A DNA stretch of 64,000 nucleotides from assembly GCF_035084215.1 (NCBI RefSeq), contig NW_027139217.1, forward strand, positions 186,001 through 250,000. Direction: 5' to 3'. Positions 1 through 64,000 of the stretch are shown piece after piece. The notes below the pieces were generated by a model that did no database searches, was not told the origin of the DNA, and saw nothing but the letters and a program-made list of their open reading frames with translations. The DNA comes from Heptranchias perlo. Lineage: Eukaryota. Both the position numbers and the translations under genes were made by a program. Every line of letters begins with the position of its first letter. Positions within the stretch are counted from its first letter, which is position 1.

Positions 1-3000
1 TCTCTGTGTGCGCCTCTCTCTCTCTCTGTGTGCGCCTCTCTTTCTCTCTGTGTGCGCCTCTCTCTCTCTCTGTGTGCGCCTCTCTTTCTCTCTGTGTGCG
101 CCTCTCTCTCTCTCTGTGTGCGCCTCTCTTTCTCTCTGTGTGCGCCTCTCTCTCTCTCTGTGTGCGCCTCTCTTTCTCTCTGTGTGCGCCTCTCTTTCTC
201 TCTGTGTGCGCCTCTCTCTCTCTCTGTGTGCGCCTCTCTCTCTCTCTCTGTGTGCGCCTCTCTCTCTCTCTGTGTGCGCCTCTCTCTCTCTCTGTGTGCG
301 CCTCTCTTTCTCTCTGTGTGCGCCTCTCTCTCTCTCTGTGTGCGCCTCTCTCTCTCTCTGCGTGCGCCTCTCTCTCTCTCTGTGCGCCTCTCTCTCTCTC
401 TGTGTGCGCCTCTCTCTCTCTCTCTGCGTGCGCCTCTCTCTCTCTCTCTGCGTGCGCCTCTCTCTCTCTCTCTGCGTGCGCCTCTCTCTCTCTCTGTGTG
501 CGCCTCTCTCTTTCTCTCTGTGTGCGCCTCTCTCTCTCTCTGTGTGCGCCTCTCTCTCTCTCTGTGTGCGCCTCTCTCTCTCTCTGTGTGCGCCTCTCTC
601 TCTCTCTGTGTGCGCCTCTCTTTCTCTGCGTGCGCCTCTCTCTCTCTCTCTGTGTGCGCCTCTCTCTCTCTCTCTGTGTGCGCCTCTCTCTCTCTCTGCG
701 TGCGCCTCTCTTTCTCTCTGTGTGCGCCTCTCTCTCTCTGTGTGCGCCTCTCTTTCTCTCTGTGTGCGCCTCTCTCTCTCTGCGTGCGCCTCTCTTTCTC
801 TCTGCGTGCGCCTCTCTCTCTCTCTGCGTGCGCCTCTCTCTCTGTGTGCGCCTCTCTCTCTCTGCGTGCGCCTCTCTCTCTCTCTGTGTGCGCCTCTCTC
901 TCTCTCTCTGTGTGCGCCTCTCTTTCTCTCTGTGTGCGCCTCTCTTTCTCTGCGTGCGCCTCTCTCTCTCTGTGTGCGCCTCTCTCTCTCTCTCTGCGTG
1001 CGCCTGTCTCTCTCTCTGTGTGCGCCTCTCTTTCTCTCTGTGTGCGCCTCTCTCTCTCTCTGTGTGCGCCTCTCTCTCTCTCTCTGTGTGCGCCTCTCTC
1101 TCTCTCTGTGTGCGCCTCTCTTTCTCTCTGTGTGCGCCTCTCTCTCTCTCTGTGTGCGCCTCTCTCTCTCTCTGTGTGCGCCTCTCTCTCTCTCTGTGTG
1201 CGCCTCTCTCTCTCTCTGTGTGCGCCTCTCTTTCTCTCTGTGTGCGCCTCTCTTTCTCTCTGCGTGCGCCTCTCTCTCTCTCTGCGCGCGCCTCTCTCTC
1301 TCTCTGCGCGCGCCTCTCTCTCTCTCTGCGTGCGCCTCTCTCTCTCTCTGTGTGCGCCTCTCTCTCTCTCTGTGTGCGCCTCTCTCTCTCTCTGCGCGCG
1401 CCTCTCTCTCTCTCTGCGTGCGCCTCTCTCTCTCTCTGTGTGCGCCTCTCTTTCTCTCTGTGTGCGCCTCTCTCTCTCTGTGTGCGCCTCTCTTTCCCTC
1501 TGTGTGCGCCTCTCTCTTTCTCTCTGCGTGCGCCTCTCTCTCTCTCTGCGTGCGCCTCTCTCTCTGTGTGCGCCTCTCTTTCTCTCTGCGTGCGCCTCTC
1601 TCTCTCTCTGTGTGCGCCTCTCTCTCTGTGTGCGCCTCTCTTTCTCTCTGCGTGCGCCTCTCTCTCTCTCTGTGTGCGCCCCTCTCTCTCTCTGCGCGCG
1701 CCTCTCTCTCTCTCTGTGTGCGCCTCTCTTTCTCTCTGTGTGCGCCTCTCTCTCTCTCTCTGTGCGCCTCTCTCTCTCTGTGTGCGCCTCTCTCTCTCTC
1801 TGTGTGCGCCTCTCTCTCTCTCTGTGTGCGCCTCTCTTTCTCTCTGTGTGCGCCTCTCTCTCTCTCTGTGTGCGCCTCTCTCTCTCTGTGTGCGCCTCTC
1901 TTTCTCTCTGTGTGCGCCTCTCTCTCTCTCTGTGTGTGCCTCTCTCTCTCTCTGCGCGCGCCTCTCTCTCTCTCTGTGTGCGCCTCTCTCTCTCTCTGCG
2001 CGCGCCTCTCTCTCTCTCTGTGTGCGCCTCTCTCTCTCTCTGCGCGCGCCTCTCTCTCTCTCTGCGCGCGCCTCTCTCTCTCTCTGTGTGCGCCCTCTCT
2101 CTCTCTGTGTGCGCCTCTCTTTCTCTCTGTGTGCGCCTCTCTCTCTCTCTGTGTGCGCCTCTCTCTCTCTGTGTGCGCCTCTCTTTCTCTCTGTGTGCGC
2201 CTCTCTCTCTCTCTGTGTGCGCCTCTCTCTCTCTGTGTGCGCCTCTCTCTCTCTGTGTGCGCCTCTCTCTCTCTCTGTGTGCGCCTCTCTTTCTCTCTGC
2301 GTGCGCCTCTCTCTCTCTCTGTGTGCGCCTCTCTCTCTCTGTGTGCGCCTCTCTCTCTCTCTGTGTGCGCCTCTCTCTCTCTCTCTCTCTGTGTGCGCCT
2401 CTCTCTCTCTCTGTGTGCGCCTCTCTCTCTCTCTGCGTGCGCCTCTCTCTCTCTCTGCGTGCGCCTCTCTTTCTCTCTGCGCGCCTCTCTCTCTCTCTGT
2501 GTGCGCCTCTCTCTCTCTCTGTGTGCGCCTCTCTCTCTCTCTGCGTGCGCCTCTCTCTCTCTCTGCGTGCGCCTCTCTGTCTCTCTGTGCGCCTCTCTCT
2601 CTCTCTGCGTGCGCCTCTCTCTCTCTCTGCGTGCGCCTCTCTCTCTCTCTGTGCGCCTCTCTCTCTCTCTCTGCGTGCGCCTCTCTCTCTCTCTGCGTGC
2701 GCCTCTCTGTCTCTCTGTGCGCCTCTCTCTCTCTCTGCGTGCGCCTCTCTCTCTCTCTGTGTGCGCCTCTCTTTCTCTGCGTGCGCCTCTCTCTCTCTGT
2801 GTGCGCCTCTCTCTCTCTCTCTGTGTGCGCCTCTCTCTCTCTCTGTGTGCGCCTCTCTCTCTCTCTGTGTGCGCCTCTCTCTCTCTCTGTGTGCGCCTCT
2901 CTTTCTCTCTGTGTGCGCCTCTCTCTCTCTCTGCGCGCGCCTCTCTCTCTCTCTGCGTGCGCCTCTCTCTCTCTCTGCGTGCGCCTCTCTTTCTCTCTGC

Positions 3001-6000
3001 GTGCGCCTCTCTTTCTCTCTGCGTGCGCCTCTCTGTCTCTCTGCGTGCGCCTCTCTTTCTCTCTGCGTGCGCCTCTCTCTCTCTCTGTGTGCCCCTCTCT
3101 CTCTCTCTGCGTGCGCCTCTCTCTCTCTCTGCGTGCGCCTCTCTCTCTCTCTGTGTGCGCCTCTCTCTCTCTCTGTGTCCGCCTCTCTCTCTCTCTGTGT
3201 GCGCCTCTCTCTTTCTCTCTGCGTGCGCCTCTCTCTCTGCGTGCGCCTCTCTCTCTCTCTGCGTGCGCCTCTCTCTCTCTCTGCGTGCGCCTCTCTTTCT
3301 CTCTGCGTGCGCCTCTTTCTCTCTGCGTGCGCCTCTCTCTCTCTCTGTGTGCGCCTCTCTCTCTCTCTGTGTGCGCCTCTCTCTCTCTCTGTGTGCGCCT
3401 CTCTCTCTCTCTGTGTGCGCCTCTCTCTCTCTCTGTGTGCGCCTCTCTCTGCGTGCGCCTCTCTCTCTCTCTGCGTGCGCCTCTCTCTCTCTCTGCGTGC
3501 GCCTCTCTTTCTCTCTGTGTGCGCCTCTCTCTCTCTGCGTGCGCCTCTCTCTTTCTCTCTGCGTGCGCCTCTCTCTCTCTCTGTGTGCGCCTCTCTCTCT
3601 CTCTGCGTGCGCCTCTCTTTCTCTCTGTGTGCGCCTCTCTCTCTCTGCGTGCGCCTCTCTTTCTCTCTGTGTGCGCCTCTCTTTCTCTCTGTGTGCGCCT
3701 CTCTCTCTCTCTGCGTGCGCCTCTCTTTCTCTCTGTGTGCGCCTCTCTCTCTCTGCGTGCGCCTCTCTTTCTCTCTGTGTGCGCCTCTCTTTCTCTCTGT
3801 GTGCGCCTCTCTCTCTCTCTGCGTGCGCCTCTCTTTCTCTCTGTGTGCGCCTCTCTCTCTCTGTGTGCGCCTCTCTTTCTCTCTGCGTGCGCCTCTCTCT
3901 CTCTCTGCGTGCGCCTCTCTCTCTCTCTGCGTGCGCCTCTCTTTCTCTCTGCGTGCGCCTCTCTCTCTCTCTGTGTGCGCCTCTCTCTCTCTCTGTGTGC
4001 GCCTCTCTCTCTCTCTGCGTGCGCCTCTCTCTCTCTCTGCGTGCGCCTCTCTTTCTCTCTGCGTGCGCCTCTCTCTCTCTGTGTGCGCCTCTCTCTCTCT
4101 CTGTGTGCGCCTCTCTTTCTCTCTGCGTGCGCCTCTCTCTCTCTCTGCGTGCGCCTCTCTTTCTCTCTGCGTGCGCCTCTCTCTCTCTGTGTGCGCCTCT
4201 CTCTCTCTCTGTGTGCGCCTCTCTTTCTCTCTGTGTGCGCCTCTCTCTCTCTCTGCGTGCGCCTCTCTCTCTCTCTGCGTGCGCCTCTCTCTCTCTGTGT
4301 GCGCCTCTCTTTCTCTCTGTGTGCGCCTCTCTCTCTCTGTGTGCGCCTCTCTTTCTCTCTGTGTGCGCCTCTCTCTCTCTGTGTGCGCCTCTCTCTCTCT
4401 CTGCGTGCGCCTCTCTTTCTCTCTGTGTGCGCCTCTCTCTCTCTGTGTGCGCCTCTCTCTCTCTCTGCGTGCGCCTCTCTCTCTCTCTGTGTGCGCCTCT
4501 CTTTCTCTCTGTGTGCGCCTCTCTTTCTCTCTGTGTGCGCCTCTCTCTCTCTCTGCGTGCGCCTCTCTCTCTCTCTGCGTGCGCCTCTCTCTCTCTGTGT
4601 GCGCCTCTCTTTCTCTCTGCGTGCGCCTCTCTTTCTCTCTGTGTGCGCCTCTCTCTCTCTGTGTGCGCCTCTCTCTCTCTCTCTCTGTGTGCGCCTCTCT
4701 CTCTCTGTGTGCGCCTCTCTTTCTCTCTGTGTGCGCCTCTCTTTCTCTCTGCGTGCGCCTCTCTCTCTCTCTGCGTGCGCCTCTCTCTCTCTCTGCGTGC
4801 GCCTCTCTCTCTCTCTGTGTGCGCCTCTCTCTCTCTCTGTGTGCGCCTCTCTCTCTCTCTGCGTGCGCCTCTCTTTCTCTCTGCGTGCGCCTCTCTTTCC
4901 CTCTGCGTGCGCCTCTCTTTCTCTCTGTGTGCGCCTCTCTCTCTCTCTGTGTGCGCCTCTCTTTCTCTCTGTGTGTGCGCCTCTCTCTCTCTGTGTGCCC
5001 TCTCTCTCTCTCTGTGTGCGCCTCTCTCTCTCTCTGTGTGCGCCTCTCTCTCTCTCTGCGTGCGCCTCTCTATCTCTCTGCGTGCGCCTCTCTCTCTCTC
5101 TGTGTGCGCCTCTCTCTCTCTCTGCGTGCGCCTCTCTTTCTCTCTGCGTGCGCCTCTCTCTCTCTCTGTGTGCGCCTCTCTTTCTCTCTGCGTGCGCCTC
5201 TCTCTCTCTCTCTGTGCGCCTCTCTTTCTCTCTGCGTGCGCCTCTCTCTCTCTCTGTGTGCGCCTCTCTCTCTCTCTGTGTGCGCCTCTCTTTCTCTCTG
5301 CGTGCGCCTCTCTTTCTCTCTGCGTGCGCCTCTCTCTCTCTCTGCGTGCGCCTCTCTCTCTCTCTGCGTGCGCCTCTCTCTCTCTCTGTGTGCGCCTCTC
5401 TCTCTCTCTGTGTGCGCCTCTCTCTCTCTCTGCGTGCGCCTCTCTTTCTCTCTGCGTGCGCCTCTCTCTCTCTCTGTGTGCGCCTCTCTCTCTCTCTGTG
5501 TGCGCCTCTCTCTCTCTCTGTGTGCGCCTCTCTCTCTCTCTGCGTGCGCCTCTCTTTCTCTCTGTGTGCGCCTCTCTCTCTCTGTGTGCGCCTCTCTCTC
5601 TCTGTGTGCGCCTCTCTTTCTCTCTGCGTGCGCCTCTCTTTCTCTCTGCGTGCGCCTCTCTCTCTCTGTGTGCGCCTCTCTCTCTCTCTGTGTGCGCCTC
5701 TCTTTCTCTCTGCGTGCGCCTCTCTTTCTCTCTGTGTGCGCCTCTCTTTCTCTCTGCGTGCGCCTCTCTCTCTCTCTGCGTGCGCCTCTCTTTCCCTCTG
5801 TGTGCGCCTCTCTCTCTCTCTGTGTGCCCCTCTCTTTCTCTCTGCGTGCGCCTCTCTCTCTCTCTGCGTGCGCCTCTCTTTCTCTCTGCGTGCGCCTCTC
5901 TTTCTCTCTGCGTGCGCCTCTCTTTCTCTCTGTGCGCCTCTCTTTCTCTCTGCGTGCGCCTCTCTCTCTCTCTGTGTGTGCCTCTCTCTCTCTCTGTGTG

Positions 6001-9000
6001 CGCCTCTCTCTCTCTCTGTGTGCGCCTCTCTCTCTCTCTGTGTGCGCCTCTCTCTCTCTCTGCGTGCGCCTCTCTCTCTCTCTGTGTGTGCCTCTCTCTC
6101 TCTCTGTGTGCGCCTCTCTCTCTCTCTGCGTGCGCCTCTCTCTCTCTCTGCGTGCGCCTCTCTCTCTCTCTGCGTGCGCCTCTCTCTCTCTCTGTGTGCG
6201 CCTCTCTCTCTCTCTGTGTGCGCCTCTCTCTCTCTCTGCGTGCGCCTCTCTTTCTCTGCGTGCGCCTCTCTCTCTCTCTGTGTGCGCCTCTCTCTCTCTC
6301 TGTGTGTGCCTCTCTCTCTCTCTGTGTGCGCCTCTCTCTCTCTCTGTGTGCGCCTCTCTCTCTCTCTGCGTGCGCCTCTCTCTCTCTCTGAGTGCGCCTC
6401 TCTCTCTCTCTGCGTGCGCCTCTCTCTCTCTCTCTGTGTGCGCCTCTCTCTCTCTCTCTGTGTGCGCCTCTCTCTCTCTCTGCGTGCGCCTCTCTCTCTC
6501 TCTCTGTGTGCGCCTCTCTCTCTCTCTGCGTGCGCCTCTCTCTCTCTCTGCGTGCGCCTCTCTCTCTCTCTCTCTGCGTGCGCCTCTCTCTCTCTCTGTG
6601 TGCGCCTCTCTTTCTCTCTGTGTGCGCCTCTCTCTCTCTCTGCGTGCGCCTCTCTTTCTCTCTGCGTGCGCCTCTCTCTTTCTCTCTGTGTGCGCCTCTC
6701 TCTCTCTCTGTGTGCGCCTCTCTCTCTCTCTGCGTGCGCCTCTCTCTCTCTCTGTGTGCGCCTCTCTGTCTCTCTGTGTGCGCCTCTCTGTCTCTCTGTG
6801 TGCGCCTCTCTTTCTCTCTGCGTGCGCCTCTCTTTCTCTCTGCGTGCGCCTCTCTCTCTCTCTGTGTGCGCCTCTCTCTCTCTCTGTGTGCGCCTCTCTC
6901 TTTCTCTCTGTGTGCGCCTCTCTTTCTCTCTGCGTGCGCCTCTCTCTCTCTCTGCGTGCGCCTCTCTCTCTCTCTGCGTGCGCCTCTCTGTCTCTCTGTG
7001 TGCGCCTCTCTGTCTCTCTGTGTGCGCCTCTCTCTCTGTGTGCGCCTCTCTCTCTCTCTGTGTGCGCCTCTCTCTTTCTCTCTGTGTGCGCCTCTCTTTC
7101 TCTCTGCGTGCGCCTCTCTCTCTCTCTGCGTGCGCCTCTCTGTCTCTCTGTGTGCGCCTCTCTTTCTCTCTGCGTGCGCCTCTCTTTCTCTCTGCGTGCG
7201 CCTCTCTCTCTCTGTGTGCGCCTCTCTTTCTCTCTGTGTGCGCCTCTCTTTCTCTCTGTGTCCGCCTCTCTTTCTCTCTGCGTGCGCCTCTCTCTTTCTC
7301 TCTGTGTGCGCCTCTCTTTCTCTCTGCGTGCGCCTCTCTCTCTCTCTGCGTGCGCCTCTCTGTCTCTCTGCGTGCGCCTCTCTTTCTCTCTGCGTGCGCC
7401 TCTCTTTCTCTCTGTGTCCGCCTCTCTTTCTCTCTGCGTGCGCCTCTCTCTTTCTCTCTGTGTGCGCCTCTCTTTCTCTCTGCGTGCGCCTCTCTCTCTC
7501 TCTGCGTGCGCCTCTCTGTCTCTCTGTGTGCGCCTCTCTTTCTCTCTGTGTGCGCCTCTCTCTTTCTCTCTGTGTGCGCCTCTCTTTGTCTCTGTGTGCG
7601 CCTCTCTTTCTCTCTGTGTGCGCCTCTCTCTCTCTCTGCGTGCGCCTCTCTTTCCCTCTGTGTGCGCCTCTCTCTCTCTGTGCGCCTCTCTTTCTCTCTG
7701 TGTGCCCCTCTCTCTCTGCGTGCGCCTCTCTCTCTCTCTGCGTGCGCCTCTCTCTCTCTCTGCGTGCGCCTCTCTCTCTCTCTGCGTGCGCCTCTCTCTC
7801 TCTCTGTGTGCGCCTCTCTCTCTCTCTGTGTGCCCCTCTCTCTCTGCGTGCGCCTCTCTCTCTCTCTGCGTGCGCCTCTCTCTCTCTCTGTGTGCGCCTC
7901 TCTCTCTCTCTGCGTGCGCCTCTCTCTCTCTCTGCGTGCGCCTCTCTTTCTCTCTGCGTGCGCCTCTCTCTCTCTCTGCGTGCGCCTCTCTCTCTCTCTG
8001 CGTGCGCCTCTCTCTCTCTCTCTCCGTGCGCCTCTCTGTCTCTCTCTCCGTGCGCCTCTCTCTCTCTGCGTGCGCCTCTCTTTCTCTCTGCGTGCGCCTC
8101 TCTCTCTCTCTGCGTGCGCCTCTCTTTCTCTCTGCGTGCGCCTCTCTCTCTCTCTCTCCGTGCGCCTCTCTCTCTCTCTCCGTGCGCCTCTCTGTCTCTC
8201 TCTCCGTGCGCCTCTCTCTCTCTGCGTGCGCCTCTCTTTCTCTCTGCGTGCGCCTCTCTTTCTTTCTGCGTGCGCCTCTCTTCTCTCTGTGTGCGCCTCT
8301 CTTTCTCTCTGGTGCGCCTCTCTTTCTCTCTCCGTGCGCCTCTCTCTCTCTCTGTGCGCCTCTCTTTCTCTCTCCGTGCGCCTCTCTCTCTCTCTGCGTG
8401 CGCCTCTCTTTCTCTCTGCGTGCGCCTCTCTTTCTCTCTGCGTGCGCCTCTCTCTCTCTCTGCGTGCGCCTCTCTGTCTCTCTGCGTGCGCCTCTCTCTC
8501 TCTCTGCGTGCGCCTCTCTCTCTCTCTCTGTGCGCCTCTCTTTCTCTCTGCGTGCGCCTCTCTTTCTCTCTCCGTGCGCCTCTCTTTCTCTCTCCGTGCG
8601 CCTCTCTTTCTCTCTGCGTGCGCCTCTCTTTCTCTCTGCGTGCGCCTCTCTGTCTCTCTGCGTGCGCCTCTCTTTCTCTCTCCGTGCGCCTCTCTCTCTC
8701 TCTCTGTGTGCGCCTCTCTCTCTCTGTGTGCGCCTCTCTTTCTCTCTGCGTGCGCCTCTCTCTCTCTCTCTGTGTGCGCCTCTCTCTCTCTGTGTGCGCC
8801 TCTCTTTCTCTCTGCGTGCGCCTCTCTTTCTCTCTGCGTGCGCCTCTCTTTCTCTCTGCGTGCGCCTCTCTTTCTCTCTGCGTGCGCCTCTCTCTCTCTC
8901 TGCGTGCGCCTCTCTTTCTCTCTGCGTGCGCCTCTCTCTCTCTCTGCGTGCGCCTCTCTTTCTCTCTGCGTGCGCCTCTCTCTCTCTCTGCGTGCGCCTC

Positions 9001-12000
9001 TCTCTCTCTCTGCGTGCGCCTCTCTCTCTCTCTGCGTGCGCCTCTCTCTCTCTCTGTGTGCGCCTCTCTCTCTCTCTCTGCGTGCGCCTCTCTCTCTCTC
9101 TGCGTGCGCCTCTCTTTCTCTCTGCGTGCGCCTCTCTCTCTCTCTGCGTGCGCCTCTCTCTCTCTCTGCGTGCGCCTCTCTGTCTCTCTGTGTGCGCCTC
9201 TCTCTCTCTGCGTGCGCCTCTCTCTCTCTCTGTGTGCGCCTCTCTCTCTCTCTGCGTGCGCCTCTCTCTCTCTCTGTGTGCGCCTCTCTCTCTCTCTGCG
9301 TGCGCCTCTCTGTCTCTCTGCGTGCGCCTCTCTTTCTCTCTGCGTGCGCCTCTCTTTCTCTCTGCGTGCGCCTCTCTCTCTCTCTGCGTGCGCCTCTCTC
9401 TCTCTCTGTGTGCGCCTCTCTCTCTCTCTGCGTGCGCCTCTCTTTCTCTCTGCGTGCGCCTCTCTTTCTCTCTGCGTGCGCCTCTCTCTCTCTGCGTGCG
9501 CCTCTCTCTCTCTCTGTGTGCGCCTCTCTCTCTCTCTGCGTGCGCCTCTCTGTCTCTCTGCGTGCGCCTCTCTCTCTCTCTGTGTGCGCCTCTCTTTCTC
9601 TCTGCGTGCGCCTCTCTTTCTCTCTGTGTGCGCCTCTCTCTCTCTCTGTGTGCGCCTCTCTCTCTCTCTGCGTGCGCCTCTCTGTCTCTCTGCGTGCGCC
9701 TCTCTCTCTCTCTGTGTGCGCCTCTCTCTCTCTCTGTGTGCGCCTCTCTCTCTCTCTGTGTGCGCCTCTCTTTCTCTGCGTGCGCCTCTCTTTCTCTCTG
9801 CGTGCGCCTCTCTCTCTCTCTGTGTGCGCCTCTCTCTCTCTCTGCGTGCGCCTCTCTTTCTCTCTGTGTGCGCCTCTCTCTCTCTCTGCGTGCGCCTCTC
9901 TCTCTCTCTGCGTGCGCCTCTCTGTCTCTCTCCGTGCGCCTCTCTTTCTCTCTGCGTGCGCCTCTCTTTCTCTCTGCGTGCGCCTCTCTTTCTCTCTGCG
10001 TGCGCCTCTCTCTCTCTCTGTGTGCGCCTCTCTCTCTCTCTGCGTGCGCCTCTCTGTCTCTCTCCGTGCGCCTCTCTTTCTCTCTGCGTGCGCCTCTCTT
10101 TCTCTCTGCGTGCGCCTCTCTTCTCTCTGCGTGCGCCTCTCTTTCTCTCTGCGTGCGCCTCTCTCTCTCTCTGCGTGCGCCTCTCTCTCTCTCTGCGTGC
10201 GCCTCTCTGTCTCTCTGCGTGCGCCTCTCTCTCTCTCTGAGTGCGCCTCTCTCTCTCTCTGCGTGCGCCTCTCTCTCTCTCTGAGTGCGCCTCTCTCTCT
10301 CTCTGCGTGCGCCTCTCTTTCTCTCTGCGTGCGCCTCTCTCTCTCTCTGCGTGCGCCTCTCTGTCTCTCTGCGTGCGCCTCTCTGTCTCTCTGCGTGCGC
10401 CTCTCTCTCTCTCTGTGTGCGCCTCTCTGTCTCTCTGTGTGCGCCTCTCTTTCTCTCTGCGTGCGCCTCTCTCTCTCTCTGTGTGCGCCTCTCTCTCTCT
10501 CTGCGTGCGCCTCTCTGTCTCTCTGCGTGCGCCTCTCTCTCTCTCTGTGTGCGCCTCTCTCTCTCTCTCTGTGTGCGCCTCTCTCTCTCTCTGTGTGCGC
10601 CTCTCTCTCTCTCTGTGTGCGCCTCTCTCTCTCTCTCTGTGTGCGCCTCTCTCTCTCTCTGTGTGCGCCTCTCTCTCTCTCTGCGTGCGCCTCTCTCTCT
10701 CTGTGTGCGCCTCTCTTTCTCTCTGCGTGCGCCTCTCTCTTTCTCTCTGCGTGCGCCTCTCTCTTTCTCTCTGCGTGCGCCTCTCTTTCTCTCTGCGTGC
10801 GCCTCTCTTTCTCTCTGCGTGCGCCTCTCTTTCTCTCTGCGTGCGCCTCTCTCTTTCTCTCTGTGTGCGCCTCTCTCTTTCTCTCTGCGTGCGCCTCTCT
10901 TTCTCTCTGCGTGCGCCTCTCTCTCTCTCTCTGCGTGCGCCTCTCTTTCTCTCTGCGTGCGCCTCTCTCTTTCTCTCTGCGTGCGCTCTCTCTTTCTCTC
11001 TGCGTGCGCCTCTCTCTTTCTCTCTGCGTGCGCCTCTCTTTCTCTCTGCGTGCGCCTCTCTCTCTCTGCGTGCGCCTCTCTGTCTCTCTGCGTGCGCCTC
11101 TCTTTCTTTCTGCGTGCGCCTCTCTTTCTCTCTGCGTGCGCCTCTCTTCTCTCTGCGTGCGCCTCTCTTTCTCTCTGCGTGCGCCTCTCTTTCTCTCTGC
11201 GTGCGCCTCTCTCTCTCTCTGTGCGCCTCTCTTTCTCTCTGCGTGCGCCTCTCTCTCTGCGTGCGCCTCTCTCTCTCTCTGTGCGCCTCTCTTTCTCTCT
11301 GCGTGCGCCTCTCTCTCTCTCTGTGCGCCTCTCTTTCTCTCTGCGTGCGCCTCTCTCTCTCTGTGTGCGCCTCTCTCTCTCTCTGTGTGCGCCTCTCTCT
11401 CTCTCTGCGTGCGCCTCTCTCTCTCTGCGTGCGCCTCTCTCTCTCTCTGCGTGCGCCTCTCTTTCTCTCTGCGTGCGCCTCTCTCTCTCTGCGTGCGCCT
11501 CTCTCTCTCTGTGTGCGCCTCTCTCTCTGCGTGCGCCTCTCTCTCTGCGTGCGCCTCTCTCTCTGCGTGCGCCTCTCTCTCTGCGTGCGCCTCTCTCTCC
11601 TCTGCGTGCGCCTCTCTCTCTCTCTCTGTGCGCCTCTCTCTCTCTCTGTGTGCGCCTCTCTTTCTCTCTGTGTGCGCCTCTCTTTCTCTCTGTGTGCGCC
11701 TCTCTCTCTCTCTGTGTGCGCCTCTCTCTCTCTCTGTGTGCGCCTCTCTCTCTCTCTGTGTGCGCCTCTCTTTCTCTCTGTGTGCGCCTCTCTTTCTCTC
11801 TGTGTGTGCCTCTCTTTCTCTCTGTGTGCGCCTCTCTCTCTCTGCGTGCGCCTCTCTCTCTCTCTGTGTGCGCCTCTCTCTCTCTCTGCGTGCGCCTCTC
11901 TCTCTCTCTGCGTGCGCCTCTCTCTCTCTCTGTGTGCGCCTCTCTTTCTGCATGCGCCTCTCTTTCTCTCTGCGTGCGCCTCTCTTTCTCTCTGCGTGCG

Positions 12001-14972
12001 CCTCTCTTTCTCTCTGCGTGCGCCTCTCTCTTTCTCTCTGCGTGCGCCTCTCTTTCTCTCTGCGTGCGCCTCTCTTTCTCTCTGCGCGCGCCTCTCTTTC
12101 TCTCTGTGTGCGCCTCTCTTTCCCTCTGTGTGCGTCTCTCTCTCTCTGTGTGCGCCTCTCTTTCCCTCTGTGTGCGTCTCTCTCTCTCTTTGTGCCCCTC
12201 TCTTTCCCTCTGTGTGCGCCTCTCTCTTTGTGCCCCTCTCTTTCTCTCTGTGTGCGCCTCTCTCTCTCTGTGTGCGCCTCTCTCTCTCTCTGTGCGCCTC
12301 TCTTTCCCTCTGTGTGCGCCTCTCTCTCTCTGCGTGTGCCTCTCTTTCTCTCTGCGTGCGCCTCTCTTTCTCTCTGCGTGCGCCTCTCTTTCTCTCTGCG
12401 TGCGCCTCTCTCTCTCTCTGTGTGCGCCTCTCTTTCTCTCTGCGTGCGCCTCTCTTTCTCTCTGCGTGCGCCTCTCTTTCTCTCTGCGCGCGCCTCTCTT
12501 TGTCTCTGCGTGCGCCTCTCTCTCTCTGTGTGCGCCTCTCTCTCTCTCTGTTTGCGCCTCTCTTTCTCTCTGCGTGTGCCTCTCTCTCTCTGTGTGCGCC
12601 TCTCTCTCTGTGTGCGCCTCTCTCTCTCTGCGTGTGCCTCTCTCTCTCTCTGTGTGCGCCTCTCTTTCTCTCTGTGTGCGCCTCTCTTTCTCTCTGTGTG
12701 CGCCTCTCTTTCCTCTGTGTGCGCCTCTCTTTCTCTGCGTGCGCCTCTCTTTCTCTGCGTGCGCCTCTCTCTCTCTCTCTCTGTGCGCCTCTCTTTCTCT
12801 CTGTGTGCGCCTCTCTCTCTCTGCGTGCGCCTCTCTCTCTCTCTGTGTGCGCCTCCCTTTCTCTCTGTGTGCGCCTCTCTTTCTCTCTGTGTGCGCCTCT
12901 CTCTCTCTCTGTGTGCGCCTCTCTTTCTCTCTGTGTGCGCCTCTCTTTCTCTCTGTGTGCGCCTCTCTCTCTCTCTGTGTGCGCCTCTCTTTCTCTCTGT
13001 GTGCGCCTCTCTTTCTCTCTGTGTGCGCCTCTCTTTCTCTCTGTGTGCGCCTCTCTTTCTCTCTGTGTGCGCCTCTCTTTCTCTCTGTGTGCGCCTCTCT
13101 TTGTCTCTGCGTGCGCCTCTCTTTCCCTCTGTGTGCGCCTCTCTTTCTCTGCGTGCGCCTCTCTTTCTCTGCGTGCGCCTCTCTCTCTCTCTGCGCGCGC
13201 CTCTCTCTCTCTCTGCGCGCGCCTCTCTCTCTCTCTGCGCGCGCCTCTCTTTCTCTCTGCGCGCGCCTCTCTTTCTCTCTGCGTGCGCCTCTCTGTCTCT
13301 CTGCGTGCGCCTCTCTTTCTCTCTGCGTGCGCCTCTCTCCTTCTCTCTGCGTGCGCCTCTCTTTCTCTCTGCGTGCGCCTCTCTTTCTGCATGCGCCTCT
13401 CTTTCTCTCTGCGTGCGCCTCTCTTTCTCTCTGCGTGCGCCTCTCTTTCTCTCTGCGTGCGCCTCTCTCTTTCTCTCTGCGTGCGCCTCTCTTTCTCTCT
13501 GCGTGCGCCTCTCTTTCTCTCTGCGTGCGCCTCTCTTTCTCTCTGCGTGCGCCTCTCTCTTTCTCTCTGCGTGCGCCTCTCTTTCTCTCTGCGTGCGCCT
13601 CTCTCTTTCTCTCTGCGTGCGCCTCTCTTTCTCTCTGCGTGCGCCTCTCTGTCTCTCTGCGTGCGCCTCTCTTTCTTTCTGCGTGCGCCTCTCTTTCTCT
13701 CTGCGTGCGCCTCTCTTTCTCTCTGCGTGCGCCTCTCTTTCTCTCTGCGTTCGCCTCTCTCTTTCTCTCTGCGTGCGCCTCTCTCTCTCTGTGTGCGCCT
13801 CTCTCTCTCTCTGTGCGCCTCTCTTTCTCTCTGCGTGCGCCTCTCTCTCTCTGTGTGCGCCTCTCTTTCTCTCTGCGTGCGCCTCTCTCTCTCTGCGTGC
13901 GCCTCTCTCTCTCTCTCTGCATGCGCCTCTCTTTCTCTCTGCGTGCGCCTCTCTCTCTCTGCGTGCGCCTCTCTCTCTCTGCGTGCGCCTCTCTCTCTCT
14001 GCGTGCGCCTCTCTCTCTGCGTGTGCCTCTCTCTCTGCGTGCGCCTCTCTCTCTCTTCGTGTGCCTCTCTCTCTGTGTGCGCCTCTCTCTCTGCGTGCGC
14101 CTCTCTCTTTCTGCGTGCGCCTGTCTCTCTCTCTGCGTGCGCCTCTCTCTTTCTGCGTGCGCCTGTCTCTCTCTCTGCGTGCGCCTGTCTCTCTCTCTGC
14201 GTGCGCCTGTCTCTCTCTGCGTGCGCCTCTCTCTCTCTGCGTGCGCCTCTCTCTCTGCGTGCGCATCTCTTTCTCTCTGTGTGCGCCTCTCGCTCTGTGC
14301 GCCTCTCTCTCTCTCTCTGCTTGCGCCTCTCTCTCTCTCTGCGTGCGCCTCCCTCTCTGCGTGCGCATCTCTTTCTCTCTGCGTGCGCCTCTCTCTCTGT
14401 GCGCCTCTCTCTCTCTCTCTGCGTGCGCCTCTCTCTCTCTCTGCGTGCGCCTCTCTCTCTCTCTCTCTGCGTGCGCCTCTCTCTCTGCGTGCGCCTCTCT
14501 CTCTGCGTGCGCCTCTCTCTCTCTCTGCGTGCGCCTCTCTCTCTCTCTCTGCGTGCGCCTCGCTCTCTCTCTCTGCGTGCGCCTCTCTCTCTCTCTGCGT
14601 GCGCCTCTCTCTCTCTCTCTGCGTGCGCCTCGCTCTCTCTCTCTGCGTGCGCCTCTCTCTGCGTGCGCCTCTCTCTCTCTCTCTGCGTGCGCCTCTCTCT
14701 CTGCGTGCGCCTCTCTCTCTCTCTCTCTGCATGCGCCTCTCTCTCTCTCTGCGTGCGCCTCTCTTTCTCTCTGCGTGCGCCTCTCTTTCTCTCTGCGTGC
14801 GCCTCTCTCTCTCTCTGCGTCTGCCTCTCTCTCTCTCCGTGCGCCTCTCTCTCTCTCTGCGTCTGCCTCTCTCTCTCTCCGTGCGCCTCTCTCTCTCTCT
14901 GCGTCTGCCTCTCTCTCTCTCTCTGCGTGCACCTCTCTCTGTCTCTCTCTGTGCCTCTCTTTCTCTTCCTCT
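1..14972. repeat. Large satellite, unit ~20-24 bp (CT)n-G(T/C)GTGCGC
   Basis: Continuous ctctctctctctctgtgtgcgc / ...ctgcgtgcgc repeats. The + strand has almost no A. It produces all the multi-thousand-aa ORFs. Confidence 0.99.
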
Positions 14973-15101
14973 NNNNNNNNNNNNNNNNNNNNNNNNNNNN
15001 NNNNNNNNNNNNNNNNNNNNNNNNNNNNNNNNNNNNNNNNNNNNNNNNNNNNNNNNNNNNNNNNNNNNNNNNNNNNNNNNNNNNNNNNNNNNNNNNNNNN
15101 N
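14973..15101. other. Assembly gap (129 N)
   Basis: Run of N. Confidence 0.99.
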
Positions 15102-15223
15102 TCTTTATCTCTCTTTATCTCTCTCTCTCTCCCTCCCCCCTCTCTCTCTCGCTCTCTCTCTCTGTACAGAACATTCTCTGTGTTCTATAATGTCTGTTTG
15201 ACAGAAATCTTTTCTTTTCACAG

Positions 15224-15270
15224 CTGCTGAAAGAGGAGAATCGTCCTCAAACTCATCAGCCCGAGCCTGA
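15224..15270 (+). CDS. Terminal cytoplasmic-tail exon of an upstream MHC class I paralogue
   Basis: Acceptor tttcttttcacag, then phase-1 (x)CT GCT GAA AGA GGA GAA TCG TCC TCA AAC TCA TCA GCC CGA GCC TGA = xAERGESSSNSSARA*. This resembles the Ser-rich ESSSNSS C-terminus I recall for shark class I tails. A possible donor G|gtacga follows the stop. Confidence 0.75.
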
Positions 15271-16289
15271 GGTACGAAGTCAATCACTTGAGTTTAACAG
15301 CAGCTGAACGAGCAGCAAACCAGGTTGTGAAGAGCAGTAACTGTGGGCTCAGGGGGTCGGGAGGGAGCTGCTTATATCTGACTGGACTGAGTCTCCTCAC
15401 TGGAACGCTGCTTTTTCACTGAATGTTTGTCGAGATTTCTCACTGAGTGAAACCCTGATTCCAGAACACAGTCTGTAAAAGACACAACCCCCAGGGGTGA
15501 AGTGGAATTCCTTTGACAGTCACGGTCCACCATTGATCAACTGGGGTTTAATACATCGCAGATCTGGCAATACGAGCTTTTTTTGTGGTAAGGAAGAGTT
15601 TTTTTGAACCCATCATCAGTGTGAATCAGGCCCAGGTGAGGTCAGGGAGAGAGTAAAGCTTCTCTCTGACCCCTGGAATCACCTGGTGACCTCTTGTTCT
15701 ATTAAAGGTGCCTGAGCTGCTGCAGCATCCACTTCCCTTCAGCTAACAAACTGAAGGTCCAATCGTTCTGGGCCATCGTCAGGCCGAGGCTTTAAGTGAA
15801 TATGTTGGGGGAGTGAGGAGGGAATTCCAGACGTCTGGCTGGGTTGTGGAGGTTAATATTCCTGGCAGCAGTGGAATGAATTAATTTAAACAGGGAGAAC
15901 TGGAGGTTTCGAAACCAGGACTGGTGAGCAACAAACTTCTGGGTCCCGTCAGCTGCTCAGTGAGACCCTGCAGCTGTTTAATATACTGGAGGATGGAATC
16001 TGTCACCTTGAGAGGGGGAGCTGGTTGTGCTGAGGATTTGAGGATGGGGATTATACCTCACCTAGGACCCTGGGCCTTAGACTGACCCATTGTGCAGTGT
16101 ACCTTGTGACACTATGCTGGAACACTCGGTCTTCTCTGAGATCTGGTGCTCCTGGAGAGGTTTGATGGGAAGGATTGTGTCCTGGGCTGGGCTGGCCGTG
16201 TTCACTCACATTGCTGCAATCTTTACTTGTGTCTGTAGGGGGCCTGTCCCGTGGCACCTGGAACGGCCACCAATGGTGGGGTGAAGGGA

Positions 16290-16562
16290 GTGGGGGTGGA
16301 CAAGAGGCCAGAATTGGAGGAACGCAGAGATCTCGGAGGGTTGTAGGGCTGGAGGAGGTTACAGAGATAGGGAGGGGGCGAGGGCCATGGAGGGATTTGA
16401 AAACAAGGATGAGAATTTTAAAATCGAGGCGTTCCTGGACCGGGAGCCAGTGTAGGTCAGTGAGCACAGGGGGTGATGGGAGAACGGGACTTGGTGAGAG
16501 TTAGGATACGGGAGCAGAGTTTTGGATGAGTTGAAGTTTACGGAGGGTGGAAGGTGGGAGGA
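16290..16562 (-). mobile_element. L2/CR1-clade LINE ORF2 3' fragment
   Basis: Translates as LTDLHWLPVQERLDFKILILVFKSLHG, a typical L2 ORF2 C-terminus. Confidence 0.8.
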
Positions 16563-16860
16563 TGAAGGGAGCTGATCACTCCTTGATTCTGGGTGCAGTG
16601 CAGTCCGAACAAAGGTTGTGTGTATTTGGCGACTGAATGATGGAGTAAATTTAGTTACTGAGTATTGTTAACATCTGTAATCGAAATTGGGATTGTGTAT
16701 TGAGTATTTATTTTTGTTGTAATAAAAGGAACAAAAAGGGAAGGACTCTTTGTGTCTGTGACTAAGTTTGTCTAATTTTATCGAAGTTTATCGAAGTTTC
16801 TCTCTCCACTCTGTACCTTGTTTAAGCCGAGCCTCACAGGGTTAATGAGAAAATGCTTCA
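16563..16860 (+). repeat. 5' LTR, copy 1
   Basis: TG...CA. Direct repeat of 22731-23028. Contains AATAAA. Confidence 0.8.
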
Positions 16861-17650
16861 GGTTTCAGTGCGTGACGTGGATCCTGAGTTTAAAAGGAGT
16901 GTAAACTACCGCAGACAGTGAGCTCTGTCTGAGCTCAGTGCTGTTATGGCCGATATGGAAGGACAAATATCTGCCCATATAGCTGAGAAACTTCCGAAGT
17001 GGGAGGAAGAGTTTCAGGGCATGGAAAGCCAGGCAGACACGATGAGGGCGTGTCAGGGGAGATTTCATCAATTAATTCAGGACAAGGAACTTAAAGAGAA
17101 ACAAGAGAAAGCCGTATGGTTCTTAGCGATGGGCATTCAGTCCAAAACAAGGACGGAGCGGCAGGAGAAGAAGGTTGTTTTTCGGACTGGAGGGAGGTGG
17201 AGCACCGAAACAACGGGCGATACACGGGCCAATTTAGCGCCCAGAGGGTTTTGAAAAAGAACTGGGAATGAAGGAAGAGATTTTTAAACAGGAGCAGAGA
17301 GACAAGGAAAAGGCTTTGGACAAAGAGGGGAAGAATAAAGAGATGGTGGAGAGACGAGTCCAGTCTCTCGAAAACCACGTTGAGTATTTCCAGACAAAGG
17401 TTCTCAGTGAGGACAGAGAACTTGAGAGATTTAAAGCTCTGAATAATAATCAGGAACTCTTGTGTTTGAAATTGCGAAGAGAACATGGTGATTTCTGAGC
17501 AACAGTGAGAAGCCAGTTTGAGTTGGTTAAACAGGTTGGGGAGGGAGATGAAGTGAGTCGCACTCACTGTCAGCGAGAGACACTAAAGTTCCCGGCGGTG
17601 TTGAGAGTAAAAGGGGGGATAGTGTGAACGATAGTGCCGCCTGGTGAAGA

Positions 17651-17997
17651 CCACTGAGGGTCTAAAAATACCATCAGGGGCCCACCGAGGGTCTAAAAAT
17701 ACCATCAGGGGCCCACCGAGGGTCTAAAAATACCATCAGGGGCCCACTGAGGGTCTAAAAATACCATCAGGGGCCCACTGAGGGTCTAAAAATACCATCA
17801 GGGGCCCACCGAGGGTCTAAAAATACCATCAGGGGCCCACTGAGGGTCTAAAAATACCATCAGGGGCCCACTGAGGGTCTAAAAATACCATCAGGGGCCC
17901 ACTGAGAGTCTAAAAATACCATCAGGGGCCCACTGAGGGTCTAAAAATACCATCAGGGGCCCACTGAGGGTCTAAAAATACCATCAGGGGCCCAGTG
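17651..17997. repeat. 31-bp minisatellite inside gag
   Basis: gagggtctaaaaataccatcaggggcccact, ~11 copies. Confidence 0.97.
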
Positions 17998-18605
17998 AAT
18001 ATCGCGAGGTGTTTGCCAATCGATTATAACGACTCTATGATCGGGTGTACGGTCCAGGATTGAACGGTGGGTCTTCGGGCAGCGTCCCACAGTGAGCCAC
18101 TGGTTTAGAAGCCTGAACGGTCAGGCCCGACCCTATTTGCCGTCTGCCCTTGTGGGATTCGATCCCAGAGGAGGCGAACCAGAGTGAGGCGTGGGTCCTT
18201 CAGAGAATGACCCGAACCTGGGAAAACCGGAAAGTGGGTGGTGAGCCCAGGGTAAGTCTGGTCACAGCTCGGAAAAATGAGGGACCAGGGACTCAGAAAC
18301 AGGGTCAGGATAAGAAAGGGAGCGGGAAACCAACAGAAAAACCCATAAATACAAGTGTCAGGGTGAGAGGGAGCAGTGGGATGAAATGTTCCAACTGTAG
18401 GGAGACGGGACACCTTGCTCGGGACTGTGGGCAGGACTGGAAGGGAGATCAGGCTGGTGAGGAAAGAGGCCGGGCAGGATTGGACCCTGACTTGGCAGAG
18501 TTTGGGAGAGAGCTCGATAACACATTCCATGGGGCGATTCCGAGTGTCCCCGGCACCAGGATCACTGATGGAGGGAGACAGGAGAGGAGACAAAGAGACG
18601 GGGTC

Positions 18606-19570
18606 CGGGCACAGTCACCCGGGGGGAGGGGGGTCACAGTGACCCGGGGGGAGGGTCACAGTGACCCGGGGGGAGGGGGGGTCACAGTGACCCGGGGGGG
18701 GGAGGGTCCGGTCACAGTGACCCGGGGGGGAGGGGGTCACAGTGACCCGGGGGAGGGGGGGGTCACAGTGACCCGGGGGAGGGGGGGTCACAGTGACCCG
18801 GGGGGAGGGGGGTCACAGTGACCCGGGGGGAGGGTCCGGTCACAGTGACCCGGGGGGGGGAGGGTCCGGTCACAGTGACCCGGGGGGGAGGGGGTCACAG
18901 TGACCCGGGGGGGGGAGGGTCCGGTCACAGTGACCCGCGGGGGGAGGGTCACAGTGACCCGGGTAGGGGGGGGGGTGGTCACAGTGACCCGGGGGAGGGG
19001 AGGGTCTCAGTGACCCGGGGGAGGGGAGGGTCCGGTCACAGTGACCGGGGGAGGGGAGGGTCCGGTCACAGTGACCGGGGGAGGGGAGGGTCACAGTGAC
19101 CCGGGGGAGGGGAGGGTCCGGTCACAGTGACCGGGGGAGGGGAGGGTCACAATGACCCGGGGGAGGGGAGGGTCACAGTGACCCGGGGGAGGGGAGGGTC
19201 CGGTCACAGTGACCGGGGGAGGGGAGGGTCACAATGACCCGGGGGAGGGGAGGGTCCGGTCACAGTGACCCGGGGGAAGGGAGGGTCACAGTGACCCGGG
19301 GGAGGGGAGGGTCCGGTCACAGTGACCCGGGGGAGGGGAGGGTCCGGTCACAGTGACCCGGGGGAAGGGAGGGTCACAGTGACCTGGGGGAGGGGAGGGT
19401 CCGGTCACAGTGACCCGGGGGAGGGGAGGGTCCGGTCACAGTGACCCGGGGGAGGGGAGGGTCCGGTCACAGTGACCCGGGGGAGGGGAGGGTCCGGTCA
19501 CAGTGACCCGGGGGAGGGGAGGGTCCGGTCACAGTGACCCGGGGGAGGGGAGGGTCACAGTGACCCCGGG
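18606..19570. repeat. G-rich minisatellite with palindrome GGTCACAGTGACC
   Basis: ggtcacagtgacccgggggaggggagggtcc-type units of ~23-31 bp, roughly 30+ copies. Confidence 0.97.
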
Positions 19571-21051
19571 CGGGGTGGGGGGAGGATGGGAAAAGCAGAG
19601 CCCGAGGGAAAGGACAAACACTGCCGGAGTTCCCCAGGCTCCCTCAGTAAAGGTGGTCCCATCTTTCCTGGGTTCGGGTGGGTATTGGAGGGACTGGACA
19701 GCAGACTCTGTGACTCTCAGCACTCCCTTATTTGCCTTGCTAAAGACGGATGCGCCCTGGGACTGGACGCCTGCCTGCACAGAGGCAGTGGGGAAACTAA
19801 AAGCTGCTCTTCACACAGCTCCCGTCTTACAACAGCCACCCCAGAAGGCCCTTCCTCACTCCAAGTGGCAGTTTCCGAGTTTGCTCTGCCAGCTGGATTG
19901 CTGCAGGAGACACCGGGGAAGTTGTGTCCTGTAGCGTGTGTCTCCTGGGTCCTAAGGCCGGTCCAGGTTAATTATTCAGCAGGTGAAGGGCACGTCTCGG
20001 CCACATTCTGGACCGGTGCAGCTTTTCACTGACATCATTGGCCGAGCTCCCCTGCATTTGTTCACATCTCACTCCCCGACCGAGTTATTGTTCGATGGGA
20101 GATTGAAAGATGGGTCAGTCTCAATAACTGACCAGTGAGGTGGACCTTCCTCCTCCAGGGTAGAGATACCGTGGACAAACACACCAGAGACTGACCCGAA
20201 CTGACCCGGAAAGCTGCTGTATCAGGGTCGGCCCCACCGTTATAAGGTAACCACCGATCTGGGGAATGGACCGATTCAAGGCCCAGAAAATTCCCAACTC
20301 TACTCCAGTGTTTGTTGGCGGCTCCTGACGAGCAAAGAGAGGGGTTACACCTAACTGGCTGTGGGATATATTTCCACAACAGGGAAAGGAGATCTCCCGA
20401 CTGTGACCATCCCCCCTCTGGGCTCAAACAGCTGAATCAGCAGTGATTATCGAGATGATGACCCAGATGAGCCAGGTTCAGCTCCCAGCCGCCATCGATT
20501 CAGATTCCCGGACGGAATCCTCACCCATCTGGGAAAAGAGAGGTTTTCCATCAGCGGATGGGAAGCTTTTCCCATCGGCCCCCCCCACTACTTCAGTCCG
20601 TTTCCTCACACATTAAATCGTACGCAGGGCAAATTACATCACAGAAAGTTAAAGCTCACACCAGGAACGAGAGTGGGTGGGAAGGAAATGAGAGGGCAGA
20701 GCAGTTGGTCAAAGAAGGGGGAGAGAATGGAATTCAGTGGGACCCTCGAACGAGAGCTTCCCCAGCAGAGATTGTGACCTTCCTGAAAGATCCTCTGACT
20801 CTGGGGGATTTGAAGGAGACGCAGGCTGAGGAGATCCAAATCCAGCAAGTGATTAATTCACTGGAGGAGGGAATCTCCCCTCCGAGCCCGGGTGAAGGGA
20901 GAAAGGGATTAACAGTTAAGGCTGGTTTATTATTCCGGGTCGGAGCATGGGTCGGACTGGAGGGCTTAAGGAATCACTTCCTTTATCAGGCACACCAGGC
21001 ACCTACAGTGTGACATTCTGGTCCAGTCACAACTCTCACCCCATTAAAGGG

Positions 21052-21433
21052 GCAGTCTGGTGATCTGGCAGTCTGGTGATCTGACAGTCTGGTGATCTGG
21101 CAGTCTGGTGATCTGGCAGTCTGGTGATCTGCCGGTCTGGTGATCTGGTGTTCTGTTGATCTGGCAGTCTGGTGATCTGGCAGTCTGTTGATCTGGCAGT
21201 CCGGTGATCTGGCGGTCTGGTGATCTGGCGGTCTGGTGATCTGGCGGTCTGGTGATCTGGCAGTCTGGTGATCTGGCGGTCTGGTGATCTGCCGGTCTGG
21301 TGATCTGGCGGTCTGGTGATCTGGCGGTCTGGTGATCTGGCAGTCTGGTGATCTGGCAGTCTGGTGATCTGGTGGTCTGGTGATCTGGCGGTCTGGTGAT
21401 CTGACAGTCCGGTGATCTGACAGTCCGGTGATC
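21052..21433. repeat. 16-bp minisatellite in the integrase region
   Basis: ctggtgatctggcagt repeats. Confidence 0.97.
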
Positions 21434-22730
21434 CATTGATTCAGACCAAGGAAGTCATTTCACCGGGGAGGAGATGCAGCACGCTGGGGGTTAAAATGTA
21501 CGTTGATGGAAAAGTGCGGCCTATGGAATGGGACAGATCGGCCAACAGGTTCTGGTCAAGACTTATGACCAGACCGGCCCATTCTCTGCGACCTATCAAG
21601 GCCCAGACCCATAGTGGACAAGGCCAGCCCATCGCTGTACAAGGTGATGATGGGCAAAAGGAAAAGTGGTTCCATGTTAACCAGCGAAAAGCATTTCCCA
21701 ACCAGAATCCGCCCCCAGCAGGTTCAATAAATGAAATCCCATTGGACAATATCCCACGGGGGGAACGACCCCGGTGTTGGGACGATGAGCCCTTCCCCCG
21801 AGCTCCATCGTCCTCACCAGAGAGAAGGGGCCGACAGCAATTGAGAGGGAGACGACTATCTCTCCCTGCCCAGGATGTCATTAAAGGGGAAGCGATCCTG
21901 GGGACAACCCTTATGAGGTTCCGAAGGGAAAGAGAGGGAGGATCAGGGATTAACAAAGAACAGCCATTACTGCCCGTGTTTTCTCTTTCTCCTGATGTGT
22001 AGACTGTTAAAGACCAAGTCTCCTGGGGTGGCTGTTCAACATGAAACTATCAACACTTCTCAATATCTCCATCTGGGTCTACGGATACACAACGTCCTAA
22101 GTCAGACCACTTCTGCCCACTGGGACTCTCCACAACTGATACACCCCCCAAATGTTTGGAGATCATGAGTGGTGGAGATTGTTTATAACATTGGACAATA
22201 TCCGTGGGTCAGGATCACATCGATGTTGTTTTTGATAATTCAGATTGGACTGGTGATTGTTACACTCGGGATTTTTAAATCGACCTGACACAGACAGAGA
22301 CAAATAGTCCCTGCTCGACAACAAGTGGAAATGGAACGGTGATATGGCTTCCACCAATGATCATCCTTTGTCTAATGTCCTGTTAGATACTGCACAAGTG
22401 TGAGTATCCGTTCGTTCAGACTGTACGAGCACTCGACAATCAGCGATGATCAGATCACTCATTAAAAGTGGATCTGGATCAATCTGATCCACTCGAGGAG
22501 GGAGTGTCGAGATTGATGAATAAAAGGACTGAAGGGAAATGTTGACGGTCAGCGTGCTGGTGCATCATGGGATATTTGACCATGTTGTGCTCCACTGTGT
22601 TGAGCGAGAGACATTCTTTGTAAATTTAACAGTGACCTTGTCTTCGAGCGATCCTGTGGAAACTTAATGTGGGACAGAAACCGCCTACGAGGAAGAAGAG
22701 CTCAGACGTGTGTGGGGGAACCTCCAGAGA

Positions 22731-23028
22731 TGGAGGGAGCTGATCACTCCTTGATTCTGGGTGCAGTGCAGTCCGAACAAAGGTTCCGTGGATTTGGCCA
22801 CTGAAAGATATTGTAAATTTAGTGACTGAGTTTTGTTAAACTCTGTAATCGAAATTGGGATTGTGTATTGAGTATTTATTTTTGTTTTAATAAAGTGAAC
22901 AAAAAGGGAAGTACTCTTTGCGTCTGACTAATTTTATCTAATTGTATCTCTAAGTTTATCTAAGTTGATCACTCTGCTCAGTAACTTGTTTAAGCCGAGC
23001 CTCACAGGGTTAATGGGAAACTCCGACA
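22731..23028 (+). repeat. 3' LTR, copy 1
   Basis: Diverged direct repeat of 16563-16860, same length. Confidence 0.8.
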
Positions 23029-23764
23029 CTGGGGATTGACTCTGGGCCCTGCCTGGTGTGTGACTCAGAGAGTTCACCCAGTCAGTAGCTGAGCCCAGGG
23101 ACAATCCCCAGTCTGCAATCCCCCATCGGAGAACTCATCTCTTCCCCTTTCTGTTCCTCACTATCACCCGTCACTAATCACAAAACACACACTTACTGAG
23201 TTTTCCTCCACATTTATTTCCAGATGTTAAACTTCTCACATTTGAGGTGTTGAAATAACGTGACTCTTAAAACATACAAAGATACGAGAAATGACGGCCA
23301 GGAAAAGACACTCTGGTCCATCCAGCCTGACCCACAACTACCAAGCCTTGTGTATCACAATATATCGACTCCCCACCCCACCCGAGACCACGTGATCTCC
23401 TGGGAGAGGCAGAAAAACAGATTAAAAACACAGGCAATTTGGGGAAATAAATCGGGGAAATTCCTCTCCGACCCCCTAAGGCGATGGGAACTCGTCCAGG
23501 AGATCACTCTGGCCCTGATACGGCCCTGCATTACAAGGCGATTGCTTTTCCACTCCTACTCTGCGGACACCATCTGAACACAGGGTCTCGGAGCCTGGTC
23601 TCTGACCATCTCCAGTCCAGCTCTGTCCCAGCAGACACTCCCTGAACATTCGGCAATGATTGAAACCAGTCGGTGGATTGTCCAGAGTTCCCACTTCCGT
23701 CTCGTGACAGCTTGAACAAAAACTCTCCCAATCTTTCTTTTAAAGTGTTGACTGTAATATCCTT

Positions 23765-25098
23765 GAATTCACCGGGATCTGATCCCATTCCATTAATTCA
23801 CCGGGATCTGATCACGTTCCATTAATTCACCGGGATCTGATCCCGTTTCTTTAATTCACCGGGATCTGATCCCATTCCATTAATTCACCTGGATCCTATC
23901 CCATTCCATTAATTCACCAGGATCTGATCCCATTCCATTAATTCACTGGGATCCGATCCCATTCCTTTAATTCACCGGGATCTGATCCCATTCCTTTAAT
24001 TCACTGGGATCTGATCCCATTCCATTAATTCACTGGGATCCGATCCGATTCCTTTAATTCACCGGGATCTGATCCCATTCCTTTAATTCACTGGGATCTG
24101 ATCCCATTCCATTAATTCACCAGGATCTGATCCCGCTCCATTAACTCACCGGGATCTGATCCCATTCCTTTAATTAACCGGGATCTGATCCCATTCCTTT
24201 CATACACCGGGATCTGATCCCATTCCATTAATTCACTGGAATCTGATCCCATTCCTTTAATTCACCGGGATCTGATCCCATTCCTTTAATTTACTGGGAT
24301 CTGATCCCATTCCTTTAATTCACTGGGATCTGATCCCATTCCTTTAATTCACCGGGATCTGATCCCATTCCTTTAATTCACCGGGATCTGATCCCATTCC
24401 ATTAATTCACTGGGATCCGATCCGATTCCTTTAATTCACCGGGATCTGATCCCATTCCTTTAATTCACTGGGATCTGATCCCATTCCATTAATTCACCAG
24501 GATCTGATCCCGCTCCATTAACTCACCGGGATCTGATCCCATTCCTTTAATTAACCGGGATCTGATCCCATTCCTTTCATACACCGGGATCTGATCCCAT
24601 TCCATTAATTCACTGGAATCTGATCCCATTCCTTTAATTCACCGGGATCTGATCCCATTCCTTTAATTTACTGGGATCTGATCCCATTCCTTTAATTCAA
24701 TGGGATCTGATCCCATTCCTTTAATTCACCGGGATCTGATCCCATTCCTTTAATTCACTGGGATCTGATCCCATTCCATTAATTCACTGGGATCTGATCC
24801 CATTCCTTTAATTCACCGGGATCTGATCCCACTCCTTTAATTCACCGGGATCTGATCCCATTCCTTTAATTCACCGGGATCTGATCCCATTCCTTTAATT
24901 CACCGGGATCTGATCCCACTCCTTTAATTCACCGGGATCTGATCCCATTCCTTTAATTCACCGGGATCTGATCCCATTCCTTTAATTCACCGGGATCTGA
25001 TCCCATTCCATTCATTCACCAGGATCTGATCCCATTCCTTTAATTCACTGGGATCTGATCCCATTCCATTAATTCACCGGGATCTGATCCCGTTCCTT
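23765..25098. repeat. 29-bp minisatellite
   Basis: ttaattcaccgggatctgatcccattcct, ~45 copies. Internal inverted repeat GGGATC-T-GATCCC. Confidence 0.97.
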
Positions 25099-25519
25099 TC
25101 GGCCGTGCTGTGCTCAGTGGATTGGAATTCAGTTACTGAGCCAGCAATGATTGGATGGAACATCAGCTCCTGACCATTGACGGGCCGAATGGGGCAGAAT
25201 GTGAATCTAATCATCGGGATCTTTCCCATTTGTTGGGAATCTCTTCAAGCGTGAACTCCTTTTTGAGACATTTTTTAGACCGGCTAAATTTGGAGGGCCG
25301 ACCACATGTTTTTCCACAAACTCCCCGGCTCCCGTACAGTGTTCACTTTTAGCACAACCCAGAACTCAATCAGGGTGGGTTACAGAGCAGGAGAGTGTGG
25401 GTCACCCACTGGTCAGGGTGGGTTCCAGAGCAGGAGAGTGTGGGTCACCCACTGGTCAGGGTGGGTTACAGAGCAGGAGAGTGCGGGTCATACTGTCTGT
25501 CTGGAGACACACTGAGACC

Positions 25520-27170
25520 CCACACCCAGTCTGAAAGTGGATAATGTCCTATTGGACCGTTCACACCTCGGGCCTGTTGAAATGCCAAGTGAACCCACCC
25601 TTGTCCACTGGTCCAGAAGCCCGTTGATCCTGAATGAGGCCTCCCGCCCATATGTCGAAGCATTATCTGAAGAGCCTGATGGCTGTAGCCCAACCCCTGG
25701 TGAACACTGTGCTCCCAGGACAACCAGCTCGAGTTCAGATGCTGTGACAAAGGAGACCTGTGGAAACATTACTGGTGGAGCGAGGCTCAACTGGAGAAAT
25801 ATCCCCACCAGTTGGTCCTTCTGGATGACGAAACTGACTGTGACTCTCACTCACTCTCTCAGTGTGGATGGGAGAAGACCCTGATCTCACCTATCAGTTC
25901 ACCCACTGGTAGATAGTTCCTCTGGTGGTCAAACCAAACCACATTGTGAAAACACAGAGACTCAAGCTGCTAATGCCGAGGATTCTCACTACTCCTGGTC
26001 TCCTGGACCCAAGTGTCCAGAGTGATCCACGTCCACATGGAAGGACTGGAAATGGCCCACCATCCAGATCTGTGGTGGGCTATCAAGGCAGGAATCACTG
26101 CTTGGGGAGGTGGAGCTGGACAGGGTCTCGAAGGTTACTTGTTGTGATCTCCCTGTATTCCAGGTCCTAATCTGGAATGACGGGCTGGCCTGGAACAAAG
26201 GACATTGGGGTCCGGTTAAAGCCTTGAAAAGGCTGCTGTCCCTGAAGGGGTCTCTAGATGGGGGATGGGCTAAGCTACAAAGTGAGACTGTGCCCCCTTG
26301 GGTGCCAATCCAGGAATGCCTGAAGGTTCTGCTGGAGATGCTTGTCGCCCTGCAGCAGCTCCTCCACTTGCTCACCACAGAAGCCCTCAGCATCGAATGG
26401 CAGCTGCAGTCGTTGCTGCTCCAGTTCCTGAAGGAATCCCAAGGTGCACAGACAAGCTAATTGGCGATACAAGATCCACTGGACGATGGACAGTGCTCCT
26501 ACATCGAGGGCACACACACGGCCTGCTGCTGCAGTGATGCTCTCTGAAGGTGGTCCTCACTCTGTGGCAGGGATTCCTCCCTCAACTCACCTGCGAGACA
26601 TTAACCTGCTGATAATAAAGTCGGCCCCAGTGGATTTGGTTCAGGGAACACGGGATATGCCCCAAACCCTGCAGGAAGGTCCACCAGACCCACATGTCCC
26701 ACCATTTGGATTGTGGTGGGTGGAACAGGACCAGTTTCCTGGGCGGTGACCTTCCTTCTGATGTTTTCAGGACTGAAGTTCACCAGGGGGATCAGTGAAC
26801 TGCAAGGTGTGACGCAGGGTGGTGGAGGCACTATGGACACTGTCCACCTTGGCCATAACCGGAGGCTGCTTATCAAGTCTGCCCAAACTGCCCTGGAGAT
26901 TGGTGGGACGAATCCAGCAAAGGTCGGTGCCAGAGGCCTTTACAAGACCCCCAGTAAAGACTCAACCCCCCGGGTGCAGGGACTTGTGGAACTGAGAGTT
27001 TCAGACTCTGGGTCACACTTGTGTTGAAGAGATGAAGAAGCCTCAGTGACTGGAGGTCGTGGTCTGAATCAGGCTCCCAACTGGGCTTCCGAAGGTGGGA
27101 AGCCTCCGGGCAGCTTCCTCGGGCTGAACCGACAGGGCGGCTACATCAGCACCGAGTTCATGAACACAAG
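25520..27170 (-). mobile_element. Probable DIRS-type retrotransposon remnant (gag and start of RT)
   Basis: Minus-strand RQLACLCTLGFLQELEQQRLQLPFDAEGFCGEQVEELL resembles the DIRS gag 'LPFxGxxLFG' motif. GGR...FWTSGQGWVHLAF resembles the DIRS RT N-terminus. Heavily degenerate. Confidence 0.4.
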
Positions 27171-27171
27171 G

Positions 27172-30100
27172 GCTGATCGAGTTACACCCTGGAGACATGA
27201 GCCCTGTCACTCTGAGACTACTGAACGAGTTAAACCCTGGAGACATGAGCCGTGTCACTCTGAGAGTACTGATCGAGTTAAACCCTGGAGACATGAGCCC
27301 TGTCACTCTGAGAGTACTGATCGAGTTACACCCTGGAGACATGAGCCCTGTCACTCTGAGAGTACTGATCGAGTTACACCCTGGAGACATGAGCCCTGTC
27401 ACTCTGAGAGTACTGATCGAGTTAAACCCTGGAGACATGAGCCGTGTCACTCTGAGAGTACTGATCGAGTTAAACCCTGGAGACATGAGCCCTGTCACTC
27501 TGAGAGTACTGATCGAGTTAAACCCTGGAGACATGAGCCCTGTCACTCTGAGAGTACTGATCGAGTTAAACCCTGGAGACATGAGCCGTGTCACTCTGAG
27601 AGTACTGATCGAGTTAAACCCTGGAGACATGAGCACTGTCACTCTGAGAGTACTGATCGAGTTACACCCTGGAGACATGAGCCCTGTCACTCTGAGAGTA
27701 CTGATCGAGTTACACCCTGGAGACATGAACCGTGTCACTCTGAGAGTACTGATCGAGTTAAACCGTGGAGACATGAGCCCTGTCACTCTGAGAGTACTGA
27801 TCGAGTTAAACCGTGGAGACATGAGCCCTGTCACTCTGAGAGTACTGATCGAGTTAAACCCTGGAGACATGAGCCCTGTCACTCTGAGAGTACTGATCGA
27901 GTTAAACCCTGGAGACATGAGCCGTGTCACTCTGAGAGTACTGATCGAGTTAAACCCTGGAGACATGAGCCCTGTCACTCTGAGAGTACTGATCGAGTTA
28001 AACCCTGGAGACATGAGCCCTGTCACTCTGAGAGTACTGATCGAGTTAAACCCTGGAGACATGAGCCCTGTCACTCTGAGAGTACTGATCGAGTTAAACC
28101 CTGGAGACATGAGCCCTGTCACTCTGGGAGTACTGATCGAGTTAAACCCTGGAGACATGAGCCCTGTCACTCTGAGAGCACTGATCGAGTTACACCCTAG
28201 TAACATGAGCCCTGTCACTCTGAGAGTACTGATCGAGTTACACCCTGGAGACATGAGCCCTGTCACTCTGAGTACTGATCGAGTTAAACCCTGGAGACAT
28301 GAGCCCTGTCACTCTGAGTACTGATCGAGTTAAACCCTGGAGACATGAGCCCTGTCACTCAGAGAGTACTGATCGAGTTAAACCGTGGAGACATGAGCCC
28401 TGTCACTCTGAGAGTACTGATCGAGTTAAACCCTGGAGACATGAGCTCTGTCACTCAGAGTACTGATCGAGTTAAACCGTGGAGACATGAGCCCTGTCAC
28501 TCTGAGAGTACTGATCGAGTTAAACCCTGGAGACATGAGACCTGTCACTCTGAGAGTACTGATCGAGTTAAACCCTCGAGACATGAGCCCTGTCACTCTG
28601 AGAGTACTGATTGAGTTAAACCCTGGAGACATGAGCCGTGTCACTCTGAGAGTACTGATCGAGTTAAACCCTGGAGACATGAGCCCTGTCACTCTGAGAG
28701 TACTGATCGAGTTAAACCCTGGAGACATGAGCCCTGTCACTCTGAGTACTGATCGAGTTAAACCCTGGAGACATGAGCCCCGTCACTCTGAGAGTACTGA
28801 TCGAGTTAAACCCTGGAGACATGAGCCCTGTCACTCTGAGTACTGATCGAGTTAAACCCTGGAGACATGAGCCCTGTCACTCTGAGAGTACTGATCGAGT
28901 TAAACCCTGGAGACATGAGCCCTGTCACTCTGAGTACTGATCGAGTTAAACCCTGGAGACATGAGCCCTGTCACTCTGAGAGTACAGATCGAGTTAAACC
29001 CTGGAGACATGAGCCCTGTCACTCTGAGAGTACTGATCGAGTTAAACCCTGGAGACATGAGCCCTGTCACTCTGAGAGTACTGATCGAGTTAAACCCTGG
29101 AGACATGAGCCCTGTCACTCTGAGAGTACTGATCGAGTTACACCCTGGAGACATGAGCCCTGTCACTCTGGGAGTACTGATCGAGTTAAACCGTGGAGAC
29201 ATGAGCCCTGTCACTCTGAGAGTACTGATCGAGTTAAACCCTGGAGACATGAGCACTGTCACTCTGAGAGTACTGATCGAGTTACACCCTGGAGACATGA
29301 ACCGTGTCACTCTGAGAGTACTGATCGAGTTAAACCGTGGAGACATGAGCCCTGTCACTCTGAGAGTACTGATCGAGTTAAACCGTGGAGACATGAGCCC
29401 TGTCACTCCGAGAGTACTGATCGAGTTAAACCCTGGAGACATGAGCCCTGTCACTCTGAGAGTACTGATCGAGTTAAACCCTGGAGACATGAGCCCTGTC
29501 ACACTGAGTACTGATCGAGTTAAACCCTCGAGACATGAGCCCTGTCACTCTGAGAGTACTGATCGAGTTAAACCCTGGAGACATGAGCCGTGTCACTCTG
29601 AGAGTACTGATCGAGTTACACCCTGGAGACATGAGCCGTGTCACTCAGAGTACTGATCGAGTTAAACCGTGGAGACATGAGCCCTGTCACTCTGAGAGTA
29701 CTGATCGAGTTAAACCCTGGAGACATGAGCCCTGTCACTCTGAGAGTACTGATCGAGTTAAACCCTGGAGACATGAGCCCTGTCACTCTGAGAGTACTGA
29801 TCGAGTTAAACCCTGGAGACATGAGCCCTGTCACTCTGAGAGTACTGATCGAGTTAAACCCTGGAGACATGAGCCCTGTCACTCTGAGAGTACTGATCGA
29901 GTTAAACCCTGGAGACATGAGCCCTGTCACTCTGAGAGTACTGATCGAGTTAAACCCGAGAGACATGAGCCTTGTCACTCTGAGAGGACTGATCGAGTTA
30001 AACCCGAGAGACATGAGCCCTGTCACTCTGAGAGTACTGATCGAGTTACACCCTGGAGACATGAGCCCTGTCACTCTGAGAGTACTGATCGAGTTAAACC

Positions 30101-30487
30101 CTGGAGACATGAGCCCTGTCACTCTGAGAGTACTGATCGAGTTAAACCCTGGAGACATGAGCCCTGTCACTCTGAGAGGACTGATCGAGTTAAACCCTGG
30201 AGACATGAGCCCTGTCACTCTGAGAGTACTGATCGAGTTAAACCGTGGAGACATGAGCCCTGTCACTCTGAGTACTGATTGAGTTAAACCCTGGAGACAT
30301 GAGCCCTGTCACTCTGAGAGTACTGATCGAGTTAAACCCTGGAGACATGAGCCCTGTCACTCTGAGAGTACTGATCGAGTTACACCCTGGAGACATGAGC
30401 CCTGTCACTCTGAGTACTGATTGAGTTACACCCTGGAGACATGAGCCCTGTCACTCTGAGTACTGATTGAGTTAAACCCTGGAGACC
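27172..30487. repeat. 48-bp minisatellite
   Basis: ctgatcgagttaaaccctggagacatgagccctgtcactctgagagta, ~69 copies, with some 46-bp variants. Confidence 0.98.
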
Positions 30488-30797
30488 CTGTAAACTGTAA
30501 TGACCACACTTGGTGCAGCCGAGATCAGCACAGAGACTGAACTTGGAGTGTTGCTGGTCTGTTGAGCTCAGTCACACGCTGCATTGTGCACTTACCGACT
30601 GAAGGACTGTGTGAGCTCGCAGAACAGGTACCCAGCAGACCTTTGGAGAAATTGCTCAGATGCCCTGTCACTCTGAGTCATTCTGTTTTTTGGTCAGCCG
30701 GGTGTCTGACCGAATTTATTTAATGATGTAGCTTCCACAGCTTCCTGGGGCAGCAAATTCCACAGACCTACTACCCTCTGAGTGAAGAAGTTTCTCC

Positions 30798-33519
30798 TTA
30801 TCTCAGTTTTGAAAGAACAACCCCTTGTTCTAAGATTATGCCCCTAGTTCTAGTTTCACCCATCCTTGGGAACATCCTTACCACATCCACCCGATCAAGC
30901 CCCTTCACAATCTTATATGTTTCAATAAGATCGCCTCTCAATCTTCTGAACTCCAATAAGTGGAGTCCCAATCTACTCAACCTCTCCTCATATGTCCGCC
31001 CCCTCATCCCAGGGATTAACCGAGTGAACCTTCTTTGTACTGCCTCGAGAGCAAGTATGTCTTTTCTTAAGTATGGAGACCAAAACTGTATGCAGTATTC
31101 CAGGTGCGGTCTCACCAATACCTTATATAACTGCAGCAATACCTCCCTGTTTCTTTATTCTATCCCCCAAGCAATAAAAGCCAACATTCCGTTGGCCTTC
31201 TTGATCACCTGCTGCACCTGCATACTAACTTTTTGATTTTCTTGCACTAAGACCCCCAGATCCCTTTGTACTGCAGTACTTTCCAGTTTCTCGCCATTAA
31301 GATAATAACTTGCTCTCTGATTTTTCCTGCCAAAGTGCATAACCTCACATTTTCCAATATTATATTGCATCTGCCAAATCTCCGCCCACTCACCCAGCCT
31401 GTCTATATCCCCCTGTAGGTTTTTTATGTCCTCCTCACTCTCCACTTTCCCTCCCATCTTTGTATCATCTGCAAACTTTGATATGTTACACTCGGTCACC
31501 TCCTCCAAATCGTTAATATAGATTGGAAAGAGTTGGGGACCCAGCACCGACCCCTGCGGAACACCACTGGCTACTGGTTACCAGTCCGAGGATGAACCAT
31601 TTATCCCAACTCTCTGCTTCCTGTTAGATAACCAATCCTCCACCCATGCCAGAATATTACCCCCAATCCAGTGATTCTTTATCTTGAGCAATAATCTTTT
31701 ATGTGGCACCTTGTCAAATGCCTTCTGGAAGTCTAAATGCACTACGTCCACTGGTTCCCCTTTATCCACCCTGTACGTTATGTCCTCAAAGAACTCAAGC
31801 AAATTTGTCAGACATGACTTCCCCTTCGTAAAGCCATGCTGACTTTGTCCTATTAAATTATGTTTATCCAAATGTTCCACTACTGTCTCCTTAATAATAG
31901 ATTCCAAAATGTTACCCACCACAGATGTTCGGCTAACTGGTCTGTAATTTCCAGCCTTCTGCCCACTCCCATTTTAAATAAGGGTGTTACATTGGCAGTT
32001 TTCCAATCTGCCGGGACCTTTGCCGAGTCCAGAGAATTTTGGAAAATTATTACCAAAGCATCCACAATCCCTACTGCCACTTCCCTCAAGACCCTAGGAT
32101 GTAAGCCATCAGGTCCAGGGGATTTATCCGCCTTGAGTCCCATTATTTTACTGAGTACCAATTCCTTAGTGATTTTAATCGTATTTAGCTCCTCCCCCCC
32201 TAGTGCCCCCTGTTTGTCCAATGTTGGGATATTCTTAGTGTCCTCTACCGTAAAGACTGAAACAAAATATTTGTTCAGCATTTTTGCCATCTTCATGTTT
32301 CCCACCATTAATTTCCCGGTCTCATCCTCTAAGGGACCTATGTTTGCCTTTGCCACCCTTTTTCTTTTTATATAACTAAAGAAACTCTTGCTATCTGTTT
32401 TTATATTTTTTGCTAATTTATTTTCATAATCTATCTTCCCTTTCTTAATCAATCCTTTAGTTACTTTTTCTGTCTTTTGAAGACTTCCCAATCTTCTATC
32501 CTCCCACTAAGTTTGGCTACCTTATATGTCCTTGTTTTTAGTCGGATACTATCCTTAATTTCCTTACTTAGCCACGGATGGCTGTCATTTCTTTTACACC
32601 CTTTTTTCCTCAGTGGAATATATTCTTTTTGAAAGTTGTAAAATAACTCCCTAAATGAACACCACTGCTCATGTACCGTCTTACCCTTTAATCTATTTTC
32701 CCAGTCCACTTTAATCAATTCCGCTCTCATACCATCACAGTCTCCTTTATTCAAGCTCAGTACGCTTGTTTGAGAACCAACCTTCTCACCATCTAATTGG
32801 ATATGGAATGTAACCATGTTATGGTCACTCATTCCAAGGGGATCCTTAACTAGGACATTATTAATTAATCCTGGCTCATTACACAGGACCAGGTCCAAGG
32901 TTGCTTGCCCCCTTGTAGGATCAGTTACATACTGCTCAAGAAATCCATCCCTAATACACTCTTCCTCAAGGCTGCCCTGCCCAATTTGATTTGTCCAGTT
33001 AATATGATAGTTAAAATCCCCCATAATTATAGCTGTTCCCTTATTACATGCCCCGACTATTTCCTGATTAATACTTCTTCCAGCAGAGTTGCAACTATTA
33101 GGAGGCCTATATACTACGCCCACGAGTGTTTTTTCCCCCTTATTATTCCTTATCTCTGCCCAAACTGTTTCATTATCCTGATCCTTTGTCCCAATATCAT
33201 TTCTCTGTGTTACAGTGATTCATTCCTTTATTAACAGACCCACCCCACCTCCCCTTCCTTCCTGCCTGTCCTTCCTGATTGTTAAATACCCTGGCATATT
33301 TAATTCCCAGTCATTGTCACCCTGCAGCCATGTTTCTGTAATGGCCACAAGATCATACCCATACGTAGCTATTTGTGCCGTTAACTCGTCCATTTTGTTA
33401 CGAATGCTACGTGCATTCAGATAAAGAACTTTCAAATATGTTTTGTGACACTTAGTTCCTGCTTTTTCCTTTTTTAACACTTTACCTTTTACTCCATACC
33501 TTCTGTCCCTTCCTGACAC
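30798..33519 (-). pseudogene. CR1 ORF2 (APE-RT), fragmented
   Basis: Six consecutive minus-strand ORF pieces, colinear with CR1 ORF2 and separated by frameshifts or stops. Confidence 0.92.
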
Positions 33520-33926
33520 GCTTTCCTCTGTCTCCCTGCTCAGGTTCCCAACCCCCTGCCACAGCTTTGATGCTGGGTTAATCGCCTTACGCCTTCTAGT
33601 TTTTATTTTATCTGTCGTGCCTAATGTACACTTTCTTTCCGCTGCTCTACGCTTTTCCCTCTCACTTGTACTTGAACAACTGTTTGTACTATCTGTATTG
33701 TAGATTTCCCCTGGGTCTTCCCCTCTCTTGCTGCTCTCAACTTTATTCCCTTCTGACTCCCCGCTCAGGTTCCCGTCCCCCTGCCATTCTAGTTTAAACC
33801 TTCCCCAACAGCACTAGCAAACACCCCCGCGAGGACATTGGTCCCGGTCCTGCTCGGGTGTAACCCGTCACGCTTGTACAGGTCCCACCTTCCCCAGAAC
33901 CGGTCCCAATGTCCCAGGAATCGAAA

Positions 33927-34739
33927 TCACTCCCTCCTACACCATCCCTGCAGCCACGCATTCATCCAGTCTATTCTCCTGTTCCTATACTCACTAGCAC
34001 GTGGCACTGGTAGTAATCCTGAGATCACTACCTTTGAAGTCCTGCTTTTTAATTTATCTCCTAACTCCTTAAATTCACCTTGCAGGACCTCATCCCTTTT
34101 TTTACCTATGTCGTTGGTACCAATATGGACCACGACTACTGGCTGTTCACCCTCCCCCTCCAGAATGCCCTGCAGCCGCTCCGTGACATCCTTGACCCTA
34201 GCACCAGGGAGGCAACATACCATCCTGGAGTCACGTTTGCGGCCGCAGAAACACCTATCTGTTCCCCTTACAATCGAATCCCCTATCACTATAGCCCTGC
34301 CACTCTTCTTCCTCCCCTCCTGTGGAGCAGAGCCACCCGTGGTGCCTCGAACCTGGCTCTTGCTGCATTCCCCTGATAAACCATCTCCCCCAACAGTATC
34401 GAAAGCAGAATATCTGTTTGAGAGGGAGATGGCCCTAGGGGACTCCTGCTCTACCTGCCGAGTCCTTTTACTCTGCCTGGCGGTCACCCATTTCCTTTCT
34501 GCCTGTGTAATCTTTACCTGCGGTGTGACCACCTCACTGAACGTGCTATCCATGATAGTCTCAGCATCGCGGATGCTCCACAGTGAATCCACCCGCAGCT
34601 CCAGCTCCGAAATGCGGTTAGCCAGTAGTTGCAGCTGGACACACTTCCTGCACACATGGTCGCCAGGGACACTGGTCGTGTCCATGACTTCCCACATAGT
34701 GCAGGAGGAGCATATCACGGGTGCGAGCTGTGCTGCCAT
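33927..34739 (-). pseudogene. CR1 ORF1p (zinc finger, leucine zipper, SGNH esterase), frameshifted at the C-terminus
   Basis: CSSCTMW...CRKC, LELRVDSL, VIGDSIVR, CCLPGARVKD, VVHIGTNDI. Confidence 0.9.
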
Positions 34740-35307
34740 GACTTGCCTTAGACTCTCAGACTCTCCTCCCGCTCTCGGTCTCTCCTTTTATACTGTGCTC
34801 ACCTCTCGGACTCTCCTGCTTCACTGGTGACGTCGCACAGTAGTTGTCTCTTTTTGCAGGTCTGCTGCTGCTTTTATTCCCCAATCTCAGTCTTCTACTC
34901 TCAGGTCCACTGCCGCTCTGGGGAAAAAGTTAGGAAAAGCAAGGCAGAGCAGCACCTCCTTCCACCAACTCCCTCACGTATCAAACTCTCCGTTCACACT
35001 GTGTATCCGCACACGGTGCTGTTCGCACTGACAGGCCCCTGTATTTCTACAGTTTGTGACTCAGATGAGTCAGGCCTGCCCCACCCTCAGGTACCAGTTT
35101 AATCTAGCCAACCAATTAACTTGCTACAGCAGCTCTCTCTGCTGAAGCCTGACAGAAACTTAAAAATTTAAACTTTAAAATTGAACTTAAACAGTTAATA
35201 GCAATTCAACTTAAAGAGTTGAAAGCAATATGCACTAGATTTTAAAGAGATTAACCCTTAAACTCCCACACGTACCAAACTCTCCATTCACACTGTGTTG
35301 TCCGCAC

Positions 35308-35562
35308 ATTCATTAATTGATAATAGATTCATCAATTGAGATCTGTTTCATTAATTGATATCAGTTTCATCAATTGATATCAGATTCATTAATTGATACC
35401 AGATTCATTAATTGATACCAGATTCATTAATTGATAATAGATTCATCAATTGAGATCTGTTTCATTAATTGATACCAGATTCATTAATTGATACCAGATT
35501 CATTAATTGATATCAGTTTCATTAATTGATACCAGATTCATTAATTGATACCAGATTCATTA
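35308..35562. repeat. ~19-bp AT-rich minisatellite
   Basis: agattcattaattgatacc repeats. Confidence 0.9.
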
Positions 35563-36585
35563 AGGGGACAGGACTCCTTTTCCCAGTCTCTCTCCTGAAG
35601 TTTTTTCCCAGTCGAGAGGGGCAGGTGACCAAAGTAACGGGATTCGGTGAATCGTCTGTCCCGCTCCTTGGTGACCTGGTGTTAGAATTGGGCGCACTTA
35701 CCGCCCGGTCCGATTCTCACTCAGGGAATTAACTTTACAAAACTGTCGTCAACCTATTTAATGAATGACATGAAACTAATTAAAGTCTATGAAAAGATGA
35801 ACCATTTTTGGAATCCCCATGAATCAACCTGTAACTTTGTGTTGCGGACTGAAGGAAACGCTGACCTGGTTACCGAGTGAGGGGAAAATGTAAGAATGTT
35901 TGTGTTTTGTTTGTGAGACACTTTCCCGACTGTATTTAGGAGTCGGGTTAAAAATGCTGAGTCTTTCTGACCCCAGGGATGTGTTAAATGAAGAGGAACA
36001 GCCGATTGCCGCCCGCTTTCCAGAGGAGAAGGAACTCTCCCCGGAGCAAGTTGCAACATAATGAAAGATTTGCACCCGAATCAAATCAAGGAGCTTTGAG
36101 GAGTGAGGCCAGAGTGAGAATCGTTCGAGTCCGGAAAGCTCAGCATCTTCAGTGTTTGTAGAAATGGTCAGTGTTTCTCAGCCCAGGAATCTGGGGCAAC
36201 CTTTGTTCAATTGAACAGGAGCGGGGCTTTGGATCAAACAAGAGTTTAGCAGCAAACAGTGTTCTTACTGGGAGTGGTGGGACTGAGAAATCCTTAAACA
36301 GCGGCAACCCTGGAAAGCAGAGCTCCAAATCTCGGCTTCAATAAAGTGCTGAACTGAGAGAGCGGAGGGCAGATGGGCATTGGATTCAATCCCAACTCAC
36401 TGGATCGAAACAAGGCAGTGAGTGTGGGCGGAGTGGGATTCCGGGACCTGTGTCTGAGCTGCACCTCGATCCGTCCCGTTCAGTAAAGAGAGAGCGGCAG
36501 ACGGCTCCCAGACACGGCCCAGACCGGGAGCGGGAGCGGGAGCGGCTGCATTAGAGAGCGGGGATCCTGCGCTGGGGTTGCGGCT

Positions 36586-36770
36586 GGCTGTCTGTCTGAG
36601 TCTGTGTCTGTCTGGTCTGTGTCTGTCTGGTCTCTCTGTCTGTCTGTCTGAGTCTGAGTCTGTCTCTGTCTGTCTGTCTGAGTCTGAGTCTGTCTGTCTC
36701 TGTCTGGTCTCTCTGTCTGTCTGTCTGAGTCTGAGTCTGTCTGTCTCTGTCTGGTCTGTCTGTCTGTCTG
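36586..36770. repeat. (TCTG)n-type microsatellite
   Basis: tctgtctgtctgagtctg runs. Confidence 0.92.
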
Positions 36771-36799
36771 CTCCAGCTTCCCCCCCCCCCCCCCCGGAG

Positions 36800-39700
36800 A
36801 GACCCGGCCAATGCCCAAGTGATGATCGCCCTGGTGGAGCGACAACTCGCTGACGAGCTTTGGTCAGATCTCCGACGTTCCCCAGGCTGTGTAACCCTGG
36901 GCGACCCCCGAGTCCGAAGAATGGGATCGAATTTCCAGCCGATAATAAAATCAACCAGGGAGCGGAGGGAGGATAAAGCAAGAGGCCGGAGGGAGGAGGA
37001 GCCCAGAGCTTTAGGAGGGGACCAGACCCTATTCCCTCTGCTTCTCCACCCCCAGTGATGGAGCCAGGGCCTGGGACAGAGGGAAGATCCTCCGGGCTGC
37101 CTCCCAGGAGAGCACGGGCTCAATTTCGAGGGACTCAATGTGGATCTTTCAGACTTCCAACAGGAGCAGATAAATGATGCAGTCCTCCAAATCATAAAAC
37201 AAGAGGGAGTAGTGAGAAGTGGGCACCCCACTGAGGGTAAAACAAAAGGTGCGGGGCCTTATTATCCGGTAAAGAATGACCTTCTATACAGGGAGAGTGC
37301 GGGGCAGCAGCAGCAAGTTGACCAGTTGCTGGTGCCACGGACACAGAGGCAGATAGTCCTTGACTTGGCCACAAGCAACTATTCAGAGCTCACCTGGGGA
37401 CAGAGCAAACTCGGGAGGGGCTGTTGAGGTGGGTCTTGTGGCCAGGGGTGGATGAAGTGATCCGGGGGTTCTGTCCCTCCTGTCCACAGTGTCAGCTGTG
37501 TGGGCCCAGGCCTCACTATCACGCTCCATTAATCCCTCTCCCCGGAATTGAGGGGCCTTTCGAAAGGATCGGGATGGACCAGTGGGCCCGCTGGAGGGGT
37601 CAGCGCGAGGTCACCAATATATGTTGGGAGTTGTTGCCTGTTCCAGGCCCGATCCTGAGGCGATTCCACCGAGGATCACGGCCCCTAAAACCATAGCGGG
37701 CGGGTCAGTGAGAGCGTTCCCCGGGGTAGGGATCCCAAAGGACCAGGGACTCCCTCTGTGTCCACACTGATGAAGGGCCTCTGTCCCCTCCTCCATATTA
37801 AAAGTCTGAGGCCCTCCGTGGATCAACCCTCAAACCGAGGGCCGTGTGGAGAGGGTCAGTGGGACCCGCGAGTATGTTCAAAAAGGCCCGGCATAAAGAT
37901 GGGTCAAATCGGGATCCTTCACTGCCCCGTCTCAGGCCTGCAGTCGGGGAGGGGCCTCGGTCAGGGAGGGAGGGGCCTCGGTCAGGGAGGGAGGGGCCTC
38001 GGTCGGGGAGGGAGGGGCCTCGGGGGAGGGAGGGGCCTCGGTCAGGGAGGGAGGGGCCTCGGTCAGGGAGGGAGGGGCCTCGGTCGGGGAGGGAGGGGCC
38101 TCGGGGGAGGGAGGGCGGGGCCTCGGTCGGGGAGGGAGGGGCCTCGGTCGGGGAGGGAGGGGCCTCGGTCGGGGAGGGGAGGGGCCTCGGTCAGGGAGGG
38201 AGGGGCCTCGGTCGGTCGGGGAGGGAGGGGCCTCGGTCGGGGAGGGAGGGGCCTCGGTCGGGGAGGGAGGGGCCTCGGGCGGGGAGGGAGGGGCCTCGGT
38301 CAGGGAGGGAGGGGCCTCGGTCGGGGAGGGAGGGGCCTCGGTCGGGGAGGGAGGGGCCTCGGTCGGTCGGGGAGGGAGGGGCCTCGGTCGGGGAGGGAGG
38401 GGCCTCGGTCGGGGAGGGCGGGGCCTCGGGCGGGGAGGGAGGGGCCTCGGTCCTCCAATAATATTATTGAGCACAGAGTGAAGATGGGGCGCGGATTGAG
38501 GCGGTTCCCCCCATAGTGAGGGCTCATTTCGAGAGGGTGCAGGAAGAGCAGAGAGCCCAGTGTAAGAGAGGCTGCAGTCAGGAGGTTCCGACCAGGAGAC
38601 CGAGTTACGGTCCTCGTTCCCACACCTGAAACAAGCTCTTTGCAGGGTGGCAGGGACTTTAGGAGGTTCTAGAGGCTGTGGGCCCAGTGAACTATAAGGT
38701 CAGGCAACCTCAGAGAAGGAAGCCTGACCAGAAAGACCATGTGCCCCTCCTGAAGCCATGGAGAGAGAGAGGCCCTCGCAGTGATGGAGAAAGCACTAGG
38801 GGGCCCTGGCTCCAAGGTACAAAGCCCAGTTCACCTCTCTAGTGAGCTGCCTGAGGATCAGTGCAGGCAGGCTCAGCACCTGGGAGATGGAACCTGCAAT
38901 GTATTCACATCTGGGCCTGGGAGGACGGGGGCCATCTGCTCTCACCTGGTGACACCACCAGGAGTGACAATAAAGGTCAGACCGGACCGAATCCCAGAAG
39001 CCAAACGGAGGGAGGTTCGCCAGGAGATTCCGAGGGTGTTGATCTTCGGGGTGATTGAAGAATCACGGTGAACGGAGCAGCCCCATTGTGTTGGTTCTGA
39101 ATCCCGATGGGAATTGGCGATTCTGAAATGACTTTCGGAAACTGAATGAGGATTGAAATCCGATGCTTTCCCGATGCCCCGGGGGGATGAGTTGATTGAG
39201 AGATTGGCGAAGGCCCCTTTGATCTTACCCCCTTCGATCTGACCAAGGGGTGCTGGCAGATCCCTTTAACAGAGGCTGCAAAAGGAAACCCGTGTTTCGG
39301 GGTTCCCGAGGGGCTCTCCCATTCACCGTCATGGCATTTGGATTCCATGGGGGCCCAGTCACCTTCCAAAGGCTCATGGACCAAGTGTTGGGACCCCCAT
39401 ACCCGGGGTGCAGCCTCATATCTGGATGATGCCATTATTTATAGTACAGACTGGTGATCCCATTTACCTGGAGTAGAGGCTGGATTACACAGCCTAAGAA
39501 AGATTGGGCTCACGGCAAACCCGGCCAAGGGCCACCTGGTGTTGTCGGAGGCCGACTACCGAGGGTGGGCTGTAGGAGGAGGGGTGGTGAAGTCTCAGGT
39601 AAATAGAGTTGAACCTATAAAAGCCTGGCCCCGACCGAGGAATAAGCAAGTCGGGGCTTTCTTGGGCATCGTTGGTTACTCCTGCCGCTTTATTCCTGCC

Positions 39701-40370
39701 TTTCTCCCCGAGCCGCGCCCCCCACTTACCGAGCGGAGTAAAGCAGAGGCACTGAACCTTGTACGGTGGGACCCTGAGGCGGAGACTGCTTTCAGGGACC
39801 TGAACCAAACACTGTGAATGATCTGAGCTCATGGTCCCAGACTTTAGTCCAAAATTTGTCTTGCAAACCGCTGCCTCCGAGGTGGTTTGGGGGCCGTCCT
39901 CTCTCAAATGGTGAAGGGGGAGGAAATCCTGTGCTCGACCTGAACAGAAAGCTGTTGCCCAGGGGGCAGCGACACGCTACGGCAGAGAAGGAGTGCCCAC
40001 CAATTAAATGGGCGGTAGAAACCCTTAAAACACCACCTGTTGGGGTACCAGCTTCTCCTCGTGACCAATCACGTGCCCCTCAAATGGATGTGGTCCAACA
40101 GTGAGAAAAATGCCCGGGTTACCCGGTGGATTTCATCACTCCAGCCCGATTGTTTCGAGGTGGAACACCGGGCGGGAGTGGCACACGGTAACTCCGATGC
40201 CCTCTCCCGGGAGTATTGCCTCGCGGAGCGAGCAGCTGGAGCCGAGGGGTCTATGATGGGGGGGGAGGATGTGTAAGGGAGGGCCCTGATCCCCAAATAA
40301 GGGAGTGGCCTTTTAAGGAGACCTCCCCTTTAAGAGGAAGGGTGTGGTCCTTTTAATGGGAACACCACCA
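36800..40370 (+). mobile_element. Degenerate Gypsy LTR retrotransposon with Gmr1-like domain order (integrase before RT-RNase H)
   Basis: Integrase QLLVPR...CPSCPQCQ...PLIPLP..EGPFERIGMD (37140-37900) and GPY/F-like C-terminus (~38640-38770). Then RT (GVIEES, DLTKG, TFQRLMDQVL, YLDD at ~39420), then RNase H ending HGNSDALSR (~40200), a purine tract and a probable LTR start tgtgta at ~40270. Confidence 0.88.
37946..38452. repeat. ~22-bp G-rich minisatellite interrupting the Gypsy integrase
   Basis: ggggcctcggtcggggagggag repeats. Confidence 0.95.
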
Positions 40371-40374
40371 CCCG

Positions 40375-41286
40375 CACGTACCCCTCCAAATCACACACCA
40401 TCCCGACTTGGAAATATATCACCGTTCCTTCATCATCACTGGGTCAAAATCCTGGAACTCCCTCCCTAACAGCACTGTGGGAGAACCTTCACCACACGGA
40501 CTGCAGTGGTTCAAGAAGGCGGCTCACCACCACCTTCTCAAGGGGCAATTAATGATGGGCAATAAATGCCGGCCTCGCCAGCGACGCCCACATCCCATGA
40601 ATGAATTTTTTTTAAAAGCACGGAAGACCATTTGACCCTTCTGCCTCTGGAAACAGTTTCTCTTTATTTACTCTCTCAAAACCCTTCATGATTTTCAACA
40701 CCTCTATTAAATCTCCCCTTAACCTTCTCTGCTCGAAGGAGAACAACCCCAGCTTCTCCAGTCTCTCCACATAACTGAAGTCCCTCATCCCTGGAACCAT
40801 TCCAGTAAATCTCCTCTGCACCCTCTCTGAGGCCTTCACATCCTTCCTAAAGTGCGGTGCCCAGAATTGGACACAATACTCCAGCTGAGGTCTAACCAGT
40901 GTTTTATAAAGGTTTTGGTTGAGGGGTTTATAATGTTCACAGGATTCGATAGGGTGAGACGGAGAAACTATTTCCTCTGGTGGGGGAGTCAAGAACGAGG
41001 GGACATCATCTTAAAATTAGAGTGAGGTCATTTAGGAGGGAAATCAGGAATCCCATTTTCACACAAAGGGAAGTGGAAATCTGGAACTCTCTCCCCCAAA
41101 AGGCTGTGGATGTCGGGACAATTGGAGCTTTTAAGACTGCGATTGATCAGAGTTTTGTTGGGTAACGGGATCAAGGGACACGGAGCAAAGCGGGAAAATG
41201 GAGATGAGGTACAGATCAGCCATGATCTGATTGAATGGAGGAGCAGGCTCGAGGGGCTGAATGGCCTCCTCCTGTTCCTATGTTCT
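40375..41286. mobile_element. Cluster of LINE 3' fragments (LINE + 40375-40612; CR1 - 40612-40912; CR1 + 40920-41286)
   Basis: SKSWNSLP...FKKAAHHHLL; LYKTLVRPQLEYCVQFW; SRTRGHHLK...WNSLPQKAV; CR1 tail ggcctcctcctgttcctatgtt. Confidence 0.85.
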
Positions 41287-41313
41287 TCTCTCTGTCACTT
41301 TCTGCAACAAACT

Positions 41314-41506
41314 ACTTTCAGTTCCTTGTTTAATGATCAAATCCTGTTCAGTTCATTCTCCCTGGCAACTGAACATGTACCGAGCAGTATTTCTCTGATT
41401 GGACGGTTCAGGATATTTGGACAGTTTATTTTTACACCGACACAAACTCTCTGGGACTACTCTGGCCGGAGTTTGCTGATTCACAGGCTGCTTTCATTCT
41501 GATTGG
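41314..41506 (+). promoter_or_regulatory. MHC promoter module: ISRE-like site, X box, Y box, second inverted CCAAT
   Basis: actttcagttcc (41314-41325), cctggcaactga X box at 41361, ctgattgg Y box at 41395 (34 nt X-to-Y, the spacing I recall for HLA-DRA), second ctgattgg at 41499. Confidence 0.75.
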
Positions 41507-41548
41507 GCACAAACTGACTGTCGAAGCAAACAACATGGAGGTGACTGA

Positions 41549-42927
41549 GTGAGAGGGAGAGACCAGGAGGTACAGTGTTAGCACAGGGACAGAGAGAGGG
41601 AGAGACCAGGAGGTACAGTGTTAGCACAGGGACAGAGAGAGGGAGAGACCAGGAGGTACAGTGTTAGCACAGGGACAGAGAGAGGGAGAGACCAGGAGGT
41701 ACAGTGTTAGCACAGGGACAGAGAGAGGGAGAGACCAGGAGGTACAGTGTTAGCACAGGGACAGAGAGAGGGAGAGAACAGGAGGTACAGTGTGAGCACA
41801 GGGACAGAGAGAGGGAGAGACCAGGAGGTACAGTGTTAGCACAGGGACAGAGAGAGAGAGAGACCAGGAGGTACAGTGTTAGCACAGGGACAGAGAGAGG
41901 GAGAGACCAGGAGGTACAGTGTTAGCACAGGGACAGAGAGAGGGAGAGACCAGGAGGTACAGTGTTAGCACAGGGACAGAGAGAGGGAGAGACCAGGAGG
42001 TACAGTGTTAGCACAGGGACAGAGAGAGGGAGAGACCAGGAGGTACAGTGTTAGCACAGGGACAGAGAGAGGGAGAGACCAGGAGGTACAGTGTTAGCAC
42101 AGGGACAGAGAGAGGGCGAGACCAGGAGGTACAGTGTTAGCACAGGGACAGAGAGAGGGAGAGACCAGGAGGTACAGTGTTAGCACAGGGACAGAGAGAG
42201 GGAGAGACCAGGAGGTACAGTGTTAGCACAGGGACAGAGGGAGGGAGAGACCAGGAGGTACAGTGTTAGCACAGGGACAGAGAGAGGGAGAGACCAGGAG
42301 GTACAGTGTTAGCACAGGGACAGAGAGAGGGAGAGACCAGGAGGTACAGTGTTAGCACAGGGACAGAGAGAGGGCGAGACCAGGAGGTACAGTGTTCGCA
42401 CAGGGACAGAGGGAGGGAGAGACCAGGAGGTACAGTGTGAGCACAGGGACAGAGAGAGGGAGAGACCAGGAGGTACAGTGTTAGCACAGGGACAGAGAGA
42501 GGGAGAGACCAGGAGGTACAGTGTTAGCACAGGGACAGAGAGAGGGAGAGACCAGGAGGTACAGTGTTAGCACAGGGACAGAGAGAGAGAGAGACCAGGA
42601 GGTACAGTGTTAGCACAGGGACAGAGAGAGGGAGGGACCAGGAGGTACAGTGTTAGCACAGGGACAGAGAGAGGGAGAGACCAGGAGGTACAGTGTTAGC
42701 ACAGGGACAGAGAGAGGGAGAGACCAGGAGGTACAGTGTTAGCACAGGGACAGAGAGAGAGAGAGACCAGGAGGTACAGTGTTAGCACAGGGACAGAGAG
42801 AGGGAGAGACCAGGAGGTACAGTGTTAGCACAGGGACAGAGAGAGGGAGGGACCAGGAGGTACAGTGTTAGCACAGGGACAGAGAGAGGGAGAGACCAGG
42901 AGGTACAGTGTTAGCACAGGGACAGAG
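41549..42927. repeat. 43-bp minisatellite between the promoter and the class I start codon
   Basis: gagagaccaggaggtacagtgttagcacagggacagagagagg, ~32 copies. Confidence 0.98.
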
Positions 42928-42992
42928 GAGACCGTCTCCTGGAAAAGGATTTCCCACAAACTGCTCATCCCAGCCTGTCGAGGGAAGCAGCA

Positions 42993-43041
42993 ATGATTGG
43001 ACTGATAGTTCTGGTCGTTCTGTGTGGAGGGGTCTCTGCAG
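42993..43041 (+). CDS. MHC class I alpha chain exon 1 (signal peptide)
   Basis: ATG...MIGLIVLVVLCGGVSA G|gtgagt. Hydrophobic leader with a phase-1 donor. Confidence 0.88.
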
Positions 43042-43738
43042 GTGAGTAATGGGGTCTGAGAGGGGCTCAGTGCCAGGCTGGGTATTGGGGCATTAACCCT
43101 CGGTCAGTGGGTAATGGGGTCTGAGAGGGGCTCAGTGCCAGGCTGGGTATTGGGGCATTAACCCTCGGTCAGTGGGTAATGGGGTCTGAGAGGGGCTCAG
43201 TGCCAGGCTGGGTATTGGGACATTAACCCTCGGTCAGTGGGTAATGGGGTCTGAGAGGGGCTCAGTGCCAGGCTGGGTATTGGGGCATTAACCCTCGGTC
43301 AGTGGGTAATGGGGTCTGAGAGGGGCTCAGTGCCAGGCTGGGTATTGGGGCATTAACCCTCGGTCAGTGGGTAATGGGGTCTGAGAGGGGCTCAGTGCCA
43401 GGCTGGGTATTGGGGCATTAACCCTCGGTCAGTGAGTAATGGGGTCTGAGAGGGGCTCAGTGCCAGGCTGGGTATTGGGGCATTAACCCTCGGTCAGTGG
43501 GTAATGGGGTCTGAGAGGGGCTCAGTGCCAGGCTGGGTATTGGGGCATTAACCCTCGGTCAGTGGGTAATGGGGTCTGAGAGGGGCTCAGTGCCAGGCTG
43601 GGTATTGGGGCATTAACCCTCGGTCAGTGGGTAATGGGGTCTGAGAGGGGCTCAGTGCCAGGCTGGGTATTGGGGCATTAACCCTCGGTCAGTGGGTAAT
43701 GGGGTCTGAGAGGGGCTCAGTGCCAGGCTGGGTATTGG
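43042..43738. repeat. 65-bp minisatellite starting at the intron 1 donor
   Basis: gtaatggggtctgagaggggctcagtgccaggctgggtattggggcattaaccctcggtcagtgg, ~10.5 copies. Confidence 0.97.
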
Positions 43739-43834
43739 AGAGAGAGAGACCATGATTGAAGGGGTGCTGGAAACAGTGTGATAGAGGGAGAGACCATGGG
43801 GTGGAGTGAGGAATGGGGGGACACGGACACACGC

Positions 43835-44678
43835 AGCACAACTCCATTTTCCCCCTTTGCTCCATATCCCTTGATGTCCTGACCCAACAAAAATCGATCA
43901 ATCTCAGTTTTGAAAGCTCCAATGAACCCCCAGAATGCTCAGCCTTTTGGGGGAGAGAGTTCCAGATTCCCACCACCCTTTGTGTGAAGAAATGCTTCCT
44001 GGTTTCACCCCTGAACGGCCTGGCTCGAATTTGAAGATTCCGTCCTCTTGTTCTTGTCTCCCCGACTAGACGAAGTAGTTTCTCCGTATCTACCCTATCA
44101 AATCCTTTTAACATTTTAAACACCCTCGATCAGATCACCCCTCAATCTTCTAAACTCGAGGGAATACAAGCCTCGTCTGTACAACCTGTCCTCGTAATTT
44201 AACCCTTTTAGCCCCGGGATCATTCTGGTGAATCTGGGCTGCACCCCCTCCAAGGCCAATCTATCCTTCCTGAGGTGCGGTGCCCAGAACTGAACACAGT
44301 CTCCAGATGTGGTCTGACCAGAGCTCTGCACAGCTGGAACATAACTTCCTCCCCTTTGTATTCCAGCCCCCGAGATAAAGACCAACGTTCCATTAGCCTT
44401 TCCCAATCCTTTTTGTATCTCTCCACTGGCTTTTAATGATTTCTGTACTTGGACTCCCAAATCTCTCTGTTCCTCTCCAGTTCCTAGTTTCTCACCGTGT
44501 AGAAAATACTCTGATTTATCTTTCTTCGGTCTAAAGTCGATGACCTCACACTTTCCCACATTGAACTCCATTTGCCCCAGTTTTGCCCACTCACTTAATC
44601 TGTCTCTGTCCCTTCACAACTCCCTGCTCCCGTCTACACTATTTCCTGTCCCTCCTAATTTAGTGTCGTCAGCAAACC
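43835..44678 (-). mobile_element. CR1 LINE 3' fragment
   Basis: MEFNVGKCEV...; RRLRGDLIE; TRTRG...WNSLPQKA. Confidence 0.9.
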
Positions 44679-45578
44679 CAGGCCCCTCTCCCTCAGTCTG
44701 TCAGGGGGTGTGTTACCCCAGGCCCCTCTCCCTCAGTCTGTCAGTGGGTGTGTTACCCCAGGCCCCTCTCCCTCAGTCTGTCAGGGGGTGTGTTACCCCA
44801 GGCCCCTCTCCCTCAGTCTGTCAGTGGGTGTGTTACCCCAGGCCCCTCTCCCTCAGTCCCTCAGTGGGTGTGTTACCCCAGGCCCATCTCCCTCAGTCTG
44901 TCAGTGGGTGTGTTACCCCAGGCCCCTCTCCCTCAGTCTGTCAGGGGGTGTGTTACCCCAGGCCCTTCTCCCTCAGTCCCTCAGTGGGTGTGTTACCCCA
45001 GGCCCATCTCCCTCAGTCTGTCAGTGGGTGTGTTACCCCAGGCCCCTCTCCCTCAGTCCCTCAGTGGGTGTGTTACCCCAGGCCCCTCTCCCTCAGTCTG
45101 TCAGTGGGTGTGTTACCCCAGGCCCCTCTCCCTCAGTCTGTCAGGGGGTGTGTTACCCCAGGCCCCTCTCCCTCAGTCTGTCAGTGGGTGTGTTACCCCA
45201 GGCCCCTCTCCCTCAGTCTGTCAGTGGGTGTGTTACCCCAGGCCCCTCTCCCTCAGTCTGTCAGGGGGTGTGTTACCCCAGGCCCCTCTCCCTCAGTCTG
45301 TCAGTGGGTGTGTTACCCCAGGCCCCTCTCCCTCAGTCTGTCAGTGGGTGTGTTACCCCAGGTACCACTCCCTCAGTCTGTCAGGGGGTGTGTTACCCCC
45401 GGCCCCTCTCCCTCAGTCTGTCAGGGGGTGTGTTACCCCAGGCCCCTCTCCCTCAGTCTGTCAGTGGGTGTGTTACCCCAGGTACCACTCCCTCAGTCTG
45501 TCAGGGGGTGTGTTGCCCCCGGCCCCTCTCCCTCAGTCTGTCAGGGGGTGTGATACCCCAGGCCCCTCTCCCTCAGCC
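44676..45578. repeat. 40-bp minisatellite
   Basis: caggcccctctccctcagtctgtcagtgggtgtgttaccc, ~22 copies. Confidence 0.98.
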
Positions 45579-45675
45579 TGTGTTGTGTTGATGTGGAGTT
45601 GCCGGTGATGGACTGGGGTTGACAATTGTAAACAATTTTACAACACCAAGTTATAGTCCAGCAATTTTATTTTAA

Positions 45676-45716
45676 ATTCACAAGCTTTCGGAGACTTCCT
45701 CCTTCCTCAGGTAAAT
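45676..45716 (-). ncRNA. Minimal type I hammerhead ribozyme motif in a Penelope-like element end (~45590-45723)
   Basis: Minus strand AUUUAC CUGAGGA A GGAG-gaagu-CUCC GAAA GC UU GUGAAU. Stem I AUUUAC/GUGAAU, core CUGAnGA...GAAA, stem II GGAG/CUCC, palindromic AGCU in place of stem III. Confidence 0.7.
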
Positions 45717-45771
45717 GTTCAGGGACTCTGTGTTGTGTTGGGGATTATTTACAGGGAGTCTGTGTTATTTT

Positions 45772-46294
45772 GTTGGTTCATGCCCTGATCTCTCTCTCTC
45801 TCTCTCTCTCTGGGGTTGGTGTTTTGGGGTTGGTGTTTTGGGGTTCATGCCCTGATCTCTCTCTCTCTGGGGTTGGTGTTTTGGGGTTCATGCCCTGATC
45901 TCTCTCTCTCTCTGGGGTTGGTGTTTTGGGGTTCATGCCCTGATCTCTCTCTCTCTGGGGTTGGTGTTTTGGGGTTCATGCCCTGATCTCTCTCTCTGGG
46001 GTTGGTGTTTTGGGGTTCATGCCCTGATCTCTCTCTCTCTGGGGTTGGTGTTTTGGGGTTCATGCCCTGATCTCTCTCTCTCTGGGGTTGGTGTTTTGGG
46101 GTTCATGCCCTGATCTCTCTCTCTCTGGGGTTGGTGTTTTGGGGTTCATGCCCTGATCTCTCTCTCTGGGGTTGGTGTTTTGGGGTTCATGCCCTGATCT
46201 CTCTCTCTGGGGTTGGTGTTTTGGGGTTCATGCCCTGATCTCTCTCTCTCTGGGGTTGGTGTTTTGGGGTTCATGCCCTGATCTCTCTCTCTCT
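45772..46294. repeat. ~42-46-bp minisatellite abutting the exon 2 acceptor
   Basis: ggggttcatgccctgat(ct)n ggggttggtgtttt, ~12 copies. Confidence 0.96.
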
Positions 46295-46303
46295 GTGTTT
46301 CAG

Positions 46304-46564
46304 GCTCTCACTCTCTCCGGTATTTTCTGACCGCAATGACCCCGATCCCTGGTCTGCCGGAGTTTGTTGCTGTCGGGTATGCGGACGAGGCCCAGTTTGT
46401 GATGTACGACAGCGAGCGGAGGGAGTTGATCCCACGGCTGTGGTGGATGGAGGAGAGGGAGGGGCCCGAGAACTGGGAGCGGAAGAAACAGCTGGTGCGA
46501 GGCGAGGAACAGTGGATGAAGGATTATATTCAGATCCTCCTGACCCGGACCAACCAGTCGGTCG
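46304..46564 (+). CDS. MHC class I exon 2 (alpha1 domain), shark UAA-lineage-like
   Basis: tttcag| GSHSLRYFLTAMTPIPGLPEFVAVGYADEAQFVMYDSERRELIPRLWWMEEREGPENWERKKQLVRGEEQWMKDYIQILLTRTNQSVG |gtgagt. 261 nt, with the NQS glycosylation site. Confidence 0.97.
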
Positions 46565-46607
46565 GTGAGTTCACTCCCTCCCAACGCACTCGGGCTCTTC
46601 CTGCGGA

Positions 46608-47150
46608 GTCAGGGGGCGGAGAGCGGGGTCAGGGAGCGGGGAGCGGGGTCAGGGAGCGGGGTCAGGGAGCGGGGAGCGGGGTCAGGGAGCGGGGAGCGGG
46701 GTCAGGGAGCGGGGAGCGGGGTCAGGGAGCGGGGAGCGGGGTCAGGGAGCGTGTCGGGGAGCAGGGTCGGGGCGGGGAGCGGGGTCAGGGGTCGTGGTCG
46801 GGGAGCGGGGTCGGGGCGGGGTCAGGGGTCAGGGAGCTGGGGCGGGGAGATGGGTCGGGGAGTGGGGTCGGGGTGGGGAGCGGCGTCAGGGGGCGGGGAG
46901 TGGGGTCAGGGGGCATGGAGTGGGGTCAGGGAGTGAGGTCAGAGGCAGGGAGCGGGGTCAGGGAGCGGGGTCAGGGGCGGGTAGTGGGTCAGGGAGCGAG
47001 GTCAGGGTGCAGGGAGCGAGGTCAGGGGGCAGGGAGCGGGGTCAGGGGGCGGGGAGTGGGGTCAGGGGGCATGGAGCGGGGTCAGGGAGCGAGGTCAGGG
47101 GGCAGGGAGCGGGGTCAGGGGGCAGGGAGCGGGGTCAGGGGGCGGGGCCA
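46608..47150. repeat. G-rich degenerate repeat (ggggtcagggagc)
   Basis: Runs of gggagcggggtcagg. Confidence 0.9.
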
Positions 47151-47159
47151 GGGGTTGAC

Positions 47160-47250
47160 ATGCGATATTCTGACGGTCATGGACTCGGACCAACCAGTCG
47201 GGCGGTGAGTCCTCGGCCTCAAACCGCACTCGGGCTGATCCCGGGGTCAG
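47160..47250 (+). pseudogene. Relic 3' end of a second, divergent alpha1 exon plus donor site
   Basis: gatattctgacggtcatggactcggaccaaccagtcgggcg|gtgagt...cgcactcgggct aligns with 46526-46596. Confidence 0.8.
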
Positions 47251-47310
47251 GAGTGGGCAGGGCTGCTCCCCCTGGAAGTGAGGAAGTTCCACCCCCTCCC
47301 CCACTGTGTG

Positions 47311-49960
47311 ACATAAGAACATAAGAAATAGGAGCAGGAGTAGGCCATCCGGCCCCTCGAGCCTGCTCCGCCATTCATAGAATCATAGAATTATAGAATC
47401 GTAGAAAATTTATGGCACAGAAGGAGGCCATTCGACCCATCGTGTCCGTGCCGGCCAAAAATGTGCCACCCAGCCTAATCCCACTTTCCAGCACTTGGTC
47501 CGTAGCCCTGTAGGTTATGGCACTTCAGGAGCACATCCAGGTACTTTTTAAATGAGTTGAGGGTTTCTGCCTCTCCCACCCTCTCAGGCGGTGAGTTCCA
47601 GACCCCCACCACCCTCTGGGTGAAAAAAATTCACCTCAGCTCCCCTCTAATCCTTCTACCAATTACTTTAAATCCATGCCCCCTGGGCATTGACCTCTCT
47701 GCTAAGGGAAATAGATCCTTGCCCCTCATAATTTTATACACCGGGGAACATAGGAACATAGGAACAGGAGTAGGCCATTCAGCCCCTCGAGCCTGCTCCA
47801 CCATTTGATAAGATCATGGCTGATCTGTGATCTCACTCCATATACCTGCCTTTGGCCCATATCCCTTAATACCTTTGGTTGCCAAAAAGCTATCCATCTC
47901 AGATTTAAAATTAGCAATTGAGCTAGTATCAATTGCCGTTTGCAAAAGAGAGTTCCAAACTTCTACCACCCTTTGTGTGTAGAAATGTTTTCTAATCTCA
48001 CTCCTGAAAGGTCTGGCTCTAATTTTTAGACTGTGCCCCCGACTCCTAGAATCCCCAACCAGCGGAAATAGTTTCTCTCTATCCACCCTATCTGTTCCTT
48101 TTAATATCTTATAAACTTCGATCAGATCACCCCTTAACCTTCGAAACTCTAGAGAATACAACCCCAATTTGTGTAATCTCTCCTCGTAACTTAACCCTTG
48201 AAGTCCGGGTATCATTCTAGTAAACCTACGCTGCACTGCCTCCAAGGCCAATATGTCCTTCCGAAGGTGCGGTGCCCAGAACTGCTCACAGTACCTCAAT
48301 TAAATCTCCCCTCAGCCTCCTTTGTTCAAAAGAAAACAACCCCAGCCCATCCAATCTTTCCTCATAGCTAAAATTCTCCAGTCCTGGCAACATCCTCGCA
48401 AATCTCCTCTGTACCCTCTCTAGTGCAATCACATCTTTCCTGTAATGTGGTGACCAGAACTGTACACAGTACTCAAGCTGTGGCCTAACCAATGTTTTAT
48501 ACAGTTCCAGCATAACCTCCCTGCACTTATATTCGATGCCTTGGCCTAATAAAGGAAAGTATTCCATCTGCCTTCTTAACCACCTTATCTGTCCTGCTAC
48601 CTCGGGGATCTGTGGACATGCACTCCAAGGTCCCTCTCTTCCTCGACACCTCTCAGTATCCTCCCATTTATTGTGTGCTCCCTTGCCTTGTTTGCCCTCC
48701 CCAAAGGCACTACCTCACACTTCTCTGGATTGAATTCCATTTGTCACTTTTCTGCCCACCTGACCAGTCCATTGATATCTTCCTGCAGTCTACAGCTTTC
48801 CTCCTCACTATCAACCGCACGGTCAATTTTTGTATCATCTGCAAACTTCTTAATCATGGCCCTACATTTAAGTCCAAATCATTAATATATATCAAAAAAA
48901 GCAAGAGACCCAGTATCGAGCCTTGTGGAACCCCACTGGAAACAGCCTTCCAGTCACAAAAACACCCGTCGACCATTTCCCTTTGCTTCCTGCCACTGAG
49001 CCAATTTTGGATACAATTTGCCACTTTCCCTTGGATCCCATGAGCTTGTACTTTTTTGACCAGTCTGCCATGTGGGACCTTGTCAAAAGCCTTGCTAAAA
49101 TCCATGTATTCTACATCAAACGCACTACCCTCATCGACCCTCCTTGTTACCTCCTCAAAAAATTCAATCAAGTTGGTCAGACATGACCTTCCCTTAACAA
49201 ATCCATGCTGACTGTCCTTGATTAACCCGTGCCTTTCTAAGTGACGGTTTATCCTGTCCCTCACAATTGATACCAATAATTTGCCCACCACTGAGGTTAG
49301 ACTGACTGGCCTATAATTACTCGGTCTCTCTCTTTCTCCCTTTTTAAACAACAGTAGAACGTTAGCAGTCCTCCAATCCTCCGGCATCACGCCTGTATCC
49401 AGGGAGGATTGGAAAATGATGGTCAGAGCCTCCGCTATTTCCTCTCTTGCTTCTTTCAACAACCTGGGATACATTTCATCCGGGCCTGGTGATTTGTTTA
49501 CTTTCAAAGATGCTAATCCCCTTAATATTTCCTCTCTCACTGTTTATCCCATCCAATATTTCACACTCCTCCTCCTTAACTACAATCTCTGCATCGTCCC
49601 TCTCCTTTGTGAAGACAGACGCAAAGTATTCATTAAGAACCAGACCCACATCTTCCCCCTCCACACACAGGTTACCTTTTTGGTCTCAATCAGATCATGA
49701 CTGATCTTCGACCTCAACTCCACTTTGCCGCCCGATCCCAATATCCCTTGTTTCCATCCCAGCCTTGAATATATTCAATGACTGACCATCCACAGCTCTC
49801 TGGGGGAGAGAATTCCAAAGATTCACAGCCCTCTGAGTGAAGAAATTCCTCCTCATCTCAGTCTTGAATGGCCGACCCCGAATCCTGCGACAATGCCCCC
49901 AAGTTCTAGACTCTCACAGGGGAAACAATCTCTCAGCATCTACACTGTCAAACTCCCTCT
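47311..49960 (-). mobile_element. Stack of nested CR1 LINE fragments
   Basis: Several CR1 tails (cataagaacataagaaataggagcaggagtaggcc) and RT pieces (KSPGPDEMYPRLL, QHGFVKGRSCLTNL, DFSKAFDKVPH, LYKTLVRPQLEYC). Confidence 0.92.
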
Positions 49961-49979
49961 ACTCCCCACCCCCCCCGCA

Positions 49980-50303
49980 GCCCGTGTCTCTCTATTCCCC
50001 CCCCGTGTCTCTCTATTCCCCCCCCGTGTCTTTCTATTCCCCCCCTGTGTCTCTCTATTCCCCCCCACCCCGTGTCTCTCTATTCCCCCCCCGTGTCTCT
50101 CTATTCCCCCCCCGTGTCTCTCTATTCCCCCCCCGTGTCTCTCTATTCCCCCCCGTGTCTCTCTATTCCCCCCCGTGTCTCTCTATTCCCCCCCCGTGTC
50201 TCTCTATTCCCCCCCCGTGTCTCTCTATTCCCCCCCCCCGTGTCTCTCTATTCCCCCCCCCCGTGTCTCTCTATTCCCCCCCCCGTGTCTCTCTATTCCC
50301 CCA
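49980..50303. repeat. ~21-bp C-rich minisatellite
   Basis: cccccccgtgtctctctatt repeats. Confidence 0.95.
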
Positions 50304-50304
50304 C

Positions 50305-50558
50305 CCCGTGAAGTTAAGAAACACTTCGACACTCAAAGGGTGGGAGAAGTTTGGAAACTCTCCTCCGCAAATGGCAGTTGGTGCGAGCTCAATTCGTAAT
50401 TTTAAATCTGAGATTGATAGATTTTTGTTCACCAAAGATATTAAGGGATGTGGGGCTAAGGCGGGGAAATGGACTGAGGTCACAGATCAACCATGATCTC
50501 ATCGAATGGCGGAACAGGCTCGAGGGGCCAAATGGCCTCGTCCTGTTCCTTTGTTCCT
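50305..50558 (+). mobile_element. CR1 LINE 3' end
   Basis: KKHFDTQRVGEVW...FKSEIDRFL...; tail ggcctcgtcctgttcct. Confidence 0.85.
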
Positions 50559-50599
50559 GTAATAAAGTTTCAATACTCTACAGGGAGTGGGCTGGTTTA

Positions 50600-51790
50600 G
50601 TTGACAGGCAACAGCAAGGGCACTGGCGAAGTGGCAGGGATGGGACAGGAGTGCTGTCATCCTGAGAGTGGACACTCGGTTCATGTTCCATGGAGCCACT
50701 GCCACTTGTTGTCTCCTGTTATGCACCACCTTCTCCTGCAAGAAAGCGGGACGTGTGTCGGTGAGTGTCCTGCAAGATGTTTGGGTGATGAGCCTGTCAT
50801 GGTTGAATAGCTAGTGCGTGTGGCCTGTGTGTTGTGGGTGGGTGGCTTGCAGCAGTGGTAATGTGTGAGGGTGAGAGGAAGCTTCTGATTGGAAGAGTTG
50901 AGTACTGATGGAAAGAGTTTGTTGGTATGTGGGTGATGGGGGTGTCGTGTGTGGGGCAGTTGGTTGGAGACACCACTGGACAGTTGACCTCACTCACCTT
51001 GACCACTCATGTCAGAGCATTGAACTTCTTCCTGCACTGCGTCCATGTTCATGATGCTGTGGGCCTGGCATTGACTTTGTCCCCCGCTGCCTTGGGAGCA
51101 TATATCTGGAGGGCCTCTTGACCCCCCGCGGATATAGGATGTCCCTCCTTCTGTCCACCTCTTGCACCAAGGCCTCTCGTGCATCATCAGAGAACCTTGG
51201 TGCTCGCAGTCTCACAGGCCTGGTACCAACTCAGATCGGCAGATTGGTGAGGTCTGACCTGCAGATTGGAGGATGTGGGATTTAGTAGTGTGCAACCTTT
51301 ATTCAATGTTTTAACATAACTCAACAGTTTGTAAACATAGGGAGGGGACCTGTATCTGTGTTTTACGTGTGCGATGTCTGATCTCCGTTCAGACTCTGTC
51401 CGAACCCGTATCTTATATTTTGCAAATATCAGAGTCCCTCAAACGTTGAGCAGCCCAGTTGTTGCTCATTAAAAATTCCACAGTTCCCATCATCATCGTG
51501 TTTCACGATATTGCAGCACAGATTCACTTCACCATTGACTTCCTCCACTTCCTGCAGACACACTGCACCTTCCCTTTAAGAGGTGCAGGCTGCCTTTAAG
51601 TGGTGCGAGCCACTCGTGATATCTGGGCCCCTGCTGGTGAGCAGCCACTCACAGTGCAGGGAGTGCTGGCTGGACGCAGCAATCAGGTAAATCACCAGGC
51701 AGCACGAATGTTACGTTCTTCCCACATCTCACCGACCGGGCACGGGTTCATCACGACCCGTGGAAGTGGTTTTCTCGGGCGGACCGAAAA
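50600..51790 (-). mobile_element. PIF/Harbinger transposon remnant carrying a Myb/SANT-like pseudogene
   Basis: RAPRFSDDAREALVQEVDRRRDILYP...VNA...TWTQCRKKFNAL..VVK|gtgagt (donor at 50997), then ttgcag|EKVVHNRRQQ (acceptor at 50736). Contains stops and a frameshift. Confidence 0.7.
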
Positions 51791-51839
51791 CACACCTCTT
51801 ACTATAAGTTCAGGAACGATCGGGACACTCGCTGGGAGC

Positions 51840-53462
51840 ACGGGGGGTCCTTTAAATACACAGATTGAGGTCCGGGGGTCCCTTAAATATACAGATTGAG
51901 GTTCGGGGGTCCTTTAAATACACTGATCGGGGTCCGGGGGGTCCTTTAAATACACTGATCGTGGTCCGGGGATCCTTTAAATACACTGATCGGGGTCTGG
52001 GGGTCCTTTAAATACACTGATCGGGGTCCGGGGGGGTCCTTTAAATACACAGATCGGGGTCCGGGGGTCCTTTAAATACACAGATCGGGGTCCGGGGGTC
52101 CTTTAAATACACTGATCGTGGTCCGGGGGTCCTTTAAATACACTGATCGGGGTCCGGGGGATCCTTTAAATACACTGATCGGGGTCCGGGGGTCCTTTAA
52201 ATACACAGATCGTGGTCCGGGGATCCTTTAAATACACTGATCGGGGTCCGGGGATCCTTTAAATACACTGATCGGGGTCCGGGGATCCTTTAAATACACT
52301 GATCAGGGTCCGGGGGGTCCTTTAAATACACAGATCGTGGTCCGGGGATCCTTTAAATACACTGATCGGGGTCCAGGGATCCTTTAAATACACTGATCGG
52401 GGTCCGGGGGGTCCTTTAAATACACTGATCGGGGTCCGGGGATCCTTTAAATACATTGATCGGGGTCCGGGGGTCCTTTAAATACACTGATCGGGGTCCG
52501 GGGGTCCTTTAAATACACTGATCGGGGTCCGGGGGTCCTTTTAATACACTGATCGAGGTCCGGGGGGTCCTTTAAATACACTGATCGTGGTCCGGGGGGT
52601 CCTTTAAATACACTTATCGGGGTCTGGGGGTCCTTTAAATACATTGATCGAGGTCCGGGGGTCCTTTAAATACATTGATCGGTGTCCAGGGGGTCCTTTA
52701 AATACACTGATCGGGGTCCGGGGGTCCTTTAAATACACTGATCGGGGTCCGGGGGTCCTTTAAATACACTGATCGAGGTCCGGGGGATCCTTTAAATACA
52801 CTGATCGGGGTCCAGGGGGTCCTTTAAATGCACTGATCGGGGTCCGGGGGATCCTTTAAATACACTGATCGGGGTCCAGGGGTCCTTTAAATACACTGAT
52901 CGGGGTCCGGGGGTCCTTTAAATAAACTGATCGGGGTCCGGGGGTCCTTTAAATACACTGATCGGGGTCCAGGGGTCCTTTAAATACACTGATCGGGGTC
53001 CGGGGGTCCTTTAAATACACTGATCGGGGTCCGGGGGGTCCTTTAAATACACTGATCGGGGTCCGGCGGTCCTTTAAATAAACTGATCGAGGTCCGGGGG
53101 TCCTTTAAATACATTGATCGGTGTCCAGGGGGTCCTTTAAATACACTGATCAGGGTCCGGGGGTCCTTTAAATACACTGATCGGGGTCCGGGGGATCCTT
53201 TAAATACACTGATCGGAGTCCGGGGGTCCTTTAAATACACTGATCGGGGTCCGGGGGTCCTTTAAATACACTGATCGGGGTCCCGGGGTCCTTTAAATAC
53301 ACTGATCGGGGTCCGGGGGTCCTTTAAATACACTGATCGGGGTCCGGGGATCCTTTAAATACACTGATCGGGGTCCGGGGGGTCCTTTAAATACACTGAT
53401 CAGGGTCCGGGGGTCCTTTAAATACACTGGTTGGGGTCCGGGGGTCCTTTAAATACACTGAT
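51840..53462. repeat. ~31-bp minisatellite
   Basis: gggggtcctttaaatacactgatcggggtcc, ~50 copies. Confidence 0.98.
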
Positions 53463-53605
53463 TGTCTCCGTAACCCATCTGCCCACTGCCCCCCTCCCAC
53501 CACCCCCGGCTTCCCAGGTGATTTCCGACTGTGAGCTGGGTGGTGATGGGATGGTGGACGGGGTCTCGGACTGGGTCTGACTGACCCCCTGTGTTTGATT
53601 GACAG

Positions 53606-53878
53606 GAATCCACATGATCCAGCAGATGACCGGCTGTGATCTGGGGGATGATGGGATCACCAGTGGGTTCTTTCAGTACGCCTGGGACGGGGAGGATTTC
53701 ATCAACTTCGACAGGGATCAGATGGTGTGGGTAACACCGGTACAGTGGGGAGAGATCACCAAGAACAGGTGGGACCAGGACACGCCCCGGAACCAAGGGG
53801 TGAAGGGATACCTGGAGGGGGAGTGCATCGAGTGGCTGAGGAAATACCTGGAGTACGGAGAGAGGGAACTGAGGGCCG
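53606..53878 (+). CDS. MHC class I exon 3 (alpha2 domain)
   Basis: gacag| IHMIQQMTGCDLGDDGITSGFFQYAWDGEDFINFDRDQMVWVTPVQWGEITKNRWDQDTPRNQGVKGYLEGECIEWLRKYLEYGERELRA |gtgagt. 273 nt, both cysteines present. Confidence 0.97.
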
Positions 53879-54354
53879 GTGAGTGAGGGGGGAGTGAGAG
53901 TCGGTGAGTGAGGGGGGAGTGAGAGTCGGTGAGTGAGGGGGGAGTGAGAGTCGGTGAGTGAGGGGGGACTGAGAGTCGGTGAGTGAGGGGGGAGTGAGAG
54001 TCGGTGAGTGAGGGGGGAGTGAGAGTCGGTGAGTGAGGGGGGGAGTGAGAGTCGGTGAGTGAGGGGTGACTGAGAGTCGGTGAGTGAGGGGGGAGTGAGA
54101 GTCGGTGAGTGAAGGGGGGGACTGAGAGTCGGTGAGTGAGGGGGGAGTGAGAGTCGGTGAGTGAAGGGGGGGACTGAGAGTCGGTGAGTGAGGGGGGACT
54201 GAGAGTCGGGGAGTGAGGGGAGGAGTGAGATTCGGTGAGTGAGGGGGGGAGTGAGAGTCAGTGAGTGAGGGGGGGACTGAGAGTCGGTGAGTGAGGGGGG
54301 AGTGAGAGTCGGTGAGTGAGGGGGGAGTGAGAGTCGGTGAGTGAGGGGGGGACT
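53877..54354. repeat. ~25-bp minisatellite built from the exon 3 donor site
   Basis: cggtgagtgaggggggagtgagagt, ~19 copies. Confidence 0.97.
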
Positions 54355-54641
54355 GGGGTCTGATCCCCAATTTAAAGGGGTTTGTCCCGTTCCCTGGGGT
54401 CTAATCCCCAGTTTAAAGGGGTTTGTCCCATTCCCTGGGGTCTCATCCCCAGTTTAAAGGGGTTTGTCCCGTTCCCTGGGGTCTAATCCCCAGTTTAAAG
54501 GGGTTTGTCCCGTTCCCTGGGGTCTAATCCCCAGTTTAAAGGGGTTTGTCCCGTTCCCTGGGGTCTAATCCCCAGTTTAAAGGGGTTTGTCCCGTTCCCT
54601 GGGGTCTAATCCCCAGTTTAAAGGGGTTTGTACCGTTCCCT
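54355..54641. repeat. 41-bp minisatellite
   Basis: ccctggggtctaatccccagtttaaaggggtttgtcccgtt, ~7 copies. Confidence 0.96.
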
Positions 54642-54680
54642 GTCTCACACTGACTCGGCTCTGATCTGTTTTACTCTCAG

Positions 54681-54956
54681 TTACTCCCCAAGTGTTTCTT
54701 TCTGTGGACAAGGCCTCAGACACTAAACCGGCCCAACTCTCCTGCCTGGTCACGGGGTTTTACCCTCGAGATATCGAACTCACCCTCCTGAGAAATGGAC
54801 GGCCGATCTCAGACACTGATTCCACTGGCATCCTGCCCAACCACGATGGCACCTACCAGATCAAGAGATGGGTTGAGATCGGGCCCGAGGACGGAGCCAC
54901 CTACTCCTGTCAGGTGGATCACAGCAGCAAAGCAGGAGTGGAGACCCGAGACTGGG
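54681..54956 (+). CDS. MHC class I exon 4 (alpha3 Ig C1 domain)
   Basis: ctctcag| VTPQVFLSVDKASDTKPAQLSCLVTGFYPRDIELTLLRNG...ILPNHDGTYQIKRW...YSCQVDHSS...RDW |gtaaga. 276 nt. Confidence 0.97.
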
Positions 54957-55009
54957 GTAAGAGGATCAGTGAGTGCAGGGGGAGAGTCTGAGGCTGAGGA
55001 TTAAAGATG

Positions 55010-55205
55010 TTTCTATCGCCTCTCCTCATTCTTCCTTCCAAAATACATCACTTCACACTTCTCTGTGTTAAATTTCATCTGCCATGTGTCTGCCCATTTC
55101 ACCAGTCTGTCTGTGTCCTCCTGAACTCTGTTACTATCCTCCACATTGTTTACTACATTTCCGAGTTTCGTGTCAGCTGCAAACTTTGAAATTATACCCT
55201 CTGTA
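55010..55205 (-). mobile_element. CR1 RT fragment
   Basis: Reverse complement of the KFA(A)DTK...WQMKFN..KCEVM region. Confidence 0.75.
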
Positions 55206-55733
55206 CCTGTGACGGGGAAATTTTATTCAGAAATACAAGAGATTTCCAAACCTGCCTGTCTATAATGAGCAGCACCATATATCTGGGTTACACTGAGTTA
55301 TTGACTGGCTGGGATCTGTGTGTCAGGTGAAGGAGGCCGTTAGTCCATTGAACTCCTCAACCTTCCATAGAAAGGCCGTATCACCCATCAGTATACTTCC
55401 ACCAGCTGACTCTGAGACTGTGCTGGGGATTCATCACTTGTGGAGGGGACTAGTAATGACTTTGGACTGATGGGTAATTCCAATATCTGCAGACAAGCAA
55501 CAACTTGTATTTATAAAGTGCCTTTAATGGAGAGAAACGTCCCAAAGTGCTTCCCAGGAGTGGAATCAAAGCCACGCTGAACTTTCTAACCTCCAACTTG
55601 CTCTGATCAGACTGCCCATCACATCGCAGACTCGAATCGAACTCAGTCTCAGGCACAGCTTTGGTCTCATTACTTCCTAATCAGCAGCGACTGTCGTTAT
55701 TCATTTCTCTCCTCCTCCTTATTCCCCCCACAG

Positions 55734-55870
55734 ATGGGACGTTCCGAGTGACTCCGGGATCTTCAGAGGGACCGAATCTGGGTTTAATTGTTGGAATTGT
55801 TCTTGCTGCCGTCGTCCTGATTGCTCTCGTCATTGGTGCCGTTGTCTGGAAGAAGAGAGGTAGGAAATGA
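55734..55870 (+). CDS. MHC class I exon 5 (connecting peptide and TM). Donor possible after 55859, or read-through to TGA at 55868-55870
   Basis: ccccacag| DGTFRVTPGSSEGPNLGLIVGIVLAAVVLIALVIGAVVWKKR G|gtagga. Read-through adds GRK* and gives a 331-aa protein. Confidence 0.92.
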
Positions 55871-55986
55871 GGACAGGATCTGTCCCACACGGGGATGAGC
55901 AGGTTCAAATGTTACAGCACAAATGGCAGAACATTAGAGACTTCCCATAGACATGTGGGAAACTCCGACACAGTCCAGTGATGGAC

Positions 55987-56394
55987 AGGGACCCGTACAG
56001 GGAGTGAAGGGACCGGGGCCCCGTACAGGGAGTGAAGGGACCGGGGCCCCGTACGGGGAGTGAAGGGACCGGGGCCCCGTACAGGGAGTGAAGGGACCGG
56101 GGCCCCGTACAGGGAGTGAAGGGACCGGGGCCCCGTACATGGAGTGAAGGGACCGGGGCCCCGTACAGGGAGTGAAGGGACCGGGGCCCCGTACAGGGAG
56201 TGAAGGGACCGGGGCCCCGTACAGGGAGTGAAGGGACCGGGGCCCCGTACAGGGAGTGAAGGGACCGGGGCCCCGTACAGGGAGTGAAGGGACCGGGGCC
56301 CCGTACGGGGAGTGAAGGGACCGGAGCCCTGTACATGGAGTGAAGGGACCGGGGCCCCGTACAGGGAGTGAAGGGACCGGGGCCCCGTACAGGG
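55987..56394. repeat. 28-bp minisatellite
   Basis: gggaccggggccccgtacagggagtgaa, ~14 copies. Confidence 0.97.
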
Positions 56395-56669
56395 AATGGG
56401 AGGCGGACAAGAGGCACAATTTGGAGGAACGCAGAGATCTCGGAGGGTTGTAGGGCTGGAGGAGGTTACAGAGATAGGGAGGGGGCGAGGGCCATGGAGG
56501 GATTTGAAAACAAGGATGAGAATTTTAAAATCGAGGCGTTCCCGGACCGGGAGCCAGTGTAGGTCAGTGAGCACAGGGGGTGCTGGGAGATCGGGACTTG
56601 GTGTGAGTTAGGATACGGGAGCAGAGTTTTGGATGAGTTGAAGTTTACGGAGGGTGGAAGGTGGGAGGA
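56395..56669 (-). mobile_element. L2/CR1-clade LINE fragment
   Basis: LTDLHWLPVRERLDFKILILVFKSLHG. Confidence 0.8.
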
Positions 56670-59600
56670 TGGAGGGAGCTGATCACTCCTTGATTCTGGG
56701 TGCAGTGCAGTCCGAACAAAGGTTGTGTGTATTTGGCGACTGAATGATGGAGTAAATTTAGTTACTGAGTATTGTTAACATCTGTAATCGAAATTGGGAT
56801 TGTGTATTGAGTGTTTATTTTTGTTGTAATAAAAGGAACAAAAAGGGAAGTACTCTTTGTGTCTGTGACTAAGTTTGTCTAATTTTATCGACGTTTATCG
56901 AAGTTTCTCTCTCCACTCTGTACCTTGTTTAAGCCGAGCCTCACAGGGTTAATGAGAAAATGCTTCAGGTTTCAGTGCGTGACGTGGATCCTGAGTTTAA
57001 AAGGAGTGTAAACTACCGCAGACAGTGAGCTCTGTCTGAGCTCAGTGCTGTTATGGCCGATATGGAAGGACAAATATCTGCCCATATAGCTGAGAAACTT
57101 CCGAAGTGGGAGGAAGAGTTTCAGGGCATGGAAAGCCAGGCAGACACGATGAGGGCGTGTCAGGGGAGATTTCATCAATTAATTCAGGACAAGGAACTTA
57201 AAGAGAAACAAGAGAAAGCCGTATGGTTCTTAGCGATGGGCATTCAGTCCAAAACAAGGACGGAGCGGCAGGAGAAGAAGGTTGTTTTTCGGACTGGAGG
57301 GAGGTGGAGCACCGAAACAACGGGCGATACACGGGCCAATTTAGCGCCCAGAGGGTTTTGAAAAAGAACTGGGAATGAAGGAAGAGATTTTTAAACAGGA
57401 GCAGAGAGACAAGGAAAAGGCTTTGGACAAAGAGGGGAAGAATAAAGAGATGGTGGAGAGACGAGTCCAGTCTCTCGAAAACCACGTTGAGTATTTCCAG
57501 ACAAAGGTTCTCAGTGAGGACGGAGAACTTGAGAGATTTAAAGCTCTGAATAATAATCAGGAACTCTTGTGTTTGAAATTGCGAAGAGAACATGGTGATT
57601 TCTGAGCAACAGTGAGAAGCCAGTTTGAGTAAGTTAAACAGGTTGGGGAGGGAGATGAAGTGAGTCGCACTCACTGTCAGCGAGAGACACTAAAGTTCCC
57701 GGCGGTGTTGAGAGTAAAAGGGGGGATAGTGTGAACGATAGTGCCGCCTGGTGAAGAGGGGGAAGGAAGGGAGTTGGATGAGGGAGACTGGGAAGATTTG
57801 GCAGGGAAGGCAGCACAGTCCCATAGTGGGGATTGTGAGCCCAGACTCAGAGAGCTGCCCCCACCTATGGAGCCAGTGATTCAGGTAAAGAGAGAGGACG
57901 CAGACAGAGACCCAGGAGAGGTAGTGAGTCACTATGTAGGACTGGATAGTCAGCAGGTCCTTCAGGAACGAGCCAAACAAGTCCCCGAGTTTGACAGGAG
58001 AGGGGACGTGATGAGACATTGTGTAGAAGGGGAACAAACGGCTGTGCCCAGCGGCATGGATGATGGGGGGAAGTGAGATTGTTACCGTGGACCTTGGGGG
58101 GGCTGTTTGGAGCGCTGACAGCAAACGGTAAAAATGGTTCCGGGGATTGGCGACAAACACAGGAAGCTGGATTAACAGTGATCGGGTTTAATAGACGGGA
58201 ACACACCGAGGGTCTAAAAATACCATCAGGGGCCCACTGAGGGTCTAAAAATACCATCAGGGGCCCACTGAGGGTCTAAAAATACCATCAGGGGCCCACT
58301 GAGAGTCTAAAAATACCATCAGGGGCCCACTGAGGGTCTAAAAATACCATCAGGGGCCCACTGAGGGTCTAAAAATACCATCAGGGGCCCACTGAGGGTC
58401 TAAAAATACCATCAGGGGCCCACTGAGAGTCTAAAAATACCATCAGGGGCCCACTGAGGGTCTAAAAATACCATCAGGGGCCCACTGAGGGTCTAAAAAT
58501 ACCATCAGGGGCCCACTGAGGGTCTAAAAATACCATCAGGGGCCCACTGAGGGTCTAAAAATACCATCAGGGGCCCACTGAGAGTCTAAAAATACCATCA
58601 GGGGCCCACTGAGGGTCTAAAAATACCATCAGGGGCCCACTGAATATCGCGAGGTGTTTGCCAATCGATTATAACGACTCTATGATCGGGTGTACGGTCC
58701 AGGATTGAACGGTGGGTCTTCGGGCAGCGTCCCACAGTGAGCCACTGGTTTAGAAGCCTGAACGGTCAGGCCCGACCCTATTTGCCGTCTGCCCTTGTGG
58801 GATTCGATCCCAGAGGAGGCGAACCAGAGTGAGGCGTGGGTCCTTCAGAGAATGACCCGAACCTGGGAAAACCGGAAAGTGGGTGGTGAGCCCAGGGTAA
58901 GTCTGGTCACAGCTCGGAAAAATGAGGGACCAGGGACTCAGAAACAGGGTCAGGATAAGAAAGGGAGCGGGAAACCAACAGAAAAACCCATAAATACAAG
59001 TGTCAGGGTGAGAGGGAGCAGTGGGATGAAATGTTCCAACTGTAGGGAGACGGGACACCTTGCTCGGGACTGTGGGCAGGACTGGAAGGGAGATCAGGCT
59101 GGTGAGGAAAGAGGCCGGGCAGGATTGGACCCTGACTTGGCAGAGTTTGGGAGAGAGCTCGATAACACATTCCATGGGGCGATTCCGAGTGTCCCCGGCA
59201 CCAGGATCACTGATGGTGGGAGACAAGAGAGGAGACAAAGAGACGGGGTCCGGGCACAGTGACCCGGGGGGAGGGGGGTCACAGTGACCCGGGGGAGGGG
59301 GGGTCACAGTGACCCGGGGGAGGGGGGGGTCACAGTGACCCGGGGGAGGGGGGGGTCACAGTGACCCGAGGGAGGGGGGGTCACAGTGACCCGGGGGGGG
59401 GGGTCACAGTGAACCGGGGGGGAGGGTCCGGTCACAGTGACCCGGGGGGGAGGGTCCGGTCACCGTGACCCGGGGGAGGGGAGAGTCACAGTGAACCGGG
59501 GGGGGGGGTCACAGTGACCCGGGGGGGGTCACGGTGACCCGGGGGGGGAATGTCCGGTCACAGTCACCCGGGGGGGGGTCACAGTCACCCGGGGGAGGGG

Positions 59601-62600
59601 GGGGTCACAGTGACCCGGGGGAGGGGAGGGTCCAATCACAGTGACCGGGGGGAGGGGAGGGTCCGATCACAGTGACCGGGGGGAGGGGAGGGTCTCAGTG
59701 ACCCGGGGGAGGAGAGGGTCCGGTCACAGTGACCCGGGGGAGGGGGGGGTCACAGTGACCCGGGGGAGGGGAGGGTCCAATCACAGTGACCGGGGGGAGG
59801 GGAGGGTCCGGTCACAGTGACCCGGGGGAGGGGAGGGTCACAGTGACCCGGGGGAGGGGAGGGTCCAATCACAGTGACCGGGGGGAGGGGAGGTTCCGGT
59901 CACAGTGACCCGGGGGAGGGGAGGGTCCGGTCACAGTGACCCGGGGGAGGGGAGGGTCACAGTGACCCCGGGCGGGGTGGGGGGAGGATGGGAAAAGCAG
60001 AGCCCGAGGGAAAGGACAAACACTGCCGGAGTTCCCCAGGCTCCCTCAGTAAAGGTGGTCCCATCTTTCCTGGGTTCGGGTGGGTATTGGAGGGACTGGA
60101 CAGCAGACTCTGTGACTCTCAGCACTCCCTTATTTGCCTTGCTAAAGACGGATGCGCCCTGGGACTGGACGCCTGCCTGCACAGAGGCAGTGGGGAAACT
60201 AAAAGCTGCTCTTCACACAGCTCCCGTCTTACAACAGCCACCCCAGAAGGCCCTTCCTCACTCCAAGTGGCAGTTTCCGAGTTTGCTCTGCCAGCTGGAT
60301 TGCTGCAGGAGACACCGGGGAAGTTGTGTCCTGTAGCGTGTGTCTCCTGGGTCCTAAGGCCGGTCCAGGTTAATTATTCAGCAGGTGAAGGGCACGTCTC
60401 AGCCACATTCTGGACCGGTGCAGCTTTTCACTGACATCATTGGCCGAGCATTTGTTCACATCTCACTCCCCGACCGAGTTATTGTTCGATGGGAGATTGA
60501 AAGATGGGTCAGTCTCAATAACTGACCAGTGAGGTGGACCTTCCTCCTCCAGGGTAGAGATACCGTGGACAAACACACCAGAGACTGACCCGAACTGACC
60601 CGGAAAGCTGCTGTATCAGGGTCGGCCCCACCGTTATAAGGTAACCACCGATCTGGGGAATGGACCGATTCAAGGCCCAGAAAATTCCCAACTCTACTCC
60701 AGTGTTTGTTGGCGGCTCCTGACGAGCAAAGAGAGGGGTTACACCTAACTGGCTGTGGGATATATTTCCACAACAGGGAAAGGAGATCTCCCGACTGTGA
60801 CCATCCCCGCTCTGGGCTCAAACAGCTGAATCAGCAGTGATTATCGAGATGATGACCCAGATGAGCCAGGTTCAGCTCCCAGCCGCCATCGATTCAGATT
60901 CCCGGACGGAATCCTCACCCATCTGGGAAAAGAGAGGTTTTCCATCAGCGGATGGGAAGCTTTTCCCATCGGCCCCCCCCACTACTTCAGTCCGTTTCCT
61001 CACACATTAAATCGTACGCAGGGCAAATTACATCACAGAAAGTTAAAGCTCACACCAGGAACGGGAGTGGGTGGGAAGGAAATGAGAGGGCAGAGCAGTT
61101 GGTCAAAGAAGGGGGAGAGAATGGAATTCAGTGGGACCCTCGAACGAGAGCTTCCCCAGCAGAGATTGTGACCTTCCTGAAAGATCCTCTGACTCTGGGG
61201 GATTTGAAGGAGACGCAGGCTGAGGAGATCCAAATCCAGCAAGTGATTAATTCACTGGAGGAGGGAATCTCCCCTCCGAGCCCGGGTGAAGGGAGAAAGG
61301 GATTAACAGTTAAGGCTGGTTTATTATTCCGGGTCGGAGCATGGGTCGGACTGGAGGGCTTAAGGAATCACTTCCTTTATCAGGCACACCAGGCACCTAC
61401 AGTGTGACATTCTGGTCCAGTCACAACTCTCACCCCATTAAAGGGGCAGTCTGGTGATCTGACAGTCTGGTGATCTGACAGTCTGGTGATCTGGCAGTGT
61501 GGTGATCTGGCAGTCTGGTGATCTGGCAGTCTGGTGATCTGACGGTCCGGTGATCTGCCGGTCTGGTGATCTGGCAGTCTGGTGATCTGGCAGTCTGGTT
61601 ATCTGGCAGTCTGGTGATCTGGCAGTCCGGTGATCTGGCAGTCTGGTGATCTGCCAGTCCGGTGATCTGGCGGTCTGGTGATCTGGCGGTCTGGTGATCT
61701 GGCAGTCTGGTGGTCTGGTGATCTGGCAGTCTGGTGATCTGACAGTCCGGTGATCCATTGATTCAGACCAAGGAAGTCATTTCACCGGGGAGGAGATGCA
61801 GCACGCTGGGGGTTAAAATGTACGTTAATGGAAAAGTGCGGCCTGTGGAATGGGACAGATCGGCCAACAGGTTCTGGTCAAGACTTATGACCAGACCGGC
61901 CCATTCTCTGCGACCTATCAAGGCCCAGACCCATAGTGGACAAGGCCAGCCCATCGCTGTACAAGGTGATGATGGGCAAAAGGAAAAGTGGTTCCATGTT
62001 AACCAGCGAAAAGCATTTCCCAACCAGAATCCGCCCCCAGCAGGTTCAATAAATGAAATCCCATTGGACAATATCCCATGGGGGGAACGACCCCGGTGTT
62101 GGGACGATGAGCCCTTCCCCCGAGCTCCATCGTCATCACCAGAGAGAAGGGGCCGACAGCAATTGAGAGGGAGACGACTATCTCTCCCTGCCCAGGATGT
62201 CATTAAAGGGGAAGCGATCCTGGGGACAACCCTTATGAGGTTCCGAAGGGAAAGAGAGGGAGGATCAGGGATTAACAAAGAACAGCCATTACTGCCCGTG
62301 TTTTCTCTTTCTCCTGATGTGTAGACTGTTAAAGACCAAGTCTCCTGGGGTGGCTGTTCAACATGAAACGATCAACACTTCTCAATATCTCCATCTGGGT
62401 CTACGGATACACAACGTCCTAAGTCAGACCACTTCTGCCCACTGGGACTCTCCACAACTGATACACCCCCCAAATGTTTGGAGATCATGAAGGGTGGAGA
62501 TTGTTTATAACATTGGACAATATCCGTGGGTCAGGATCACATCGATGTTGTTATTGATAATTCAGATTGGACTGGTGATTGTTGCACTCGGGATTTTTAA

Positions 62601-64000
62601 ATCGACCTGACACAGACAGAGACAAATAGTCCCTGCTCGACAACAAGTGGAAATGGAACGGTGATATGGCTTCCACCAATGATCATCCTTTGTCTAATGT
62701 CCTGTTAGATACTGCACAAGTGTGAGTATCCGTTCGTTCAGACTGTACGAGCACTCGACAATCAGCGATGATCAGATCACTCATTAAAAGTGGATCTGGA
62801 TCAATCTGATCCACTCGAGGAGGGAGTGTCGAGATTGATGAATAAAAGGACTGAAGGGAAATGTTGAAGGTCAGCATGCTGGTGCATCATGGGATATTTG
62901 ACCATGTTGTGCTCCACTGTGTTGAGCGAGAGACATTCTTTGTAAATTTAACAGTGACCTTGTCTTCGAGCGATCCTGTGGAAACTTAATGTGGGACAGA
63001 AACCGCCTACGAGGAAGAAGAGCTCAGACGCGTGTGGGGGAACCTCCAGAGATGGAGGGAGCTGATCACTCCTTGATTCTGGGTGCAGTACAGTCCGAAC
63101 AAAGGTTGCATGGATTTGGCCACTGAATGATATTGTAAATTTAGTTACTGAGTTTTGTTAAACTCTGTAATCGAAATTGGGATTGTGTATTGAGTATTTA
63201 TTTTTGTTTTAATAAAGTGAACAAAAAGGGAAGTACTCTTTGCGTCTGACTAATTTTATCTCTAAGTTTATCTAAGTTGAGCCGAGCCTCACAGGGTTAA
63301 TGGGAAACTCCGACACTGGGGATTGACTCTGGGCCCTGCCTGGTGTGTGACTCAGAGAGTTCACCCAGTCAGTAGCTGAGCCCAGGGACAATCCCCAGTC
63401 TGCAATCCCCCATCGGAGAACTCATCTCTTCCCCTTTCTGTTCCTCACTATCACCCGTCACTAATCACAAAACACACACTTACTGAGTTTTCCTCCACAT
63501 TTATTTCCAGATGTTAAACTTCTCACATTTGAGGTGTTGAAATAACGTGACTCTTAAAACATACAAAGATACGAGAAATGACGGCCAGGAAAAGACACTC
63601 TGGTCCATCAAGCCTGACCCACAACTACCAAGCCTTGTGTATCACAATATATCGACTCCCCACCCCACCCGAGACCACGTGATCTCCTGGGAGAGGCAGA
63701 AAAACAGATTAAAAACACAGGCAATTTGGGGAAATAAATCGGGGAAATTCCTCTCCGACCCCCTTAGGCGATGGGAACTCGTCCAGGAGATCACTCTGGC
63801 CCTGATACGGCCCTGCATTACAAGGCGATTGCTTTTCCACTCCTACTCTGCGGACACCATCTGAACACAGGGTCTCGGAGCCTGGTCTCCGACCATCTCC
63901 AGTCCAGCTCTGTCCCAGCAGACACTCCCTGAACATTCGGCAATGATTGAAACCAGTCGGTGGATTGTCCAGAGTTCCCACTTCCGTCTCGTGACAGCTT
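56407..64000 (+). repeat. Segmental (tandem) duplication of 16300-23713
   Basis: Colinear, near-identical sequence including the flank beyond the 3' LTR. Offset ~40.1-40.3 kb. Runs to the window end. Confidence 0.97.
56670..63315 (+). mobile_element. Degenerate LTR retroelement, copy 2 (LTRs 56670-56967 and 63053-63315)
   Basis: Nearly identical to 16563-23028. It has the same internal minisatellites (58205-58642, 59250-59970, 61446-61755) with different copy numbers. Confidence 0.88.

What the first reader, a model, noticed from the sequence alone, without database searches (positions are those of the whole stretch)
55734..56967. Class I gene appears to have lost its cytoplasmic exons by LINE-mediated recombination (tail-less MHC-I, possibly using an LTR polyA site)
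Seen: in copy 1 the L2+LTR block starts ~1 kb downstream of a terminal cytoplasmic exon (15224-15270). In copy 2 the same block starts ~550 bp after the TM exon, and I see no cytoplasmic exon in 55860-64000. The shared sequence begins inside an L2 fragment, where the two copies differ more densely than in the retroelement. Inference: recombination between an intron-5 L2 and the downstream L2 deleted the tail exons. TM read-through gives ...WKKRGRK* (331 aa), and the sense LTR offers AATAAA at ~56828. Known: short tails, as in HLA-G, alter endocytosis and recycling. A speculative alternative is splicing to tttccag|63511, giving the tail DVKLLTFEVLK*.
Basis: partly seen in the sequence, partly recalled or inferred. 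Interest (0 to 1): 0.72.

Follow-up and report, generated by a model that had tools for sequence, protein, structure and literature searches.

The report
Shark MHC gene borrows retroelement tail
Three near-identical copies of a shark antigen-presenting (MHC class I) gene, this one included, have lost the two exons for their inner tail, and RNA from these copies splices instead into a decayed retroelement that supplies a two-residue ending and likely the transcript's end, which would give a short-tailed protein predicted to stay longer on the cell surface, as human HLA-G does.

Summary
The gene (copy D of a tandem shark class Ia-like array) lacks cytoplasmic exons 6 and 7. The same junction stands in two other copies (B, E), so a mis-assembly is unlikely. 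The proposed LINE-by-LINE recombination is not supported: intact copies have no LINE in intron 5. The break joins an intron-5 minisatellite to the downstream LINE at an 8-nt microhomology, the best match among 1,451 positions. RNA contigs of the same animal (2 of 4 runs) splice the TM exon to an acceptor at 62325 inside the LTR element, giving ...WKKRDC*. The alleles are those of the deleted copies B/E, and a D-specific 3' LTR piece is transcribed too. The transcript probably ends in the 3' LTR, not at 56828 (untested) or via 63511. Two more copies lost their tails by other breaks, so 5 of 11 are tail-less. Function is untested: copy E carries a stop codon, and KKRDC fails the canonical KKxx rule. 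Verdict: a new variant of known kinds (retroelement exonisation; HLA-G-like short tail).

The parts
15224..15270 (+). Exon 7 (last cytoplasmic exon, AERGESSSNSSARA*) of intact paralogue C; its exon 6 lies about 46 kb upstream, outside the window
16278..16294 (+). Site in the intact copy that best resembles the minisatellite unit (15 of 17 nt; exact 8-mer AGGGAGTG at 16285): the distal breakpoint
16561..23020 (+). Paralogous copy of the decayed LTR element behind intact gene C (same acceptor at 22003)
42993..43041 (+). Exon 1, leader peptide of gene D
46304..46564 (+). Exon 2, alpha1 domain (Y59 replaced by N; numbering recalled)
53606..53878 (+). Exon 3, alpha2 domain (K146 replaced by R; numbering recalled)
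54681..54956 (+). Exon 4, alpha3 domain; spliced to 55734 in all four RNA runs (family-wide signal)
55734..55859 (+). Exon 5, connecting peptide and transmembrane segment ending WKKR; donor at 55859
55860..55870 (+). Read-through into intron 5, GRK* (331-aa form); present in all paralogues, seen in RNA but not assignable to D
55986..56398 (+). G-rich 28-nt minisatellite of intron 5 (14 units in D; 13-57 in nine copies counted); proximal breakpoint
56391..56422 (+). Deletion junction: microhomology (7 of 8 nt kept) followed by a patch of about 6 changes; identical in copies B, D, E
56423..56667 (-). Antisense LINE fragment (L2-like by a recalled ORF2 motif; no Pfam hit), 98% identical to the one behind intact copies A and C
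56668..56960 (+). 5' LTR, about 50 bp shorter at its start than the 3' LTR; AATAAA at 56828 (use not tested)
56961..62324 (+). Decayed internal part of the LTR retroelement (zinc knuckle at about 59029-59073, RT/RNase H remnants; many stops and inserted tandem repeats); intronic in the spliced RNA
62325..63240 (+). New terminal exon: acceptor after a pyrimidine tract, codes D-C-stop (62325-62332), then about 0.9 kb of 3' UTR; the 3' end is approximate
62998..63315 (+). 3' LTR with AATAAA at 63211, the likely poly(A) signal

Best explanation
This class I gene and two sister copies lost both cytoplasmic exons in one deletion, likely by microhomology-driven repair starting in an intron-5 minisatellite, and RNA of these copies splices the transmembrane exon into a downstream LTR retroelement, which encodes the ending WKKRDC and likely supplies the poly(A) site; the protein would lack the tyrosine internalisation motif and is predicted to be internalised slowly. 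Shown: the deletion, its sharing by copies B, D and E, the absence of a LINE in intron 5 of intact copies, the splice to 62325, and deleted-copy alleles on the spliced RNA. Inferred: the repair route (about 0.7); that D itself uses the acceptor (about 0.7); the 3' end at the 3' LTR (about 0.7); a mixture with the read-through form WKKRGRK; protein synthesis and slower endocytosis (about 0.5). Most likely this is recent birth-and-death turnover in a repeat-rich array, rescued into stable transcripts by the retroelement, with no sign so far of selection for the new tail.
For: The junction occurs 3 times, behind B, D, E, which also share an intron-4 allele absent from the other 8 copies (55203). 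Intact copies have minisatellite, exon 6, microsatellite, exon 7. The breakpoint falls on the best minisatellite match of 1,451 positions. Two other tail losses also start in tandem repeats (G in the intron-6 microsatellite, I1161 in the same minisatellite). RNA contigs in X5 and X6 join the TM exon to 62325 (loose end at 55859, 28 TM letters on contigs of 786 and 406 nt), while the DNA run's contig goes straight through. The 786-nt contig carries the B/E-only alleles 62506G, 62513A and 63015G and none of the A-only or C-only alleles. A 116-nt contig identical to D's 3' LTR has depth 470 against 123 upstream of the acceptor, and its diagnostic 51-mer is unique in the genome. Automated annotation independently models gene B with WKKRDC (P0019). 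The exon-6 tyrosine motif YXXA controls endocytosis in mouse class I (PMC2532750, passages); intact copies have YSPA there.
Against: All RNA is from one animal and one study, held only as contigs that drop minor variants and cannot show ends or levels. No contig joins a D-specific allele directly to the splice. The splice was listed for 2 of 4 runs and 2 of 3 RNA runs; X7 gave one unspliced contig through the acceptor. The annotation models D only as the read-through form (P0021). No poly(A) tail was seen. About 6 changes just behind the junction are not explained by a clean microhomology join. Copy E has a stop in alpha2 and 11 of 13 variable codons among B-F are non-synonymous, so nothing shows purifying selection. 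No protein evidence.
Confidence: 0.72

Rival explanations
1. One reading: a short L2 copy once sat in intron 5 of the ancestor of B, D and E and recombined with the downstream L2, leaving about 30 nt of the other copy at the junction.
For: About 6 changes cluster in the first 30 nt of the LINE piece against 4 in the next 245. One LINE elsewhere (G000:C5) shares the 18-mer variant.
Against: No LINE in intron 5 of four intact copies read in full. The minisatellite runs directly into the junction, which sits on the best minisatellite match of the flank. The C5 copy differs on both sides of the 18-mer. The independent deletion in G also shows changes right at its junction.
Confidence: 0.12
2. The copies are decaying pseudogenes: the splice is only the default next acceptor, and the protein is unstable or of no consequence.
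For: E has a nonsense codon; D has Y59N, K146R and V-to-A in the conserved YVD; no synonymous excess. 5 of 11 copies lost tails by three different breaks that coincide with unstable repeats, and a retrocopy and other rearrangements show rapid turnover.
Against: B and D keep open frames and canonical splice sites. The spliced stop lies in the last exon, so decay of the message is not expected (established knowledge), and the spliced contigs are deep relative to the flanking intron (a weak measure).
Confidence: 0.4
3. Gene D itself is expressed mainly as the unspliced read-through form WKKRGRK ending at the 5' LTR signal (56828), and only B uses the retroelement exon.
For: The annotation gives D only this form (P0021) and B both forms (P0019, P0023). 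Intron-5 read-through contigs exist in all four runs.
Against: The read-through contigs carry mostly 55949C, an allele of C, F, K526 and I1161, not of B, D or E. D's 3' LTR is transcribed more deeply than the sequence upstream of the acceptor in X5.
Confidence: 0.25
4. Assembly artefact at about 56400.
For: The contig is a repeat-rich tandem array with a masked or gapped stretch at 14973-15101, and one exon 7 on contig C1838 has no assigned gene. I did not lay reads on the junction itself.
Against: The same junction stands in three paralogues that differ in SNPs and repeat number and has its own variant letters. RNA with B/E alleles splices from the TM exon straight into the element.
Confidence: 0.03

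Closest known systems
HLA-G (and Mamu-AG / Paan-AG) short-tailed class Ib molecules
   Same: Class I heavy chain with a tail of 5-6 residues lacking the conserved tyrosine; two lysines at -4 and -5 from the end in both RKKSSD (PMC2931171, passages) and KKRDC. Reviews report slow endocytosis and an ER-retrieval motif for HLA-G (PMC12714902, PMC13100496, passages; the primary paper was not read).
   Different: HLA-G is truncated by a stop codon in exon 6 (recalled); here the exons are deleted and the ending comes from a retroelement. No orthology. No tissue restriction, receptor or function is shown here.
Retroelement exonisation of immune receptors: IL13RA1-LOR1a (PMC7617988) and CD274-L2A soluble PD-L1 (PMC6877088); abstracts read
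   Same: Splicing to a retroelement-derived terminal exon replaces the cytoplasmic (or TM) part and the 3' UTR.
   Different: Those are facultative isoforms of an intact single gene. Here the host exons are physically gone in a subset of paralogues, so the short tail is obligatory for them and full-tail copies sit alongside.
Shark classical class Ia (UAA) and the class Ia-like genes beside it (PMC10751288, passages; PDB 6LUP; Squalus Q8HWH7)
   Same: Best structure hit is the shark class I 6LUP (E 3e-99). alpha3, TM and tail of intact copies match Squalus Q8HWH7 and Pristiophorus (70-75% in alpha3).
   Different: At least 11 near-identical copies rather than one; 7 of 9 anchor residues in D; no tail. 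Linkage to TAP/PSMB genes was not examined.

Membership tests
MHC class I heavy chain | Leader, alpha1/alpha2 (PF00129), C1-set alpha3 (PF07654) and TM segment in an open frame | tested here: met
Shark UAA / class Ia lineage | Groups with class Ia sequences rather than with UBA-like or UCA-like non-classical ones | tested here: met
   alpha1/2 identity 59-68% to Triakis, Squalus and Pristiophorus against 23-38% to the two labelled non-classical proteins; tree of 26 chosen proteins, class Ia branch support 91/89, not starred. UDA and UEA references were not in hand.
Bona fide classical class Ia gene | All nine peptide-anchoring residues (set and numbering recalled) | tested here: not met
   7 of 9: Y59N and K146R in D and B; copy A keeps all but position 123
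Bona fide classical class Ia gene | Cytoplasmic tail with the exon-6 tyrosine | tested here: not met
Bona fide classical class Ia gene | Single copy next to TAP/PSMB8/9, high allelic polymorphism, ubiquitous expression | not tested
   Multi-copy is shown; linkage was not searched; one animal only
Canonical COPI dilysine motif (KKxx / KxKxx) | Lysine at -3 from the C terminus plus lysine at -4 or -5 | tested here: not met
   KKRDC has R at -3; KKRGRK has G at -3. PMC3521961 (passages) states that K at -3 is strictly required, arginine cannot replace it, and KKLIE does not bind beta'-COP.
HLA-G-like short-tailed class Ib (works like, not a member) | Tail of about 6 residues without the tyrosine motif | tested here: met
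HLA-G-like short-tailed class Ib (works like, not a member) | Slow endocytosis, ER retrieval, restricted tissue, inhibitory receptor | not testable with these tools
   needs cell assays and tissue data
Retroelement exonisation | Spliced RNA joins a host donor to an acceptor inside a retroelement and is absent as a DNA join | tested here: met
   (2 RNA runs; DNA contig runs through)
Retroelement exonisation | Transcript is polyadenylated at the element's signal | tested here: inconclusive
   Cover in X5 falls from 3174 to 214 to 16 across AATAAA 63211, but contigs cannot show an end and no poly(A) was listed
Endogenous retrovirus (as against Ty3/Gypsy) | env gene, primer-binding site, target-site duplication, retroviral RT | tested here: inconclusive
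   Two LTRs 88-89% alike, zf-CCHC E 6.5e-6, RT_RNaseH_2 E 0.001 (below cut-off), RNase H / integrase leads; no env family hit; no target-site duplication because the LINE does not resume. Filed only as a decayed LTR retroelement.
LINE-LINE non-allelic recombination | A homologous LINE on both sides of the lost segment in the intact allele | tested here: not met

The most novel reading that the evidence does not exclude
A shark is evolving an HLA-G-like non-classical class I subfamily in real time: unstable repeats cut the tail off class Ia-like genes three separate times, a retroelement gave one lineage a K-K-x-x-C ending with the same lysine spacing as HLA-G plus a new 3' UTR and a free cysteine, and the long-lived surface molecule with altered peptide anchors is being kept and amplified for an immune-regulatory role.
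Probability: 0.15. Interest if true: 0.78.

Novelty: new variant of a known kind. Interest (0 to 1): 0.5.

Why it matters
How non-classical class I genes arise from classical ones is usually inferred long after the event. Here tailed and tail-less copies that are 97-99% identical sit side by side, so the effect of the tail alone on trafficking can be tested in a cartilaginous fish. It also extends retroelement exonisation of immune receptors, described for human IL13RA1 and PD-L1, to an MHC gene in which the retroelement exon is obligatory. If the copies are only decaying, it remains a clean example of repeat-driven exon loss masked by a downstream acceptor.

Tried and rejected
Acceptor 63511 (tail DVKLLTFEVLK): no RNA cover at 63485-63559 in 3 RNA runs and no loose end listed; contigs do not prove absence, and the site also lies behind intact copies A and C. 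Tail exons beyond 64000: none in C1050 250001-610000, apart from those of genes F and G. L2-by-L2 route: rejected as above. Donor LINE for the junction patch: the 18-mer has 4 matches, 3 junctions and 1 unrelated LINE. The run search listed no holder on record as RNA; four runs guessed as RNA were used and show GT..AG exon joints. Typing the element: the gag-like frame found no homologue; four other family members matched only the LTR and a 3' piece, so conservation of the acceptor could not be judged; 'env acceptor' is therefore not claimed. Pfam gave no hit for the LINE frames. Canonical KKxx retrieval: rejected by spacing. The two shark lineage papers PMC7002201 and PMC8454915 are not held, so their text and supplements on shark tails were not seen. 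Earlier scan notes: none near, none by words, 8 of 32 shown for the genome and none on this array. No structure or complex prediction was run; it would not bear on a 5-residue tail.
Full report
Setting. The window is G000:C1050:186001-250000. The alpha3 exon has 11 matches at about 100% identity on five contigs, and the TM exon has the same 11 plus a diverged one. I fetched C1050 1-190000 and 250001-610000 and the regions around the other copies and mapped them. C1050 holds seven genes, which I call A to G; the finding is D. The others are H1057, I1161, J1654 and K526. Protein hits name the sharpnose sevengill shark Heptranchias perlo, and annotated proteins match A, B, C, D, F, G, H1057 and I1161 letter for letter in alpha1 and alpha2.

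Observation. D has five exons with canonical splice sites and an open frame, and read-through of the TM donor gives ...WKKRGRK*, 331 aa. Intact copies continue: about 125 bp, a G-rich 28-nt minisatellite, about 200 bp, exon 6 (GEKKSGYSPANP), a CT-rich microsatellite, exon 7 (AERGESSSNSSARA*), about 1 kb of flank, then the LINE piece. In D the minisatellite runs straight into the LINE piece. Exon 6 has 7 matches in the genome (A, C, F, G, H1057, J1654, K526). Exon 7 has 7 full matches (A, C, F, H1057, J1654, K526 and an orphan on C1838) plus a retrocopy. None lies behind D. The junction 26-mer occurs 3 times, behind B, D and E. These three differ in SNPs and in repeat number (35, 14, 53 units) and share the intron-4 allele 55203G, absent from the other 8 copies, so one deletion was followed by duplication. 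The lost piece is at least 2 kb measured on A, and about 48 kb measured on C.

Mechanism of the deletion. Four intact introns (A, C, F, K526) searched with 560 nt of the LINE gave at best 17 nt at E 0.3, and that hit is the minisatellite itself. Along 1,451 positions of the intact flank, the best 17-mer match to the minisatellite (15 of 17) starts at 16278, one of two 9-nt exact matches starts at 16281, and the crossover 8-mer AGGGAGTG starts at 16285. The break therefore sits on the top-ranked microhomology. About 6 changes follow within 30 nt, against 4 in the next 245; error-prone repair synthesis would explain this (inference from established knowledge), but a fragment of another LINE is not excluded. 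The variant 18-mer occurs once elsewhere, in a LINE that differs on both sides. Two further tail losses also begin in tandem repeats. G has an AG-to-CG change at the exon 6 acceptor and has lost exon 7 through a join from the microsatellite into a downstream insert. In I1161 the minisatellite joins other repeat DNA, no exon 6 follows in 19 kb, and the annotation uses three cryptic acceptors; a large insertion with an unassembled tail cannot be excluded there. So 5 of 11 copies lack a usable tail and 6 keep it.

What the RNA does. Four runs of the same animal, one study, guessed by the tool to be RNA, were laid on 54660-56013. All four join exon 4 to exon 5 at GT..AG. Loose ends at the TM donor read exon 6 in three runs (tailed copies) and, in X5 and X6, a sequence of 255 or more letters that begins at window 62325; the list was cut, with 164 rows not shown. 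That site follows a pyrimidine tract and AG, and gives ...WKKRDC*. On 61760-64000 (X5, X6, X7 and DNA run X1), X5 and X6 have contigs of 786 and 406 nt that start with 28 letters of the TM exon, at depths 1465 and 1001 against 123 and 76 upstream of the acceptor. X7 has one unspliced contig through the site, and the DNA contig also runs through. The 5 element copies behind A, B, C, D and E are the only near-identical ones in the genome and can be told apart. The X5 contig's 7 differences from D equal copy B over that stretch; they include three alleles found only in B and E and none private to A or C. Contigs keep the majority letter, so minorities are hidden. Where differences cluster, two contigs survive in X5: one identical to D over 116 nt (depth 470) and one of B/C/E type (1179). 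D's diagnostic 51-mer is unique in the genome. Because 470 exceeds the 123 upstream of the acceptor, D probably uses the acceptor too; this is indirect, rests on one run, and contig depth is a poor measure. Cover in X5 falls across AATAAA 63211 (3174, 214, 16), a weak hint of the end; the signals at 62783 and 62841 are read through. The read-through form also exists: contigs over 55832-55996 occur in all four runs, mostly with 55949C, the allele of C, F, K526 and I1161. The automated annotation agrees in part: B has WKKRDC and WKKRGRK isoforms, D and G only WKKRGRK.

The element. Two LTRs 88-89% alike, with 75-87% relatives on many chromosomes; a zinc knuckle (E 6.5e-6) and sub-threshold RT/RNase H hits among 12 frames scanned; an Atlas lead to RNase H / integrase clusters. 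It is broken by stops and tandem repeats. No env was shown and the LINE does not resume after the 3' LTR, so I file it only as a decayed LTR retroelement. It stands behind A to E and not behind F, G or the copies on other contigs, so it was there before the deletion.

The protein. It is class I by Pfam, and the best solved relative is shark 6LUP. In a tree of 26 proteins chosen from the 105 held, it falls with class Ia sequences, away from the two labelled non-classical ones. D keeps 7 of 9 anchor residues (numbering recalled): Y59N is shared with the tailed C and F, K146R with B. A nurse shark non-classical protein keeps these anchors too, so the test separates little. Among B to F, 11 of 13 variable codons change the residue, and E has a stop at codon 159. 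There is no sign of purifying selection, though the copies are too young for a real test.

How it likely works. The tailed form carries YSPA in exon 6. In mouse class I the exon-6 tyrosine (YXXA) drives endocytosis and access to cross-presentation compartments, and loss of exon 7 delays it (PMC2532750, passages). Both short forms lack these, so slower internalisation is predicted. KKRDC has lysines at -4 and -5 like HLA-G's RKKSSD (PMC2931171, passages), for which two reviews report an ER-retrieval motif (PMC12714902, PMC13100496, passages). Against this, PMC3521961 (passages) says a lysine at -3 is strictly required and that KKLIE does not bind beta'-COP; the two lysines are also simply the old stop-transfer residues. 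I give retrieval about 0.25. The terminal cysteine could be acylated or form dimers (speculation).

Novelty. Short-tailed class I (HLA-G, Mamu-AG) and retroelement terminal exons that truncate immune receptors (PMC7617988, PMC6877088; abstracts) are known, and class Ia-like gene clusters are mentioned for sharks (PMC10751288, passages; PMC12562908, passages). Five searches (listings only) showed no paper on a retroelement-derived class I tail or on this species' class I genes. Subscription papers are missing and two key shark papers with their supplements were not held. The sequences are already in automated annotation, without comment. I rate it a new variant of known kinds, real and partly RNA-supported, with function open: interest 0.5.

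Noticed in passing
window 1-15150 (G000:C1050 about 154800-201150): Intron 6 of gene C is a CT-rich satellite of about 46 kb; the same intron is about 11 kb in F and 0.7-0.8 kb in A and K526. The annotated C protein stops after alpha2 (P0020).
   Followed up: partly
G000:C1050 genes A-G and contigs C1057, C1161, C1654, C526: Leader, alpha3 and TM exons differ by 0-2 nt across copies while alpha1 differs by up to 70 of 261 nt and alpha2 by up to 30 of 273: strong homogenisation outside the groove, or groove exons exchanged.
   Followed up: partly
window 46304-54956: alpha1/alpha2 of B-G group with Mustelus, Cetorhinus and Scyliorhinus class Ia-like proteins (97/95) while alpha3 groups with Squalus, Pristiophorus and Heterodontus; another protein of this species (P0004) has A-like alpha1/2 on the other alpha3 type. 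Suggests domain shuffling between two class Ia-like lineages.
   Followed up: partly
L099 (G000:C20:51541925-51548070, minus strand): Processed pseudogene of this family: exons 3-7 joined without introns, 77-94% identity, split by a 5.6 kb insert in the TM exon.
   Followed up: yes
L031/L032 (G000:C1050:368850-370060), gene G: Independent tail loss: exon 6 acceptor AG to CG and exon 7 deleted between the microsatellite and a 600-bp insert, with a short shared word at the join.
   Followed up: yes
L056 1980-3800 (G000:C1161), gene I1161: Minisatellite joined to other repeat DNA; three annotated isoforms use cryptic acceptors. Its groove residues are classical-like.
   Followed up: partly
window 55860-55996: Read-through into intron 5 is far deeper in RNA contigs than intron 4 (about 1,100-2,600 against 24-113) and mostly carries the allele of C, F, K526 and I1161, so WKKRGRK may be a regular minor isoform of tailed genes too.
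   Followed up: partly
L023 (G000:C1050:283038-283310), gene E: TGG to TGA at codon 159 in alpha2: one of the three deleted copies is a pseudogene.
   Followed up: yes
window 36900-40260: A second decayed retroelement with Ty3/Gypsy-like reading frames (by eye, recalled motifs) sits upstream of the promoter in every array unit mapped that far.
   Followed up: no
window 47180-47260: A duplicated 3' end of exon 2 with its donor site lies in intron 2 (about 80% identity over 72 nt); its ending resembles that of the A-type alpha1 exons.
   Followed up: no
G000:C1101, C576, C519, C1438: Further alpha3-like matches at 68-73% identity: other class I lineages in the assembly.
   Followed up: no
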